This document shows, in pieces, positions 1-43,773 of a DNA stretch of 43,773 bases. Both the position numbers and the translations under genes were made by a program. The number at the start of each line of letters is the position of its first letter. Position 1 is the first letter of the stretch. Location: assembly GCA_039033735.1 (NCBI GenBank), contig JBCCCA010000001.1, forward strand, positions 1 through 43,773. The letters run 5' to 3'. This DNA comes from Pseudomonadota bacterium. Lineage in GTDB: Bacteria > Pseudomonadota > Alphaproteobacteria > Rhodobacterales > Rhodobacteraceae. The notes beneath the pieces are model-generated. The model was not told the origin of the DNA. It was given only the letters and a program-made list of their open reading frames with translations, and did no database searches.

Positions 1-313
1 CGCCTTCGTGATCTCGGGTGCGATTACCGGATTGGCGGGCGCGCTTTTTGCCGATCTCAATCGGTTCGTCAGCCCAACCATGTTCAGCTGGCAGCTATCA
101 GGCGAACTGATCATTCTGATTATCATTGGCGGTGTTGGCCGTTTGATGGGTCCTGTCATCGGTGCCGCGCTTTTCGTAGCGTTGGAGCATTGGCTTGGGG
201 GCCTGACCGAGTTCTGGCTGGTTTGGCTGGGTGTGATCTTGTTGCTGATCGTGCTTTTCGCGCGTGGCGGCGTCATTGGGCTTTTGACTGGGAAAGCGGG
301 GCCGCATGTCTGA
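1..313 (+). CDS. C-terminal fragment of a Liv/HAAT-family (LivM-like) ABC permease; the 5' end lies outside the window
   Basis: The reading frame is open to the window edge. The translation is hydrophobic and TM-rich (GELIILIIIGGVGRLMGPVIGAALFVALE), as in LivM C-termini. Its stop overlaps the start of the next ATPase gene. Confidence 0.8.
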   Translation, partial: AFVISGAITGLAGALFADLNRFVSPTMFSWQLSGELIILIIIGGVGRLMGPVIGAALFVALEHWLGGLTEFWLVWLGVILLLIVLFARGGVIGLLTGKAGPHV

Positions 314-1055
314 ACCGGTGATGGCCACGCATGGATTGAAGAAGGCATTTGGTGCGTTGGTTGCAACCGATGACGTGTCTATTGATCTGCGCTTGGGCGA
401 GATCCATGCCATCATTGGCCCGAACGGCGCCGGTAAATCCACGCTAATTGCACAGATTTGCGGAAGCCTTGCGCCGGATGCCGGACGGGTTCTGTTTCAA
501 GGTCAGGACGTAACGGACCTTTCCACATCCCAGCGGGCGCGACTGGGACTTGGGCGAACCTTTCAGGTGTCGCAACTGGCGATGGAGGACACAGTTCTTG
601 AGAACGCACTGCTTGGTGCAATCGGAGCCATTGGGCGGTCATGGAGCATATTTCGGCCAGCAACCCGCGACAAAGATCTGAATGATCGTGCGCTTGCTGC
701 TTTGGGGCATGTGGGGCTGGCGGAACTTGCCGATGTGCGCTGCTCTGACCTGTCCCATGGACAGCGGCGTCAACTTGAAGTCGCCGTCGCCCTGACGCTG
801 CACCCGAAGGCCTTTGTGATGGATGAACCGATGGCAGGCCTCGGGGCGGACGGTTCAAAACAAATGACCGAATTTCTGGACGGTCTTCGAACCGAGGCGC
901 CCATTTTGCTGGTGGAACACGATATGGACGCCGTGTTTGCCTTGGCCGACCGGATCACCGTGCTTGTTTATGGGCGTGTCATCGCAACGGGTACCGTTGA
1001 TGAAATCAGGAACGCGCCTGATGTTCGGGTGGCATATTTGGGGGCGGGGGGATGA
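306..1055 (+). CDS. Branched-chain-amino-acid-type ABC transporter ATP-binding protein (LivG-like)
   Basis: Walker A GPNGAGKST, signature LSHGQRRQLEVA and Walker B FVMDEPMAGL are present. The gene overlaps its neighbours at both ends. Confidence 0.9.
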   Translation: MSEPVMATHGLKKAFGALVATDDVSIDLRLGEIHAIIGPNGAGKSTLIAQICGSLAPDAGRVLFQGQDVTDLSTSQRARLGLGRTFQVSQLAMEDTVLENALLGAIGAIGRSWSIFRPATRDKDLNDRALAALGHVGLAELADVRCSDLSHGQRRQLEVAVALTLHPKAFVMDEPMAGLGADGSKQMTEFLDGLRTEAPILLVEHDMDAVFALADRITVLVYGRVIATGTVDEIRNAPDVRVAYLGAGG

Positions 1056-1738
1056 GCTTGCTTCGTATCCAGGGCCTCACGGCGTCGTATGGAAGTGCGC
1101 AGGCATTGTTCGATGTGAACCTGACGGTTCAAACGGGTGAGGTGGTTGCGCTTATGGGGCGCAACGGTATGGGGAAGACGACCACGGTGCGGGCGATCTG
1201 TCGGATGATGGCGTCCGAAGGGACCCTGAGTTTTGAAGACCAATCCCTCCACTCTTTGCCAAGCCACAGGGTTGGACGGCTTGGAGTTGGTCTGGTTCCG
1301 GAAGGGCGGCGGTGTTTTCGTGACCTGACTGTTCGAGAAAACCTCGTGGCTGCTGCGCGACCGGGCGATTGGACACTGACGCGCGTTGGAGCGCTATTCC
1401 CCCGCCTGTCCGAACGCGCGCAGCAAAAGGCGGCCAGCCTGTCCGGGGGCGAACAACAAATGCTAGCGATTGGTCGCGCCTTGATGACCAACCCGAAATT
1501 GCTTGTGTTGGACGAGGCGACCGAAGGGCTTGCGCCTGTTGTGCGTCAGGAAATCTGGGCCGCGATCACCCGTTTGAAGGAAACGACGGGGGTAGCGATC
1601 TTGTTGATTGACAAGTCAGTGGCAGAACTGTCCCGGGTGGCGGATCGCGGCGTCATTCTGGAACGCGGCGCAACGGTATGGAATGGCGCCATGCAGACGC
1701 TAACGCCAGAGATTTCCAAACGATACATCGGCGTCTGA
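1052..1738 (+). CDS. Branched-chain-amino-acid-type ABC transporter ATP-binding protein (LivF-like)
   Basis: Walker A GRNGMGKTT, signature LSGGEQQMLAIGRAL and Walker B LLVLDEATEGLAP are present. ATGA start/stop overlap with the upstream ATPase. Confidence 0.9.
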   Translation: MSLLRIQGLTASYGSAQALFDVNLTVQTGEVVALMGRNGMGKTTTVRAICRMMASEGTLSFEDQSLHSLPSHRVGRLGVGLVPEGRRCFRDLTVRENLVAAARPGDWTLTRVGALFPRLSERAQQKAASLSGGEQQMLAIGRALMTNPKLLVLDEATEGLAPVVRQEIWAAITRLKETTGVAILLIDKSVAELSRVADRGVILERGATVWNGAMQTLTPEISKRYIGV

Positions 1739-1790
1739 CGCAAAAAGAGCCGCGCCGAAGCGCGACCCCTCGTTTTCAACACTGCTCGGA

Positions 1791-2741
1791 TTATCCGTTG
1801 ATCCAGCCGTTTACGATGTCGGGGTTATCTTCAATCCACTCTTCAGCCACTTCCAGCGGATCGCGCTTGTTCTCGAACATTTCGACGATCCAGCCGTTGA
1901 TCTCATCGCCCGTGAACTGAACGTTTGACAGCATCTTGGCGACCGGCGGGTTGCGATCATAAAGCGATTTGGAGAAGGCGACGAAGACATCGTTCGGCGC
2001 AATCACGCAATCGAACTCCGAGATCTCAAGCCAGTTTTCGGCGTCAAGATCGACATCTTCGCAGCCGTCATAGCGATCGGGTTCGCTGACAATCGACAGG
2101 TCGTACTGCACATGCAACGCTTCCGGCGTCCAGTGATAGAAGAGTTGCGGCTGAGATGAAGCGTAAGCCGCAGCGAGGCCCGCCTTGAACGTATCGGCAG
2201 AAACGATGACCGGTTCCCAAAGACTGTCGAGGCCATAGGACTTGAACTTGATCTGCCAGCGCTTGGTCGACGCCCAGGTCACGTCGCCGGGCCAGTATTC
2301 GCCGAGCCCATCGCCATCGGTGTCGAACATGGCGGCAATCTCGGGGTTTTTCAGGTCTTCAATCGACGAAACCGTGTCGGCAAGATAGCTCGGCACATAC
2401 AGGTTCGACGTGCCCTGATAGGGCGTGTTCACGGCGATCGTCTCGTTGCCTTCGACATATTCATCCCACGCGGACTGCCAGTTCGGCATCCACATATCGG
2501 TGTGAATGTCGATAGAGCCATCGCCCTTGTCCATACCGGCATAGATCACGGGCTGCTGGTTCATGCCTTGCACGATTTCGGCTTCGGAGCCCATCGGGCC
2601 AGTGATGATCGCCTGCAGAACGTTGCCAATGGCGCGCGCGCCGTTCCAGCTGAGATCGCTGATCATAACCTTTTCCTGAGCCGACGCGGACCCGGCCACA
2701 AGCGTTGTCGCCAGTGCGGTTGCCGTGAGTAGTGATTTCAT
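1791..2741 (-). CDS. Glycine-betaine/quaternary-amine family periplasmic substrate-binding protein (ProX/OpuAC type; TmoX-like given the adjacent Tdm-type gene)
   Basis: The translation has a Sec signal (MKSLLTATALATTLVAGSASAQE) and Trp/Tyr-rich ProX-like content. I chose the internal ATG at 2741 because GGGAGAA lies about 6 nt upstream. The longest ORF extends to 2762. Confidence 0.8.
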   Translation of the reverse strand: MKSLLTATALATTLVAGSASAQEKVMISDLSWNGARAIGNVLQAIITGPMGSEAEIVQGMNQQPVIYAGMDKGDGSIDIHTDMWMPNWQSAWDEYVEGNETIAVNTPYQGTSNLYVPSYLADTVSSIEDLKNPEIAAMFDTDGDGLGEYWPGDVTWASTKRWQIKFKSYGLDSLWEPVIVSADTFKAGLAAAYASSQPQLFYHWTPEALHVQYDLSIVSEPDRYDGCEDVDLDAENWLEISEFDCVIAPNDVFVAFSKSLYDRNPPVAKMLSNVQFTGDEINGWIVEMFENKRDPLEVAEEWIEDNPDIVNGWING

Positions 2742-2773
2742 GACGTTTTCTCCCTGTGCCATGTTTTCTTGTG

Positions 2774-4600
2774 TCAGATCCGGCTGTACGACGCGCGGAT
2801 CCCTCTTAGGATGCGGTCAATCATCATCGCGACGAGTGCAATGGCGATCCCCGCGAGCAGGCCTTTCCCGGCCTGAGCATCCCCCAGCGAAGCGGTAACA
2901 AGCGCGCCCAGACCCTCGGCGCCGATGAACGCCGAAATCGTGGCCATCGAGAGCGCCAGCATGATGGTTTGGTTGAGCCCGGCCATAATCGACGGCACGG
3001 CCATCGGCAGTTCGACCTTTCTCAATAATTGTCGTTCCGAAGCGCCAAAAGCGAGAGCGGCTTCCTTGGTGCTCTCTGGCACTTGCCTGATCCCGAGCGC
3101 GGTCAGTTTCACCATCGGCGGGATCGCGAAGATCACGGTTGCCAAGACGGCGGGCGGTTGCGAAATGCCGAAGAAAGCTACTGCCGGGACCAGATATGAC
3201 AGCGACGGGATGGTCTGCATCACGTCAAGGATCGGCTCGGTGATAAATCGTGCGATCTTGTTCTTCGCCATCCAAACACCGGTCGGCAGCCCAACCAGCA
3301 CACAAATCGCTGTCGAAACCACGACCAGCGCCATGGTCTGCATCGCGATCTGCCAAAGTTCGAACACCGCCAGAAAAGCGAGCGATGATCCAACGAAAAG
3401 TGTTGTGCCGGGCCCGGTAAAGGCCCAGGCCAAGGCAATGAAGAGGAATGCAACGACCAGCCACGGCGTTTCCATAAAGGCCACTTCGACCCGGATCAGC
3501 GATTGTCGCAGGACATTTGTCGCGGCATCGAAGAATGCCGCATAAGACGCGCGAAGATAATTGATTCCGATATCAATTGATTCCGCCGTATAGGTGAAGA
3601 TGTTCACCGTCCGACCTTCAACTGGATCCTTTACCGTGCGTGTCAGTTTGGTGGCGCCCTCCCGTCCGGCCGCAATGGCCTCTTCGTCGGGCATGCGGCG
3701 ATAGCTCACGTCCTCGGGCGGTGCGATCCGAGCAAGCGTCGGGAAGTCGTCGATTAGGGCGCAATCGAAGCGATCCCGTGCCGAGATGTCCGAGAAGTTA
3801 TTCACCGTCCCGATTTGACGGTCCACATTTCGGATTTCACTTCGCAAGGCGCTGCGTTCCGCACGCTGCTCATCCGTCAGTGTCTCCAGCGCCTCGAGGG
3901 TGCCGCGGCGGGTCACAAGCTCGGAACGTGTAGTCTCCAGGATAGGCAAAAGGTCATTCGGCGTCGTCAAGCTATTGGCCGAGAGCAGCGCCTGCACGTC
4001 CTCGCCTGCGCGCATCTGATTGAAACACGCCCTTTCATCAAGGCGTTGCTGGGTCGCGCGATAGAAGGTCAGAGGGGCCACGATCAACATGATGGCGACC
4101 GCTATGCCGACCCGTTGCAGGCTGATGCCCGACGGCACGGCACGGTCAATCCTCCAGCGCGAATATTGTTTGTAGTACCACGGATTGGCAACCGATCCCA
4201 TCCACAGGCGACCCGCCAAAAGCACAACAGCGCCCGTCCAGCCAAAGGTCTGCATCCAACTTGAATACCTGGCGATCAGGGTGCTGTTAGCCGAAGGATC
4301 CAATTGCGCCTCGGCCAAAAGGGGGCCGTATTTCAGGAGCTGCAACAAACAAACGACCGCCAGGACGTCCAACGCGAGTGATACCCAGAACATCAGCCAA
4401 AGCCCGCGCCGGGCTGACCAAACCCAAGGGATCAACAGCGCCCAGACATTCATCGCCCAGAACGGCTGTTCGCCCTTCTGAATGCGTTCGAATTCCGCGC
4501 TGTAGTAGGAGGCCCCTTCGTCCACGAATGCACCAACGGCCACATCGCGTTCTTCAATCTGCCGATCTTCGGCTCCGCCTGCGATAGCTATTGTGCTCAT
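2774..4600 (-). CDS. Betaine-family ABC permease (ProW/OpuAB/TmoW-like core, C-terminal ~240 aa) with a ~370-aa N-terminal extension (DUF2628-like TM segment plus a predicted helical region)
   Basis: The C-terminal half carries the ProW-type EAA-loop region (ALGIRQVPESTKEAALAFGASERQLLRKVELP). The N-terminus has YYSAEFERIQKGEQPFWAMNVWALLIPWVWSARRGLW, which resembles DUF2628. The start overlaps the stop of the upstream ATPase gene. Confidence 0.8.
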   Translation of the reverse strand: MSTIAIAGGAEDRQIEERDVAVGAFVDEGASYYSAEFERIQKGEQPFWAMNVWALLIPWVWSARRGLWLMFWVSLALDVLAVVCLLQLLKYGPLLAEAQLDPSANSTLIARYSSWMQTFGWTGAVVLLAGRLWMGSVANPWYYKQYSRWRIDRAVPSGISLQRVGIAVAIMLIVAPLTFYRATQQRLDERACFNQMRAGEDVQALLSANSLTTPNDLLPILETTRSELVTRRGTLEALETLTDEQRAERSALRSEIRNVDRQIGTVNNFSDISARDRFDCALIDDFPTLARIAPPEDVSYRRMPDEEAIAAGREGATKLTRTVKDPVEGRTVNIFTYTAESIDIGINYLRASYAAFFDAATNVLRQSLIRVEVAFMETPWLVVAFLFIALAWAFTGPGTTLFVGSSLAFLAVFELWQIAMQTMALVVVSTAICVLVGLPTGVWMAKNKIARFITEPILDVMQTIPSLSYLVPAVAFFGISQPPAVLATVIFAIPPMVKLTALGIRQVPESTKEAALAFGASERQLLRKVELPMAVPSIMAGLNQTIMLALSMATISAFIGAEGLGALVTASLGDAQAGKGLLAGIAIALVAMMIDRILRGIRASYSRI

Positions 4601-5652
4601 GCGTTTGCGCCCCCTTGAATGCCCTGCAGCAGCGTTGATTTGTCGACTACGCCAACGATCCTTTCGTCGGCTTTGATCAAGACAGGCAGTTCGGCCTCGG
4701 TGCTGAGTTCAACCAGCGTGTCCAGGTCAACGTCTGGGTGTGCGACCGGGTGGTCGAGAGCGATGTCGACGGGACCCCGTTTTGCTTCATGTTCGTCCAA
4801 CGACACCATGATCTTGGCGGCAGACACCAATTTCAGACGTGAGATACCCGCAACAAAATCGGCGACGTAATCGTCGGCAGGGGCGGTCACGATATCCTCG
4901 GCCGTGCCGATCTGTACGATTTCCCCATCCTTCATGATCCCGATCCGATCCCCCATGCGAATGGCCTCGTCCAGGTCATGCGTGATGAAGACCGTTGTCT
5001 TCCTGAGGTTCTCGGACAAGCCAAGAAACTCGTCCTGAAGGTTCCGACGGATCAGCGGATCGAGCGCCGAGAAAGGCTCGTCCATCAATAGGATCTCTGG
5101 GTCGGCGGCCAAAGCCCGTGCCAAGCCCACGCGCTGTTGCATCCCGCCGGAAAGCTCGGCCGGCAAGCGGTCGCCATAACCGTGAAGCGAGACAGTCTCC
5201 AACGCCTTGTCGGCCAACTGCGCACGGTGATAGCCGTCCATCCCCCGAAGTTCGAGCGCGAAGCCGATATTGTCCCGGACGGACCGATGGGGCAGAAGCG
5301 CCATGTTCTGAAAGACCATGCCAATTCGGGTGGCGCGGGTGGCGCGAAGTTCTTCGTTGTTCATCGCACCAATGTCCTGACCCAGGATGCGGATGGTCCC
5401 GGCTGAGGGCTCGATTAGACGATTGATATGACGAACCAGCGTCGACTTGCCGGATCCTGAAAGCCCCATCAGGCAAAAGATTTCGCCTTCACTGACTGAA
5501 AAACTGGCATCTTTGACGCCGACAACCGATTGATATTGTTCAAGAACTTCGGCTTTCCCTAATCCTTCCTTGCGGATCGCCTCCATGGCTTCCGGCGCGC
5601 GGTCGCCAAAGACCTTCCAAACGCCTTCCAGTTCAACGACTGCGTCACTCAT
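4597..5652 (-). CDS. Betaine-family ABC transporter ATP-binding protein (ProV/OpuAA/TmoV-like) with a C-terminal CBS-type regulatory region
   Basis: Walker [10 protein letters not shown], signature [15 protein letters not shown] and Walker [13 protein letters not shown] are present, followed by a ~90-aa tail typical of ProV. Overlaps both flanking genes. Confidence 0.9.
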
Positions 5653-7976
5653 GCGCGTGCCCTTTCGCGTTTAGGATCGTAAAACGGGATTGAGCACACG
5701 GTTGCGGTCAGCCGCTTCATGTGCCCGTCCATCTGGCCCACTTCCAGGACTGTCCCAAGCTCGGCTGTTTCGACCGAGAGCCGAGCCATGGCTATGGCCG
5801 TTTCGAACATCGGGGATCGTGTGGCCGAGGTGATGAAGCCGACTGGTCGCTCGCCCGAATAGACATGTGCGCCGTGCAGCGGCACGTCGTTGCACTCAAA
5901 CGTCAGGCCGCGCAAAACGCGACGCGGGTCGCGCGCATTTCGTTCCAAGGCCGCCTGCCCGATAAAACCTGACTTGCCGGGACTGATGGCAAAGCTTAAC
6001 CCAGCTTCATGCGCATCCACGCCTGGCGCGAATTCAGGTCGGGCGGCTAACCCCGCTTCGATGCGCAATATCTCAAGCGCGGCCGACCCCATCGGCGCAA
6101 TTCCGAACTCTTCCCCCGCGCCCATCACTGTATCCCACAGGCGCGTCGCGTCGGACGCCGCGCAAAACAGCTCGTATCCCAATTCTCCGGTGTATCCCGA
6201 GCGCGACAGCATGAACGGGATCCCATCCCGGTCGTTCAGCCGCGCGATTGTCACGCCGAACCATTTGACATCATCCAATGCGGGATGGGCGGGCTGTGTG
6301 AACACGATTTTGCGGAGCACATCGCGGGCGTGCGGCCCTTGAAGGGCCAAGTTGGGCAAGGCGCCGTCCATCGACATGATGCGGGCCTGTAAACCTTCTG
6401 CCTTCGCCAGCGTCTCAAGCGCGCGAGCGCTTTCTTCCGTGCCACAGCACCAGCGGAACAGGTCAGGTGCCAGACGAAACAGCGTTCCGTCATCGATGAC
6501 ACTGCCGGTGTCGTCGCACATCAAGGCATATGTGCCGCGCCAAACTGACAGGCGGGCGATGTCGCGTGTCATCGCGCGCTGCAAAAGCCGTTCCGCGTCG
6601 GGTCCGACAATGTCGTATTTCCGCAGCGATGACATGTCTTGTAGGGTCACGCGCTCGCGGCAGGCCCAGTATTCGCCAACTGTGCCAATGGACGGAAAGC
6701 TGACCGGGGCCCAAAGATCGCGGGCAGGGGCAAAATTGCTGGTCAGCTTTGCGGTCGCGTCATGAAACGCGCTTTCCTGACTGATCGACATCGGGGCGTC
6801 TTCCTTTTCCCGCCACGCAATCGCGCGTTGGAGTTTGGTCTCGGGGCGATAGATGCGCACATGGATATCTGTCGGGTTCCAACCATTGATTGGGTCCAGA
6901 TCATCCGGACATGCGGTTGAAACGCAGACCAGCCTTTCCATGGCTTCCAGCGCGACATAATCGCCGGGCCTCGAATAGCTTTCTTCGGTCATAAGCTGAT
7001 GATTTTGCTCATCAACCCATGTATTCCAGAAGAAATTGATTGCAGGCCAGGCGGGCCTTTTTTCGACCCCAAACGGGTCGAGCGCGTCCGAGATATTGTC
7101 TGAACAGTTCAAATGCCCCGGGAAGCCACGATCTTCGTAACCGCGGGCGGTGCAGGCAAGACCGAACGTGTCATGACGACCGCAGGTGTCTTGAAGGACC
7201 CGCATCATCGGGCTGAGTGAACTGTCAAAGAACTTGTTGAATAGACCCGGGCCCGGATAGGCCCCACGCACCATCGACCGGGTGGCGGTGCTGTCGATGG
7301 TCCGCTCGGTGCCCTGTTCCAGCATGTCGTGGCGAAGGGCCATGAAGTCCGAACATTGCTGGCCTTCGATGTCGATGATCTGCAAAATCTCACCCGGTGC
7401 CAGCTCATACGCTGTCGCTGTGCCACGGGTCACCGTGAACTCGTCCCGAATGTCGCCCAACGGTGGCGGCAGCAATGGCGCATTGCCAATCGCCGCCGGT
7501 TTGACGGCAACTTCGATGGCGCCGGTCGAGCCAGTTTGCGTCAGGTCCGCTGCGCTCAGCGGTTTGATGAGCCACAAAGTGCACGGCGCTTCGGCCTTGA
7601 GCACGGCCAGGTCTTCCAATGTAATAGCCACGGTGTGTAGCGGCATGTCGGCCGCGCCGCCGTTCCGCGTGATCCAGCCAAGCAGTGCGGCGCTGTCAAA
7701 AAGGTTTGGGGGCAGGGCTTCTGTCTCATCGGTAAGCCCAAGCAGCTCTGGTTGAAGTGTGCCGTTGGGACTGAACACCAGAAGACTGACGGATTGTTCG
7801 GCGGCACGTGGCAGCAGTGAGACCACGTCGCCCGGGTTCAAGTCACAGCGCAGTGCGCCACGCGGCGAAAGCCTTTGTCGGAAGGTATCAGATTTCGTCG
7901 GGAAACCAGGGAAGCGCCTGCCGTTTGCAGCACTTCCAACATTGTTGAAGCTATGAATGAGCCCCGTATTGAGCAC
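5649..7976 (-). CDS. tdm: DUF1989 domain fused to a GcvT-type aminomethyltransferase (tetrahydrofolate-binding) domain; this is the architecture of trimethylamine-N-oxide demethylase Tdm
   Basis: The N-terminal half carries DUF1989 motifs (IDIEGQQCSDF, CGRHDTFGLACT, PGDYVALEAMERLVCVSTACP). The C-terminal half carries GcvT motifs (LSRSGYTGELGYELF, RIEAGL). The start is uncertain: the longest ORF begins with GTG at 8015 and has no SD, while GTG at 7976 follows GAGG by 7 nt and does not overlap the upstream palindromic site. Confidence 0.65.
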   Translation of the reverse strand: MLNTGLIHSFNNVGSAANGRRFPGFPTKSDTFRQRLSPRGALRCDLNPGDVVSLLPRAAEQSVSLLVFSPNGTLQPELLGLTDETEALPPNLFDSAALLGWITRNGGAADMPLHTVAITLEDLAVLKAEAPCTLWLIKPLSAADLTQTGSTGAIEVAVKPAAIGNAPLLPPPLGDIRDEFTVTRGTATAYELAPGEILQIIDIEGQQCSDFMALRHDMLEQGTERTIDSTATRSMVRGAYPGPGLFNKFFDSSLSPMMRVLQDTCGRHDTFGLACTARGYEDRGFPGHLNCSDNISDALDPFGVEKRPAWPAINFFWNTWVDEQNHQLMTEESYSRPGDYVALEAMERLVCVSTACPDDLDPINGWNPTDIHVRIYRPETKLQRAIAWREKEDAPMSISQESAFHDATAKLTSNFAPARDLWAPVSFPSIGTVGEYWACRERVTLQDMSSLRKYDIVGPDAERLLQRAMTRDIARLSVWRGTYALMCDDTGSVIDDGTLFRLAPDLFRWCCGTEESARALETLAKAEGLQARIMSMDGALPNLALQGPHARDVLRKIVFTQPAHPALDDVKWFGVTIARLNDRDGIPFMLSRSGYTGELGYELFCAASDATRLWDTVMGAGEEFGIAPMGSAALEILRIEAGLAARPEFAPGVDAHEAGLSFAISPGKSGFIGQAALERNARDPRRVLRGLTFECNDVPLHGAHVYSGERPVGFITSATRSPMFETAIAMARLSVETAELGTVLEVGQMDGHMKRLTATVCSIPFYDPKRERARA

Positions 7977-8000
7977 TGAACCCCCTCGGCAAGATCCCAA

Positions 8001-8016
8001 TGTAACTAGTTTCACA
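8001..8016. promoter_or_regulatory. Imperfect palindromic site TGTAACTAGTTTCACA; candidate LacI-family operator (site 1)
   Basis: It shares the 11-nt string TGTAACTAGTT with the perfect palindrome 45 bp away. It lies in the divergent tdm-like/lacI-like intergenic region. Confidence 0.5.
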
Positions 8017-8045
8017 ACTGATAGACTGCGACTGTCAAGTATTAT

Positions 8046-8059
8046 TGTAACTAGTTACA
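8046..8059. promoter_or_regulatory. Perfect 14-bp palindrome TGTAACTAGTTACA; candidate LacI-family operator (site 2)
   Basis: The sequence is identical to its own reverse complement. It sits 21 nt upstream of the LacI-family gene ATG. TGTAAC/GTTACA half-sites resemble LacI/GalR-type operators. Confidence 0.6.
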
Positions 8060-8079
8060 GATGTTCTTACACTCGCTGC

Positions 8080-9147
8080 ATGAATTCTAGGCGCGATAAG
8101 AAAAGAGCGAACCTGCGCGACGTGGCAAGGGCTGCAAATGTCTCGGTCGCGACGGTCTCGAGAGTGTTGAATTCGCCTGCAATCGTTCAGCAGGACACGC
8201 GCCTTCGTGTCGAGACCGCAATTACCGAGTTGGGATTTCATCCAAGCGCGGCCGCGCGCGCAATCAACAGTGGGCGCAGTAAAATATTCGGTGCTTTGAT
8301 CCCGTCGCTTGATAACGATACGTTTGCGCTGACAATCGAGGCGATCGAGCGTCGGCTGGGCCAGTTCGGGTTTTCCCTTGTCGTCGCAACCACCGCCGAG
8401 GTGCCTGAACAGGAGGTACAGCGCGCGAAGGAACTTTTGGACATCGGCGTCGAGGGGCTTTTCCTGCCGGGCATTTCTCATGAGGCAGCACTTTATGATT
8501 TGCTTGCACGGCGTCGTGTACCGGCGATTGCGATATCCTACTTTGATCCTGGGTTTTCCTATCCGACAATCGGATATGACAATCGCAAGGCCGCACGCCT
8601 GGCGCTTGATCACCTGTTTGAGTTAGGGCACCAGCGCATTGCAGTGGTTCATGGCCCCAAAATCCATAATGACCGTACGCGCGAGCGGATCGCCGGGGCT
8701 TCTGAACACCGGAAGGACGTTGCGCTCACCTTCCTCGAAACCGAGCTTTCGGTCGCTGGCGGTGCAACTGTGGTGGCGCAGGCGATGGCTGAGAAATGGT
8801 CATTTGATGCGTATCTGTGTGTTTCGGATGTACTGGCCTTTGGGGTCTTGTTCGAGCTGCAACGCTATGGTGTTGCCGTGCCGGATGTGGTGTCGGTCAT
8901 CGGTATCCACGATCTGCCAAGTTCCCAGATGACCACACCGCGCTTGTCGACTGTGCACTTGCCCGCCGAGGAAATGGGCCAGCATGCGGCAGAGGCGCTG
9001 GCGCAATGGGTGGAAGACGATGTCGTGCCGGATGCAGTGTGTTTTGAGTGCAAGCTTGTCGCCCGGGAAACCACCGCGCGCAAGACAGCCGTAACAAACA
9101 GCAAGAGCGCCTCTACGGCACCGAAGCATCCGACGAAAGACGCATGA
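8080..9147 (+). CDS. LacI-family transcriptional regulator
   Basis: An N-terminal HTH (ANLRDVARAANVSVATVSRVLN) is followed by a periplasmic-binding-protein-like effector domain. I chose the ATG at 8080 because the longer ORF from 7957 would run across the operator region. Confidence 0.85.
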   Translation: MNSRRDKKRANLRDVARAANVSVATVSRVLNSPAIVQQDTRLRVETAITELGFHPSAAARAINSGRSKIFGALIPSLDNDTFALTIEAIERRLGQFGFSLVVATTAEVPEQEVQRAKELLDIGVEGLFLPGISHEAALYDLLARRRVPAIAISYFDPGFSYPTIGYDNRKAARLALDHLFELGHQRIAVVHGPKIHNDRTRERIAGASEHRKDVALTFLETELSVAGGATVVAQAMAEKWSFDAYLCVSDVLAFGVLFELQRYGVAVPDVVSVIGIHDLPSSQMTTPRLSTVHLPAEEMGQHAAEALAQWVEDDVVPDAVCFECKLVARETTARKTAVTNSKSASTAPKHPTKDA

Positions 9148-9204
9148 CTTTGACGCCGGATTTTGCAATTATTCACACATTGATACTCACATCTGTTCAC
9201 TCCC

Positions 9205-9228
9205 GCGAGAGGGGTAGTCGCCCCTCGC
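9205..9228 (+). terminator. Possible hairpin/terminator downstream of the LacI-family gene
   Basis: GCGAG(A)GGG and CCCTCGC can form 8 bp with one bulge. The stem is followed by CCAATTT, which is only a weak U-tract. Confidence 0.3.
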
Positions 9229-9285
9229 CAATTTAAGGCTTAGGACAGGCACATGATCGCAAACATTCCTCCAAGGAGAACACTC

Positions 9286-9798
9286 ATGAAGTGGCTCATC
9301 GCATCTACTGTCTTCGCTCTTTCGTCGGTTGCCGCCTTTGCTGGTGATCAATATGTCGATGATACCGGCTTTGCCGTGTCTGGCTTCGACGTTGTCTCGT
9401 ATTTCGGACTGGAACAATCGCCTGTTGGCACAGCACAACCGGCGCCTGCCGCAGGCAACGCCAACATCACCGCTGAGTATAATGGCGCCACCTTCGCGTT
9501 CTCGACGGAAGCCAATCGTGACGCTTTCCTCAGCGACCCTGCAAAATTTGCACCGCAATATGATGGCCATTGCGCCTATGGCGTGTCCAAAGGGGGCAAG
9601 GTTCCGGCAAACCCGAACCTGTGGCGCATCGTGGATGGCAAACTTTACTTGAACATCACCAAGAACGTTGTTGGGTTCTGGGAAGAAGACATTCCGGGCA
9701 ACATAACGCTGGCCGAAGGCAACTGGACAGACATTCAGGACGACCCACGGTCCGAACGTGCGATCCCAGATTTCATGTCTGATGCGCCGATCAACTAA
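9286..9798 (+). CDS. Secreted YHS-domain protein
   Basis: Signal peptide MKWLIASTVFALSSVAAFAG, then FAVSGFDVVSYF and the YDGHCAYGVSKG motif. AGGAGA lies 7 nt upstream of the ATG at 9286. Confidence 0.7.
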   Translation: MKWLIASTVFALSSVAAFAGDQYVDDTGFAVSGFDVVSYFGLEQSPVGTAQPAPAAGNANITAEYNGATFAFSTEANRDAFLSDPAKFAPQYDGHCAYGVSKGGKVPANPNLWRIVDGKLYLNITKNVVGFWEEDIPGNITLAEGNWTDIQDDPRSERAIPDFMSDAPIN

Positions 9799-9813
9799 GA
9801 ACGGCTTCTGAAA

Positions 9814-10260
9814 ATGCTCTCACGTCGATCTTTTCTGGCCCTAGGGGGCACCGCGCTGATCGGCGTGGGAGCATATGCCGGGCTGACATTCTCGAACGCG
9901 CGCGCCGACACGGCTCGCGTCATGTCGCCTGACGAAGCCCTTGCTGCTGCGGCTGCGGGCGACATTCTTCTGGTCGATATTCGGCGACCGGACGAATGGA
10001 AAACAACCGGCATTCCGCAACATGCTGTTGCCTTCGACCTGCGGGATGCAGGGTTCATTGAAAATGTAAAAGGCGCTCGGTCATCCCAAGCGCAGCCTGT
10101 CGCGGTTATCTGCGCACGCGGTGTTCGCTCAGCGCGAATGACCAAGCGTTTGGCAGACGCTGGCGTTGGACCCCTTGTTGACATACCAGAGGGTATGCTT
10201 GGGTCGCTGGCGGGACCAGGCTGGCTAAAGCGCGGCCTTCCCGTCGTGCATGTAAATTAA
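9814..10260 (+). CDS. Tat-exported rhodanese-domain sulfurtransferase
   Basis: Twin-arginine leader MLSRRSFLALGGTALIG and rhodanese active-site loop CARGVRS. Confidence 0.8.
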   Translation: MLSRRSFLALGGTALIGVGAYAGLTFSNARADTARVMSPDEALAAAAAGDILLVDIRRPDEWKTTGIPQHAVAFDLRDAGFIENVKGARSSQAQPVAVICARGVRSARMTKRLADAGVGPLVDIPEGMLGSLAGPGWLKRGLPVVHVN

Positions 10261-10275
10261 AAGGCAAAAGTGCGT

Positions 10276-11127
10276 ATGAGAATGCGGTATCTGGTTTCTG
10301 GGCTCGCGGTGGCTTTTCTTGGGCTGGTCAGCCCGGCGACGGCCTGCTCGATCAATACCTCGTGCAAGATCGATGACCGTGCCTATTTTATTGCGATGCC
10401 AGACGACGCGGCGGCACCCGTCCCGGCAGTTGTATACATTCACGGATGGGGTGGCAGCGGGAACGGCGCATTGCGCAACGACGCCATGGTGTCCAGCTAT
10501 CTGGATCGCGGATATGCCGTGATCGCACCCAACGGGATGCCCCGCCAGAACGGAGGCGGCCGCAGCTGGGCGTTTCACCCAAGCTCCGAACGGCAGGACG
10601 CGGATATCGCGTTTCTGGCTGCCGTGCGGGATGACGCCGCAAAGCGGTTCGGTCTGGACCCAGACCGCATCATCCTTGCCGGGTTTTCGATCGGCGGGTC
10701 GATGACCGCCTATACCGCCTGTTTGGACCCAGACAGTTTTTCAGCCTATGCGCCCATTGGTGGAAATTTCTGGCGCCCGCACCCGACCGAGTGCGCGGGG
10801 CCAGTCCGCCTGCTGCATACCCATGGCTGGACCGACGGAACCGTTCCGTTGGAAGGGCGGGTGGTCAACCGGTTGCCTGCCGATGATCCGAATGCTTTTG
10901 CTCAAGGCGATATCTTTTATGCGCTGAACCTTTGGCGGGATACAAATGGGTGTCGCCATCTGAAGGCAGATCGCTTTGCAAACTCCGGCCCATTCATGCG
11001 CCGCGCCTGGGATCGCTGCGACACCGGAAGTGCACTTGAATTTGCGCTGTTTGATGGCGGGCATGTTGTGCCGCCCGAATGGCCCGCCCTTGTTATCGAT
11101 TGGTATGAAGGTTTGGACGCGGAATGA
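10276..11127 (+). CDS. Secreted alpha/beta-hydrolase, PHB-depolymerase/LpqC-family esterase
   Basis: The signal peptide ends in ATAC (possible lipobox). HGWGGSG and the nucleophile elbow GFSIGGS are present. The start is ambiguous among 10270 (GTG), 10276 and 10282. Confidence 0.7.
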   Translation: MRMRYLVSGLAVAFLGLVSPATACSINTSCKIDDRAYFIAMPDDAAAPVPAVVYIHGWGGSGNGALRNDAMVSSYLDRGYAVIAPNGMPRQNGGGRSWAFHPSSERQDADIAFLAAVRDDAAKRFGLDPDRIILAGFSIGGSMTAYTACLDPDSFSAYAPIGGNFWRPHPTECAGPVRLLHTHGWTDGTVPLEGRVVNRLPADDPNAFAQGDIFYALNLWRDTNGCRHLKADRFANSGPFMRRAWDRCDTGSALEFALFDGGHVVPPEWPALVIDWYEGLDAE

Positions 11128-11411
11128 CTCTTTTGATCGCCATGGCGCTTGCAGGATTGGTTCTTGGCGCCGTCCTGCCGCGCAGTTGGGGTATCCTCGG
11201 GTATCTCGGGGCTGCCGCCATTCTCTTCGCGTTGCAGATCGGCATTAATGCTGCTGCAGGATTTGCCGGCTCGAGCATTGAAGAAAGCTTGCTGCTTTTC
11301 AACGGATCCTACGCGTCTTATCTGGGGTTCAATCTCCAGATCACGTACCGGGCTTTCGCGGTTCCGTTGCTTGCCCTGTCGATTCCCTACATCTATCGCC
11401 TGGGCCGCTAA
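11124..11411 (+). CDS. Small hydrophobic membrane protein (95 aa, ~3 TM), function unknown
   Basis: ATGA overlap with the esterase stop. The translation is strongly hydrophobic. Confidence 0.5.
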   Translation: MTLLIAMALAGLVLGAVLPRSWGILGYLGAAAILFALQIGINAAAGFAGSSIEESLLLFNGSYASYLGFNLQITYRAFAVPLLALSIPYIYRLGR

Positions 11412-11414
11412 GGC

Positions 11415-13307
11415 CTATTCCGCGGCAATCGAGCCGGGTCGCGGATCGGTCAGGATCGACTTGACCCATTCCCGTTCAGTACGCGCCGATGTGATAATAC
11501 GGGGTTCTCGCAAGGTGTGTGGCGTATCCAGCCGAAGAACACGCGGTCCGCTATTGGCCACAGGGACCGAACTGAGCTTTGACAGCGGCACGGCTGCGGC
11601 AAGGCTGAAGGCGATTGGCAAGATTAAAAGCGGAAAGTTCCCAGCAAGAATGCCGGCAAGCAGACCAAGGCCAAGCACCGTCTCAACCACGTGGAACCTG
11701 AAAGTCGCGCCCCAACTATAGCCGGCACCGCCGCGGTTCTGTGCCGTCCATGAGATATCTCGGCCCAGCAATGCGAAGATCGTCGCGATCGTGTGCTGTA
11801 CCATCATGATGGGCGCATACAGCACCGACAGCAGCAACTCGACAAAGAACGAGCCGACATACATGCTGCGCGATCCATAGGCACGCTGCGTGCTGCGGCG
11901 CAGGCCAAACAGGATGGCGCCGACTAGTTTCGGAAACAACAGCATTCCATAGACGAATGTCATGTAGATCCAGGCGACATCCGCTTTCTGTTCCGGCCAG
12001 AACGGCATAAGCGGATTTGCAGGTGAGAAATAGCTGCTTGGCGCCTCGGCCGTTGTTCCGACGAACGACCAAAGGATCACAACAGCCAGCCACGCGGGTG
12101 ACATCAGAAAAGCCAACGCGCCCTGCAATAGATGGATGCGCGAGATAACGTGGAAACCACGCGCCGCAAGTAGTCGCAAATGCTGCATATTCCCATAGCA
12201 CCAGCGACGGTCGCGCAGGACATAGTCAATCAGCGTCTGGGGGCTTTCTTCGTAGCTGCCGTCCACGCGGGGCAACAGACGCACCGCCCACCCGGCGCGG
12301 CGCAGCATACCGGCTTCAACAAAATCGTGGCTAAGGATCAGCCGATCATCGCCCCGCCAGTTCTTCAGATGCGGCAAGCGCGCGCTTTCGGCGAACGCAC
12401 GCGTGCGGATAATCGCATTATGGCCCCAATAATTTCCCTCGTGCTGCGACCACGAGGCCAGCCCTTCGGCCAGCAGCCACCCGTAGACCGAGCTTGAAAA
12501 CTGCTGAACGCGCCCGAAAAGGGTCCAGGCGCCAATCAACATGGGACGGCTTTGGATCAGCCCGGCATCCGGATCGGCAGCCATTGCTTGCGCAAGGTGC
12601 CGGATGGCAAAGCCGCTCATCAGGCTATCGGCATCCAGCACAACCATGGCACTATAAGCCGCGCCCCAATTTTCAATCCAGTCTGAAATATTGCCGATTT
12701 TCTTGTCGGTATTCTCAAGCCGTCGCCGGTAATGAACCACGTCCACCCCGTGTTCGGTCTGGAGTGCGCGGAAGGCCCGTTCTTCATCCATTGCAATTTG
12801 CGGCTTACGCGTATCGCTTAAGATGAACAGGGTATAGCTGTTGCGGTCCGGATGCGCTTTCAACTCGCGCAACATCGCCGATGCGTTGCCGAACACATCC
12901 GACGTGGCCTCGTTATAGACCGGCATCAAGAGGGCAACGTCCTGCGGCTCGACTTCGGCGGGCGGCAGCGGTGTGCTGGTTCTGTCCAACGCGACCTTCA
13001 CCAGTCCGATGCACGCCGTGTTGACCGAAAAGGCCAGCCAAACAAAGGTCAGGCCCACAAGGGTCAGAACAAGCCCTTCGACCAGCATCACGCCATTCTG
13101 TCCCAGATAGCTGGTCAGTGAAACGCAAAGCACAAAGGTCAGCAGAATCGTCGGGATGAAGGCGGAGAGGCGCCATAGCATGTTGCGCATATTCCGTGGC
13201 TTGTTGAATTCGCGCGTCCGGTGGACCTCGGTAAACGTCTGCGCGGGCCGGTGCAAAGGGGCGGGCGCGGGCATATGAGCAGCGGCGTAGCGTGTCACGC
13301 GGTCCAC
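11415..13307 (-). CDS. opgH: Glucans biosynthesis glucosyltransferase H (OpgH/MdoH), GT2 family
   Basis: LMPVYNE, VVLDADS and the RDRRWCYGNMQH motif are flanked by multiple TM segments. Its start overlaps the stop of the upstream OpgG/D-family gene. An alternative start is at 13274. Confidence 0.9.
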   Translation of the reverse strand: MDRVTRYAAAHMPAPAPLHRPAQTFTEVHRTREFNKPRNMRNMLWRLSAFIPTILLTFVLCVSLTSYLGQNGVMLVEGLVLTLVGLTFVWLAFSVNTACIGLVKVALDRTSTPLPPAEVEPQDVALLMPVYNEATSDVFGNASAMLRELKAHPDRNSYTLFILSDTRKPQIAMDEERAFRALQTEHGVDVVHYRRRLENTDKKIGNISDWIENWGAAYSAMVVLDADSLMSGFAIRHLAQAMAADPDAGLIQSRPMLIGAWTLFGRVQQFSSSVYGWLLAEGLASWSQHEGNYWGHNAIIRTRAFAESARLPHLKNWRGDDRLILSHDFVEAGMLRRAGWAVRLLPRVDGSYEESPQTLIDYVLRDRRWCYGNMQHLRLLAARGFHVISRIHLLQGALAFLMSPAWLAVVILWSFVGTTAEAPSSYFSPANPLMPFWPEQKADVAWIYMTFVYGMLLFPKLVGAILFGLRRSTQRAYGSRSMYVGSFFVELLLSVLYAPIMMVQHTIATIFALLGRDISWTAQNRGGAGYSWGATFRFHVVETVLGLGLLAGILAGNFPLLILPIAFSLAAAVPLSKLSSVPVANSGPRVLRLDTPHTLREPRIITSARTEREWVKSILTDPRPGSIAAE

Positions 13308-14818
13308 CTGTACAGCCAGACTTCGCTCAATGGCGCGTTGTTCAGCCGAAGCTGCGCGCGGAATTCAATCAGGGTTTCCTCATCCGTATGAAACTTGAAG
13401 GCCAGGCGCGGCCCGCCGGTTTCCGGGTTCCGTTGCAAAACACCCGAAGATACTTCGCCAGCGCTGCTTTGGACGACGATATCAACCTCGCTCAAATCTT
13501 CGGGCACTTCGGCGCCCGCTGCGAAGTCGATCAGGACAATAGTGCCATCGTTCTCAAAAGCCGAGCCGATCATCGTGTTCAGCACAATCAACCCATCGCC
13601 ATAGTCGACCTCATCGCTCCACGTAAGACGATACTCGAACGTGTTTTCCGACCCGCGCGCCGCGCCATCGGCCGGACGCCAGTAGCAGACGATATTATCG
13701 AAAATTTCGGACGGCGTCGGAATTTCGATAAGTGAAATCGAGCCGCGTCCCCAATCACCTTTAGGTTCGATCCAGACGCCCGGGCGGCGATGATAGAGCG
13801 CTTCAAGATCGGCAAAATCGCCATAGCTGCGCGCGCGCTGCATCAGCCCGAAGCCCTTCGGATTTGAATCGACAAAGGCGCTGATCTGCAAATTGGTTGG
13901 GTTCGCGAGGGGACGCCAAATGGTTTCGCCCGCGCCATTCTTGATCAATAGCCCATCCGAGTCGTGAACCGCGGGTCGGAAATCCGTAAAGCGATGCCGG
14001 TTGGTCTGATCATATTGGAACATCGATGTCAGCGGCGCGATACCGATATTGTCGATGTCACGACGCGGAAACACATGCGCTGCAACATCCATGGTCAGGG
14101 CTTTGCCGGGTGTGATCTCGAACCGGTAAGCGCCCGTGCAACTTGGACTATCCAGCAAGGCATGAAGAACGAAGGTGTCCGTACCTGGCGCGGGCTTTTC
14201 CAGCCAGAATGATCGGAACTTGGGGAACTCCTCGCCCTGCGGGTCGGCGGTCTCGATCGCAAGGCCACGGGCCGACAGACCATAGATGTTGCCGGTGCCT
14301 ATGGCGCGGAAGTAACTTGCACCCTGGAATACGGCAAACTCCTGAAAAGTCCCGGGCTCTTCCAACTCGGACCTCAGCCGAAGTCCCGAGTATCCAAGCG
14401 TATCGTCAATCGGCAAGCTGGGAAATTTGTCGGTTGTATCAAAGACGCCCAGATCGAACCGCAAATCGCGTGCCTCGCCGTTTTCGACAATCGCGATGTC
14501 GATTGGGTGCGGGAAATACAGTCCTGGTGCAAAGACATCCAAACGCAGTGGCGTCGCATCTTCCTTGGCCCAAAGCGCGTTCCGACCATCGAACCAGATC
14601 GATTGATAATCTTCATAGCTGATGCTGGTCCATGCCTCGGGGATGCGGGGGCGCTGCCTAAAATCCGCTTTGCTTAGCTCCCTTGCCAGGGCAATGACGT
14701 CCTCGGGCGCGAAAGGGATACCGGGCTTGGTCTGCAATCCGGGCTCGCCCGCGCCTTCCGCAAAGCCAGGACCGGCCGCAAGCGCGGCGAGGCTGGCGAT
14801 AAACTCACGACGCAACAT
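13295..14818 (-). CDS. opgG: Periplasmic glucan biosynthesis protein, OpgG/OpgD (MdoG/D) family, with a Tat-type leader
   Basis: Leader MLRREFIASLAALAAGPGFAEG. Size and content match the MdoG family. I chose the ATG at 14818, preceded by AGAGG; the longest ORF reaches 14881. Confidence 0.85.
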   Translation of the reverse strand: MLRREFIASLAALAAGPGFAEGAGEPGLQTKPGIPFAPEDVIALARELSKADFRQRPRIPEAWTSISYEDYQSIWFDGRNALWAKEDATPLRLDVFAPGLYFPHPIDIAIVENGEARDLRFDLGVFDTTDKFPSLPIDDTLGYSGLRLRSELEEPGTFQEFAVFQGASYFRAIGTGNIYGLSARGLAIETADPQGEEFPKFRSFWLEKPAPGTDTFVLHALLDSPSCTGAYRFEITPGKALTMDVAAHVFPRRDIDNIGIAPLTSMFQYDQTNRHRFTDFRPAVHDSDGLLIKNGAGETIWRPLANPTNLQISAFVDSNPKGFGLMQRARSYGDFADLEALYHRRPGVWIEPKGDWGRGSISLIEIPTPSEIFDNIVCYWRPADGAARGSENTFEYRLTWSDEVDYGDGLIVLNTMIGSAFENDGTIVLIDFAAGAEVPEDLSEVDIVVQSSAGEVSSGVLQRNPETGGPRLAFKFHTDEETLIEFRAQLRLNNAPLSEVWLYRWTA

Positions 14819-16028
14819 TGGGTGACCTCTTTGTTTTCCAAGGCTGCGATTTGTACCACGCGGCCAGGTAAGCCACGCCAACGATGAGCGCCGCGCCCAG
14901 CAGATTGACCCATAGCATCGAAAAATGTGTGCGCCCCACTTGGTCCAGCATCGCGCCCATCAGGCGGGCCAGGAACATTGATGCAATGAAGACTGCCAGA
15001 GATTGCTGCCCGACCTTCAGAATTACGGTCAGCACCGTTTGCCACAGGCGTGAAAGGTACCCGTTTGAATCCCCGGGCTGCAGTCGCGCGCCCATAGGGC
15101 CTGCCAGCACCCAGGCGACATAAGCAAGCGCCAAGAAGTGAACATACCGCAAGATGCCAAAATCGGTCTTGTTGAACAAGAAACCCCAGTCTTTCCGCCA
15201 CTCAAGAAGCCACGTCACTTCGTTATAGATGCGGAAATAGGCAAAGGGGACGATGGCCAGCACAATGAATAGGGCGGCGCCGAACAGGCGCGCGTTGACC
15301 GGTGGCGCAGGAAGCCAGCGCGACATGAAGGCAAATCCGGTGAAGAAGATCAGCTGCCAGCCAAAGGGATTGAAGAACCATTGCCGCTCGGACCACGGCT
15401 CGGCCGGGAAGTTCACATCCAGCAGCGATGCCGACAGCCAGACACCAAGCACAAGCGCAGCGGCAAGGCGCTGGTCGAAACTGGCGACCGCGACAACGAT
15501 CGGCAGCATCGCCAAAATCACCAGATACATCGGCAAGATGTCGAAATAATTCGGCACATAGGTCAACGTCAGGAGACCGAGCAGGTTGTCCTGTGTGTTC
15601 TTGAAGAAGGGATAAAGGTTCAATTGACCGATGTAGTCACGGCCGTCGGGGAAAAGGCTGTTTAGTATGACCATTGCTGTGGCAATGGCGAAAAACAAGC
15701 CGATATGTGCCCAATAGACCTGCCAGACACGATAGCTGATGCGCAGGGTCCCCATCGCATTGCCTTGGTCACGGAAGACCCGCCCGAAGGCAATCGCGCT
15801 GGCCATGCCTGAACAGAAGACGAAGATCTCGGTCGCGTCCGAAAATCCGAAACGCGCAGGAATCCAAAGCGTCAGCCAGTTGCTGGGAACATGCGCAATC
15901 AGAATAATGAACATCGCAATGCCCCGAAAGAAATCCAGGCGAATATCACGCGCGCGCACAGCAGAATGCGACGCCGACGGCGCGTATTGATTTGGCGCAG
16001 ATGCGAATGTTGGGTCCACGGCAGCCAT
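14805..16028 (-). CDS. opgC: OpgC-family integral membrane protein (glucan succinyl-modification acyltransferase-like)
   Basis: About 10 TM segments with an acyltransferase-3-like N-terminus (RDIRLDFFRGIAMFIILIAH). It sits immediately upstream of opgG/opgH. Confidence 0.8.
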   Translation of the reverse strand: MAAVDPTFASAPNQYAPSASHSAVRARDIRLDFFRGIAMFIILIAHVPSNWLTLWIPARFGFSDATEIFVFCSGMASAIAFGRVFRDQGNAMGTLRISYRVWQVYWAHIGLFFAIATAMVILNSLFPDGRDYIGQLNLYPFFKNTQDNLLGLLTLTYVPNYFDILPMYLVILAMLPIVVAVASFDQRLAAALVLGVWLSASLLDVNFPAEPWSERQWFFNPFGWQLIFFTGFAFMSRWLPAPPVNARLFGAALFIVLAIVPFAYFRIYNEVTWLLEWRKDWGFLFNKTDFGILRYVHFLALAYVAWVLAGPMGARLQPGDSNGYLSRLWQTVLTVILKVGQQSLAVFIASMFLARLMGAMLDQVGRTHFSMLWVNLLGAALIVGVAYLAAWYKSQPWKTKRSPNVAS

Positions 16029-16043
16029 CGTGCTTGTCCAGGT

Positions 16044-17408
16044 CTACTCGGCCGCCGTAGTCGAGGTCGCAAGCGCGCGCAACTCATTGATTTGCGACAT
16101 GCGCTTGGCCGCAAAGCTGTCTTCGCGCCCGTCGCGCAAAGTGGTGCGTGCACGCAGAAGGGTCTCGGTATCGGCCAATTGGCCTGCGCGAAGCCCGGCC
16201 TCGATGGTCAAACGTTCAAAGACGTCGCGCTGTGCATGGCTGCCACCCATCGCCTGAAAGTCCGGCTGTGCCACTTTCAGATGGGCGAAGGCAGACCCGT
16301 AGTCGGCTTCACCAAACGCCGTCAGGCCACGCGATGCCGCAAGGCCTGGCGTTGTCATGACGGCGGCCATATCGTCGTCCGCGCTGGCCTGCATTGCGAC
16401 GGTGGCGTTCAGCCGCGCCACGGCATCCGTGCGTGTCTCACCTATCAGGGCCAGCATATAGTGCATGTCCGCGAAGGTCAGGCACCCATCCTCGGCACGC
16501 GTTTCGGCCAAATCCGCAAGCTCTACCCAACGGCTCCCGACATCGATACCTTCCAATTCAAGCCGCATCAAAAGTGAGCTGGCATTCGAAAAGTCCCGAT
16601 AGTCGTCCGTCTTTTCGTCCCGAACTTTGGTGTCGTAAAGGCGCAGAACGGTCGAAAAGTCACCTTCGTCCAGGTGCAGCAGTGCTTTGTGCCACCACAC
16701 GTGAAACCGGAAGTTGTTGCAGTGGCTCCAGGCCGGCATGTTCTGGTCGATCAGCGCAATGCCGCGCGACGTGTCGTGTGTCATGTCATAGACATGAGCC
16801 ACAGCGTGCAGCCCCCATGCGTCGTCATCGGCAAACTCAAGGCCGCGTAATCCGACGCGCTCGGCCTTGTCGTATTGCCCTGTCTCTTCCAACGCAAAAG
16901 CGTGGCAGCCTAAAGCGTAGCCATACAGCGCGTGGCTGGGACCATGGGCCGAGAGTATACGTTCGACCGAACGCAGCATCCCATGGTTGTCGCCCAGCAT
17001 GAACCGGATGCCGTGCGACAATTTCATGCTGATCGTATCGGCCGGGTTCAGCTGGATTGCGGTTTCCATCCGCTGGATTGACTGTGTTGGACGGCCAGCC
17101 AGCCAATCGCTCAGTGCAAGACACCAAAGACGTTCCCTTTCGGTTGCGCCGCCAAACTCAAGGCAGCGCGCCATCTCGCGATGTGCGGCTTGAGCTGCCG
17201 CAATCAATTCGCGGCGTCCCAACATGAGACAGGCGAGGCCTTTCATCGCATGACCCATCGCAAAGTCAGGATCACTCGAAATCAAGGCTGTAAGATGCTC
17301 GCCCGTTGATTGGCCGTGAGACAAAACGCCCAGGATGACCCCATTCCATGCCTCCAGTGCGTCGTCCCTTGTAAGACTAACGTCGCACGAGCAAATGTCT
17401 GTCAGCAT
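16044..17408 (-). CDS. Tetratricopeptide-repeat protein (TTC38-like), first gene of the opg transcription unit
   Basis: Helical-repeat composition. Only a 15-nt gap separates it from opgC. Confidence 0.6.
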   Translation of the reverse strand: MLTDICSCDVSLTRDDALEAWNGVILGVLSHGQSTGEHLTALISSDPDFAMGHAMKGLACLMLGRRELIAAAQAAHREMARCLEFGGATERERLWCLALSDWLAGRPTQSIQRMETAIQLNPADTISMKLSHGIRFMLGDNHGMLRSVERILSAHGPSHALYGYALGCHAFALEETGQYDKAERVGLRGLEFADDDAWGLHAVAHVYDMTHDTSRGIALIDQNMPAWSHCNNFRFHVWWHKALLHLDEGDFSTVLRLYDTKVRDEKTDDYRDFSNASSLLMRLELEGIDVGSRWVELADLAETRAEDGCLTFADMHYMLALIGETRTDAVARLNATVAMQASADDDMAAVMTTPGLAASRGLTAFGEADYGSAFAHLKVAQPDFQAMGGSHAQRDVFERLTIEAGLRAGQLADTETLLRARTTLRDGREDSFAAKRMSQINELRALATSTTAAE

Positions 17409-17798
17409 GAACCCACCTTTCTAAGACCACATCATACGTTGTCATGTGTTATCTCAAGCGGGCGGAAAGGGCTTATCACCAGAGCGTTATTCCGCGAAAA
17501 AGTGAATATTTATGAACGATTTGTGAGGTCACGCGGTTTGCCGTTTTTGAGTGGAAATCCGCCACCACTGGCACGTTCTGAAACACGCTTTGCAAAATTT
17601 TCAGGCGAAGCGCCAGTTCGTTGAGGAAAAGTTGGCGGATCAGTGGCGCCAATTGCGATTCTGTGTCCCATCGCCTGTGCGAATGCCTGCCAAAAAATGC
17701 CCGTTAGGGCTGAACTTACCTAAGGTCAGGGCCCAAAAGCTGTAACACTTCTTGCGCCGACCTACTTGTCGTTGCGGACATCACGTTACACTTTTTGC

Positions 17799-19391
17799 TC
17801 AAAATGCGCCATCATACGCCTTTCGATCGATTTGGACGGCGATCACACTGAAGCAGTCCGCATCTTTCGCTTCATTCAAGGCGTCGCGCAATTCCGCTTC
17901 GGACGAAACTGAAAAGCCAAGTCCGCCAAAGGCACGCCCGACGCGCGCAATGTCGGTGCCTTCGAAGTCCACGCCGGTGTTTTTCAAATGACGGCCACGT
18001 TGCTTCAATTCGATCAGGGCCAGCGAGGCGTCGACAAAAACGACGAAGATCGTGCTTAGCTTGCGTTCTGCCGCTGTTGCCAAATCGCCTACGACCATCA
18101 GAAAGCCCGCATCGCCCGAGAATGAGACGACCGTCCGCGCGGGCTCGACCATCTGCATGCCCATCGCCAGAGGAACGGCGCAGCCCATCGTGCAAAATCC
18201 TGACGACTGCACCAGCGCCCGTGGAAATCCGCAGGTCCACATCTGACTGAGCAAGATGCGATGCGCGCCGCTGTCTGCGGTTGCCAGAGTATCGTCGGGC
18301 AAAACCTCCTGACATACGGATATCGCCTGAGCCGGACCCCACGTATCGCCGCGCGGGAATGCAGAGCTTAGCGTCTTGCGAGTGGTCTCGACATCGCCAT
18401 CGGTCCAGACGGCGGACAGGCCGTCTGGTAATAGCGCGGTAACGGTTGCGCCAGGGTCGCCGATAAAATTATGTGTCGCCTGATGCATGTAGTGGTGGTT
18501 TGGTTCGGCCGTGATATCGATCACAACCTGGCGGGCCGTATCCCACGGCGCACGCCATCCGATGCGCATTTCAATCGGATCGTATCCGATGGACAGGATA
18601 ACATCTGCCTTGGCCACAAGCGGAAGTAGGATATCGTCCGCCTTTGGCGAAAGCCCCGCACCCCCCAGCGACAACGCGTGATCCTCGGGCAAAAGACCTT
18701 TTGCTTTATAGGTCGTGATGATCGGTGCACCCAAACGTTCTGCGGCCAGTCGTACCGCGTCCGGCTGGTCCAATGCGTCGACGCCCGCCACAATGAGCGG
18801 GCGCTTCGCCCCGGCAAGTGCAGCCCGCGCCTCCTCAAGGGCAGGGCTCGCGGGCGCCATGGGGTGTGCGGCGGGACGCAAGATGCCGGTACCGGTTGCT
18901 GCGGCATCCGCCACTGAAATCGGGACGTCGATATGAACCGGACCGGGACGCCCCTCGGTCGCAATGCCAAGCGCCTTGTCGATGATGACATGCGCGGCGC
19001 TAGCGCTCAGCTTAAAACTTGCCTTGGTGATGGCTTCAAATACGCGCCCCTGATCCAGGACTTGATGGGTGTAGGTTTGGGCTGTGTCGGCATCGACACA
19101 ACCCGTCAGTACGATCAGCGGTACGCGGTCTTGCCGCGCATTTTCCACCACATTGATTCCGTTCAACGCACCGGGCCCCACGGTTGCCAAAAGAATGCCT
19201 GGCGCACCCGTGCGATGATAAGTGCCTTCCGCCATGAAGCCTGCGGCATTTTCATGCCGGGACAGAACGAATTCGATCCCGACCTTTTGAAGCGCATCAA
19301 GCAGGGTCAGCACTTCGCCACCCGGCATCCCAAAGGCCCAACGACACCCCTGGGCATAAAGCCTTTCGGCCACTACATCCGCTGCACGCAT
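17799..19391 (-). CDS. Thiamine-diphosphate-dependent enzyme of the acetolactate-synthase/IlvB-like family, substrate unknown
   Basis: N-terminal PYR domain (FGMPGGEVLTLLDAL, HENAAGFMAEGTYHRTGAPG) and C-terminal ThDP motif (GDAGFLMVVGDLATAAE...VVFVD). Confidence 0.8.
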   Translation of the reverse strand: MRAADVVAERLYAQGCRWAFGMPGGEVLTLLDALQKVGIEFVLSRHENAAGFMAEGTYHRTGAPGILLATVGPGALNGINVVENARQDRVPLIVLTGCVDADTAQTYTHQVLDQGRVFEAITKASFKLSASAAHVIIDKALGIATEGRPGPVHIDVPISVADAAATGTGILRPAAHPMAPASPALEEARAALAGAKRPLIVAGVDALDQPDAVRLAAERLGAPIITTYKAKGLLPEDHALSLGGAGLSPKADDILLPLVAKADVILSIGYDPIEMRIGWRAPWDTARQVVIDITAEPNHHYMHQATHNFIGDPGATVTALLPDGLSAVWTDGDVETTRKTLSSAFPRGDTWGPAQAISVCQEVLPDDTLATADSGAHRILLSQMWTCGFPRALVQSSGFCTMGCAVPLAMGMQMVEPARTVVSFSGDAGFLMVVGDLATAAERKLSTIFVVFVDASLALIELKQRGRHLKNTGVDFEGTDIARVGRAFGGLGFSVSSEAELRDALNEAKDADCFSVIAVQIDRKAYDGAF

Positions 19392-19464
19392 CTTACCCTC
19401 GCGTTAGGTTACGCGCGAGCTATGCGGCAGAACATGTGATGTGACAAGAGAACCCACGGGAACG

Positions 19465-20118
19465 TCATCGGCCGTTGTCCCCGCCGCCCTCGTGCTGCGT
19501 GTCCGCCAGCGGAAAGGCCCGTGACGGTATGTATTCGCGAAAACTCGAAAGAGTTTGTGCATTGCACTCTTCCTGCCAGCGGGTGCCCGGTTGAATGGCT
19601 GTGATGACCGGAAAACGGTTGCGAAGCTTTAACGCGCGCGGTGTATCTTCCATCGCAATTGCAACCAGCCCGGTCACAGTTCCGTTCTGTCGCTGGATAA
19701 GTTCGATTGCGCCTTCCATCGTGCCACCCGTTTCGATCCATTGATCCACCAAGAGAACACGTGTGCCGTCCGAAAACGCCGGCAGTCGCATTTCCATGTC
19801 CTGCGTCCGGCCCGAGTAATTCGTGAAGCTGACGCGATCCGTGTCGACGCACAGCTTGTCTGCTTTTCGAATGGGCAGGAAACCGACGTTGCGCCGCGCC
19901 GCGATTGCAGCCGCAAGGACAAATCCCATCGCATCCAATCCGCCCACGACATCAAAGTCATAAGGCTCAAGATCGACCAGAAGATCGTCCAAAAGGTCGG
20001 TGAACGCCCGTTGGTTTATGTAGATCGAGGTTGGGTCGAGCCATGCGAATTTATCGCCTTTTGTGTTTGGCGCCATCAGGCTGAAATACCAGCGATCGTC
20101 GCGCGGGCCCTTCGTCAT
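19465..20118 (-). CDS. Type-I phosphoribosyltransferase, adenine-PRT-like
   Basis: PRPP-binding loop VLLVDQWIETGGT and an APRT-like GFLPIRKADKL segment. ATGA overlap with the upstream gene. Confidence 0.75.
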   Translation of the reverse strand: MTKGPRDDRWYFSLMAPNTKGDKFAWLDPTSIYINQRAFTDLLDDLLVDLEPYDFDVVGGLDAMGFVLAAAIAARRNVGFLPIRKADKLCVDTDRVSFTNYSGRTQDMEMRLPAFSDGTRVLLVDQWIETGGTMEGAIELIQRQNGTVTGLVAIAMEDTPRALKLRNRFPVITAIQPGTRWQEECNAQTLSSFREYIPSRAFPLADTQHEGGGDNGR

Positions 20119-20852
20119 GTCACGTCTCCCAGTTGTTCGGCGACAGCAAGCAAGCGCTTCAGCCGGCCCGGTTCGATATCATAGAAGTTGCCGTCATGAT
20201 TGATGCCGGTTGCAACCATGAAGGCATCGACCTCGCGGTAGCGATGCGCGTTCTCGGGTGTGATCCCCGACGCCAAGGCCAAGGCATGGTCGCCGATTGC
20301 GGTGCGGAAGGTGCTGATCTTCTGATCCTCGGCTTCGACGCCGGTGGCCTGACCGGATGTGCACACAACATCCATCCATTCACATGCGAGTGTTGCGGCC
20401 CGCTCATAGTCTGCCTCAGCCACGGGGCGCTGTTTCTTGAAAGCCGTTCCTCCGAAGTAAAGACCGCTCCAGCCCACGCGGGCATCCGCTATTTCTTCCG
20501 CTTCGGTTTGCGCGTCGGTTCGTTCATCAATCCGCGCGTCATCCGCCCAATAGGCGTCGATCCGGCAGCCGTCCCGTTCCAGTTGCGCGAGCGTCGGGAA
20601 GGCGTGGCGTCCTGTCACGTCAAGAAAATTCACGCCCATCCAAAGAGTGGGGCAGGCGGCCCTTACATCGCGCAAAATCCGAAGGAATTGTTCAACGCCG
20701 AAGTCATGATTGATCAAGAAACACCCCGGCGCGTCCAACTCGGTTAGGATGTCGATGTTGGCCAATGTACGGTCTGTTTCAAGCACGTGGATCACGGGCA
20801 GAACGACGGGGCCGCGCTTACCGAAGCTTGCCCGAAACTCCGTTCTGTTCAT
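20115..20852 (-). CDS. TIM-barrel protein, BtpA/SgcQ-like (tentative)
   Basis: Beta-strand/helix alternation, with LPVIHV, GVNFL, ASGITPENA and DAFMVATGI segments reminiscent of the BtpA family. Not verifiable without an HMM search. Confidence 0.4.
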   Translation of the reverse strand: MNRTEFRASFGKRGPVVLPVIHVLETDRTLANIDILTELDAPGCFLINHDFGVEQFLRILRDVRAACPTLWMGVNFLDVTGRHAFPTLAQLERDGCRIDAYWADDARIDERTDAQTEAEEIADARVGWSGLYFGGTAFKKQRPVAEADYERAATLACEWMDVVCTSGQATGVEAEDQKISTFRTAIGDHALALASGITPENAHRYREVDAFMVATGINHDGNFYDIEPGRLKRLLAVAEQLGDVT

Positions 20853-20998
20853 TTCATAACCCCCACTGCATAAAACTTGTGCAACGCATCAATTTTTGGC
20901 GCAGTCTTGATCCAACGCCCGGGAATCGGATGCGGGCCAGCGCGTCTGATCTCATAACCGAGCTGTTGGAAAACTGGAAACAGACAGGGAGAGTGGGG

Positions 20999-22126
20999 AT
21001 GTCTAACGCCAAATTCATGCAAACCAAGCGGAGTTTTCTCAAAACCGGGCTTGCCTCGGTTGCGCTGACGACACCGTTCGTCAATCGCGCTTGGGCGCAG
21101 ACCGTCGAACTGACCATGCTAGGATGGTACGGAACTGCCGAGCCGGACATGGTCGCCGCGTTCGAAGAAGCGAACAACGTCAAGTTTGTACCGAAATACT
21201 ATGCCGGCGGAGACAACATGCTGGCCGCACTGGCGCAAAACCCGCCGGGCACCTTCGACATTATTCACACCGATGCCGAGTACGCCAAGCTGCTGGTCGC
21301 AAACGATCTGGTGATGGAACTGGACCCGAACGCCTATGCGTTTGACGATCTGCTGCATGACGATTTCAAGAACTTTGCGGGCCATTGGGACGACGGCGGT
21401 AAGTTGTATTCGTTGATCACTCGCTTTGGTCATTTGGGTGTGTCCTATAACAAGGATGTCCTGACCGCAGAAGAAGCCGCCAGCTATGACATCTTCTGGG
21501 ACGGACGCCTGACAGGCAAAGTCGGCCACTTCGATTGGCACCTACCCACACTGGGGCAAATGAGCCTGTTGATGGGCAACGCCTCGCCGTTCGACATCGG
21601 CGGAGATGCCTGGAGTGCCGTGCAAGAGAAGACGCTTTCGCTCAAGCCGCAGGTCGGGGGATATTTCGACTTTGGCGGCACGTTCTCGGGCCTCAAGAAT
21701 GGCGAGATGCTGGCTATGGTCGGCATTGGAGACTGGGTGACGGGAATCTTGGAACGTGACGGCGCGCCAGTCTCGTCGGTCGTCCCGAAGGAGGGCGGCA
21801 TTCAGTGGACCGAAAGTTACTCGATTGCGAAGACATCTGAGAAAGCGGACCTCGCGCTGAAGTACCTCGACTACACGATGTCGCCAGAAGGTCAGGTGAA
21901 GACCGCACAGATGCTCGGCTATCCGGGCCACTGCGTGACCAAATCCGGCCGTGCCATGTTGAATGAGGTCGACGGCGCCGAAGCGCAGCGTTCCGGTCAG
22001 GTGGACGGCGATCCACGTGATCCCATCACGATGATCAACGAAGGCCGCATCAGCTATCGTGACATCCCGGTCCAGCAGACGCTGGAGGATTGGAACGATT
22101 TCTGGTCAGAATACAAGAACGCCTGA
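20999..22126 (+). CDS. PotD/PotF-family (polyamine/opine-type) periplasmic substrate-binding protein with a Tat-like leader
   Basis: Leader MSNAKFMQTKRSFLKTGLASVALTTPFVNRAWAQ. GGGAGAG lies upstream of the ATG at 20999; the longer ORF from 20765 is a 5' artefact. Confidence 0.8.
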   Translation: MSNAKFMQTKRSFLKTGLASVALTTPFVNRAWAQTVELTMLGWYGTAEPDMVAAFEEANNVKFVPKYYAGGDNMLAALAQNPPGTFDIIHTDAEYAKLLVANDLVMELDPNAYAFDDLLHDDFKNFAGHWDDGGKLYSLITRFGHLGVSYNKDVLTAEEAASYDIFWDGRLTGKVGHFDWHLPTLGQMSLLMGNASPFDIGGDAWSAVQEKTLSLKPQVGGYFDFGGTFSGLKNGEMLAMVGIGDWVTGILERDGAPVSSVVPKEGGIQWTESYSIAKTSEKADLALKYLDYTMSPEGQVKTAQMLGYPGHCVTKSGRAMLNEVDGAEAQRSGQVDGDPRDPITMINEGRISYRDIPVQQTLEDWNDFWSEYKNA

Positions 22127-22156
22127 TCCCATGACGGTTAAGTCGAGGCGGGACTT

Positions 22157-23005
22157 ATGAAGTCCCGTCTCAACATTTATGCGCTGACCTTCCGTCTGCC
22201 GATCATCATCTGGCAGACGCTCTTTTTCATTGGCCCGCTGATTTTTGTGGTGGCGATGTCATTCTTCGTCGTGCGCAACTTCCAGATGGTCGAAACCTTC
22301 GAGTTGGACAGTTGGTCGCGCATGCTGTCGCGCGATTTCGTTTGGGACGCTTACGTTTACACGATCCTCATGGCGGGCAGCGCGGCGATCTTGGCGTCGC
22401 TCATCGCCTTCCCGGCCGCCTACTGTTTGGCGTTTCAGACCTCAGCCTCGACGCGACAAATCGCGATCATGCTGCTGATCATTCCGTTTTTCACCAGCTA
22501 TCTTGTGCGTACCTTCAGTTGGTACACGATCCTCGCTGAAGCGGGTGTGCTGAATGGCGCGGTGGGTCTCATCGGGCTTGGCCCCTACACGCTCTTGAAC
22601 ACCGCTATTGGCACACTGATCGGCTATCTGACACTGATCATGCCACTCGTGCTAATCCTGCAGACCGTCACTATGGCTAACATCGATGACCGTTTGATCC
22701 AGGCCGCGCGCAATCTTGGCTGCTCGCCCGCGCGCACCATTCGCACTGTCATCCTGCCCGCTGGCAAGACGGGTTTCGTCATCGCCGCGCTCTTTGCCTT
22801 CATCCTGTCCTTCGGAGATTTTGTGGCGCCGTTCTATCTCGGCGGCTCCAATCCGCCAACACTGCCGATCCTGATTATCGACACCACAAAGGCCGGTCAG
22901 CAATGGCCGCGTGCCGCCGTCGTTGCCGTCATCATGATGGTGACGCTTTTTATCGTGGCCTTTAGCGCCATCATGTATGCCTACCGGAAAAGGGCCAGCC
23001 GATGA
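22157..23005 (+). CDS. ABC transporter permease (PotB-like)
   Basis: Six TM segments and an EAA loop (IQAARNLGCSPARTIRTVILP). Confidence 0.85.
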   Translation: MKSRLNIYALTFRLPIIIWQTLFFIGPLIFVVAMSFFVVRNFQMVETFELDSWSRMLSRDFVWDAYVYTILMAGSAAILASLIAFPAAYCLAFQTSASTRQIAIMLLIIPFFTSYLVRTFSWYTILAEAGVLNGAVGLIGLGPYTLLNTAIGTLIGYLTLIMPLVLILQTVTMANIDDRLIQAARNLGCSPARTIRTVILPAGKTGFVIAALFAFILSFGDFVAPFYLGGSNPPTLPILIIDTTKAGQQWPRAAVVAVIMMVTLFIVAFSAIMYAYRKRASR

Positions 23006-23781
23006 CCCTGTTCCTTCGCGCTTGGCTGATCCTTGTGGCAAGCTTCATCTTACTGCCGATATTCGTTAGCATGCTCTTTTCCTTTAACGAGGCACGCTTT
23101 CCCACACTGCCGCTGACAGGTTTCACAACCCATTGGTATGAAAACATATTTGCCGATGATGACTTCTGGCGCTCGGCCGGGAACAGCCTGACAGTTTCCG
23201 GCACCACCGCAGTCATTGCCACCTTCCTCGGTTTCTGCACAGCGTATACCGATTACCGCTACAGCTTCCGGGGCAAGAGCCTGTTCCTCGCCATTATCCT
23301 CCTGCCCCCCACGATCCCGCTGATCATCATCGCGCTCGCGATGCTGGCGTGGTTCAGCCGGGTGGGCATGTCGGGGCAGGTGGCCTCGATCATCGCTGCC
23401 CACACCGTTCTGACCGCGCCTTTCGCGATGGCCATTATTCGGCTGAGGCTCTCACAGATTGACGAAAGCCTTGAGGCTGCCGCCTGGAACCTGGGCGCCA
23501 GTGAGTGGCGGGCGATGCGTGAAGTGATCCTGCCGTTCTGCAAACCTGCGATCTTGTCGTCACTGTTTTTGACAGCGGCTGTGTCCTTCGATGAGTTCAC
23601 CGTCTCGTGGTTCGTCTCTGGCCTGAACAAGACGCTGCCCGTCCATGTGCTGGAAATCGTGCAAGGCACCATCGACCCGCAGGTCAACGCTATCGGTACG
23701 CTGGTCTTCGGTGTCTCGATCACGCTTGTGATGATCTCTCAGGCGCTCATCTTCTTCCGACTACAGAGAGCAACGCAATGA
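23002..23781 (+). CDS. ABC transporter permease (PotC-like)
   Basis: EAA loop (LEAAAWNLGASEWRAMREVILP). ATGA overlaps at both ends. Confidence 0.85.
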   Translation: MTLFLRAWLILVASFILLPIFVSMLFSFNEARFPTLPLTGFTTHWYENIFADDDFWRSAGNSLTVSGTTAVIATFLGFCTAYTDYRYSFRGKSLFLAIILLPPTIPLIIIALAMLAWFSRVGMSGQVASIIAAHTVLTAPFAMAIIRLRLSQIDESLEAAAWNLGASEWRAMREVILPFCKPAILSSLFLTAAVSFDEFTVSWFVSGLNKTLPVHVLEIVQGTIDPQVNAIGTLVFGVSITLVMISQALIFFRLQRATQ

Positions 23782-24845
23782 CGGCTCCACTCGTTACCCT
23801 AGACAAGGTCGAAAAGCGCTTTGACGACTTCGTCGCCGTCCGCGAAGCCAACCTCAATATCGGGGCAGGGGAGTTCATCGCGATCATGGGGCCGTCGGGC
23901 TGTGGCAAGACCACGACGCTTCGCATGCTTGCGGGCCTCGACGCACCAACGTCAGGTGAAATACGTGTCGCGGGCAAGGTCATGAACGAAGTCGCCGCGC
24001 ATGAGCGGGACACGCCCATGGTCTGGCAAAGCCTTGCGTTGTTCCCGTTTCTGAACGCCCGCGAGAATGTCGAGTTTGGCCTCAAGATGCGGGGCATCGA
24101 TCCGACTGAGCGTAAGACTCGCGCCATGAACTGGCTCGACCGCATGGAAATCGCCGAGTTCGCCGAGCGCAATGTCGAAACCCTGTCCGGGGGGCAACGA
24201 CAACGTGTGGCACTCGCCCGTGCGCTGGTGACCGAACCGCAACTTCTGCTGCTCGATGAACCGCTTTCCGCCCTGGACGCCCATCTTGTGATCCGGATGC
24301 AGGGGGTCCTGACCAAACTCCAAAAAGAGTTGGGTATCACTTTTGTCTATGTGACCCACTCCCAATCCGAAGCCTGTGCCATGGCCGACCGCGTAGTGAT
24401 CATGTCCAGGGGCGAGATCGCACAGGTTGGCACACCGCGCGAGGTCTACCGCGCGCCGCGCACCCGTTTTGTCGCCGAATTTGTCGGTCGGAACAATATC
24501 TTGCCTGGCACAGTGAAGGCATCCGACGCAGGGGAAGTCACGGTCGAGACCGCTCTTGGCACATTCCAAACCCCCGGCGAGGCCCCAGTGGGCAAGTCCG
24601 CGTCCATCGTCATTGCAGGCGATATGATGCAGATCGGTCCAGGTGAGAATTCAATCGAAGCCACGGTCATCTCGGAGGAATTCGTTGGCTCCATCGTCAC
24701 CGCTTTCCTCGAAGCCGACGATGGCACCGAGTTGAAAGTCCAGGTGCAGGAACGCGTGTTGGCTGAGCTTGATCTGACAGCGGGCAGCAAAGTCACGCTT
24801 CACTGGTCCACGAACGACGGCCACCTGTTGCTGGAGGACACATGA
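23778..24845 (+). CDS. ABC transporter ATP-binding protein (PotA-like, with a C-terminal TOBE-type domain)
   Basis: Walker A GPSGCGKTT, signature LSGGQRQRVALARAL and Walker B LLLLDEPLSALD. The ATG at 23778 overlaps the stop of the previous gene. Confidence 0.9.
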   Translation: MTAPLVTLDKVEKRFDDFVAVREANLNIGAGEFIAIMGPSGCGKTTTLRMLAGLDAPTSGEIRVAGKVMNEVAAHERDTPMVWQSLALFPFLNARENVEFGLKMRGIDPTERKTRAMNWLDRMEIAEFAERNVETLSGGQRQRVALARALVTEPQLLLLDEPLSALDAHLVIRMQGVLTKLQKELGITFVYVTHSQSEACAMADRVVIMSRGEIAQVGTPREVYRAPRTRFVAEFVGRNNILPGTVKASDAGEVTVETALGTFQTPGEAPVGKSASIVIAGDMMQIGPGENSIEATVISEEFVGSIVTAFLEADDGTELKVQVQERVLAELDLTAGSKVTLHWSTNDGHLLLEDT

Positions 24846-25711
24846 TCCAGAACCCCATACCCTGGCCCAACGGCGCAAAATGCGCGTGCGCCATCACGTT
24901 TGACATGGACGCCGACAGCCTGATCCACATCGCCCGTCCCGAAGACAGCATCGACCGGCTTTACCCAATCTCCATGGGCCGCTACGGCCCCACGGTCGCC
25001 ATCCCGCGCATTCTCGACACCTATCGACGTCTTGGGATCAAACAAAGCTTCTTCATCCCTGGCTGGTGTATGGAGACTTATCCCGAGGCTGTGGAGGCCA
25101 TTCTGAAAGACGGCCATGAGATCGGCCATCACGGCTGGATCCACGAAGACCCTATCGTCACCAAAGGGGCGGCGCAGGAGGAATCGTTCGAGAAGGCACT
25201 CGACACCCACAAGCGCATGACCGGCACCAGTCCGCGCGGCTACCGCGCGCCAGTTTATAACGTCACCCAGCAAGTCATTGATCTTCTGGTGAAACATCAA
25301 TTTCGTTATGACAGCTCTCTGATGGCGGATGACATCCCATACAAGATGCAAACCAGCGACGGTGCACTTTACGAGATGCCCGTTCACTGGGGCACCGACG
25401 ATTGGCCGCCCTTCGCCCATTACGATGAGATCGGCTACATGATGCCAGTCCGCGGCCCTTCCGCTGGCCTCGAAGGCTTCTGGGAAGAGTTCGAAGCGCA
25501 GTACGAAGCAGGTGGCTTTTTTATGCTGATCGTCCATCCGTTCCTGACCGGCAGGCTCGCGCGCTGGAGGTTGGTCGAGCAATGGCTGCAAACCACACTG
25601 GAAGAACGTGACGTCTGGTTCGCACCCTTGGAGGTGATTGCCGACCATCTTGATACGGTTCAAAGTCTCCGAACCGAGCATCTGCCGTATTACTCCGACC
25701 CCCAAAGCTAG
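24842..25711 (+). CDS. Polysaccharide-deacetylase-fold hydrolase (PuuE-allantoinase-like subgroup)
   Basis: NodB-fold motifs: CAITFDMDADS, GHEIGHHGWIHE, GYRAPVYN. ATGA overlap with the ATPase gene. Confidence 0.75.
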   Translation: MIQNPIPWPNGAKCACAITFDMDADSLIHIARPEDSIDRLYPISMGRYGPTVAIPRILDTYRRLGIKQSFFIPGWCMETYPEAVEAILKDGHEIGHHGWIHEDPIVTKGAAQEESFEKALDTHKRMTGTSPRGYRAPVYNVTQQVIDLLVKHQFRYDSSLMADDIPYKMQTSDGALYEMPVHWGTDDWPPFAHYDEIGYMMPVRGPSAGLEGFWEEFEAQYEAGGFFMLIVHPFLTGRLARWRLVEQWLQTTLEERDVWFAPLEVIADHLDTVQSLRTEHLPYYSDPQS

Positions 25712-25722
25712 GGAGACCGACC

Positions 25723-26172
25723 ATGCTGTCCGACACTGATGCCAAGTTTCTGCGCGTCGCCTATGACGAAGCCAAGGGTGGCTATGACGAAGGCGGTTGC
25801 CCCATCGGCTCTGTCTTGGCGCGTGGCGACACGCTGGTGGCTCAAGGCCGCAATCAACGCGTCCAAAAAGGCGACCCCATTGCTCACGGCGAAATGGATG
25901 CGCTGCGCAAGGCGGGTCGCCAAAAGACCTACAAGGACACCACGCTCTACACTTCGCTTAGCCCTTGCATGATGTGCACCGGCACGATCATCCAGTTCGG
26001 CATCCCCCGGGTCGTGATCGGCGAGAACACCACATTCGGCGGCAACGAAGACTTGCTGCGCGCACGGGGCGTCGAGGTGATTATCGCCAACGATCCCGAT
26101 TGCATCGCGCTTATGACCAAGTTCATCGAGGAAAAGCCCGAGCTTTGGAACGAAGACATCGCGGAGGATTGA
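25723..26172 (+). CDS. FCY1-type (yeast-like, CDA-fold) cytosine deaminase family protein
   Basis: Zn motifs HGEMDAL and SPCMMCTG. By my recollection of yeast Fcy1 it aligns end to end (YKDTTLYTSLSPCMMCTGTIIQFGIPRVVIGEN, FIEEKPELWNEDI). GGGAGA SD present. Confidence 0.8.
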   Translation: MLSDTDAKFLRVAYDEAKGGYDEGGCPIGSVLARGDTLVAQGRNQRVQKGDPIAHGEMDALRKAGRQKTYKDTTLYTSLSPCMMCTGTIIQFGIPRVVIGENTTFGGNEDLLRARGVEVIIANDPDCIALMTKFIEEKPELWNEDIAED

Positions 26173-26173
26173 G

Positions 26174-26818
26174 ATGGAAACGCTCATCACTGGCGCGCCA
26201 GCACTGCCCGAACGCACCATCTTCGAAGACACGGTCGTCCCTGCACGCGCGCCTTGGAGCGCGAAGCTGACCAAGGGCCAATCCCTCCGCCTTATCGACC
26301 TAGAAGGCCAGCAAGCCATCGACTTCCTCTGCTTTGGCGCGGAGCCTCATGACGGCCAGATCGAACGCTACCATATGCCGAATACCATCAAGATCCCGAA
26401 GCAATTGACGCTGAGCAAGGGCACGACGCTCTATTCGCAATTCGCCCGCCCCATGATGACCATCATCGACGATAGCTGCGGTGGGCATGATACCATCTTC
26501 GGCTGCTGCTCGTTCCATGTCGACCAAGTGCGCTATGGCAAACAAAACGCCGAATGCTGCCAGCGCAACTTCGAACGCGAGATGGCTCGACACAGCATTG
26601 GCCCCGAGCATGTCGTTGCCAACGCCAACTTCTTCATGAATGTGCCGGTTGGTGCGGACGGCCATGTGGAGATTACAGACAGCCAGTCAAAACCCGGCGA
26701 TTACGTGGATTTGCGGGCCGAGATGGATGTCGTCGCCGTCTTGTCGAATTGCCCGCAAGAACTGAACCCAGCGGCCGGTCAGGGCCCCACTCCGATCCGC
26801 GCGATCGTCTTTAAATAG
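26174..26818 (+). CDS. Stand-alone DUF1989 protein (urea-carboxylase-associated / carboxyguanidine-deiminase-like family)
   Basis: It shares IDLEGQQAIDF, CGGHDTIFGCC and PGDYVDLRAEMDVVAVLSNCP with the N-terminal half of the tdm-like gene in this window. GGAGGA SD present. One nt separates it from the deaminase stop. Confidence 0.75.
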   Translation: METLITGAPALPERTIFEDTVVPARAPWSAKLTKGQSLRLIDLEGQQAIDFLCFGAEPHDGQIERYHMPNTIKIPKQLTLSKGTTLYSQFARPMMTIIDDSCGGHDTIFGCCSFHVDQVRYGKQNAECCQRNFEREMARHSIGPEHVVANANFFMNVPVGADGHVEITDSQSKPGDYVDLRAEMDVVAVLSNCPQELNPAAGQGPTPIRAIVFK

Positions 26819-26929
26819 ACAGCCGCAATGATCTGCCACGTAGTGAAAGACGCGACACTGGATGGATGCCAGAATACGGGCTTCTCCTGTATTGGAATTG
26901 CACTGCCGCCGGCCCAGCAATGCCGGCAC

Positions 26930-27844
26930 CTAATTCTCGGCGACGGCCCATCTTTGCCCATTGCTGAAATGCTCCAACAAAAAATCCATGAACACGCGTA
27001 CCTTTGCCGACAAGACATTGGTCTTGGGATAGACCAGCCAAAGCGCGGATTGCGCCTGAACAGACCATTCCGGAAGCACATGCACAAGTTGCTGTTCCGA
27101 GACTTCCCGATGCACGCTCCAAATTGAGTTAATAGAAATTCCAGCACCGCTGAGTGTCGCAATCTTTTGGCTTAGGCCGTCATCCAGGATCATTGCACAT
27201 TTGGCACCGCGTGGGGCAAATCGGCCGATGGCATTTTGCGGACCGACCAGTGCCTTTTCCATCAGGTCCTTGAACGCAATCAGTTGATGCGTGTTGAGGT
27301 CATCTGGATGCATTGGCTGGCCATGGGTTTTCAGATAGGCGGGGCTTGCGCATAGGATCCTGCGGTCATCGGCCAGCTTCCGCCCTTTCAGGCTGGAGTC
27401 TTCCAGAACCATGTTGCGCAGCGCCAGATCAAAGCTTCCTTCGATTAGGTCGAATTCGGCATCTGACAGGCGCAGGTCCAGCACGACACCGGGATGCTGT
27501 TCCAGAAACTTGGGCAGGATGGGCGCGATGTAAAGCTGAGCAAACGTGCTGGGTGCTGTGAAGCGCAGAGTGCCTGTGGCTTGCGCTTCGCCGTGGCCAA
27601 GGACGGCAAGGGCCGCATCTTCCTGCGCGAGAATTTCGCGCGCATAGGGCAGGAACTCGGCTCCTTCGAGGGACAGCGACACCTTGCGCGTGGAGCGGTG
27701 CAACAGATCAGCACCCACCGATTGCTCCAGTTTGGCAAGCCGTGCGCTGGACACAGCAGGCGCCAAACCAAGGTCGCGGCCCGCGGCACTGATATTCAGC
27801 TTTTCGGCAGCCAGCACGAACAAGCGCAGCGCATCAGTATCCAT
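26930..27844 (-). CDS. LysR-family transcriptional regulator
   Basis: HTH MDTDALRLFVLAAEKLNISAAGRDLGLAPAVSSARLAKLE followed by a LysR substrate-binding domain. It diverges from the Liv-type binding-protein gene. The longest ORF reaches 27883. Confidence 0.85.
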   Translation of the reverse strand: MDTDALRLFVLAAEKLNISAAGRDLGLAPAVSSARLAKLEQSVGADLLHRSTRKVSLSLEGAEFLPYAREILAQEDAALAVLGHGEAQATGTLRFTAPSTFAQLYIAPILPKFLEQHPGVVLDLRLSDAEFDLIEGSFDLALRNMVLEDSSLKGRKLADDRRILCASPAYLKTHGQPMHPDDLNTHQLIAFKDLMEKALVGPQNAIGRFAPRGAKCAMILDDGLSQKIATLSGAGISINSIWSVHREVSEQQLVHVLPEWSVQAQSALWLVYPKTNVLSAKVRVFMDFLLEHFSNGQRWAVAEN

Positions 27845-28209
27845 TATTATATCCAAAACCAGAATTGAGAGCACTAAATTCAACTATTTATCTGTGTTTT
27901 TCAATGTTTGCGATGAAGTAGGGAAAAGGATGAGACGGGCCGCCATCACGTGCGCAAACTGCAACAGTAACCAGCCTTCTGTCGCGCACGGTGCCAGTAA
28001 AATCGCAATAAAACCATGCCCCAAACGGTTTCGCTATGCGTCAGCGAGCCGTTTCAATGAAGCGGCACCAGGCCAGGGCCAGTCCGCCATGGGCGAAAAA
28101 AACAGACGGATCGTTACGTCTTCGCACCTTTCGGTATCCGATTGCGTGAGCGCTGATGTCAGGCTTTTGCAAGGTGGAGACACCAGTCGAAATCCAAGGG
28201 AGGAAACCT

Positions 28210-29463
28210 GTGAAAAAGACTCTTATCTCTAGCGTTTCAGTATTGTCGCTCTGCGCTCTTGCTGGTGCGGCATCTGCTGAAACTTTGAAAGTGGGTGTTC
28301 TTGCGACACTCGAAGGAACCTATACCCAATTGGGCGAAGACGGTGTGCGCGGCGTGAAAACCGCGCTGGAAAAAGCTGGCTATTCAGCGGGTGGTCGCGA
28401 CATCGAAATCATTATCCAGTCGACAGATACCAGCCCTGACAGCGCGGTGCGCGGCGCGCGCAAGCTTGTCGAGCAAGATGGTGTTGAAATTGTCGTTGGT
28501 CCGCTGTCGGGGTCTGAGGGTATCGCCATCCGCGACTTCTCCAAGACTGCACCTCAGGTGACTTTTATCAACGGGTCGTCCGGTGCGCTTGAAACCACTT
28601 ATGTGGATCCATCCGAAAACTTCTTCCGGTTCAACACAGAAGGCGGCCAATGGTCTGTTGGTCTTGGCGACTACGTGTTCAACGAGAAGGGCTGGGAAAC
28701 AGTTGCGACCGTAGGCGAGGACTATTCCTTTGTTTATACGCAGGTTATGGGCTTCACGATCGACTACTGCAAAGCCGGTGGCGAAGTTACCGAAGCACTT
28801 TGGGTCCCACTTGGGACAAAGGACTTCGGATCGATCATCGCATCGCTGCCTGATGATGTGGATGCGATCTATCTGGGTCTGGGTGGCGGTGATGCCGTCA
28901 ACTTCCTTAATCAGTACCAGCAGGCAGGGGGCGATGCGAACCTGATTGGTGGCACGATTATGGTGAATGGTGACGTTCTCAACTCCAAAGGAGACGCCAA
29001 GAACGCCCTGATCGGCACACCCTCTTCCGGCCCACAGGCTGACACGTCGGATACACCTGCGTGGAAGGAATACGTGAAGCTCTATCAGGACACATTCGCG
29101 CCTGAAGATCGCTTCCCGTCTCCATCGCTGTTGGCAACGACGTACTACAACGCGACATCTGCCATGTTGGCATGTGTTGATCAGACCGGCGGCAACTTTG
29201 GCGATGGACAGGCCGATCTACGCTCCTGCCTTTCTACTTTGGAGTTGGACAGCCCCACCGGCAAAATCGTACTCGACGAAAACCGCCAGGCGATCGCCAC
29301 CACCTTTGTCAACGAAGTCGTCGAAATGGATGACGGAACGCTGGCGAATGCGATGGTCGCAAAATACGACAACGTGACGCAAACGCTGGGTCTCGACAAA
29401 GCTGCATTCGATGCGCTTGGTCTGCCGTCGCGTGAACTGCCCGAGTGTAAAACCTCATACTAA
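28210..29463 (+). CDS. Liv/HAAT-family (Peripla_BP_6-like) periplasmic substrate-binding protein
   Basis: Signal peptide VKKTLISSVSVLSLCALAGAASAE and LKVGVLATLEGTY. GTG at 28210 is preceded by GGGAGGAA. Confidence 0.8.
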   Translation: MKKTLISSVSVLSLCALAGAASAETLKVGVLATLEGTYTQLGEDGVRGVKTALEKAGYSAGGRDIEIIIQSTDTSPDSAVRGARKLVEQDGVEIVVGPLSGSEGIAIRDFSKTAPQVTFINGSSGALETTYVDPSENFFRFNTEGGQWSVGLGDYVFNEKGWETVATVGEDYSFVYTQVMGFTIDYCKAGGEVTEALWVPLGTKDFGSIIASLPDDVDAIYLGLGGGDAVNFLNQYQQAGGDANLIGGTIMVNGDVLNSKGDAKNALIGTPSSGPQADTSDTPAWKEYVKLYQDTFAPEDRFPSPSLLATTYYNATSAMLACVDQTGGNFGDGQADLRSCLSTLELDSPTGKIVLDENRQAIATTFVNEVVEMDDGTLANAMVAKYDNVTQTLGLDKAAFDALGLPSRELPECKTSY

Positions 29464-29473
29464 GTAACAGACC

Positions 29474-29503
29474 GAGCGGCCCGGACGTGATGCTGGGCCG
29501 CTC
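29474..29503 (+). terminator. Intercistronic GC-rich hairpin after the binding-protein gene (attenuator/mRNA-stability element or weak terminator)
   Basis: A perfect 9-bp stem (GAGCGGCCC / GGGCCGCTC) encloses a 12-nt loop, 11 nt after the stop codon. No U-tract follows. Confidence 0.45.
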
Positions 29504-29541
29504 ACATTGCAACACTCGATAACCATCACAGTCTGTGTACC

Positions 29542-30603
29542 ATGACCCTGATCACGATGCACTCGCGCATCCACTTTGCCAGCAACATCCTGGAGGAGGC
29601 TCTTCGGGCCGAGATCGACGACCGGCGTCCTGTGGCCCCAGTCCTGATCTATCCCGATGCCTTGGACGGGAGCGAGTTCCTCTCTCGCGTCGAGGAAGGG
29701 CTGCTGAGTTGCAACAAGGTGCACCACTGCATGATCGCACCCAAGCAAACGAAGTATGACACTGCCGATCTTGTCATGGCTTATGCCGACAAGCATGCCG
29801 TTGATCTGATCATCGCCATGGGCAGCGCCGAAGCTGTCATTCATGGTCGCAAGTGCCGCCATGCGATTGGCATGTCACGATATGCTGCCACCACGTGGCC
29901 CGAACGCGGCGTCTTGCAGCATCAGGAGCTTGGGCCTGAATTCTTCATTATTCCCGGCATCACCGGCCTTCCGGACCCTTGTCTGGACACGACGGGCACG
30001 CAAAGGCTCAAGGGAACGCCGCCCACGGTCATCATTTGCGACCCCACTGTCATTGAGAAGGCACAGGAGGCCGAACTGGCGCGCACCATTGCCCAAACCG
30101 TCGGGCGCTGCATGACTGTGTTGACGGCTGATACATTCAATCCGCTGGCAGACGGGCTGGCCATTGACGCGTTGACCCGCATTCACAGCGGAAAAGACAG
30201 CCGCAATCCGCGCGATCTGATGGCCGCCATGTTGAACGGCGCTATTGCGCAGCAAAAAGGGCCCGGCTTCGTTGAAGCGTTTGGCTATAGTTTTGTCAAA
30301 GCCACCGGTCGCGCTGTGGACAGTGCACTGCTGCACCGGGTGCTTTTGGCCCGCATGCTGGCCTCGGAAAAATCCAGCAATCACGAGGTAATCGGTCGGG
30401 TTCTGGGATTGCCAAAGGAGGTGAAAATAGCCGATTTCATTGATAACTTCTGGCAAGAGTTCACACTTCCCGACAATCTGCGTGACATCGGCATGGAGTG
30501 GGAAGAAGTCTCGGAGACACTTGATTTCATGGAGCCCCGCTTTGGCGCGCCACAGATTGGGTCCTCCTGGGAAGTCCGTCAGATGCTGGCCGAGGCGTAT
30601 TGA
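29542..30603 (+). CDS. Iron-containing-alcohol-dehydrogenase-fold protein with apparently degenerate cofactor motifs
   Basis: Length and layout resemble Fe-ADH/DHQS-like proteins. The segment IIAMGSAEAVIHGRK occupies the position of the GGGSxxD NAD motif. No obvious SD. An alternative ATG lies five codons downstream. Confidence 0.5.
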   Translation: MTLITMHSRIHFASNILEEALRAEIDDRRPVAPVLIYPDALDGSEFLSRVEEGLLSCNKVHHCMIAPKQTKYDTADLVMAYADKHAVDLIIAMGSAEAVIHGRKCRHAIGMSRYAATTWPERGVLQHQELGPEFFIIPGITGLPDPCLDTTGTQRLKGTPPTVIICDPTVIEKAQEAELARTIAQTVGRCMTVLTADTFNPLADGLAIDALTRIHSGKDSRNPRDLMAAMLNGAIAQQKGPGFVEAFGYSFVKATGRAVDSALLHRVLLARMLASEKSSNHEVIGRVLGLPKEVKIADFIDNFWQEFTLPDNLRDIGMEWEEVSETLDFMEPRFGAPQIGSSWEVRQMLAEAY

Positions 30604-30618
30604 TCGGCAAGGAAACGC

Positions 30619-32049
30619 ATGAAGCAGAATTACATAAATGGCCAATGGGTGGGCAGCAAAACAGCGACACCCAATATAAATCCGTCGAACACGGATGACA
30701 TCATAGATCACTACGCGACTGCTGGGCGCGCCGAGACGGAACAGGCGGTAGATGCCGCTGCGCGCGCCTTTCAAAGCTGGCGGTTTTCCAATCCTCAAAC
30801 GCGCCACGATTGCCTAAAGGCGGTTGGCGACGGGATCATGGCGCGTGTTGACGAGATTGCGCAGATGCTGGCGCGCGAAGAGGGCAAAATCCTGCGTGAG
30901 GCGCGTGGAGAGACCGAACGCGCGGCGCGGATATTCTACTTTTTTGCAGGCGAGGCGTTGCGGTTGGCAGGCGAGTTGATGGCTTCTGTCCGACCCGGTG
31001 TTTCGGTCGAAGTGACGCGGGAGCCTGTTGGACCTGTGGGATTGATAACGCCGTGGAACTTTCCGATTGCGATCCCGGCTTGGAAAATTGCGCCCGCCTT
31101 GTGTTACGGCAACACGGTCATCTTGAAGCCGGCCGAACTGGTGCCCGGTTCAGCGTGGCTGCTAACCGAAATTATCGCCGAATCCGGCCTTCCGGATGGT
31201 GTCTTTAATCTGTTGATGGGTCCAGGCGCCGTGGTCGGCCAAAGCCTGCTGGATGCGCCGGGCGTCCGGGCGATCAGCTTTACCGGTTCGACCGCGACCG
31301 GTGCAAGGGTGGCCGAGGCGTCGGTGCGGTTGGGCCGAAAGTTCCAACTGGAGATGGGCGGAAAGAACCCGCTTGTGGTGCTGGACGATGCGGATGTCGA
31401 AGTCGCAGCAGCTGCCGCATTGGATGGGGCATTCTTTTCGACCGGCCAGCGTTGTACTGCGTCTTCAAGACTAATTGTCACCGAAGGCATTCATGGTCGC
31501 TTCGTTGAAGTGTTGACTGAAAAGGTTAGGGCCATGAAAGTTGGACCCGCTCTTGATCCGACCTCAAACATGGGGCCCGTCGTCGACCAAACGCAGCTAG
31601 ATCAGGACCTCGGTTTCATTGACGGCGCGCGGCGCGATGGGGCCAATTTGCGTGCAGGCGGCAATCTTGTGTCCTGTGAGACGCCTGGGTTCTTCCTTGA
31701 GCCGACCCTGTTTACAGACACCGACCCCATGATGCGGATCAATCGGGAAGAGGTGTTTGGCCCGGTCGCTTGCGTGATCCGTGCCATCGATTATGATGCG
31801 GCCTTGGCTTTGGCAAATGATACCGAGTTTGGCCTTACAGCAGGTATTTGCACCACGTCCTTGAAGTATGCGCAGCACTTCAAAGCGAACGCACAGGCGG
31901 GTATGGTGATGGTGAATTTGCCCACGGCAGGCGTTGATTATCACGTGCCCTTTGGGGGAACAAAAGGGTCAAGTTTCGGCCCTCGTGAGCAAGGGCGCTA
32001 CGCGGCGGAATTCTTCACAACCGTGAAAACATCCTATGTGAACCCCTGA
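30619..32049 (+). CDS. NAD(P)-dependent aldehyde dehydrogenase (KGSADH/semialdehyde-dehydrogenase-like subgroup)
   Basis: FTGSTATG, LEMGGKNP, catalytic GQRCTASSR and EEVFGPV motifs. Confidence 0.9.
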   Translation: MKQNYINGQWVGSKTATPNINPSNTDDIIDHYATAGRAETEQAVDAAARAFQSWRFSNPQTRHDCLKAVGDGIMARVDEIAQMLAREEGKILREARGETERAARIFYFFAGEALRLAGELMASVRPGVSVEVTREPVGPVGLITPWNFPIAIPAWKIAPALCYGNTVILKPAELVPGSAWLLTEIIAESGLPDGVFNLLMGPGAVVGQSLLDAPGVRAISFTGSTATGARVAEASVRLGRKFQLEMGGKNPLVVLDDADVEVAAAAALDGAFFSTGQRCTASSRLIVTEGIHGRFVEVLTEKVRAMKVGPALDPTSNMGPVVDQTQLDQDLGFIDGARRDGANLRAGGNLVSCETPGFFLEPTLFTDTDPMMRINREEVFGPVACVIRAIDYDAALALANDTEFGLTAGICTTSLKYAQHFKANAQAGMVMVNLPTAGVDYHVPFGGTKGSSFGPREQGRYAAEFFTTVKTSYVNP

Positions 32050-32183
32050 TCAAGGCGGTCATTCATACCCAATCGTCTCTTTTTGGGCGATTTGATTTGC
32101 CAAGATAGCGACTGCTATTGTCTACTTTCAGCGTCTCCATACGCTTCTCTCAGAAGGACGCGGTGGGGCCTGGGAGGACAAAA

Positions 32184-32996
32184 ATGAGTAAAGCTTTGGC
32201 AGTGGGCCACGGCTCGTACGGACGCGCGGCGCTGTACGATCTGGATCGCCCCATTACCACACATGCGCATCGCGAAGGCCACCTTATTTTCTATGTTGGA
32301 GGAGACACACCGCGCATGCGCGTCGGCTCGGATGAAATCATCTGTAACAGTGACACCGCGGCAGCTGTCAGCCCTTGGATGCCTCATTCATTTGAATCCA
32401 ATCAGCGTTGTCTGTCCCTGACGCTTTACATCAAACCGATGTGGTTTCTCGAGAATACCAATTCATCTGATTTTGCACTGAACTTCGGGCGTACATTGCT
32501 GAAGCTCACACCCGAAATCCAGACGACCGTTGCCAAGCTGACGCATCAAATGATGACAGATATCTACGACGCAAGCGTCGAGCATCTGCTGATCGAACTG
32601 ACATCCCTGTGCTATGCCTTGTCGTGGCGTAACATCAAGGCCCCTGCCTTTGACGCGAACACTATGCGCAGCAGTGACTTTCGCATTCGCCGTTCGCAGA
32701 AACTGATGGTGAATTACTTGTCCGACCACGAGGGTCTGGACCATCTCGCGCGCGAGGTCGGACTGTCGCGGCCACATTTCTTCAAGCTTTTCAAAAAGCA
32801 GGCCGGTGTGACGCCGAACGTTTATTTCAACACGCTGCGGTCAGAACGGGCGATTGCAGACCTGATGGAAACCGATAAGTCCGTGACCGAGATCGCTTAT
32901 GATTTGGGCTTTGCAAGCCAGGCGTCTTTTACGCGGTTCTTCTCTCATAATGTGGGAATTGCGCCGTCAGATTACCAACGGGTGGCGCGCCAGTAG
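32184..32996 (+). CDS. AraC-family transcriptional regulator
   Basis: C-terminal double HTH (LAREVGLSRPHFFKLFKKQAGVTPNVYFN, IAYDLGFASQASFTRFFSHNVGIAPSDYQ). The ATG at 32184 is preceded by GGGAGGA. Confidence 0.85.
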   Translation: MSKALAVGHGSYGRAALYDLDRPITTHAHREGHLIFYVGGDTPRMRVGSDEIICNSDTAAAVSPWMPHSFESNQRCLSLTLYIKPMWFLENTNSSDFALNFGRTLLKLTPEIQTTVAKLTHQMMTDIYDASVEHLLIELTSLCYALSWRNIKAPAFDANTMRSSDFRIRRSQKLMVNYLSDHEGLDHLAREVGLSRPHFFKLFKKQAGVTPNVYFNTLRSERAIADLMETDKSVTEIAYDLGFASQASFTRFFSHNVGIAPSDYQRVARQ

Positions 32997-33159
32997 TCCC
33001 AAGAATTTGCGACAACGTGGAACTGTCTGAGACTTCTGGATACGCGCGGGGCGCGACAGGGGCGCTACTGTTTGGCCAGTGCATGACCTTGGAAGAGCAA
33101 GGACGGCGCCCGGAGGAGACAATGTCAGTTAACTTGTATCGCCGACAAGGAAGTCATTC

Positions 33160-34179
33160 GTGAGGGACTTTATTGAGCGTCACTCAATTTGGTCTGCAAT
33201 CATTGCGCTTGTTGCGTTGGTCTTGCTTTACCTCATCTTTGCGATCTGGCCGGAATGGTTGATTGACGCCATTGGGCGCAAGAAGGTCTTCTTGAACGCA
33301 TTGTTCAACGGTATCACTCTGGGTGGTCTCTATTTCCTAGTGGCCTCGGGGTTCACACTGATCTTTGGGCTGATGCGCAATGTGAATATGGCGCATGGAG
33401 GTCTATACCTGCTGGGCGGGTATATCGGATTTTTTGTGGCCGATGCGACCGGGTCTTGGCTTTTGGCGTTTCCAGTTGCGTTTCTGGTCGCCGGTTTTCT
33501 GGGCGTCATTCTGCAGCTTACGGTGTTTCGCCGGATGGAAGGACAGGATCTGCGCCAGACGCTGGTGACGATCGGTATCTCAATCGTGCTGGCGGACTTG
33601 ATGCTATGGGGCGTTGGCGGGGACTTTTACAATATAAACCCGCCCAGCTGGTTGTCGGGTCCGATGGAAACCGGTTTGGTGACATCCCAACGTGTGCGTT
33701 CGTCCGGTGAGGTCGTCACGTCTTATCTCAAGTATCCGATGGTACGGATCGTGATTTTCCTGGCTTCGGTGGCGATTGGGCTGGCGATGTGGCTGGTTCT
33801 GAACAAGACCCGGGTCGGTATGTTGATCCGGGCTGGCGTCGATGACCGCGACATGCTGAGCGCTACAGGCGCGCGCATTCAGCTGGTGTTTGTGGGCGTT
33901 TTCTTTTTCGGCGCAGGTCTGGCGGGGTTGGCCGGTGTGGTGGGGGCCACGTTTCAATCTGCCGCCCCGGGCGAGGATACAAGGTTCCTGCTTGCCTCGC
34001 TTGTCGTGGTAATCGTAGGGGGGATGGGGTCGATCCCCGGCGCCGCTCTTGGCGCATTGTTGATCGGTCTGGCCGAGCAATTCGGCTCCGTCTACTTCCC
34101 AACCTACGCGGTTGTGCTGACATTCCTAATCATGGTGGCGGTGCTGGCGTTCCGCCCCCAGGGTTTGATGGGCCGGTGA
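33160..34179 (+). CDS. Liv/HAAT-family ABC permease (LivH-like) with a ~45-aa N-terminal extension
   Basis: LFNGITLGGLYFLVASGFTLIFGLMRNVNMAHG is typical of LivH. GTG start preceded by AAGGAAG. Confidence 0.85.
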   Translation: MRDFIERHSIWSAIIALVALVLLYLIFAIWPEWLIDAIGRKKVFLNALFNGITLGGLYFLVASGFTLIFGLMRNVNMAHGGLYLLGGYIGFFVADATGSWLLAFPVAFLVAGFLGVILQLTVFRRMEGQDLRQTLVTIGISIVLADLMLWGVGGDFYNINPPSWLSGPMETGLVTSQRVRSSGEVVTSYLKYPMVRIVIFLASVAIGLAMWLVLNKTRVGMLIRAGVDDRDMLSATGARIQLVFVGVFFFGAGLAGLAGVVGATFQSAAPGEDTRFLLASLVVVIVGGMGSIPGAALGALLIGLAEQFGSVYFPTYAVVLTFLIMVAVLAFRPQGLMGR

Positions 34180-34183
34180 CGAC

Positions 34184-35236
34184 ATGGCTCTGAGCGAAAC
34201 AACGACATCCCCAAACGAGGACACAAAGGTCTGGATCGAACGGGTCCCGGCACCTTACTGGATCGTCGGTGTGATCCTTTTGATCATCCCGTCCTTCGCG
34301 TCCGACTTTGTTATGTTCCAGATTTTCGGATGGACTTTCATTCTGGGGATGATCGCCACGTCGCTGATGTTTCTGGGCGGTTACGGGGGCATGGTGTCCC
34401 TGGCTCAAATGACTTTTGCAGGGGTCGCGGGCTATATGGTCGCGATCTTCGGCGAAAGCGCGATTGACACGATCTCGCTTGGATGGCCGTGGTATATTGC
34501 GATCCCGTTGGCCTTGATTATTGCGATGCTGTTTGCGACCGCGATCGGCTGGCTCGCCGTGCGCACTGAGGGCATCTACACGATAATGATCACCCTTGCG
34601 ATCGCGGCTGCGTTTTTCTACTTCACGCGCCAGAACTACGACATATTCAACGGCTTTCAGGGGTTTAATTCCGTCCTGCCCCCGCCACTGTTCGGTGTGG
34701 ATTGGCGGGGGCCCGAGGCGTTTTATTATCTGACACTGTTCTGGGCGGCTGCGACCTATTTTGCGGTGCTCTATCTGTCGCGTGCGCCATTTGGTCTTGC
34801 GTTGCAGGGGGTGCGAGACAATCCGCGACGCATGGCCGCCCTTGGCTACAACGTCACCGCCCACCGCGTTGCGGCCTATGCGTTTTCCGCCATCCCGGCC
34901 GGGGTGGGAGGCATCCTTCTGACGTGGCAATCGGCGCAGATCAGCCCAGGCACTGTGGGCATTCAACCGGCCATCGACATCCTGATCATCGCAGTGGTCG
35001 GTGGCCTCAGCCATCCGGTCGGCGCGTTTATCGGTGCGTTCCTTTACGTGGTGCTCAAGACCTTTGCCGTTGATTTCCTGATTGCCATCGGGCTGAGCGG
35101 GGACCGCTTTCAGCTGCTGATCGGCCTAGGCTTTTTGCTTGTCGTGGCATTCTCAGAAGACGGTCTGCTGGGACTTTGGAAGAAACTGCGGGACAGCCGC
35201 AAACGCGACCCTCTTACCGGTGAGGTGCGGGAATGA
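34184..35236 (+). CDS. Liv/HAAT-family ABC permease (LivM-like)
   Basis: Multi-TM protein carrying the LivM-type RDNPRRMAALGYN motif. Confidence 0.85.
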   Translation: MALSETTTSPNEDTKVWIERVPAPYWIVGVILLIIPSFASDFVMFQIFGWTFILGMIATSLMFLGGYGGMVSLAQMTFAGVAGYMVAIFGESAIDTISLGWPWYIAIPLALIIAMLFATAIGWLAVRTEGIYTIMITLAIAAAFFYFTRQNYDIFNGFQGFNSVLPPPLFGVDWRGPEAFYYLTLFWAAATYFAVLYLSRAPFGLALQGVRDNPRRMAALGYNVTAHRVAAYAFSAIPAGVGGILLTWQSAQISPGTVGIQPAIDILIIAVVGGLSHPVGAFIGAFLYVVLKTFAVDFLIAIGLSGDRFQLLIGLGFLLVVAFSEDGLLGLWKKLRDSRKRDPLTGEVRE

Positions 35237-36003
35237 ACGCGCACCCCAATACCGGAACACAAAACGCGCTGGAACTGCGCGGCATGTCCAAGCGGTTCGG
35301 TGCGCTGGCGGCACTGAGCGATATCGAGCTATCCGTGCGCCCCGGCGAGCGGCGCGCGGTTCTTGGCTCGAACGGCGCGGGCAAGACGACGTTGTTCAAT
35401 TGCATAACGGGGGATTTCCCGCCCTCTGAGGGGGCGATCCGCTTTTTTGGCGAGGATATCACGCGCTTTCCGGCCCATGAGCGCATCCGTCGTGGTCTGC
35501 GCCGAACCTATCAGATTTCACTGTTGTTCACTGGTCTGACTGTGATGGACAACGTCTATCTGTCCTGTCTTGGTGTTTCGCGAGGGCGGTTCTCGTTCCT
35601 GCGAGCGCGAAGGGACGACGCGCTTGTCGCCTCGGCCGAGGAGTTGGTTGAAACGGTCAATCTTTGGGATGTGCGCGACACGCTGGTTAACGAACTAAGC
35701 TATGGTCAGCAACGCCAGCTCGAGATTGCCATGGCCCTGTCTGGTGCGCCGCGTTTCATTTTGTTTGACGAACCCGCCGCCGGACTGTCGCCAACCGAAC
35801 GCAGCGAGCTGATCGAGATCCTGACCGGGCTGCCCGGTCATATGGGTTACATCATCATTGAACACGACATGGACGTGGCCCTGCGCGTTTCGGAGTTTGT
35901 GACCATGATGCATAACGGGCGCATCTTCAAAGAGGGCAAACCCGCAGAGATTGAAGAAGACCCCGAAGTCCAGGCGCTTTATCTGGGGGGCGGCGATGAG
36001 TAG
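35233..36003 (+). CDS. Liv/HAAT-family ABC ATP-binding protein (LivG-like)
   Basis: Walker A GSNGAGKTT, signature LSYGQQRQLEIA and Walker B ILFDEPAAGL. ATGA overlap with the permease gene. Confidence 0.9.
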   Translation: MNAHPNTGTQNALELRGMSKRFGALAALSDIELSVRPGERRAVLGSNGAGKTTLFNCITGDFPPSEGAIRFFGEDITRFPAHERIRRGLRRTYQISLLFTGLTVMDNVYLSCLGVSRGRFSFLRARRDDALVASAEELVETVNLWDVRDTLVNELSYGQQRQLEIAMALSGAPRFILFDEPAAGLSPTERSELIEILTGLPGHMGYIIIEHDMDVALRVSEFVTMMHNGRIFKEGKPAEIEEDPEVQALYLGGGDE

Positions 36004-38170
36004 TCCCAGCCTCGAAATCCGCGACCTCAATGTCTACTATGGCCAGTCCCATGCCTTGCAAGGTGTGAACCTGACGCTGGATCACGGCGTGCTTTCAGTC
36101 GTGGGGCGCAATGGCATGGGCAAGACCACCATGTGCAAGGCGATCATTGGGATGGAACCGATCGCGTCTGGGTCTATTTCGTTCAATGGCCAGTCTTTGG
36201 CGGGCATGGCGTCGTCCGAGATTGCGCGGGCCGGGATCGGATATGTGCCGCAAGGGCGCAGGCTGTGGCGCTCGTTGACGGTGGATGAACACCTCAGGCT
36301 GGTGGAGCGGCGCAGGGGTGCTTGGACGATCGAGCGCGTTTATAGTGTCTTTCCGCGTCTGGCAGAGCGCAAGTCAAATGGCGGTTGGCAATTGTCCGGG
36401 GGTGAACAGCAGATGCTGGCCATCGGACGCGCACTTTTGCTGAACCCCAAACTGCTTGTGATGGACGAGCCGACCGAAGGTCTGGCCCCAGTGATCGTCA
36501 ATCAAGTCGCCGAGATGCTGGTGCGTTTGGGCCAAGAGGGTGACATCGATGTGCTCGTGATCGAGCAGAACATCGGTGTTGCGTGCGACGTGGCGTCCGA
36601 TGTGGCGATTATGGTCAACGGAAGGATCAATCGCGTGATGGACAGTGCCACTCTGGCCGCTGACCGCGATTTGCAGCAAGCCCTTCTGGGCGTCGGACGT
36701 CATGCCCATGATGAAACAGATGGCGTGGCGATTGGCAGTCCAAAGGGTACGACGGATACCGAACGCGTCAAGCGGCAGGACAGCTATTCGGTGGCCCGCA
36801 TCTATGATGTGAACCCGACTGCCCCGACAAGGTGGAGCCCGGCCGTCCCGATCTCAATCCTTGAGGGCGCAGCACGCTCGGTCACCGAAACCCCCACAAC
36901 ATCTGGCGAGGTCGTTCCCATGGTCGCAACAAAGGCCCAGTCTGCGCGCGGTGCCGTTTATGTCTGTGGTACGTTTGACACCAAGGGACGCGAGCTGTCC
37001 TTTATGGCAGACATCATCAAGGCGCAGGGCCTGACCGTTAAAACCGTCGACCTGTCGACCACAAGCGGGCAATCCAGCGCCGATGTCCCGCCGCACGTCA
37101 TTGCCTCCAACCATCCGCGCGGAACCTCTGCCGTGTTTACCGGCGACCGTGGCACGGCGGTTGCCGGCATGACCACGGCGTTCGAGCGTTGGATCGCCCA
37201 GCAATCGGACATAGCTGGCCTTATCTCGGCCGGGGGCTCGGGGGGGACTGCGCTGGTGTCTCCTGCGTTTCGCGTGCCGCCGGTGGGCGTGCCCAAGATG
37301 ATCGTCTCAACCGTGGCCAGTGGCAGCACCGAACAATATGTCGGTCCTGCCGACATCGCGATGATGTATTCGGTTGCGGATGTGCAGGGCATCAACTCGA
37401 TCACACGTGAAGTGCTGGCCAATGGCGCCCATGCCATCGCAGGCATGGCCAAGGGGCGGTTGAATGCCAAGCCGACGGACGATGACAAACCGGCCATCGG
37501 CCTGACCATGTTTGGCGTGACGACGCCATGTGTGCAGCAGGTCGTCGCAAATCTGGAAAAGGACCATGACTGCCTTGTCTTCCATGCCACCGGGGTGGGC
37601 GGTCGATCCATGGAAAAACTGCTGGATAGCGGCATGTTGAAAGCGGTTCTTGATCTGACCACGACTGAAGTCTGCGACTATGTGGCGGGCGGTGTGTTCC
37701 CTGCGACAGAGGACCGTTTCGGGGCTTCGATCCGGTCGGGGCTGCCGTTTATCGGATCGTGCGGCGCGCTTGACATGGTGAATTTCGGAGCCCCCGACAC
37801 GGTGCCCGAGAAATATAACAACCGGCTGTTTTACGAACACAATCCGCAGATCACCTTGATGCGCACCACGCCTGAGGAAAATGTTGCCATGGGCCGTTTC
37901 ATCGCGGAGCGGTTGAACCAGATGACGGGGCCTGTGCGCTTTTTCTTGCCAGAAGGCGGAGTGAGCATGCTGGATGCCCGGGGCAAACCGTTCTGGGATC
38001 CCGATGCCAATAAAGCGCTGTTCGAGACACTTGAAAGCACAGTCAAACAAACGCCCAACCGCCAGTTGGTGCGCGTTCCCAATAACATCAATGACCCAGA
38101 ATTTGCGGAGCTGATCATTCGGACCTTCCGGTCGCTCAACGCAAAGTCTTCGCGGGCAAAAGGAGCCTAG
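35996..38170 (+). CDS. Fusion protein: LivF-type ABC ATPase (aa ~1-235), a ~85-aa linker, and a UPF0261 / Tm-1-like ATP-binding domain (aa ~320-724)
   Basis: The N-terminal part has GRNGMGKTT, LSGGEQQMLAIGRAL and LLVMDEPTEGLAP. The C-terminal part has UPF0261 hallmarks: GTFDTKGREL, GGSGGT, PKMIVSTVASG, FGVTTPC, FHATGVGGRSME, GALDMVNFG and TLMRTT. It is a single uninterrupted frame. The ATG at 35996 overlaps the livG-like stop by 8 nt. Confidence 0.8.
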   Translation: MSSPSLEIRDLNVYYGQSHALQGVNLTLDHGVLSVVGRNGMGKTTMCKAIIGMEPIASGSISFNGQSLAGMASSEIARAGIGYVPQGRRLWRSLTVDEHLRLVERRRGAWTIERVYSVFPRLAERKSNGGWQLSGGEQQMLAIGRALLLNPKLLVMDEPTEGLAPVIVNQVAEMLVRLGQEGDIDVLVIEQNIGVACDVASDVAIMVNGRINRVMDSATLAADRDLQQALLGVGRHAHDETDGVAIGSPKGTTDTERVKRQDSYSVARIYDVNPTAPTRWSPAVPISILEGAARSVTETPTTSGEVVPMVATKAQSARGAVYVCGTFDTKGRELSFMADIIKAQGLTVKTVDLSTTSGQSSADVPPHVIASNHPRGTSAVFTGDRGTAVAGMTTAFERWIAQQSDIAGLISAGGSGGTALVSPAFRVPPVGVPKMIVSTVASGSTEQYVGPADIAMMYSVADVQGINSITREVLANGAHAIAGMAKGRLNAKPTDDDKPAIGLTMFGVTTPCVQQVVANLEKDHDCLVFHATGVGGRSMEKLLDSGMLKAVLDLTTTEVCDYVAGGVFPATEDRFGASIRSGLPFIGSCGALDMVNFGAPDTVPEKYNNRLFYEHNPQITLMRTTPEENVAMGRFIAERLNQMTGPVRFFLPEGGVSMLDARGKPFWDPDANKALFETLESTVKQTPNRQLVRVPNNINDPEFAELIIRTFRSLNAKSSRAKGA

Positions 38171-38173
38171 CCA

Positions 38174-38998
38174 ATGCATGATCGCAAAGACCTGATGAAG
38201 AAATTCCGAGCCATGCGTGATGCGGGTGAGCCGATCATTGGCGGTGGCGCCGGGACGGGCCTGTCTGCCAAATGCGAAGAGGCGGGCGGCATTGATCTTA
38301 TCGTGATCTACAACTCGGGACGCTATCGCATGGCGGGCCGCGGGTCTCTGGCCGGGCTGATGCCGTATGGTGATGCAAATGGCGTCGTGATGGAAATGGC
38401 GGGCGAAGTTCTGCCCGTGGTCGAAAGGACGCCTGTTCTGGCAGGTGTTTGCGCAACTGATCCGTTCCGGCTGATGGACAAGTTCTTAGATCAGATAAAG
38501 GCCACCGGATTCTCGGGTGTGCAGAATTTTCCGACCGTCGGCCTGATCGATGGCAATTTTCGCGCCAATCTTGAAGAGACCGGCATGGGCTATGCCCACG
38601 AGGTCGAAATGATCCGCATGGCTCACGAACGCGATCTGCTCACCACACCATACGTTTTCAGCGAAGACGACGCGCGGGCCATGGCCGGCGCAGGCGCGGA
38701 CATTATCGTGGTGCATCTTGGCCTGACCACAGGCGGGTCGATTGGGGCCGAAACGGGCTGCACGTTGGAACAGGCGCCGGCTTTGACGGATGCGTGGGCC
38801 GGCGCAGCGCTTGAGGTCAATCCGGACGCGATCGTTCTGGTTCACGGAGGGCCCGTCGCCATGCCCGAAGACGCGGAATATGTTCTTAAGAATACCAAAA
38901 ATTGCCATGGGTTTTATGGCGCTTCGTCGATGGAACGACTGCCGACAGAAATCGCACTGCGCGAACAGACGGCACAGTTCAAGAAGATTGGGCGTTAA
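38174..38998 (+). CDS. Phosphoenolpyruvate-hydrolase-like TIM barrel (TIM-barrel signal-transduction family; equivalent to the C-terminal domain of plant Tm-1)
   Basis: [55 protein letters not shown] and [17 protein letters not shown] present. It starts 3 nt after the fusion gene stop. Confidence 0.75.
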
Positions 38999-39009
38999 GG
39001 GAGGCATTC

Positions 39010-42000
39010 ATGACTGGTCAAATCATCGGACAACTAATCTTGTGGCTGATCCTCGCAGTCATTGTGATTTTCATCACGTACTGGGTGATGCACTGGCTGT
39101 ATCGCCGTTCGACTAAGGAAGTCGCGTTCGTACGAACCGGTTTCCTTGGGGAACGTGTTGTGATCGACGGCGGTGCTTTCGTGTGGCCCATCATTCATGA
39201 CATCACTCCGGTCAACATGAACTCGCTTGATTTGGCCATCGAGCGGGTCAGGGAGGAGGCGCTGATCACCGCGGACAATCTGCGGGTCGATGTGAATGCA
39301 GAGTTCTATGTCCGCGTCCGCGGCACCAAAGAGGCGGTCAGCCTCGCGGCCTCGTCGATGGGGCGGCGGACTTTGGAACCTGAACGTCTGAACAGTCTTC
39401 TATCGGGTAAATTCATCTCGGCCCTGCGAACGGTTGCGGCCGAGATGACGCTGGAAGAACTGCATACCAAGCGTTCCGAAGTCACGGATCGTGTGCTTCA
39501 GATTGCGCAGGAAGGTCTTGATAAGAACGGGCTGGAACTGGAATCTGTCGCCATTACCGACATCGATCAGACGGACATCCAGTTCTTCAATCCGTCCAAC
39601 CGCTTTGACGCCATCGGCTTGACCTCTGTCATCGAACAGGTCGAGGCACGCCGCAAGATGCGTAACGACATCGAGCAAGACGCGATCATTCAGATCCGCA
39701 CGCGCAACCTCGAAGCCGAAAAGCAAACCCTTGCCATCGAGCGTGCCTCGGAAGAAGCGCGCCTTGAGCAGGAACGCGACGTCGAATTCCGCCGCGCACA
39801 GCAACGTGCTGAACTGGCCCGCGAGCGCTCTGAGCGTGAAAAGGACGGCGAAGAGGCGACGCTGATCAACCGCGAAGCAATTGAAACCGCACGCATTACC
39901 AATGAAGAGCGGATCGCCGAAGCCCGCATTGCCTCGGAACGCAAAATCCGACAGCAGGAAATCGAGCGCCAGCGCGTCATTGATGAAGCTGAAATCTCAA
40001 CGCGGGAAGCGGTGGAGAAAGCCCGCATCGGGCAGGAGAAAAGCCTCGCGGAAACGCGCATCAAGACCGAAAAGGATACGCAATCGGCGGAAATTGCCGC
40101 CAACGAAGCGGTTGAAAAGGCCCGTATCGCTCAGGAAAAGGCGTTGCAAGAGGCGCGGATCGACAAAGATCGCGAGACCCAATCCAAAGAGATCGAACGC
40201 CAACGTATCGTGGACGAGGCCGGCATTTCGGCCAAGGAAGTGATCGAAAAGGCTCGCATCGCCCAAGAACGCGAAGTGACCGAAGCGCGCATCTCACTTG
40301 AGCTGAACACACGCGAACAGGAAATCGCGCGTAACCTGGCTGTGGATCAGGCGACGATAGCAGCGCAGGAAGCGGCCGAAAAGTTGCGTATTGCGCAAGA
40401 ACGCGGCGTCAATGCCGAGCGGATTGCATCGGACAAGGCCACGCGGGAACTTGAGATCGAGCGGCAAAAGGCGCTGGAAGAAGCGCAAATCGCGTCGGAT
40501 CAGGCAACTGAAGCCGCCCGGATTGCGCGCGAAAAGGCACTGTCGGTCGAGCGTATCGCAGCCGAGCAGGACACCCGCGCCCGTGAGATCTTGCGACAGC
40601 GCGAATTGGACGCACAGCAGATCGTTGCGAGCGAGGAGACGTCGAAGGACCGCATTGCGCAGGAACAGAGGGTGCGCGAACTTGAGATAACGCGGAACCA
40701 GGCCGTTGAGGCCGCCGAGATTGCGTCGAAAGAGGCCGTCGAGGCTCAACGGATTGCACAGGAAGCTGCGACTTCCCTGCGTCAGATCGAAAGTAATGAG
40801 AAGACCTCGGCGCGTGACGTAGAACGCGCGGCCGCCGTCGAAGCAGCCGAGATCGCGAAAGCCGAAGCATTGGAAGCGGCCCGCATCGCCAAGGAGAAGA
40901 AGCTGGCCGCCGAACGCATTGCTTATGAGCAGGATATGCGCGAGCGAGAGATTTCCCGAAATCGCGCGATTGATGTGGCCAATGTGAGCGCCAGTGAAGA
41001 GGTTAGTCACGCGCGGATCGAGGAAGAAAAACGCACGCGTGCCCTTGAGATTGCCAAAGAGGCGGAACTGCGGTCGCGCGAGATCGAAAAGCAGGAGGCC
41101 GTCGAGGCCGCCGAGATTTCGTCGCGCCGTCTGGTCGAACAGCAGCGTATCGAAAAGGAGGCGGAAACAACCGCCGAAAAGATTGCCCGCGATCAAAAGA
41201 TCCGCGCTCTCGAAATCGAACGCAACAAGGCCATGGACGCGGCCCAGATCGCAGCGGACGAGGCCGTCGAAGCAGCCCGGGTGTCCAAGGAAAAGGCCGT
41301 CGATGCCGAACGGATCGGCGCCGAGCAGGAACTGGATGCCAGGAAGCTGGAGCGCAAGAAGGTGCTCGAGCAGTTGGAGATCGGCCGTGTTCAGGCTTTG
41401 CGCGAAGCCGAGATCGCCAGTCAGGAAGAGGTCGAGCGCGCCAAGATCGCGTCAGAACGCGGATTGGACGATGCGCGCATCGGTCACCAAACCGAACGTC
41501 GTCGTCTGGAAATCGAGCGCGAAAAGACGGTCGAGCAAGCCGCGATGGACAAGGCCATCGCGCTTTACCAGAAATCGCTTGATGAAAGTGCCGCAGCCGT
41601 CGAGGCCGAAAATGCCAAGGCACGTGCCCTGGAAGCGGCCGAAAAGGCCAAGACGCTGGCCGAAACCGAAAGTGCCAATCGCGCCAAGACGTTGGAAACC
41701 ATTGCTGCGTCAACAGATGCCGAACGGATGCGTCTGATTGCCGAGGGCGACAAGGTGCGCGCGGCTGTCGAAGCGGAAGCGGCGCGGTTGATAAACGAAG
41801 CCGAGAATGTGCTGTCGGATGAAAGCCGTCACAGCCTCTTTAAACGTAAAATGCTGGAGCATGTCGAAGGCATCATCGCCGCTTCTGCCAAGCCGCTGGA
41901 GAATGTAAGCGATATCAAGATTATGCAGCTTGGTGGGGCTGGCACCCAAGGGCTCGACTGGGCCAACGGGGGTGACGGAGGCTCGGGCGGTGGTTCAGGT

Positions 42001-42231
42001 GGCGGCACAAGCCCCACGGACGAAGTCATGAATTCGGCCCTGCGCTATCGCGTCCAGGCTCCGATGGTCGACAGTCTGATGAAGGATATCGGCATAGACG
42101 GGTCCAACGTCGCGAAGTCCGACATCTTTCGCTCGGCCTCGGACATGACGCGCGCCAATTCGGAAATCCAACGCGCGGAAGCCGCCAAGAAGGCAGCAAA
42201 AGCCAAAGACAGCGACAAGGACAAGTCATAA
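39010..42231 (+). CDS. Flotillin-family (SPFH/band-7) membrane scaffold protein, 1073 aa, with a greatly expanded central repeat region
   Basis: An N-terminal TM helix and SPFH domain (EVAFVRTGFLGERVVIDGGAFVWPIIHDI) are followed by the repeat region. The C-terminus is flotillin-like (LFKRKMLEHVEGIIAASAKPLENVSDIKIMQLGG). The ATG at 39010 is preceded by AAGGGAGG; the ORF from 38902 is a 5' artefact overlapping the previous gene. Confidence 0.85.
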   Translation: MTGQIIGQLILWLILAVIVIFITYWVMHWLYRRSTKEVAFVRTGFLGERVVIDGGAFVWPIIHDITPVNMNSLDLAIERVREEALITADNLRVDVNAEFYVRVRGTKEAVSLAASSMGRRTLEPERLNSLLSGKFISALRTVAAEMTLEELHTKRSEVTDRVLQIAQEGLDKNGLELESVAITDIDQTDIQFFNPSNRFDAIGLTSVIEQVEARRKMRNDIEQDAIIQIRTRNLEAEKQTLAIERASEEARLEQERDVEFRRAQQRAELARERSEREKDGEEATLINREAIETARITNEERIAEARIASERKIRQQEIERQRVIDEAEISTREAVEKARIGQEKSLAETRIKTEKDTQSAEIAANEAVEKARIAQEKALQEARIDKDRETQSKEIERQRIVDEAGISAKEVIEKARIAQEREVTEARISLELNTREQEIARNLAVDQATIAAQEAAEKLRIAQERGVNAERIASDKATRELEIERQKALEEAQIASDQATEAARIAREKALSVERIAAEQDTRAREILRQRELDAQQIVASEETSKDRIAQEQRVRELEITRNQAVEAAEIASKEAVEAQRIAQEAATSLRQIESNEKTSARDVERAAAVEAAEIAKAEALEAARIAKEKKLAAERIAYEQDMREREISRNRAIDVANVSASEEVSHARIEEEKRTRALEIAKEAELRSREIEKQEAVEAAEISSRRLVEQQRIEKEAETTAEKIARDQKIRALEIERNKAMDAAQIAADEAVEAARVSKEKAVDAERIGAEQELDARKLERKKVLEQLEIGRVQALREAEIASQEEVERAKIASERGLDDARIGHQTERRRLEIEREKTVEQAAMDKAIALYQKSLDESAAAVEAENAKARALEAAEKAKTLAETESANRAKTLETIAASTDAERMRLIAEGDKVRAAVEAEAARLINEAENVLSDESRHSLFKRKMLEHVEGIIAASAKPLENVSDIKIMQLGGAGTQGLDWANGGDGGSGGGSGGGTSPTDEVMNSALRYRVQAPMVDSLMKDIGIDGSNVAKSDIFRSASDMTRANSEIQRAEAAKKAAKAKDSDKDKS
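39859..41541 (+). repeat. Coding tandem repeat: about 51 consecutive 33-nt (11-residue, hendecad) units, partly organised as 44-aa super-repeats, inside the flotillin gene
   Basis: I parsed 48 units by hand from 39958 to 41541 with no indel (EIERQRVIDEA / EISTREAVEKA / RIGQEKSLAET / RIKTEKDTQSA ...). Position 2 is I, V or L in every unit. Three weaker units precede them. The units are diverged at the DNA level. Confidence 0.85.
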
Positions 42232-42668
42232 TGGCGCGTGTGTTCGTCTCGACGGTGATCAATGCCCCGGCCGATCGCGTGTGGGATCGCATCCGCGATT
42301 TCAACGGGTTGCCCAAATGGCACCCGAGGATCCGCGACAGCCGGATCGAGGACGCACTGCCCGCAGATCAGGTCGGCTGTATTCGCAATTTCAACCTGCA
42401 GAATGGCAACAACATCCGCGAACAGCTTTTGGGGCTAAGCGATTACGACATGTTCACCACCTACGCGATCCTCGACAGTCCGATGCCGGTCGAAGACTAC
42501 ATCGCCACGCTTCGGCTGACGCCTGTCACCGATGGTGCGCGCTGCTTCGCGGAATGGTCGGCGGAGTTCTCGGTCGATCCGGATATCGAATCCGAATGGA
42601 TCGCCAATATTGGCGGTGACGTGTTTCAGGGCGGGTTCGATGCATTGAAGCGGCATTTCGGCGGGTAG
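42231..42668 (+). CDS. SRPBCC/START-fold (polyketide_cyc2-like) protein, copy 1
   Basis: VINAPADRVWDRIRDFNGLPKWHP is typical of the Bet v1-like superfamily. Its ATG shares one nucleotide with the flotillin TAA (TAATG). Confidence 0.75.
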   Translation: MARVFVSTVINAPADRVWDRIRDFNGLPKWHPRIRDSRIEDALPADQVGCIRNFNLQNGNNIREQLLGLSDYDMFTTYAILDSPMPVEDYIATLRLTPVTDGARCFAEWSAEFSVDPDIESEWIANIGGDVFQGGFDALKRHFGG

Positions 42669-42680
42669 GGGCGCAGCGCA

Positions 42681-43127
42681 GTGGTCAAGGTCTATCGCAG
42701 CACCATTCTGGAAGCGCCCATCGAGGTGGTCTGGGACATCTTGCGCGACTTCAACGGGCATGACCGCTGGCACCCGCTGATCGCGCGTTCCGCAGTCGAG
42801 CGTGGGTATCCATCCGATAAAGTGGGCTGCGTGCGCAGTTTCGAGCTGCAGGACGGTTCGAAATTGCGGGAACGTTTGTTGACACTGAGCGATCTGGAAA
42901 CCGCATTCAGCTACTGCCTGCACGACACGCCCTTGCCGCTGTTCAACTATGTGGCCCACGTGCGCCTGACGCCCGTCACGGATCAGAACTGGACGTTCTG
43001 GGAGTGGGAAAGCCGCTTCGACCCGCCGCCCGACCGCCGCGATGAATTGACAGCCTTGGTGGGCGAAAACGTATATCAATCCGGCTTCGATGCGATCCGG
43101 GCGACGCTAGAACTGGAGAGCGAATGA
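42681..43127 (+). CDS. SRPBCC/START-fold protein, copy 2 (tandem paralog)
   Basis: ILEAPIEVVWDILRDFNGHDRWHP. It appears collinear with copy 1 over much of its length. GTG start. Confidence 0.7.
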   Translation: MVKVYRSTILEAPIEVVWDILRDFNGHDRWHPLIARSAVERGYPSDKVGCVRSFELQDGSKLRERLLTLSDLETAFSYCLHDTPLPLFNYVAHVRLTPVTDQNWTFWEWESRFDPPPDRRDELTALVGENVYQSGFDAIRATLELESE

Positions 43128-43773
43128 CCCGTGTTCTGACTGTACCAACGCTGGCCGAAGCCGCGCATGCCGATGGCGCGATCCTTGGCGGTGGCACGCT
43201 TTTGATGCGGCAGGTCAATGACGCGCCGCAAGAGGTGCCCAACCTTGTCCATGTGACCGATCCCGCCTTGCGTGCGGTGTCGTCTGACGCACACCACTGG
43301 CATATCGGCGCAGGTGTCAGCATGGCGCACATCATCGCCAATGCAGACCTTGCGGCCTTGCATCCGGTTGCTCGCTCAATCGGGGGACCCGCCTTGCGCA
43401 ACATGGCAAGTGTGGGGGGCAATCTTTTTGCGCCGCACCCGTATGGGGATTTCACCGTCGCCCTGTTGGCTCTAGGGGCCGATATTGTCTGGTCTGATGG
43501 GCGCACCCAGGACGTCGAGTCCTTTCTGCGCGGACGCGACATGGCGCGTGGGGCCGTGCAAAGCCTGCGTGTTCCAAAGGTCGCGTCTGATAGTTTGAAG
43601 TACCGCAAAGTCAGCCGGACTAAGCCTAAGGGGATTTCGGTGATGTCCGTGGCCGTCGCCCTGGATCAGTCCGGTGGTCAGATCACCTCGGCCCGCGTGG
43701 CCTTTGGGGCCATGGGGCCGACACCGATGCGCGCACCCTCCGCCGAGGCTGCGCTGCGCGGCGCGCGATTGGA
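43124..43773 (+). CDS. N-terminal part of the FAD-binding (CoxM/XdhB-like, FAD_binding_5) subunit of a molybdenum hydroxylase; the 3' end lies outside the window
   Basis: This ORF is not in the supplied track because it runs off the window. My own translation from the ATG at 43124 gives MTRVLTVPTLAEAAHADGAILGGGTLLMRQ...ARSIGGPALRNMASVGGNLF. ATGA overlap with the preceding gene. Confidence 0.7.
   Translation, partial: MTRVLTVPTLAEAAHADGAILGGGTLLMRQVNDAPQEVPNLVHVTDPALRAVSSDAHHWHIGAGVSMAHIIANADLAALHPVARSIGGPALRNMASVGGNLFAPHPYGDFTVALLALGADIVWSDGRTQDVESFLRGRDMARGAVQSLRVPKVASDSLKYRKVSRTKPKGISVMSVAVALDQSGGQITSARVAFGAMGPTPMRAPSAEAALRGARL

Follow-up and report, generated by a model that had tools for sequence, protein, structure and literature searches.

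The locus and its genes

Within the window (the whole stretch of 43,773 nucleotides analysed here), open reading frame calls place seven co-directional genes at 20999-26818, all on the plus strand. These and the flanking features are as follows, with the Pfam and NCBIfam domains that support them.

19465..20118, minus strand: atypical type-I phosphoribosyltransferase (PRT), APRT-like, 217 aa (Pfam Pribosyltran)
20115..20852, minus strand: BtpA/SgcQ-like phosphate-binding (beta/alpha)8 barrel; ATGA overlap with the PRT gene
20853..20998, no strand: control region from which the barrel/PRT pair and the importer operon diverge (cross-genus alignment)
20999..22126, plus strand: PotD-like periplasmic binding protein, clade II (SBP_bac_8)
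22157..23005, plus strand: ABC permease 1, PotH/PotB-like (BPD_transp_1)
23002..23781, plus strand: ABC permease 2, PotC-like (BPD_transp_1); ATGA overlap
23778..24845, plus strand: ABC ATPase with TOBE domain (ABC_tran and TOBE_2); ATGA overlap
24842..25711, plus strand: cytoplasmic CE4/NodB-fold metal hydrolase, 3RXZ-like (Polysacc_deac_1)
25723..26172, plus strand: Fcy1/yCD-type cytosine deaminase, 149 aa (yeast cytosine deaminase match; dCMP_cyt_deam_1)
26174..26818, plus strand: stand-alone DUF1989 protein, A-type (PF09347, 193 bits)
26930..27883, minus strand: LysR-family regulator, convergent to the operon (HTH_1 and LysR_substrate, Pfam)

Read from the sequence, the junctions of the seven genes are in order a 30-nt gap, three ATGA overlaps, an 11-nt gap between the CE4 and deaminase genes with a GGGAGA Shine-Dalgarno inside it, and a 1-nt gap. 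The ORFs, junctions and domains confirm the original prediction of a seven-gene operon with three ATGA overlaps. Since more than 55 loci, spread over several orders of Alphaproteobacteria, share this gene order, the arrangement goes beyond chance; the seven genes are a real operon and represent one version of a locus that is widespread, chiefly among Alphaproteobacteria. The convergent LysR gene is a possible regulator of the operon, and its position is not conserved: none was seen adjoining the operon there in the other loci fetched, and a different LysR gene lies between the barrel and binding-protein genes in other loci. Motifs conserved across genera were aligned in the divergent control region (TTGTGCA..TTGGCGCA, CCGGGAATCGGATGC and CATAA), which matched no Rfam family and contained no promoter-like sites above chance.

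A conserved core with variable enzyme cassettes

The barrel/PRT pair (19465-20852), partner of the importer core, was left out of the original prediction. Its PRT has the PRPP loop VLLVDQWIETGGT, scores 92 bits against the NCBIfam APRT models, which is under the cut-off, and matches PDB APRTs at E 2e-15. The motif DQW[VI]ETGGT was present in 80/80 separate PRTs and 118/120 fused forms. The PRT gene adjoins the barrel gene in 80/80 related loci, and at least 286 database entries are fusions of the two. The barrel matches Pfam BtpA at E 1e-5, under the cut-off, and no sequence relative was found in the PDB; the folds nearest to its AF2 model (pLDDT 88.5) are TrpA, RPE and KDO8PS, at a TM of about 0.6.

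The barrel/PRT pair is divergent from a run of binding protein, two permeases, ATPase and CE4 in 72 of the 80 loci found with the barrel, in taxa that include Silicimonas, Roseovarius, Pseudaestuariivita, Sulfitobacter and Marivita as well as Anderseniella, Aestuariivirga, a Rhizobium sp. and Thalassobaculaceae. Of the 57 importer loci whose sequence extends beyond the ATPase gene, 55 have CE4, and 51 of these 55 keep the barrel gene. The PotD-like ABC importer and the divergent, often fused barrel/PRT make up the invariant core, to which variable enzyme cassettes are added. Our neighbourhood counts are based on 55 related loci with enough sequence; the Fcy1-type deaminase occurs in 39 of these, the deaminase together with the window's DUF1989 type in only 8, and neither in 14, so that the deaminase, CE4 and DUF1989 are not the conserved unit that had been proposed. 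Some loci have accessory HyuA/B-type lactamases and a sarcosine-oxidase-like DAO.

In a quick, midpoint-rooted tree with long branches, the window's binding protein grouped with importers of URC, CodA and cytosine-deaminase loci and was split from creatininase-linked importers (97 SH-aLRT). We found no precedent for a PotD-like binding protein for cytosine.

The deaminase and the link to uracil catabolism

The deaminase matches yeast cytosine deaminase over its full length (E 8e-42) and keeps every zinc and ring-contact residue of that enzyme (I33, N51, H62, E64, C91, C94, F114, W152 and D155, all identical), which bears out its assignment as Fcy1-type. Cytosine deaminases of two unrelated folds adjoin clade-II importers: besides the Fcy1 type, a CodA-type enzyme was identified near the importer in locus L177 (NF005748, 684 bits) and in Rhodovulum sp. 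P5, both of which have importer, CodA and barrel/PRT only, without CE4. Two CDA-fold genes lie near the clade-II importer of L182.

About eleven related loci have URC1 (PF12471 and PF00925; NF005536, 696 bits), URC4 (DUF1688) and UPRT in the same operon as the importer, CE4 and deaminase or beside importers of the clade. The three genes follow the deaminase gene within the operon in eight Anderseniella-type loci and L173, and follow the PRT gene in L110. A fused barrel-PRT gene adjoins the importer in two further loci, with URC1 and URC4 directly after the importer (L179) or about 2.5 kb further downstream, UPRT lying upstream (L182). The co-occurrence of UPRT with the PRT in URC-type loci counts against assigning the PRT a base. 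This link to the URC pathway (PMC7530994, PMC3869809; for UTP cyclohydrolase, Zhang et al. 2021, as cited in PMC12507026) was overlooked by the original prediction and points to cytosine to uracil, not hydantoin, as the main line of the importer clade. With a positive control run, URC1 and URC4 were absent from the matches in the window's genome (75% complete) and in five carriers of 98-100% completeness, which argues against uracil degradation by URC there.

CE4 and DUF1989

The nearest solved relative of CE4 is 3RXZ (E 7e-54), the match to PuuE being only E 8e-9. D21, D23, H97, H101 and H232 are invariant among 22 orthologues. A PuuE-like fold had been predicted, but the protein has the Asp-His-His triad by which true CE4 enzymes bind metal, and its alignment is unlike PuuE.

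The window's DUF1989 protein scores 211 bits against UAAP2, under the cut-off of 285. The cysteines that align with the Tdm/3ORU zinc ligands (PMC12560246) are present, with C112, C129 and C193 invariant, and the protein is probably, to judge from these residues, a Zn-Cys3 C-N hydrolase or deiminase. In the window's genome, which is 75% complete, DUF1989 matched just two genes, the one described here and a Tdm-like one at ~6849-7484, and a CgdAB-type pair was therefore not found in it.

Members of the CE4 orthogroup (at least 68% identity) recur adjoining DUF1989 proteins in several independent arrangements, with the gene orders CE4-ureohydrolase-DUF1989 (G017, the ureohydrolase being agmatinase-like), DUF1989-TRZ/ATZ-type deaminase-CE4-amidase (G407), importer-amidase-CE4-DUF1989 (L191, from L. 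methylohalidivorans, CE4 69% identical) and, in Variovorax, DUF1989-CE4-amidase divergent from the importer; in G709, UAAP1/2, urea carboxylase and allophanate hydrolase are 6.7 kb from CE4. We consider CE4 and DUF1989 functionally linked, as had been anticipated, because no fewer than five different gene arrangements bring them together. DUF1989 at the locus is of two non-orthologous types, recruited to different positions. A member of the CE4 orthogroup was also found behind a creatinine-clade importer.

Proposed function and alternatives

That the operon is catabolic, import-linked and directed to a cytosine- or creatinine-type N-heterocycle, as was suggested originally, is supported. Our tentative reading, to which we give a little less than an even chance, is that the locus serves uptake of a small cyclic amidine and release of its nitrogen, the substrate being most likely cytosine and possibly creatinine or 5-substituted cytosines. 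The importer would take in cytosine or a look-alike, and the deaminase would strip the exocyclic amino group, converting cytosine to uracil. By the logic of URC, where uracil is phosphoribosylated before ring cleavage, the PRT/barrel pair may then convert the resulting base and process it as an N-ribosyl-5-phosphate derivative. CE4, a predicted metal-dependent amide hydrolase, and DUF1989, a putative Zn-Cys3 enzyme related to carboxyguanidine deiminase, would form a separate two-enzyme cassette that opens a cyclic ureide or imide, or hydrolyses an N-acyl-urea or N-acyl-guanidine intermediate, to urea-type or ammonia products. Opening of aromatic uracil is not to be expected of CE4, so that a pure cytosine route does not account for this enzyme; the member of its orthogroup behind a creatinine-clade importer also counts against the reading.

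A rival route built on the original prediction has creatinine processed by the three enzymes in turn: the deaminase would yield N-methylhydantoin, CE4 would open its ring, with no need of ATP, to N-carbamoylsarcosine, and DUF1989 or an unlinked amidase would release sarcosine, CO2 and NH3. The creatinine idea gains independent support from binding-protein homologues ~50-58% identical in LysR/creatininase/M24 (creatinase-type) operons of Leisingera caerulea, Paracoccus aminovorans, Brucella anthropi, Shinella and Azoarcus. The gene order in L191, the combination of DUF1989, ring deaminase, CE4 and amidase in G407, and the accessory lactamases and DAO also favour it; moreover, some cytosine deaminases deaminate creatinine too, and CgdAB, of the DUF1989 family, deiminates an N-acyl-guanidine. 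Against it, the trio is scarce (8/55 loci) and the window's binding protein falls in the URC/cytosine-deaminase clade, outside the creatininase clade. The route also gives the invariant PRT/barrel no role and has to accommodate a full cytosine pocket, a CE4 metal site unlike PuuE and an operon without an amidase. We judge it unlikely, if still worth serious consideration.

Plain pyrimidine salvage, in which imported cytosine is deaminated to uracil and converted by the PRT to UMP, with CE4 and DUF1989 as unrelated passengers, would suit the canonical deaminase pocket, the reduced L177 and Rhodovulum loci and the failure to find URC genes in the window's 75% complete genome. We think it improbable, as CE4 is coupled in translation to the ATPase gene by an ATGA overlap and near-constant behind it, the cassettes with DUF1989, ureohydrolase, amidase or URC genes all release nitrogen, salvage would need no more than housekeeping Upp, and the barrel is left without a role. 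The position of CE4 directly after the transporter genes and before the deaminase gene, with its deacetylase catalytic set kept, could instead mean that an N-acylated or otherwise conjugated cytosine (e.g. N4-acetylcytosine) is imported, deacylated by CE4 and then deaminated; this is very improbable given loci with CodA but no CE4, and it leaves unexplained the guanidine/urea-type contexts of CE4 orthologues and their DUF1989 link. Least credible of all is the automatic annotation (spermidine/putrescine), by which a polyamine or acetyl-polyamine importer would be paired with a deacetylase. The binding protein, permeases and ATPase are closest to Pot components, the binding protein matches PDB PotD/PotF at E 1e-12, and it keeps W34, W255 and Y293 of PotD. 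However, all scores are far under the family cut-offs (48 bits against 582 for the PotD model; the ATPase likewise for the PhnT2/PotA models of NCBIfam that it resembles), D257 is replaced by E, the acidic ligands E36 and E171 are lost, and every recurrent neighbour belongs to pyrimidine, creatinine or urea chemistry.

Comparison with known systems

In the URC pathway (Lachancea kluyveri URC1/URC4/URC6, S. pombe urg1-3 and bacterial URC operons), cytosine or uracil serves as a source of nitrogen, the ring is cleaved after a phosphoribosyltransferase has acted, and urea-type end products result. The pathway as described lacks the barrel, CE4 and DUF1989, and the window's PRT, with its DQ PRPP loop, resembles APRT and is not an Upp. 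Creatinine clusters (Leisingera, Paracoccus, Brucella anthropi, Shinella and Azoarcus; plasmids) have a homologous PotD-like importer under a LysR regulator, and act on a cyclic amidine that is an isostere of cytosine; their importer, however, is of a sister clade, they lack barrel/PRT and cytosine deaminase, and the window's operon lacks creatininase and creatinase. The window's deaminase shares fold, length and zinc and ring-binding residues with yeast Fcy1 (PDB 1UAQ, 1OX7, 2O3K), but comes from a bacterium, where its gene shares an operon with an ABC importer, and its activity is predicted. CE4 resembles 3RXZ (M. smegmatis, function unknown), HpPgdA (3QBU) and PuuE allantoinase (3CL6) in being a cytoplasmic NodB-fold protein of about 290 aa, and has no polysaccharide context; PuuE has Glu, His and Trp at the positions of the Asp-His-His triad, and CE4 scores 56 bits against the PuuE model TIGR03212 (cut-off 425). 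The window's DUF1989 has Asn at the position of Tdm H276 and no GcvT domain, and it is a single gene with no carboxylase or allophanate hydrolase nearby, whereas CgdAB is a heteromeric pair. With CgdAB (guanidine carboxylase pathway) and Tdm (TMAO demethylase) it nevertheless shares the PF09347 fold and the conserved Zn-Cys3 site, in a context of nitrogen release from urea- or guanidine-like groups.

Organization of the operon and the divergent pair

Reading of the sequence confirmed seven plus-strand genes in the arrangement originally predicted, with ATGA overlaps at three junctions (permease 1/permease 2, permease 2/ATPase and ATPase/CE4). The binding protein and permease 1 genes are separated by 30 nt, CE4 and CDA by 11 nt carrying a GGGAGA Shine-Dalgarno sequence, and CDA and DUF1989 by a single nucleotide. 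Profile searches likewise returned the domains that had been proposed, namely SBP_bac_8 for the binding protein, BPD_transp_1 for both permeases, ABC_tran with TOBE_2 for the ATPase, Polysacc_deac_1 for CE4, dCMP_cyt_deam_1 for CDA, and DUF1989. Two further genes, themselves joined by an ATGA overlap, diverge from the operon.

19465-20118 (-), APRT-like phosphoribosyltransferase (PRT), 217 aa
20115-20852 (-), BtpA/SgcQ-like barrel, 245 aa
20853-20998, divergent region, 146 bp
20999-26818 (+), operon: binding protein, permease 1, permease 2, ATPase, CE4, CDA, DUF1989
24842-25711 (+), CE4, deacetylase-fold hydrolase
25723-26172 (+), CDA, Fcy1-type deaminase
26174-26818 (+), DUF1989 protein

The divergent region holds motifs that are kept across genera (TTGTGCA..TTGGCGCA; CCGGGAATCGGATGC, of the form CCG-N5-CGG; and CATAA) and are candidate operator or promoter elements. 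This region matched no Rfam family, a wider Rfam scan of 17300-28300 gave a single chance snoRNA match below the gathering score and no known riboswitch, and promoter and terminator scans returned counts no higher than shuffled expectation. The source assembly, from a roseobacter of the Paracoccaceae, is 75% complete; the genus is probably Silicimonas, the name borne by its nearest related loci.

We also considered as part of the system a ThDP enzyme of 530 aa (17799-19391, -) encoded downstream of the PRT gene. It probably lies outside the conserved system, since it was not found beside PRT in the other loci examined, those of same-genus genomes included. Its best models (acetolactate-synthase-like and 5-guanidino-2-oxopentanoate decarboxylase) all scored below cut-off, and a DAO-family oxidase gene takes its place in Roseovarius rhodophyticola.

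The conserved unit across related loci

One-genome-per-species contigs were scanned with the barrel alignment; the barrel query matched 179 stretches, and the scan gave 80 loci in the Rhodobacterales, Hyphomicrobiales, Rhizobiaceae and Thalassobaculaceae. An orthologous importer adjoins the barrel/PRT genes in 72 of these; five of the remaining eight end at a contig end and one has a TRAP transporter in the importer's place. For a census of accessory genes we used the 55 loci with importer and CE4 and at least 1.5 kb of sequence beyond CE4.

Accessory genes in the 55 loci with importer and CE4
CDA only: 16
None: 14
CDA and window-type DUF1989: 8
CDA and URC genes: 8
Agmatinase-like ureohydrolase (6 of the 7 with a second DUF1989 type beyond the PRT gene): 7
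CDA and second-type DUF1989: 1
CDA, URC genes and DUF1989: 1

The second DUF1989 type is about 30-37% identical to that of the window. The original prediction had CE4, CDA and DUF1989 as a possible functional trio, whose conservation as a unit this neighborhood survey did not bear out, CDA and window-type DUF1989 occurring together in just 8 of the 55 loci. The trio is therefore not the unit; the conserved unit is the importer with barrel/PRT, and CE4 is nearly constant in the lineages where barrel and PRT are unfused. The barrel/PRT pair, which was missing from the earlier gene list, always accompanies the operon in its relatives.

Several loci vary this arrangement. In a Pikeienuella sp. (L136, 1-11400) the barrel-PRT pair follows a TRAP-transporter DctM-cluster gene and has no ABC importer, a hint at carboxylated substrates for some members of the group. 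HyuA/HyuB-type genes (caprolactamase / hydantoinase-oxoprolinase family) adjoin the module in L108 (5295-9043) and L141, and are another cyclic-amide-opening accessory. Two loci with a fused barrel-PRT gene (L178 and L181) carry a Glyoxalase_3 protein after the ATPase gene and a distant CE4 convergent to the fused gene, 28% identical in L178. One MAG contig of 44.7 kb (L161 and L165, JBEARP010000116.1) carries two copies of the whole module, inverted and head to head; this could be a genuine palindromic duplication or have arisen in assembly.

The barrel/PRT pair

At least 286 proteins, found in the ESM Atlas and by a search of longer proteins, are barrel-PRT fusions with the barrel in front, and these are 55-61% identical to the window's barrel; fused forms number in the hundreds in metagenomes, one of them occurring in 57 blocks of the assembly index. 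The fusion is strong evidence that the two proteins work together. The PRT scores below the cut-off of APRT models. Its PRPP-loop motif, DQW[VI]ETGGT, was present in 198 of 200 family members (80/80 separate and 118/120 fused forms); the loop reads VDQW[VI]ETGGT, with Gln at the second canonical acidic position of the type-I PRT loop. A PDB sequence search with the barrel gave no match. Its AF2 model (pLDDT 88.5) retrieved by Foldseek generic sugar-phosphate barrels alone, at a TM of about 0.6, among them TrpA, ribulose-phosphate epimerase, KDO8P synthase and class II aldolases. A ribose- or ribulose-phosphate moiety is the probable target of the barrel.

The importer family and its pyrimidine and creatinine links

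Among named models PotD matched the binding protein best, with 48 bits (cut-off 582). In a low-identity alignment with PotD the aromatic box is kept, E36 and E171 are lost, and of the acidic ligands only D257 is kept, as Glu. By curated score and by the acidic ligands E36, D168, E171 and D257, the protein falls outside the PotD/PotF polyamine-binding proteins. On this alignment, a small planar heterocycle, mono-cationic or polar, would be a more fitting ligand than a polyamine.

The neighbors of this importer point to pyrimidines. A URC1-type protein (PF12471 with PF00925, passing NF005536 at 696 bits), DUF1688 (URC4 type) and uracil phosphoribosyltransferase (UPRT) recur in related loci. Eight Anderseniella-type loci and L173 have all three genes behind CDA within one operon, and in L110 the URC and UPRT genes lie behind the PRT gene. 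The Parasphingorhabdus operon L179 joins a fused barrel-PRT gene, the importer, URC1 and URC4, and L182 has two CDA-fold deaminase genes ahead of the fused gene and importer, UPRT, URC1 and URC4 lying nearby. In L177, an abundant marine form, and in a Rhodovulum sp. P5 plasmid the last gene of the importer operon encodes a cytosine deaminase of CodA type (NF005748, 684 bits). From these placements, the recurrent partners are thus cytosine deaminases of two unrelated folds and URC genes. URC1, URC4 and URC6 yield urea and 3-hydroxypropionate from uracil by way of a ribosylated intermediate (PMC7530994; PMC3869809), and PMC12507026 cites URC1 as a UTP cyclohydrolase. Searches of the window's genome (75% complete) gave neither URC1 nor URC4, and URC4 was not found in five carriers of 98-100% completeness by a search that recovered it in three known carriers.

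Fitness data for Azospirillum brasilense assign a cytosine deaminase and two ABC operons to cytosine use (bioRxiv 10.1101/072470). These ABC operons were considered as members of the present importer family, and kinship could not be shown; no Azospirillum record matched our binding-protein search of plasmids at E 1e-40.

Used as a query against plasmid proteins, the binding protein retrieved loci in named strains. Importers ~50-58% identical to that of the window adjoin a LysR gene, a creatininase and an M24 (creatinase-type) peptidase in five plasmids, from Leisingera caerulea (L183), Paracoccus aminovorans (L186), Brucella anthropi (L187), Shinella sumterensis (L188) and Azoarcus sp. KH32C (L190). 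Unlike the window's locus, these clusters are without barrel/PRT. Their PotD-like importer is annotated as spermidine/putrescine; it is probably a creatinine importer, and would then be widely mis-annotated. Leisingera methylohalidivorans (L191) has an importer-amidase-CE4-DUF1989 operon whose CE4 is 69% identical to the window's, and in Variovorax paradoxus DUF1989-CE4-amidase genes diverge from the importer.

A quick, midpoint-rooted tree of 94 binding proteins, with long branches, gave two clades split at 97 SH-aLRT, one of 8 rows with the creatininase-linked and amidase-cassette-linked importers and one of 86 rows with all barrel/PRT-linked importers. The window's binding protein nests with roseobacter relatives, beside the URC-linked L179 and L182. 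We read the family as carrying small cyclic amidines, its barrel/PRT clade tied to cytosine-to-uracil chemistry and its sister clade to creatinine.

Predicted activities of CDA, CE4 and DUF1989

CDA aligned end to end with yeast cytosine deaminase (yCD; E 8e-42). Its zinc/catalytic motifs AHGEM and SPCMMC correspond to yCD H62/E64 and C91/C94, and the ring contacts I33, N51, F114, W152 and D155 are all identical, including those of the C-terminal lid helix. The assignment to the yeast type (Fcy1/yCD, CDA fold) thus stands, and deamination of free cytosine by CDA would be consistent with the UPRT/URC context in related loci.

For CE4, the suggested likeness to PuuE allantoinase was not borne out. 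The PuuE model TIGR03212 gave 56 bits against a cut-off of 424.6, and PuuE itself is distant (E 8e-9); the nearest solved relative is 3RXZ, an uncharacterised Mycobacterium smegmatis protein (E 7e-54). CE4 scores 56 bits with PF01522 (cut-off 23) and has the NodB-type catalytic Asp, Asp-His-His triad and catalytic His (motifs 1, 2 and 5), D21, D23, H97, H101 and H232 being invariant in 22 orthologues. The triad residues D23, H97 and H101 are intact; PuuE chains, whose site is metal-independent, have E, H and W at the aligned positions. Since the canonical triad is kept and PuuE is distant, CE4 is predicted to be a metal-dependent amide hydrolase, not of PuuE type.

The DUF1989 protein (PF09347, 193 bits) has invariant cysteines C112, C129 and C193 that align with those of Tdm and 3ORU, which bind zinc through three cysteines (PMC12560246). 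Only one further DUF1989 match was found in the window's genome (75% complete), and it is Tdm-like: it lies at about 6849-7484 (-) within an open frame of ~800 aa of Tdm (TMAO demethylase) type. Close homologues of the operon's DUF1989 (70-72% identical) also stand alone beside DUF599/EamA genes.

CE4 and DUF1989 belong together. In the compared genome G017 the order is NMT1-type importer, two SDRs, CE4, agmatinase-like ureohydrolase, DUF1989 and GbcA-like Rieske oxygenase. In G407 it is LysR, DUF1989, a TRZ/ATZ / 8-oxoguanine-deaminase-like amidohydrolase, CE4 and amidase, which is the predicted trio with a non-homologous deaminase. CE4 homologues no more than 52% identical to the window's are common in Alphaproteobacteria (45 of 401 genomes), in none of them near CDA or DUF1989. 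A link at class level was accordingly rejected; it holds only for the orthogroup at 68% identity or above, which includes the CE4 proteins of G017, G407, G709 and L191.

Proposed function and alternatives

From its context, the importer would take up cytosine, perhaps creatinine, and CDA, judged by its sequence, would deaminate the imported compound. The PRT/barrel pair may then process the base at the nucleotide level, and CE4 with DUF1989 may form a ring-opening, C-N-hydrolysing cassette. The original prediction instead let the three enzymes act in sequence on one imported compound, which for creatinine would run by way of N-methylhydantoin and N-carbamoylsarcosine. That route is chemically coherent and well matched by the amidase-CE4-DUF1989 cassettes, but leaves the barrel/PRT and URC links unexplained. 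Neither a HyuA/B-type N-methylhydantoinase nor an N-carbamoylsarcosine amidase is encoded in the window's operon, and among related loci HyuA/B-like genes were found only in L108 and L141. The locus may also have a mixed function, with one deaminase for both substrates, uracil passing to PRT and N-methylhydantoin to CE4.

The most far-reaching interpretation, put forward tentatively and judged rather unlikely, is that the locus combines two undescribed pieces of nitrogen-heterocycle biochemistry. CE4 and the stand-alone DUF1989 protein (elsewhere with amidase or ureohydrolase) would form a route that needs no ATP and handles cyclic guanidines or ureides with five-membered rings (creatinine / N-methylhydantoin type), DUF1989 serving as acyl-guanidine deiminase or carbamoyl hydrolase and CE4 opening the ring. 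The DQ-loop PRT and the BtpA-like barrel, often fused, would provide a new nucleotide-level step of pyrimidine utilisation, coupled to a new PotD-like ABC importer family specific for cytosine or creatinine.

Significance and relation to known systems

Plankton and animals release the nitrogen-rich compounds cytosine, uracil and creatinine, and roseobacters count among the chief consumers of substances of this kind. Marine and soil Alphaproteobacteria often carry the locus, and its current labels are probably wrong (spermidine/putrescine throughout for the importer, BtpA or adenine phosphoribosyltransferase for the barrel, polysaccharide deacetylase for CE4). Once solved, its chemistry would correct many annotations, define a new importer specificity and give a function to stand-alone DUF1989 proteins and the 3RXZ-type CE4 subfamily; it might also extend the URC pathway, which is incompletely known, by one step, or provide a creatinine route that needs no ATP and would be useful in biosensors.

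Our literature search found no description of the importer's specificity, the fused barrel-PRT enzyme, 3RXZ-type CE4 or stand-alone DUF1989, and literature on DUF1989, on creatinine with deacetylase and on creatininase with ABC transporter gave none of the locus. Import-coupled N-heterocycle catabolic operons, Fcy1-type deaminases and the URC pathway are already known. The DUF1989 protein departs from its characterized relatives: Tdm has H276 as proposed iron ligand, whereas the window's protein has Asn there, and scores were 210.6 bits for UAAP2 (cut-off 284.7) and 156.6 for UAAP1 (cut-off 205.95). CgdAB and the urea-carboxylase-associated proteins are encoded as two adjacent DUF1989 paralogues beside urea/guanidine carboxylase and allophanate hydrolase. 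The operon has a single such gene, unlike this paired layout, which is seen in its canonical form in the compared genome G709, with UAAP1/2, urea carboxylase and allophanate hydrolase 6.7 kb from CE4.

Follow-up and report, generated by a model that had tools for sequence, protein, structure and literature searches.

MarK (Saro_1862) of Novosphingobium aromaticivorans, a stand-alone UPF0261 protein (PDB 9MPY), was shown in 2025 to phosphorylate phenolic hydroxyls with ATP, forming ADP (PMC12624787). This multiple aromatic kinase stands in for a phenylphosphate-synthase-type kinase in acetovanillone catabolism, and conservation of its G195/H219/H304 site exceeds 90% among homologs (PMC12624787). 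A kinase pair of the phenylphosphate-synthase type is required by HpdA, the 3-hydroxypyridine dehydrogenase that provides the SRPBCC Mo-hydroxylase precedent (bioRxiv 10.1101/2020.01.08.898148). In plants, tomato Tm-1 and Tm-1-like proteins (PDB 3WRV-3WRY) have UPF0261 joined to a PF09370 TIM barrel, not to an ABC ATPase, and bind ATPgammaS at the lysine equivalent to the one discussed below; the known role of Tm-1, binding of the tobamovirus replicase, is an exaptation. That PF09370 normally adjoins UPF0261 in bacteria had been stated in a sequence-only reading of the DNA studied here, in agreement with the literature (PMC5028733) and with the gene contexts that we inspected. The barrel Mll9387 of Mesorhizobium loti (PDB 2P10, "putative phosphonopyruvate hydrolase") is a structural-genomics entry without an assay, and its name of PEP/phosphonopyruvate hydrolase is a guess. 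To our knowledge, no member of the PF09370 family has been assayed.

In the current study, we characterized a bacterial locus in which a UPF0261 domain is fused to the ATPase of an ABC importer. The window, by which we mean the whole 43,773-nt stretch of Rhodobacteraceae DNA that was analysed, contains the following features:

28156-29463, + strand: periplasmic substrate-binding protein (SBP; Peripla_BP_6, HAAT family; Pfam E 5.6e-47), collinear in nearly all related loci
29542-30603, + strand: divergent Fe-ADH-like protein, a variable accessory gene (weak Fe-ADH and 4-hydroxybutyrate-dehydrogenase matches)
30619-32049, + strand: aldehyde dehydrogenase, a variable accessory gene (Pfam Aldedh, E 3e-156), missing in many distant loci
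32118-32996, + strand: AraC-family regulator (Pfam HTH_18), collinear in all loci reaching that far
33160-34179, + strand: LivH-type permease (Pfam BPD_transp_2), 63-97% identity across loci
34184-35236, + strand: LivM-type permease (Pfam BPD_transp_2), conserved across loci
35233-36003, + strand: LivG-type ATPase, the unfused NBD of the heterodimer (Pfam ABC_tran and BCA_ABC_TP_C)
35996-36700, + strand: LivF/UrtE-like NBD of the fusion, residues 1-235 (Pfam ABC_tran; confident AF2 model)
36701-36949, + strand: linker of the fusion, residues 236-318, predicted disordered (pLDDT, column conservation)
36803-36880, + strand: conserved short linear motif inside the linker (alignment of 55 sequences)
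36950-38170, + strand: UPF0261 (Tm-1-like, MarK-like) ATP-binding, kinase-like domain, residues 319-724 (PF06792 and PF23189)
38174-38998, + strand: PF09370 TIM barrel ("PEP hydrolase-like"), ortholog of Mll9387 / PDB 2P10 (Pfam)
39010-42231, + strand: flotillin-like SPFH protein of 1073 aa (Pfam Band_7 and Flot), conserved after fusion and TIM gene in all loci
42231-42668, + strand: SRPBCC (Polyketide_cyc2) protein 1 (Pfam E 7.6e-26)
42681-43127, + strand: SRPBCC (Polyketide_cyc2) protein 2 (Pfam E 6e-21), conserved
43124-43773, + strand: Mo-hydroxylase FAD subunit, N-terminal 216 aa, cut by the window end (from translation)

The fusion is encoded by a single 724-aa ORF (35996-38170) that runs from an ATG at 35996 to a TAG at 38168-38170, its start overlapping by 8 nt the stop of the livG-like gene just upstream (35233-36003). 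Its product matches ABC_tran (residues 21-160, E 8e-27), the UPF0261 N-domain PF06792 (residues 320-488, E 1.6e-56, 191.5 bits vs. a cut-off of 27) and UPF0261_C, PF23189 (residues 498-713, E 2.5e-92, 308.5 bits vs. 27), and scores 610 bits against the UPF0261 equivalog NF002673 of NCBIfam (cut-off 520). The sequence-only reading had proposed just this arrangement, a complete LivF-type NBD, a linker and a complete UPF0261 domain in a single frame with a PF09370 TIM-barrel neighbour 3 nt downstream, and here Pfam, NCBIfam and motifs agree: ABC_tran, PF06792 and the neighbouring PF09370 are all matched, the C-terminal domain passes both the Pfam and the NCBIfam cut-offs for UPF0261, and the motifs that had been quoted (GTFDTKGREL, GGSGGT, FHATGVGGRSME and GALDMVNFG) are all present in the fusion. 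The fusion occurs in at least 191 species, mainly of the Rhodobacterales and Hyphomicrobiales, and is no singleton; Roseibium album CECT 5095 and Aurantimonas coralicida DSM 14790 are among its cultured carriers. In 80 of the 80 related loci that were fetched, from independent genomes and MAGs, NBD and UPF0261 share one uninterrupted frame; the encoded proteins measure 707-738 aa and their linkers 71-92 aa. The three-domain architecture recurs in each of the best 120 database relatives, and hundreds of database proteins share the length and domains of the fusion. A missed stop or frameshift near the junction, raised earlier as a concern, was found neither in the window nor in any of these 80 loci. 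With database relatives alike and no supporting point found, the chance that an assembly or annotation artefact created this ORF is negligible. In short, the fusion is genuine, old and conserved.

The NBD of the fusion has a Walker A (GRNGMGKTT), Q-loop (PQGRR), signature (LSGGEQQ), Walker B (LLVMDEPT) and switch (IEQN), and residues K43, Q86, S134, D157 and E158 are invariant across all lineages examined. It is modelled with confidence by AF2, and its mean column conservation is 0.84, as compared to 0.75 for UPF0261 and 0.54 for the linker. Genes for LivH/LivM-type permeases, a second ATPase of LivG type and a Peripla_BP_6 binding protein lie in the same cluster, and both motifs and operon logic (SBP, LivH, LivM, LivG, LivF) are those of the LivF/UrtE ATPases of HAAT importers. 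However, the NBD of the fusion differs from these by a 490-residue C-terminal extension and by equivalog scores below cut-off, namely 163 bits for LivF (NCBIfam NF008626, cut-off 441) and 215 bits for UrtE (TIGR03410, cut-off 286). By sequence, the fusion NBD is a HAAT-family NBD and the ortholog of neither the LivF nor the UrtE transporter.

Regulatory domains of ABC importers usually lie C-terminal to the NBD, which is where the accessory domain lies here. One alternative is a regulatory gate, in which UPF0261 and the TIM barrel would sense ATP or a cytoplasmic metabolite and modulate ATP hydrolysis by LivG/LivF, as do the C-terminal domains of MalK, MetN and ModC or the CBS domains of OpuAA. 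The binding of ATPgammaS by Tm-1 without known catalysis would be in keeping with such a role. However, the regulatory domains known so far are small, sit tightly against the NBD and in most cases occur on both NBDs, whereas the fusion carries a 400-aa enzyme-like domain on a disordered tether of ~80 aa, attached to one of two different NBDs, and Pfam found no match to TOBE, NIL/ACT or CBS domains after its NBD. Another ATPase in the same window (23607-24845) does carry TOBE.

The closest solved relative of the UPF0261 domain is Tm-1 (3WRY; 336 bits, ~50% identity), and MarK (9MPY) is matched over the whole domain with 201 bits and about 40% identity. Fusion and MarK share the two-subdomain UPF0261 fold, the ATP-site Lys and the hydroxyl-binding Gly/His/His. 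K330, in FDTKG, corresponds to the ATP-contacting K20 of Tm-1 and K16 of MarK and is invariant in 55 sequences, while G507, H530 and H615 correspond to the phenol-binding G195, H219 and H304 of MarK and are invariant in the window's family. The fourth contact, the ketone-binding H348 of MarK, is replaced by L659. In contrast to the fusion, MarK is a stand-alone homodimer with neither TIM partner nor ABC domain and is encoded with acvCDEF carboxylase genes; no acvCDEF/hpeCBAD carboxylase-phosphatase genes, including those for acetovanillone carboxylase, were found in the window or related clusters. The Leu at the H348 position and the absence of acetovanillone carboxylase genes rule out a MarK ortholog. 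We predict that the UPF0261 domain is small-molecule kinase-like, an activity known from one member of the family, MarK. The earlier view that the function of the UPF0261/TIM pair had not been established is thus outdated for UPF0261 (PMC12624787) but holds for the TIM partner and for the pair as a unit.

The TIM gene starts 3 nt past the fusion stop, and its product is a full-length match to PF09370 (PEP_hydrolase; E 4e-131, 436 bits vs. a cut-off of 33.8). Its match to Mll9387 is at ortholog level (382 bits to 2P10), and its AF2 model (pTM 0.81) superposes on 2P10 with a Foldseek TM of 0.85; beyond 2P10, Foldseek returned generic barrels only. Among its best 120 homologs, identity is 86-97%. 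A plant-type Tm-1L single chain (UPF0261 plus PF09370) was considered and rejected, as the two are separate genes here, with the TAG stop at 38168-38170 between them. Such single-chain fusions exist elsewhere (P0146 and, in reverse order, P0254).

The main new comparative result is the decay of the UPF0261 signature in lineages that lack the TIM gene. The gene is present wherever the signature residues are intact (80 loci, L095/L096 and L097) and absent from three rare lineages (P0136, P0166 and P0175) in which all of these residues are degenerate, with the UPF0261 domain still at full length. The NBDs of these lineages retain all motifs and are 69-81% identical to that of the window, and, judged by NBD identity, the three do not pair with one another as closest relatives, a pattern that suggests independent losses. 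Since the signature decays only where the TIM gene is gone, with the NBD intact, the predicted catalysis by UPF0261 is tied to the TIM partner. The tethered domain seems to serve a non-catalytic role (docking or scaffolding) as well, given that it remains full length in lineages that have lost both the TIM gene and every catalytic residue. Persistence of the domain after such loss would also fit a regulatory gate, but the conserved residues are exactly the catalytic and substrate residues of MarK, and the ATP and ligand pockets are destroyed in the TIM-less lineages; therefore, ligand sensing via these pockets is not what retains the domain there. Altogether, we consider gating unlikely. The sequence-only reading had left the choice between transport-coupled modification and metabolite gating; in the window's lineage, the comparative data favour the former, given that the catalytic residues are invariant there and are kept or lost together with the TIM gene.

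The linker (residues ~236-318, ~83 aa) has an AlphaFold2 pLDDT below 50 over residues 233-316. Its earlier description as a Thr/Pro-rich stretch of ~85 aa was close in length, and the linker is moderately Thr/Pro-rich, but it is no featureless tether, since it contains a nearly invariant motif, Y-x-x-N-P-x-x-P-t-R-W...A-R (Y270, N273, P274, P277, t, R279, W280, P285, A293, R294), in which N273, P274, P277, R279, W280 and A293 are invariant among 55 sequences. The motif is kept in two TIM-less lineages (P0136 and P0166) and is therefore not a TIM-docking site; it is lost in P0175, and the PTRW core alone is left in P0121 and P0130. The near-invariance of the motif and its survival in these two lineages are consistent with a structural adaptor, in which domain and linker motif would chiefly dock the transporter to the flotillin assembly, SRPBCC or Mo-hydroxylase, and catalysis would be inherited and secondary. 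The full-length UPF0261 domain after active-site decay points the same way, as do the flotillin and two SRPBCC genes, which are found with the fusion in each lineage, even where the TIM gene or the Mo-hydroxylase is missing. However, a pure adaptor needs neither the catalytic residues nor the TIM barrel, both of which are very strongly constrained in the overwhelming majority, and an unfused module without flotillin occurs in Ensifer. We regard the adaptor as an improbable explanation.

The fusion is part of a tightly packed operon in the order LivH-LivM-LivG-LivF::UPF0261-TIM-flotillin-SRPBCC-SRPBCC, followed in most lineages by a four-subunit molybdenum hydroxylase; neighbouring genes from livH through the Mo-hydroxylase overlap or are separated by no more than 12 nt. 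This larger conserved operon was absent from the sequence-only reading. The flotillin gene starts 11 nt past the TIM stop behind a GGGAGG RBS and is operonic; its product has an N-terminal TM helix, an SPFH domain, ~700 aa of 44-residue hendecad repeats and a flotillin C-terminal domain. SRPBCC protein 1 is retained by 70 of the 80 loci and by the divergent clusters, and full-length relatives of the FAD subunit are followed by 2Fe-2S, split Moco large subunit, MoxR and VWA_CoxE genes. In Yoonia, the Fe-ADH-like gene carries the annotation iron-containing alcohol dehydrogenase; it has been lost from the Bosea and Bradyrhizobium loci. The nearest solved relatives of the SBP are 4ZPJ, then 4EY3/4EVS/4EVQ/4F06, which we take to be binders of benzoate derivatives; its resemblance to aromatic-acid binders is weak (103 bits).

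The closest unfused UPF0261-TIM pair is that of Ensifer (UPF0261 58% and TIM 70% identical to the window's). It lies immediately downstream of genes for an ABC importer of another family and precedes an SRPBCC gene whose product is 49% identical to SRPBCC protein 2 of the window; no flotillin gene was found in this module. In P. phymatum, an unfused pair sits after a UgpC ATPase gene. The UPF0261 tree resolves no single fused clade and therefore fusion or fission of LivF and UPF0261 may have occurred more than once. Both this tree and the same gene order in unfused form in Ensifer, together with a linker that is long and disordered, would suit a neutral "Rosetta-stone" fusion of two proteins sharing a pathway, fixed for co-expression without mechanistic coupling. 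Yet the fusion is retained in 80/80 loci across orders, the linker is held to 71-92 aa with an invariant motif inside, and the UPF0261 domain persists even when catalytically dead, so that neutrality seems very doubtful.

The best reading, in our opinion, is an uptake-coupled phosphorylation metabolon at the cytoplasmic face of the transporter, although we hold it tentatively and give it somewhat less than an even chance. The importer is a HAAT-family (LivHMGF-type) binding-protein-dependent ABC system whose energising subunit bears the UPF0261 domain, a predicted small-molecule kinase, on a flexible tether of ~80 residues, and this domain would work together with the separately encoded PF09370 TIM barrel. 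A solute delivered by LivH/LivM, probably a hydroxylated aromatic or N-heteroaromatic, would be phosphorylated by the UPF0261 domain at the cytoplasmic exit (ATP to ADP); the phosphorylated intermediate would pass to the TIM barrel, and its product to SRPBCC-assisted downstream enzymes. The tether would set a 1:1 stoichiometry and hold the enzyme near the transporter, in an uptake-activation metabolon at the membrane that probably lies inside a flotillin-organised domain. In favour of the metabolon are the conserved architecture, the NBD with all its motifs, the MarK precedent with its invariant counterparts here, the link between signature residues and TIM gene, the HpdA precedent, the packed operon and the flexible tether with its motif; in addition, the UPF0261-TIM pair adjoins importer genes even when unfused (Ensifer, P. 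phymatum). Against it, MarK, the only family member with shown kinase activity, works without a TIM partner; a dead UPF0261 domain is retained, so the fusion serves more than catalysis; a disordered tether of 80 residues is on its own no guarantee of closeness to the translocation pathway; the SBP resembles aromatic-acid binders weakly; the H348 position of the kinase-like domain holds Leu; and the fold neighbours of the TIM barrel beyond 2P10 are generic barrels. We know of no established case in which a solute is physically channelled from the exit of an ABC transporter into an enzyme tethered to it. The LivF::UPF0261 operon offers a rare genetic handle on possible physical coupling of uptake, first-step metabolism and membrane organisation.

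Like the HpdA system of Ensifer adhaerens HP1 and the catabolic clusters of the phenol-type kinases AcvAB, HpeHI and CreHI, the locus joins an ABC transporter, an ATP-dependent hydroxyl kinase (here predicted), a separate SRPBCC protein and a multi-subunit Mo-hydroxylase; in those systems, a phenylphosphate-synthase (PEP-utilising, PPDK-like) kinase takes this part, unfused to the transporter, and there is neither flotillin nor PF09370 barrel. MalK, MetN, ModC and OpuAA likewise have an extra domain after the NBD of a binding-protein-dependent importer, but theirs are small ligand-binding regulators present on both NBDs, whereas in the fusion the extra domain belongs to an enzyme family, hangs from one NBD alone by a long disordered tether and has a partner protein of its own. 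Conceptually, phosphorylation of a solute on entry resembles the phosphotransferase system. There is no homology, however, as that system takes its phosphate from PEP and passes it along a relay that includes the permease itself, whereas here an ATP-dependent, soluble-type kinase would be merely tethered to an ABC importer, and the coupling is putative.

In this analysis, we characterized an importer ATPase that is continuous with a UPF0261 (Tm-1-like) domain. The fusion, LivF::UPF0261, is a single ORF that runs from the ATG at 35996 to the stop at 38170 and encodes 724 aa. Its start and the stop of the livG-like gene before it share 8 nt. Three Pfam domains were recognized, each far over threshold:

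Fusion residues 21-160: ABC_tran domain
Fusion residues 320-488: UPF0261 N-domain
Fusion residues 498-713: UPF0261_C

The protein passes the NCBIfam UPF0261 equivalog NF002673 (610 bits vs. a cut-off of 520), and its ABC half carries Walker A (GRNGMGKTT), a Q-loop, the signature LSGGEQQ, Walker B (LLVMDEPT) and an IEQN switch, the last being typical of LivF-type ATPases. ORF reading, Pfam and NCBIfam thus bear out every anatomical detail of the sequence-only reading, which had placed a LivF-type nucleotide-binding domain (NBD) and a complete UPF0261 domain in one frame. A frameshift or missed stop joining two genes was ruled out, since the frame is open in the window and NBD and UPF0261 share one stop-free frame in 80 of 80 loci fetched for comparison. 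The fusion possesses the defining features of the ABC NBD and UPF0261 families, and lacks those of an ortholog of LivF, UrtE or MarK, a stand-alone UPF0261 kinase (PDB 9MPY). UrtE and LivF are the best named relatives of the ABC half, and both fall under their NCBIfam equivalog cut-offs.

The 80 loci came from a scan of one genome per species, in which at least 191 species had a relative. They comprise many Paracoccaceae/Roseobacter-group genomes, Roseibium, Hoeflea, Aurantimonas, Rhizobium, Mesorhizobium, Bradyrhizobium, Bosea, Aquabacter, Chelatococcus and one gammaproteobacterial MAG; across them the fusion measures 707-738 aa and its linker 71-92 aa. The nearest relatives belong to uncultured Paracoccaceae (91-94% protein identity), and the 120 best database relatives are 70-94% identical, with the same three domains throughout and lengths of 710-747 aa. 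When linker plus UPF0261 was used as a query against 1.84 billion representative proteins, 4,338 family clusters were retrieved, with more ABC_tran-UPF0261 fusions among the best matches. Databases already contain hundreds of such fusions, under wrong names and so far unstudied. NCBI labels the related proteins P0001-P0120, and the gene at 16056-18218 of locus L081, as "ABC transporter permease", a misnomer for a protein without a membrane domain that conceals the architecture from name-based searches; the JGI name states it correctly, and our literature search found no paper on this fusion. In a neighbor-joining tree of UPF0261 domains, the fused forms were monophyletic in only 0-3 of 100 bootstraps, with unfused domains (Ensifer, P0128, P0131) interleaved. 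The NBD tail LLGVGRHxHDE, common to the fusions, argues for common ancestry of most of them.

The UPF0261 half is ~50% identical to tomato Tm-1 (336 bits) and ~40% identical to MarK (201 bits). The sequence-only reading held that no biochemical function had been established for UPF0261 and its PF09370 partner. For the UPF0261 family this no longer applies, as MarK was described in 2025 as an ATP-dependent, ADP-forming kinase for phenolic hydroxyl groups, according to its authors the first catalytic activity of the family (PMC12624787). The ATP site of MarK contains Lys16, and the phenol is held by Gly195, His219 and His304, which are >90% conserved among homologs (PMC12624787). By HMMER alignment, the four residues correspond to K330, G507, H530 and H615 of the fusion, all invariant in a 55-sequence alignment. 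In contrast, the ketone-binding H348 of MarK is Leu in the fusion, as it is in Tm-1. Because of this replacement, and because the acetovanillone carboxylase genes of the MarK context are absent from the fusion cluster, the domain is best classed on sequence as related to MarK but differing in substrate, rather than as its ortholog.

The gene for the partner (38174-38998) begins 3 nt after the fusion stop, as the sequence-only reading had it, and encodes a full-length PF09370 TIM barrel (E 4e-131). Here the earlier statement on function still holds. The family name, "PEP hydrolase-like", is not based on a demonstrated function: Mll9387 (PDB 2P10), ~64-68% identical to the barrel, was deposited merely as a "putative phosphonopyruvate hydrolase", and past this ortholog Foldseek returned only generic barrels (TM 0.53-0.60). 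The best 120 homologs of the barrel are 86-97% identical, indicating very strong constraint, and its invariant loops (residues 48-66, 121-129, 185-194 and 251-257), which coincide with low-confidence AlphaFold2 segments, are probably mobile. Bacterial UPF0261 and PF09370 are documented to co-occur and co-evolve (PMC5028733), in accord with the earlier remark that the two are normally neighbors. The locus therefore gives a defined context to an uncharacterized, widespread pair. Tm-1, which confers virus resistance in plants, descends from this pair. Between fusion and barrel, TAG CCA ATG (38168-38176) sets the fusion stop in frame with the barrel's ATG, one codon between, so that read-through of the single stop at 38168-38170 would yield an NBD-UPF0261-TIM triple fusion like plant Tm-1L. 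The spacing in other loci varies from -4 to +22 nt, with one outlier of 157. Elsewhere in the family, P0146 (754 aa) is a plant-type UPF0261-TIM fusion and P0254 (684 aa) joins the two in the order TIM barrel-UPF0261, reversed relative to plants.

Three lineages, P0136, P0166 and P0175, provide a natural experiment. They have the same cluster type without the TIM gene, the fusion being followed directly by a flotillin homolog, and tblastn found no TIM gene anywhere in their loci. Every UPF0261 signature is degenerate in exactly these three, and all five NBD catalytic residues are invariant in them.

Table. UPF0261 signatures of the window in the TIM-less lineages.
DTKG: P0136 DTRG; P0166 DVNS; P0175 DSDE
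GGSGGT: P0136 TGTIGS; P0166 GGSRTA; P0175 GGEATA
FGVTT: P0136 ADVVM; P0166 SGASA; P0175 TAATT
FHATG: P0136 FAADG; P0166 FDP--; P0175 FDALA
EHNPQ: P0136 EYAPG; P0166 RVDAY; P0175 RLGPA

Table. Identity to the window's fusion by domain.
P0136 (TIM-less): NBD 81%; UPF0261 43-44%
P0166 (TIM-less): NBD 75%; UPF0261 32-38%
P0175 (TIM-less): NBD 68.5%; UPF0261 40-44%
TIM-containing lineages: NBD 55-84%; UPF0261 50-76%

Two divergent fusions with intact residues, P0121 and P0130, do have the TIM gene, in one case divergently transcribed. Since the three TIM-less NBDs are not mutual nearest relatives by identity, the losses were probably independent; the grouping of the three in the UPF0261 tree may be due to long-branch attraction. 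The coincidence of TIM loss with signature decay supports the view that neither UPF0261 catalysis nor the TIM barrel is kept without the other, the two forming one catalytic unit.

The TIM-less lineages also serve as natural pseudo-enzyme controls: they have lost the barrel and an intact active site but not the domain. Their UPF0261 domains are full length, Pfam-recognizable and without stops or large deletions at ~57-68% divergence. If a C-terminal domain were neutral, truncation should follow; that full length was kept points to a role of the domain that is independent of catalysis. A mechanistically neutral fusion is for the same reason improbable in our judgment. P0136 is a singleton for which no close relatives were found, and the retention argument rests on the absence of stops and large deletions. 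Retention would also suit a fusion that acts mainly as a structural adaptor to the flotillin/SRPBCC machinery, present in TIM-less lineages as well. We regard this explanation as unlikely. The same weight is due to metabolite gating by the UPF0261 domain, one of two possibilities raised by the sequence-only reading; a search of the fusion for a known NBD regulatory domain found none.

The linker was the least conserved part of the protein (mean column conservation 0.54, vs. 0.84 for the NBD and 0.75 for UPF0261), and AlphaFold2 pLDDT is <50 at residues 233-316; the single-chain model, confident for both domains, shows no packing between them (pTM 0.51). Within it lie a nearly invariant motif, Y270-x-x-N273-P274-x-x-P277-t-R279-W280-s-x-x-P285...A293-R294, and a second conserved patch, G-T-T-D-T, at residues 251-255. 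This pattern is the predicted signature of a flexible tether with a short putative docking motif rather than of a passive spacer. Docking of the TIM barrel was ruled out as the function of the motif because it survives intact in TIM-less P0136 and P0166.

The sequence-only reading had not seen the wider operon. When the window's proteins were compared with the 80 loci by tblastn, a collinear cassette emerged: binding protein, AraC regulator, LivH, LivM, LivG, LivF::UPF0261, TIM barrel and a long flotillin-like gene. In the window, the genes other than the fusion and barrel that concern us are:

28156-29463: Peripla_BP_6 binding protein (SBP)
39010-42231: flotillin-like protein
42231-42668: SRPBCC (Polyketide_cyc2) protein
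42681-43127: second SRPBCC (Polyketide_cyc2) protein

From livH to the window's end, genes overlap or are separated by ≤12 nt, and a search of this interval gave no intergenic terminator-like site. Both SRPBCC genes, which follow the flotillin-like gene, are kept in 70 of 80 loci. The window breaks off inside a molybdenum hydroxylase gene, the one for the FAD subunit. In full-length relatives it is succeeded by genes for a 2Fe-2S subunit and a Moco large subunit, the latter divided between two ORFs of ~572-650 and ~190-345 aa, and then for a MoxR ATPase and a CoxE-type VWA protein (regions L081 22525-29714 and L084 14948-21966). This F/S/L/M subunit layout is reminiscent of Eubacterium barkeri nicotinate dehydrogenase; none of the downstream catabolic and Mo-hydroxylase enzymes matched an NCBIfam equivalog over its cut-off. 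Since the Mo-hydroxylase is missing from two lineages, L095 and L097, which retain the core module, it is accessory and was ruled out as an obligate partner. Constant across all lineages are LivH, LivM, LivG, LivF::UPF0261, flotillin and the two SRPBCC proteins. In L095 (14461-15951), a Zn-dependent alcohol dehydrogenase and the second SRPBCC domain form one protein in a cluster without Mo-hydroxylase, which suggests that the SRPBCC proteins serve whichever oxidoreductase a cluster has.

Fe-ADH-like and aldehyde dehydrogenase genes between the SBP and AraC genes vary across loci. In the window, the 353-aa protein at 29542-30603 gives only a weak Fe-ADH-like signal, with no significant match to Pfam or PDB sequences; in Yoonia the homolog bears the annotation iron-containing alcohol dehydrogenase. 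Conservation of the protein is poor (26-37% identity outside close relatives), and it is gone from Bosea and Bradyrhizobium. Two further regions of the window adjoin importers of their own:

5649-8015, reverse strand: 788-aa fusion of DUF1989 and a glycine-cleavage-T-type aminomethyltransferase, adjoining an ABC transporter of betaine type (OpuAC); the locus probably serves demethylation of methylamines or osmolytes
17799-20852, reverse strand: in a row, a TPP-dependent enzyme, a phosphoribosyltransferase-like protein and a weak BtpA-like TIM barrel (match under the Pfam cut-off), adjoining a second ABC importer whose ATPase has a TOBE regulatory domain

Unfused relatives also occur beside importers. 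The closest unfused UPF0261, on an Ensifer plasmid (58% identical, with a TIM barrel 70% and an SRPBCC protein 49% identical), belongs to a set that directly follows four genes of a BMP-family ABC importer. In Paraburkholderia phymatum the UPF0261-TIM pair is preceded by the gene for UgpC, the ATPase of a sugar-type ABC importer, and in Rhizobium and Sinorhizobium it stands back to back with another ABC importer. The recurrence of this link with import in three ABC families is no more than suggestive, with the fusion as its covalent extreme.

The fusion is real, conserved and uncharacterized. From its architecture, motif integrity, operon structure, conservation and TIM/active-site co-variation, we infer, tentatively and at somewhat less than even likelihood, that LivF::UPF0261 energizes a binding-protein-dependent importer and doubles as a kinase anchor. 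The kinase, together with the TIM barrel, would phosphorylate and then further process the imported solute at the transporter's cytoplasmic face. Kinase activity in this member, the identity of its substrate, a part for the barrel and any kinetic channeling would all belong to this proposal. With it, the other possibility of the sequence-only reading, direct action of the pair on the imported substrate, gains some ground; the observation stands in full and its interpretation in part. A hydroxylated aromatic or N-heteroaromatic compound is the probable solute, because the hydroxyl-binding site of MarK is conserved in the fusion and because the SBP resembles putative benzoate-derivative binders. 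After 4ZPJ, the solved relatives of the SBP are 4EY3/4EVQ/4EVS/4F06, a weak match (103 bits); these, like 4EYG, we take to be R. palustris benzoate-derivative binders, the literature indirectly confirming ligands of RPA0668/RPA0985 only. A third reason is the precedent of HpdA, a 3-hydroxypyridine dehydrogenase and SRPBCC-dependent Mo-hydroxylase that works only with a phenylphosphate-synthase-type kinase pair (bioRxiv 10.1101/2020.01.08.898148); MarK is known to substitute for that type of kinase (PMC12624787).

The flotillin-like gene starts at ATG 39010, 11 nt past the TIM stop, with a GGGAGG ribosome-binding site in front. Its product consists of an N-terminal transmembrane helix and basic residues, an SPFH domain, ~700 residues of repeats with 11/44-residue periodicity (44 = 4 x 11, hendecad) and a flotillin C-terminal domain. 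Given the basic residues after the helix, the bulk of the protein should be cytoplasmic. Length differs between loci through expansion of the 44-residue repeat (window 39010-42231; L084, L086, L094, L095, L097; 80 loci): 782-1167 aa (median 979) in 72 loci with a downstream Mo-hydroxylase, and 488-542 aa in the two lineages without one. L030 is an exception, with 1160 aa and yet no Moco gene within 5.6 kb. A bolder conception, which we think improbable, is that of an operon for an uptake compartment enclosed by flotillin. The cytoplasmic SPFH/flotillin protein would surround the ABC importer as a cage at the inner face of the membrane. Emerging solute would be phosphorylated there by the tethered kinase and TIM barrel, with the SRPBCC proteins and Mo-hydroxylase drawn into the same enclosure. 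Repeat expansion would lengthen the wall where the cluster includes the large Mo-hydroxylase, a point that L030 does not fit. If true, group translocation would have an ABC-based analogue, set in a membrane microdomain bounded by protein, and for the first time the client of a bacterial flotillin would be genetically defined. The operon may in any case hold one of few bacterial flotillins co-encoded with a probable client, and cultured carriers of the fusion exist (Roseibium album CECT 5095, Aurantimonas coralicida DSM 14790, Bradyrhizobium denitrificans LMG 8443, Yoonia sp. SS1-5), so that the long-open question of what bacterial flotillins organize, like the fusion itself, is open to direct tests.

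ABC importers are usually thought to release solute into the cytoplasm, where soluble enzymes then find it. An importer ATPase covalently tied to the first enzyme of a pathway, from a family without known catalytic activity before 2025, would represent a new transport-metabolism coupling, and specialists are likely to be surprised by an enzyme-tethered ABC ATPase with a putative operon-encoded flotillin client. ABC importer ATPases with C-terminal accessory domains are already known; what is new here is the combination of an enzyme-family domain with a partner protein, a disordered motif-bearing tether, its attachment to one of two different NBDs, and a flotillin operon. Among known systems, the fusion would in its working come closest to group translocation, as an ATP-driven analogue, or to a transport metabolon, a likeness of concept and not of family membership.

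Follow-up and report, generated by a model that had tools for sequence, protein, structure and literature searches.

The window analysed here, a stretch of 43,773 nucleotides from a Pseudomonadota bacterium, encodes a flotillin of 1073 aa, whereas YqiK of E. coli has 553 aa. What does the additional half of this protein consist of, and what might it build? All features described below lie on the plus strand.

Gene layout and the hendecad array

The gene lies in an ORF at 38902-42231, which holds the flotillin ATG at 39010. This ATG is 12 nt past the stop of the upstream gene (38996-38998), and a Shine-Dalgarno sequence, GGGAGG (38999-39004), could be read 5 nt upstream of it. The coding sequence (39010-42231) was identified as a giant YqiK-type (SPFH2) flotillin from its translation and from Pfam and Foldseek searches, while NCBIfam had no model matching the 1073-aa product. 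A hydrophobic segment at aa 5-28 (39022-39093), followed by YRRSTKE (RR.K), is a predicted membrane anchor, modelled by AF2 as a helix at aa 3-33. By the positive-inside rule the protein past this TM helix would be cytoplasmic.

The anchor is followed by the SPFH/Band_7 domain (PF01145, aa 38-187, 39121-39570; E=3e-18, AF2 pLDDT ~90), and the flotillin C-terminal domain lies at aa 899-1029 (PF15975, 41704-42096; E=4e-32, full profile 1-124 covered). Both ends are therefore those of an ordinary flotillin, as a sequence-only reading of this DNA had claimed, and the domain order (TM, SPFH, long helix, Flot C-terminal) is common to E. coli YqiK and B. subtilis FloT (YuaG). Within PF15975, DIKIMQL (aa 968-974, 41911-41931) is by its position a candidate cap beta-strand; the AF2 monomer shows no strand there. 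The Gly/Ser low-complexity linker GGDGGSGGGSGGG (aa 987-999, 41968-42006; AF2 pLDDT <50) and the Lys-rich C-terminal tail AEAAKKAAKAKDSDKDKS (42175-42228), both noted earlier, were also found. The best Foldseek matches were the human flotillin complexes 9l3g and 9bq2 (E=2e-11), and these were followed by PHB, stomatin, HflK/C, erlin and MVP cages.

Between the two domains we observed 48 gap-free hendecads (aa 317-844). Read in frame, 39958-41541 codes for exactly 48 x 11 residues, in agreement with the earlier claim of 48 consecutive units having no indel. Our unit counts also reproduced the residue preferences described before. Position 1 was R in 19 units, E in 18, Q in 4 and K in 3, with one G, T, D and N each; position 2 was I44/V3/L1; position 8 was V17/L12/T11/I4/M2/A1/R1; and position 11 was A in 23/48 units. 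Unit typing resolved the array into 44-aa super-repeats of ABCD units with two 33-aa variants (aa 361-393 and aa 526-558), where the sequence-only reading had seen a few. The identity autocorrelation, compared with shuffles, gave z-scores of 10, 17 and 15.5 for lags of 11, 44 and 88, respectively. A PSSM parse found 49 consecutive in-register units starting at aa 306.

The register extends beyond this core, from aa 229 to about aa 930. Composition, register counts, anchor spacing and AF2 together define a proline-free helical tract of 702 residues in a single hendecad register (39694-41799). With the frame counted from the end of SPFH, I/L/V/M occupied position 2 in 55 of the 64 units, and I/L/V/M/T/A occupied position 8 in 58 of 64. 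Over aa 229-900 (672 residues) there were 0 Pro and 8 Gly. The tract is predicted to be the cage-wall helix (CC1) together with the start of the cap helix. The protein is about twice the usual size because its wall helix has 45 additional 11-residue units; the description of a flotillin enlarged by in-register hendecads was thus borne out.

The AF2 monomer is helical throughout the tract. The full-length model has a low global confidence (pTM 0.32), with the helix folded back in four segments. Breaks at aa 382-396 and aa 542-555 disappeared in a fragment run; as they were irreproducible between runs, we drew no hinge conclusions from them.

Anchor spacing in the orthologs

We took the true orthologs from a scan of genome contigs, which placed giant flotillins of 984-1168 aa in at least 79 species genomes, mostly of marine Alphaproteobacteria and in a few Granulosicoccaceae, the operon being the same for all of them. 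A homolog search using the full protein as query returned only relatives of about 50% identity, mostly of 685 aa. In the representative protein library the giants are masked by fragmentary cluster representatives, the longest full-length representative having 897 aa; therefore no usable frequency could be obtained from it.

The spacing between the SPFH and cap anchors followed the rule 207+11n, with n=0-53 from YqiK to the largest ortholog. E. coli YqiK has the same anchors at a spacing of 207 (n=0), and n=45 in the window protein, so that 45 hendecads make up the difference between the two proteins. The spacing was 614, 658, 691, 702, 713, 746, 768 or 790 in 78/79 orthologs, and in the wider family including YqiK 110/119 spacings were congruent to 9 mod 11. 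The indels in the ortholog alignment were of 11, 22, 44 or 88 residues, and length differences among the 79 orthologs were all multiples of 11, with one exception.

The units are also conserved one by one. Ungapped identity was 0.74 between species and 0.36 between units 44 residues apart, and by this comparison of sequences the units are positionally orthologous across species. The dN/dS ratio was about 0.03 for the repeats; for the SPFH domain it was 0.011 (in comparison with the ortholog at locus L004). Both values show purifying selection. The sequence-only reading had argued for selection on length or phase and against recent slippage. Our data support selection on the register, given the multiples of 11, the low dN/dS and the positional orthology of the units. 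Exact length is held less tightly than phase (length modulo 11): the spacing among close orthologs varies from 614 to 790.

Could the array be an assembly artefact, or a neutral tandem expansion that slipped recently? An assembly expansion and free variation of repeat number in near-identical strains had both been raised as possibilities. We found the same array length in isolate and complete genomes, including long-read chromosomes, and ortholog pairs at least 95% identical were equal in length in 38/39 cases. TRF detected no DNA tandem repeat within the coding sequence; units 132 nt apart had 49% DNA identity, and the longest in-phase exact match was 15 nt. Together with the dN/dS of 0.03, these comparative data already refute an artefact or recent slippage, to which we give next to no credence.

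Another possibility raised earlier was that flotillins of about 1000 aa are common and already described. They are indeed widespread and have been known since 2009, so the giant flotillin here is neither unique nor new in kind. Hinderhofer et al. 2009 (BMC Evol Biol 9:10, PMC2636767) described "giant SPFH2 proteins" of 800-1000 aa whose coiled coil is expanded. The window protein belongs to these giant SPFH2(b) flotillins, all of its extra length lying between SPFH and Flot. The accessible text of that paper gives length and a coiled-coil prediction, and in it we found no repeat unit, periodicity analysis, length rule or operon of the giants. Our literature searches gave no match combining flotillin with hendecad, or flotillin with Roseobacter. 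The 207+11n spacing, the positional conservation of each unit and the 5.5-residue period with two opposite stripes (see below) appear to be undescribed.

Helix faces and rival structural readings

When we examined the hydrophobic pattern, the power was 58.6 at a period of 5.5 residues, 61.7 at 2.75 and only 5.7 at 3.67, the shuffle 95% level being 8.5. As the hydrophobic period is 5.5 and not 3.67, the helix carries two stripes on opposite faces. There are only about two hydrophobic residues per 11, on these opposite faces, and I2 and V8 are separated by 131/229 degrees, not 180. Conservation was highest at positions 2 (0.95; the Ile is 95% conserved), 4 (0.87), 1 (0.84) and 11 (0.78), which fall at about 0 and 164-262 degrees on the 11/3 wheel, i.e. 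again on two opposite faces. It was lowest at positions 3, 7 and 10 (0.59-0.63).

This two-faced pattern fits the wall of the human flotillin cage. In the human flotillin-1/2 44-mer (9bq2, 9l3g), our best structural match, 44 parallel helices of 186-189 aa each, lacking heptads, make up the wall as a right-handed barrel of a single layer, and both of its surfaces are charged (PMC11260169; PMC13000311). We think it rather probable that the repeat block is a 45-hendecad extension of this wall helix, packing laterally as a barrel wall. The human helices are the longest reported in the family, and the one here would have about 685 aa. The human flotillins are lipid-anchored hetero-oligomers, whereas the protein here carries a TM helix, and we saw no paralog adjacent to its gene. 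The 5.5-residue peak was not significant in E. coli YqiK or human FLOT1 alone, and the sole peak of the human CC1 fragment was at 2.21, near 11/5. It is thus by homology and phase that the tract is connected with the solved wall. YqiK does show the same frame and the same two-phase I/L/V/M enrichment. PDB searches returned no structure of a bacterial flotillin assembly. The major vault protein is similar in forming a large closed cage with a cap barrel of parallel helices after an SPFH-like domain; it differs in that its wall height comes from repeated beta domains, and in being eukaryotic and mostly soluble.

The sequence-only reading had proposed two other structures, an 11/3 coiled coil and a membrane-surface amphipathic helix. 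Both are unsupported, because each predicts a one-sided stripe, that is, power at 3.67, which was below the shuffle level. In the former, 2-8 chains would form a right-handed hendecad stalk or small closed barrel, with the C-terminal domain held about 100 nm from the membrane, on the model of tetrabrachion and trimeric autotransporter stalks. The strict 11-residue periodicity without heptads and the absence of proline agree with this, and a slight right-handed twist is expected here as in tetrabrachion and the NadA/YadA stalks. By geometric reasoning, I2-V8 at 131 degrees would suit the interior angle of a 7-8-helix barrel; taken alone, the 131/229 degrees would fit a small closed barrel also, and this counts against the wall model. 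However, the classical coiled coils have positions a, d, e and h buried along a single face, and this one-sided core is replaced here by two opposite stripes. The I2-to-V8 arc that would line the interior of a small barrel is all charged (positions 1, 5 and 9). Further, the homologous helix of the solved flotillin is a wall element, and the protein retains the cap domain by which the 44-mer barrel is closed. A stalk or small barrel is therefore unlikely in our estimate.

The second structure would place the 11-mers on the membrane surface around flotillin, coating or remodelling it in the manner of apolipoproteins, alpha-synuclein, perilipins or LEA proteins. An 11-residue period with 22/44-residue super-repeats is typical of that class. 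Its helices have one broad hydrophobic face, often with Pro-punctuated 22-mers, but here the 3.67-residue hydrophobic moment is absent, the two hydrophobics per hendecad lie on opposite faces, the tract has a net charge of -28, and proline punctuation is lacking. As the region is also homologous to a solvent-exposed cage wall, we regard this reading as highly improbable.

We also evaluated a single alpha-helix of the ER/K type, in which a monomeric tract would act as a rigid spacer or ruler and would not pack against other helices. The tract is rich in charged residues (19.5% E, 12.5% R and 6.5% K) and contains 168 opposite-charge i/i+3 and i/i+4 pairs, a significant excess over the 119+-9 in shuffles; with the absence of proline, this is the high E/R/K content and salt-bridge enrichment of such helices. 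Yet a single helix needs no conserved hydrophobic seam and should tolerate drift, whereas Ile2 is 95% conserved and V/L/T recur at position 8. The identity of 0.74 and the dN/dS of 0.03 far exceed what a spacer requires, and a spacer would accept indels of any length, while only multiples of 11 were seen. We consider a lone helix improbable.

The proposed wall and its operon

In the wall model, helices standing side by side would form a single-layer right-handed barrel running from a membrane-bound SPFH ring to a C-terminal cap that would close it. Each 11-residue unit would make three helical turns. The invariant Ile (position 2) would occupy one lateral face, and a groove made up of V/L/T8, A11 and x4 the opposite one, so that each helix could bind a neighbour at either side. 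The two solvent-exposed surfaces of the wall would be formed by position 5 and by a stripe rich in Ala and Glu (positions 3, 7 and 10). At 11/3 = 3.67 residues per turn, both interfaces would follow near-straight, slightly right-handed lines. SPFH base, lateral seams and cap would remain in rotational register only with insertions of whole hendecads, and we propose that this is why the family length is 207+11n.

About 685 wall residues would give a helix of roughly 100 nm, about 3.6x the human wall. The inner membrane would bear, on its cytoplasmic side, a cage or tube whose height, estimated at 50-85 nm depending on tilt, would be several times that of the human cage (22 nm). Lateral packing of 44 helices over about 100 nm is without precedent, which speaks against the wall model. 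Over only 186 residues the human wall narrows from 32 to 19 nm, so the geometry of a giant wall must differ.

The surrounding operon was examined in 80 loci. Upstream of the flotillin are two LivH/M-type ABC permeases (33160-34179 and 34184-35236) and an ABC ATPase (35233-36003), conserved there in 66-73/80 loci. These are followed by a second ABC ATPase fused to a UPF0261 (Tm-1/MarK-like kinase) domain (35951-38170; Pfam, NCBIfam). This fusion was also called in Sneathiella (locus L082) as a 750-aa product, and the UPF0261 part was present in 79/80 loci. A PEP hydrolase-like (TIM-barrel) gene (38174-38998; Pfam E=4e-131) lies directly upstream of the flotillin; it was present in 79/80 loci and ends about 14 nt before the flotillin start. 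Downstream are two SRPBCC (Polyketide_cyc2) genes (42231-42668 and 42681-43127; Pfam), also in 79/80 loci, the first of which overlaps the flotillin stop by 1 nt. The operon context is thus conserved among the giant flotillin loci, and probable associates of the flotillin are the proteins encoded with it: the Liv-type ABC importer, the ATPase-UPF0261 fusion and the PEP-hydrolase-like and SRPBCC proteins.

The E. coli yqiK locus differs in that yqiK is paired with yqiJ, an NfeD-like partner. The SPFH2 operons in the accessible text of PMC2636767 likewise contain an NfeD partner. Here the PEP hydrolase-like and SRPBCC genes flank the flotillin and leave no room for an NfeD/YqiJ-like gene, and tblastn with E. 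coli YqiJ, a search of limited sensitivity, gave no match in the window or the 80 loci. The absence of this partner, typical of SPFH2 operons, is a further point against the wall model.

A recent cryo-EM proposal holds that wall-helix length sets cage size and subunit number in SPFH proteins, and is likely to affect both; the available structures span 44-189 residues. In this clade, orthologs that share a conserved operon form a natural series in which anchor spacing rises from about 207 to 790 in exact 11-residue steps; the window protein is among the long members. This series makes the length-to-geometry rule directly testable. It also suggests a simple sequence rule (11n and two opposite seams) for encoding single-layer helical barrels, and draws attention to an uncharacterised connection of flotillin with a transporter-kinase operon in marine bacteria that are abundant. 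A more speculative reading, which we hold to be possible but doubtful, is that the assemblies are closed membrane-attached towers, ~20-30 nm wide and 50-85 nm tall, that enclose the ABC importer/UPF0261 kinase, PEP-hydrolase-like and SRPBCC proteins. Just as tentatively, the hendecad count (n=37-53 in the clade) would fix their height digitally. Such towers would be a membrane-bound bacterial nanocompartment that takes up a hydrophobic or aromatic substrate and carries out the first step of its processing.

The stagger between neighbouring wall helices was estimated using a home-made model, with crude electrostatics for two parallel helices. A first electrostatic/hydrophobic version suffered from singularities and parameter dependence and was replaced by a distance-clamped one. 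The optimum in the latter was 11-13 residues in 45/45 parameter sets, was deeper than in 200/200 permutations of unit order, and was identical in 79/79 modelled orthologs, the query included, although the orthologs are not independent. In-register packing was repulsive in this model.

Two units of the array contain conserved glycines, KIASERG818LDDA and RIG825HQTERRRL (41443-41508). Among the 702-class orthologs G818 was kept in 36/36 and G825 in 33/36, while the other six Gly of the tract were variable. R817, G818 and L819 were nearly invariant across the wider family, and the two units are a candidate for a conserved bend near the top of the wall.

The 11-residue frame of the flotillin helix

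We observed that the flotillin ORF (38902-42231, plus strand) has its true start at the ATG at 39010, giving a product of 1073 aa. A GGGAGG lies 5 nt before this ATG and the stop of the preceding gene 12 nt before it, while the flotillin stop shares one base with the ATG of the next gene. The protein carries an N-terminal hydrophobic helix (aa 5-28), followed by the Band_7/SPFH domain (aa 38-187; Pfam, 3e-18), and it has the flotillin C-terminal domain PF15975 at aa 899-1029 (Pfam, 4e-32).

The sequence-only reading had described in-register 11-residue units (hendecads) at 39958-41541, with residue preferences at particular unit positions. The stretch is indeed in frame, with exactly 48 x 11 residues (aa 317-844), and the counts agree with that description. 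Position 2 was Ile in 44 units, Val in 3 and Leu in 1; position 1 was Arg (19), Glu (18), Gln (4) or Lys (3), with four odd residues; position 8 was V, L, T, I, M or A in 47/48, and position 11 was Ala in 23/48. Identity autocorrelation, evaluated against shuffles, had maxima at lag 11 (z=10), lag 44 (z=17) and lag 88 (z=15.5), and typing of the units resolved ABCD super-repeats of 44 aa each, along with two 33-aa variants. The register also exceeded the extent first described. It spans aa 229-930, its frame being set from the end of the SPFH domain, and over these 64 consecutive units position 2 was I/L/V/M in 55 and position 8 was I/L/V/M/T/A in 58. The original observation was confirmed and extended.

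The region aa 229-900 contains no proline and only eight glycines, is composed of 19.5% Glu, 19.3% Ala and 12.5% Arg, and has an excess of opposite-charge pairs at i/i+3 and i/i+4. G818 and G825 (aa 812-833, window 41443-41508) are the sole conserved glycines of this 700-residue helix (36/36 and 33/36). The two glycines may correspond to a true bend close to the top of the wall, the long helix (CC1) between SPFH ring and C-terminal cap in solved flotillin cages, and this region could be the counterpart of the bends ('hoops') described in human CC1. The motif S-x-R-G-L-D-E-A-R-I around G818 was near-invariant, the 685-aa relatives included.

The possibility that the array is a slippage product or an artefact was rejected. 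TRF detected no tandem repeat in the flotillin DNA, units 132 nt apart were 49% identical (longest in-phase exact match, 15 nt), and the array occurs in isolate genomes, complete genomes and long-read chromosomes. The view that the repeats did not arise by recent slippage therefore stands, and an assembly expansion does not account for them.

Relatives and the length rule

We scanned one genome per species for relatives of this flotillin, and 208 species had one. The best 80 of these all encode proteins of 984-1168 aa. They belong to the Roseobacter group/Paracoccaceae, Roseibium/Stappiaceae, Hoeflea, Nitratireductor, Ahrensia, Thalassobaculum and a few gammaproteobacterial Granulosicoccaceae, and Paracoccaceae MAGs, which share 95% identity with our protein, are the nearest. 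Giant flotillins are therefore widespread among marine Proteobacteria, and the expectation that flotillins of about 1000 aa would be uncommon did not hold. Hinderhofer et al. had already noted such giant flotillins, so the kind is known and our protein is a further member of it. Searches for literature on flotillin with hendecad, or with Roseobacter, returned none, and those on SPFH with 11-residue terms nothing relevant; within the limits of the literature searched, no earlier description of the periodicity, the 11n rule or the operon appears to exist. The protein matters chiefly as one of a series of naturally occurring lengths, against which the encoding of SPFH cage geometry could be tested.

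Length was estimated as the spacing between two conserved anchors, aa 228 where the SPFH region ends and aa 930 where the cap region begins. Across 79 orthologs the spacings were 614, 658, 691, 702, 713, 746, 768 and 790, and one of 656; 702 was found in our protein and 35 others, and 790 in 27 species. All the differences were multiples of 11, the sole exception being the 656 ortholog. Cultured carriers include Roseobacter sinensis WL0113 and Roseisalinus antarcticus CECT 7023 in the 702 class, and Roseibium album CECT 5095 and Sulfitobacter sp. JB4-11 in the 790 class. After alignment of the orthologs with MAFFT, the indels fell at about a dozen different sites and measured 11, 22, 44 or 88 residues, apart from a single deletion of 2 residues located outside the core. 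What sets the 790 class apart is a further 88 residues, which arose long ago when two neighbouring super-repeats were duplicated in tandem; the copies are now 57% identical (e.g. aa about 548-760 in ortholog L042), and the block illustrates array growth.

Shorter relatives from the protein database had a spacing of mostly 339 (685 aa), with a range of 207 to 619 and 207 in E. coli YqiK; the cultured Sneathiella chungangensis has 339. Since 110/119 of these spacings are congruent to 9 mod 11, as is ours, the family follows the rule L = 207 + 11n, with n=45 in our protein and a maximum n of 53. An offset of +3 was seen in 7/119; it comes from one conserved 25-residue discontinuity, and these spacings differ from one another by multiples of 11. 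The discontinuity can be read as 22+3 or 11+7+7 and is found in a sub-lineage (P0001, P0002, P0005, P0007 and P0008) with spacings of 419-562. In YqiK, I/L/V/M were enriched at the same two phases of the frame, 0 and 6.

The entire tract aligns gap-free within the 702 class. Mean identity was 0.74 between species of this class, in comparison to 0.36 for units 44 residues apart within one protein, indicating that the units are positional orthologs and have not been homogenised. Against the closest ortholog (dS about 0.93), the SPFH domain had a dN/dS of 0.011 and the repeats one of 0.03. Of the 39 pairs with 95% identity or more over the SPFH domain, 38 were of equal length; repeat number does not vary freely among such close relatives, as neutral slippage had been expected to make it do. 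Length changed up to about 25 times over the tree, essentially always by multiples of 11. Phase is therefore far more tightly constrained than length, and these steps, along with the dN/dS of the repeats, uphold the proposal of the sequence-only reading that the register is under selection.

Two separate contigs (L026 and L031) of the MAG JBCCDG01 (P01_A01_bin.79) each carry a 702-class giant flotillin, of 1081 and 1089 aa, and the genes on either side are the same. These are either a paralogous pair or the sign of a mixed bin.

Helix type and the proposed cage wall

The 11-residue period had been interpreted as an 11/3 coiled coil or as a membrane-surface amphipathic helix. Neither interpretation was supported by the hydrophobicity spectrum of aa 229-900, which had power of 58.6 at period 5.5 and 61.7 at 2.75 and no signal at 3.67 (5.7) or 3.5 (1.3), the shuffle 95% level being 8.5. 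The 685-aa ortholog had the same pattern. On an 11/3 wheel Ile2 falls at 0 degrees, V/L/T8 at 229, Ala11 at 164 and position 4 at 196, which gives two hydrophobic seams on roughly opposite sides of the helix. Conservation was highest at positions 2 (0.95), 4 (0.87), 1 (0.84) and 11 (0.78) and lowest at 3, 7 and 10, the Ala/Glu stripe at 65-131 degrees, in agreement with this layout. The two seams and the weak 3.67 power argue against a classical hendecad coiled coil, which has a one-sided a/d/e/h core, and likewise against an 11-mer of the apolipoprotein or synuclein type, with its broad hydrophobic face. We read the region instead as a two-seam wall helix. Two opposite seams would be required for a helix to pair with a neighbour on each side.

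In human flotillin-1 residues 176-344, a CC1 fragment read from a PDB alignment, hydrophobicity had a single significant period, 2.21, near 11/5 (power 13.7; shuffle 95% level 7.7). YqiK and a 606-aa relative had weaker peaks at 2.22. These values hint that the alternation of E and A in flotillins is tied to the 11-residue frame as well.

According to established coiled-coil theory, a period of 11/3, or 3.67 residues per turn, imparts a slight right-handed twist. It is therefore natural that hendecads should encode a right-handed barrel wall and that the length of such a wall should change in quanta of 11 residues. The wall of human flotillin is right-handed, with helices of 186-189 residues that lack heptads and are charged inside and outside (PMC11260169, PMC13000311). 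Across the SPFH family, wall helices measure 44-189 residues, and their length has been proposed to set cage size. By subtraction from YqiK, our wall would be about 685 residues, or a helix of about 100 nm, some 3.6 times the longest solved one, that of human flotillin.

An AF2 monomer was built from a 57-sequence alignment. The SPFH domain was confident (pLDDT about 90), and aa 198-932 were helical throughout, with three low-confidence breaks. When aa 300-620 were run as a single sequence, two of these breaks became continuous helix (pLDDT 84-89) and a break appeared instead at G466, which is non-conserved; we regard the breaks in the model as fold-back artefacts. Foldseek searches with the AF2 model returned two human flotillin complexes (9l3g, 9bq2) as the top matches, followed by the other SPFH cage formers prohibitin, stomatin, HflK/C, erlin and MVP.

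We also evaluated two parallel neighbouring helices using a crude Debye-Hueckel model. The electrostatic optimum was at a stagger of 11-13 residues in 45/45 parameter sets, deeper than in 200/200 permutations of unit order and equal in 79/79 orthologs (our protein counted) and two shorter relatives; in-register packing was repulsive. Taken at face value, the modelled stagger would predict a tilt near 60 degrees.

The flotillin operon

In 79/80 loci the flotillin has a PEP-hydrolase-like gene as its upstream neighbour and one or two SRPBCC genes downstream. Further upstream come an ABC ATPase-UPF0261 domain fusion, another ATPase and two permeases of the LivH/M type, so that the order reads permease, permease, ATPase, ATPase::UPF0261, PEP-hydrolase-like, flotillin, SRPBCC, SRPBCC (window 33160-43127; loci L001-L080 and the Sneathiella locus L082). 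It is kept in Rhodobacterales, Hyphomicrobiales, Thalassobaculum, Sneathiella and the gammaproteobacterial Granulosicoccaceae, with neighbour identities of 66-85%, and the 685-aa Sneathiella ortholog has the identical arrangement. An NfeD/YqiJ gene was absent from the operon loci examined, unlike SPFH2 operons, for which Hinderhofer et al. consider such a partner typical.

The fusion ORF (35951-38170, plus strand) encodes a LivF/UrtE-like ABC ATPase (aa 36-175) and a complete UPF0261 of the Tm-1/MarK kinase type (aa 335-728). As Sneathiella (L082, 2914-5166) encodes the same fusion in a 750-aa product, the fusion is conserved and does not reflect an overlooked stop codon. Recent work has shown that UPF0261 acts as a kinase on aromatic monomers (MarK; PMC12624787).

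A 353-aa ORF with no Pfam match at E<=1e-5 (29542-30603, plus strand) is flanked by genes for a periplasmic binding protein and an aldehyde dehydrogenase. The gene for an AraC-type regulator (32118-32996) is located between this block and the flotillin operon.
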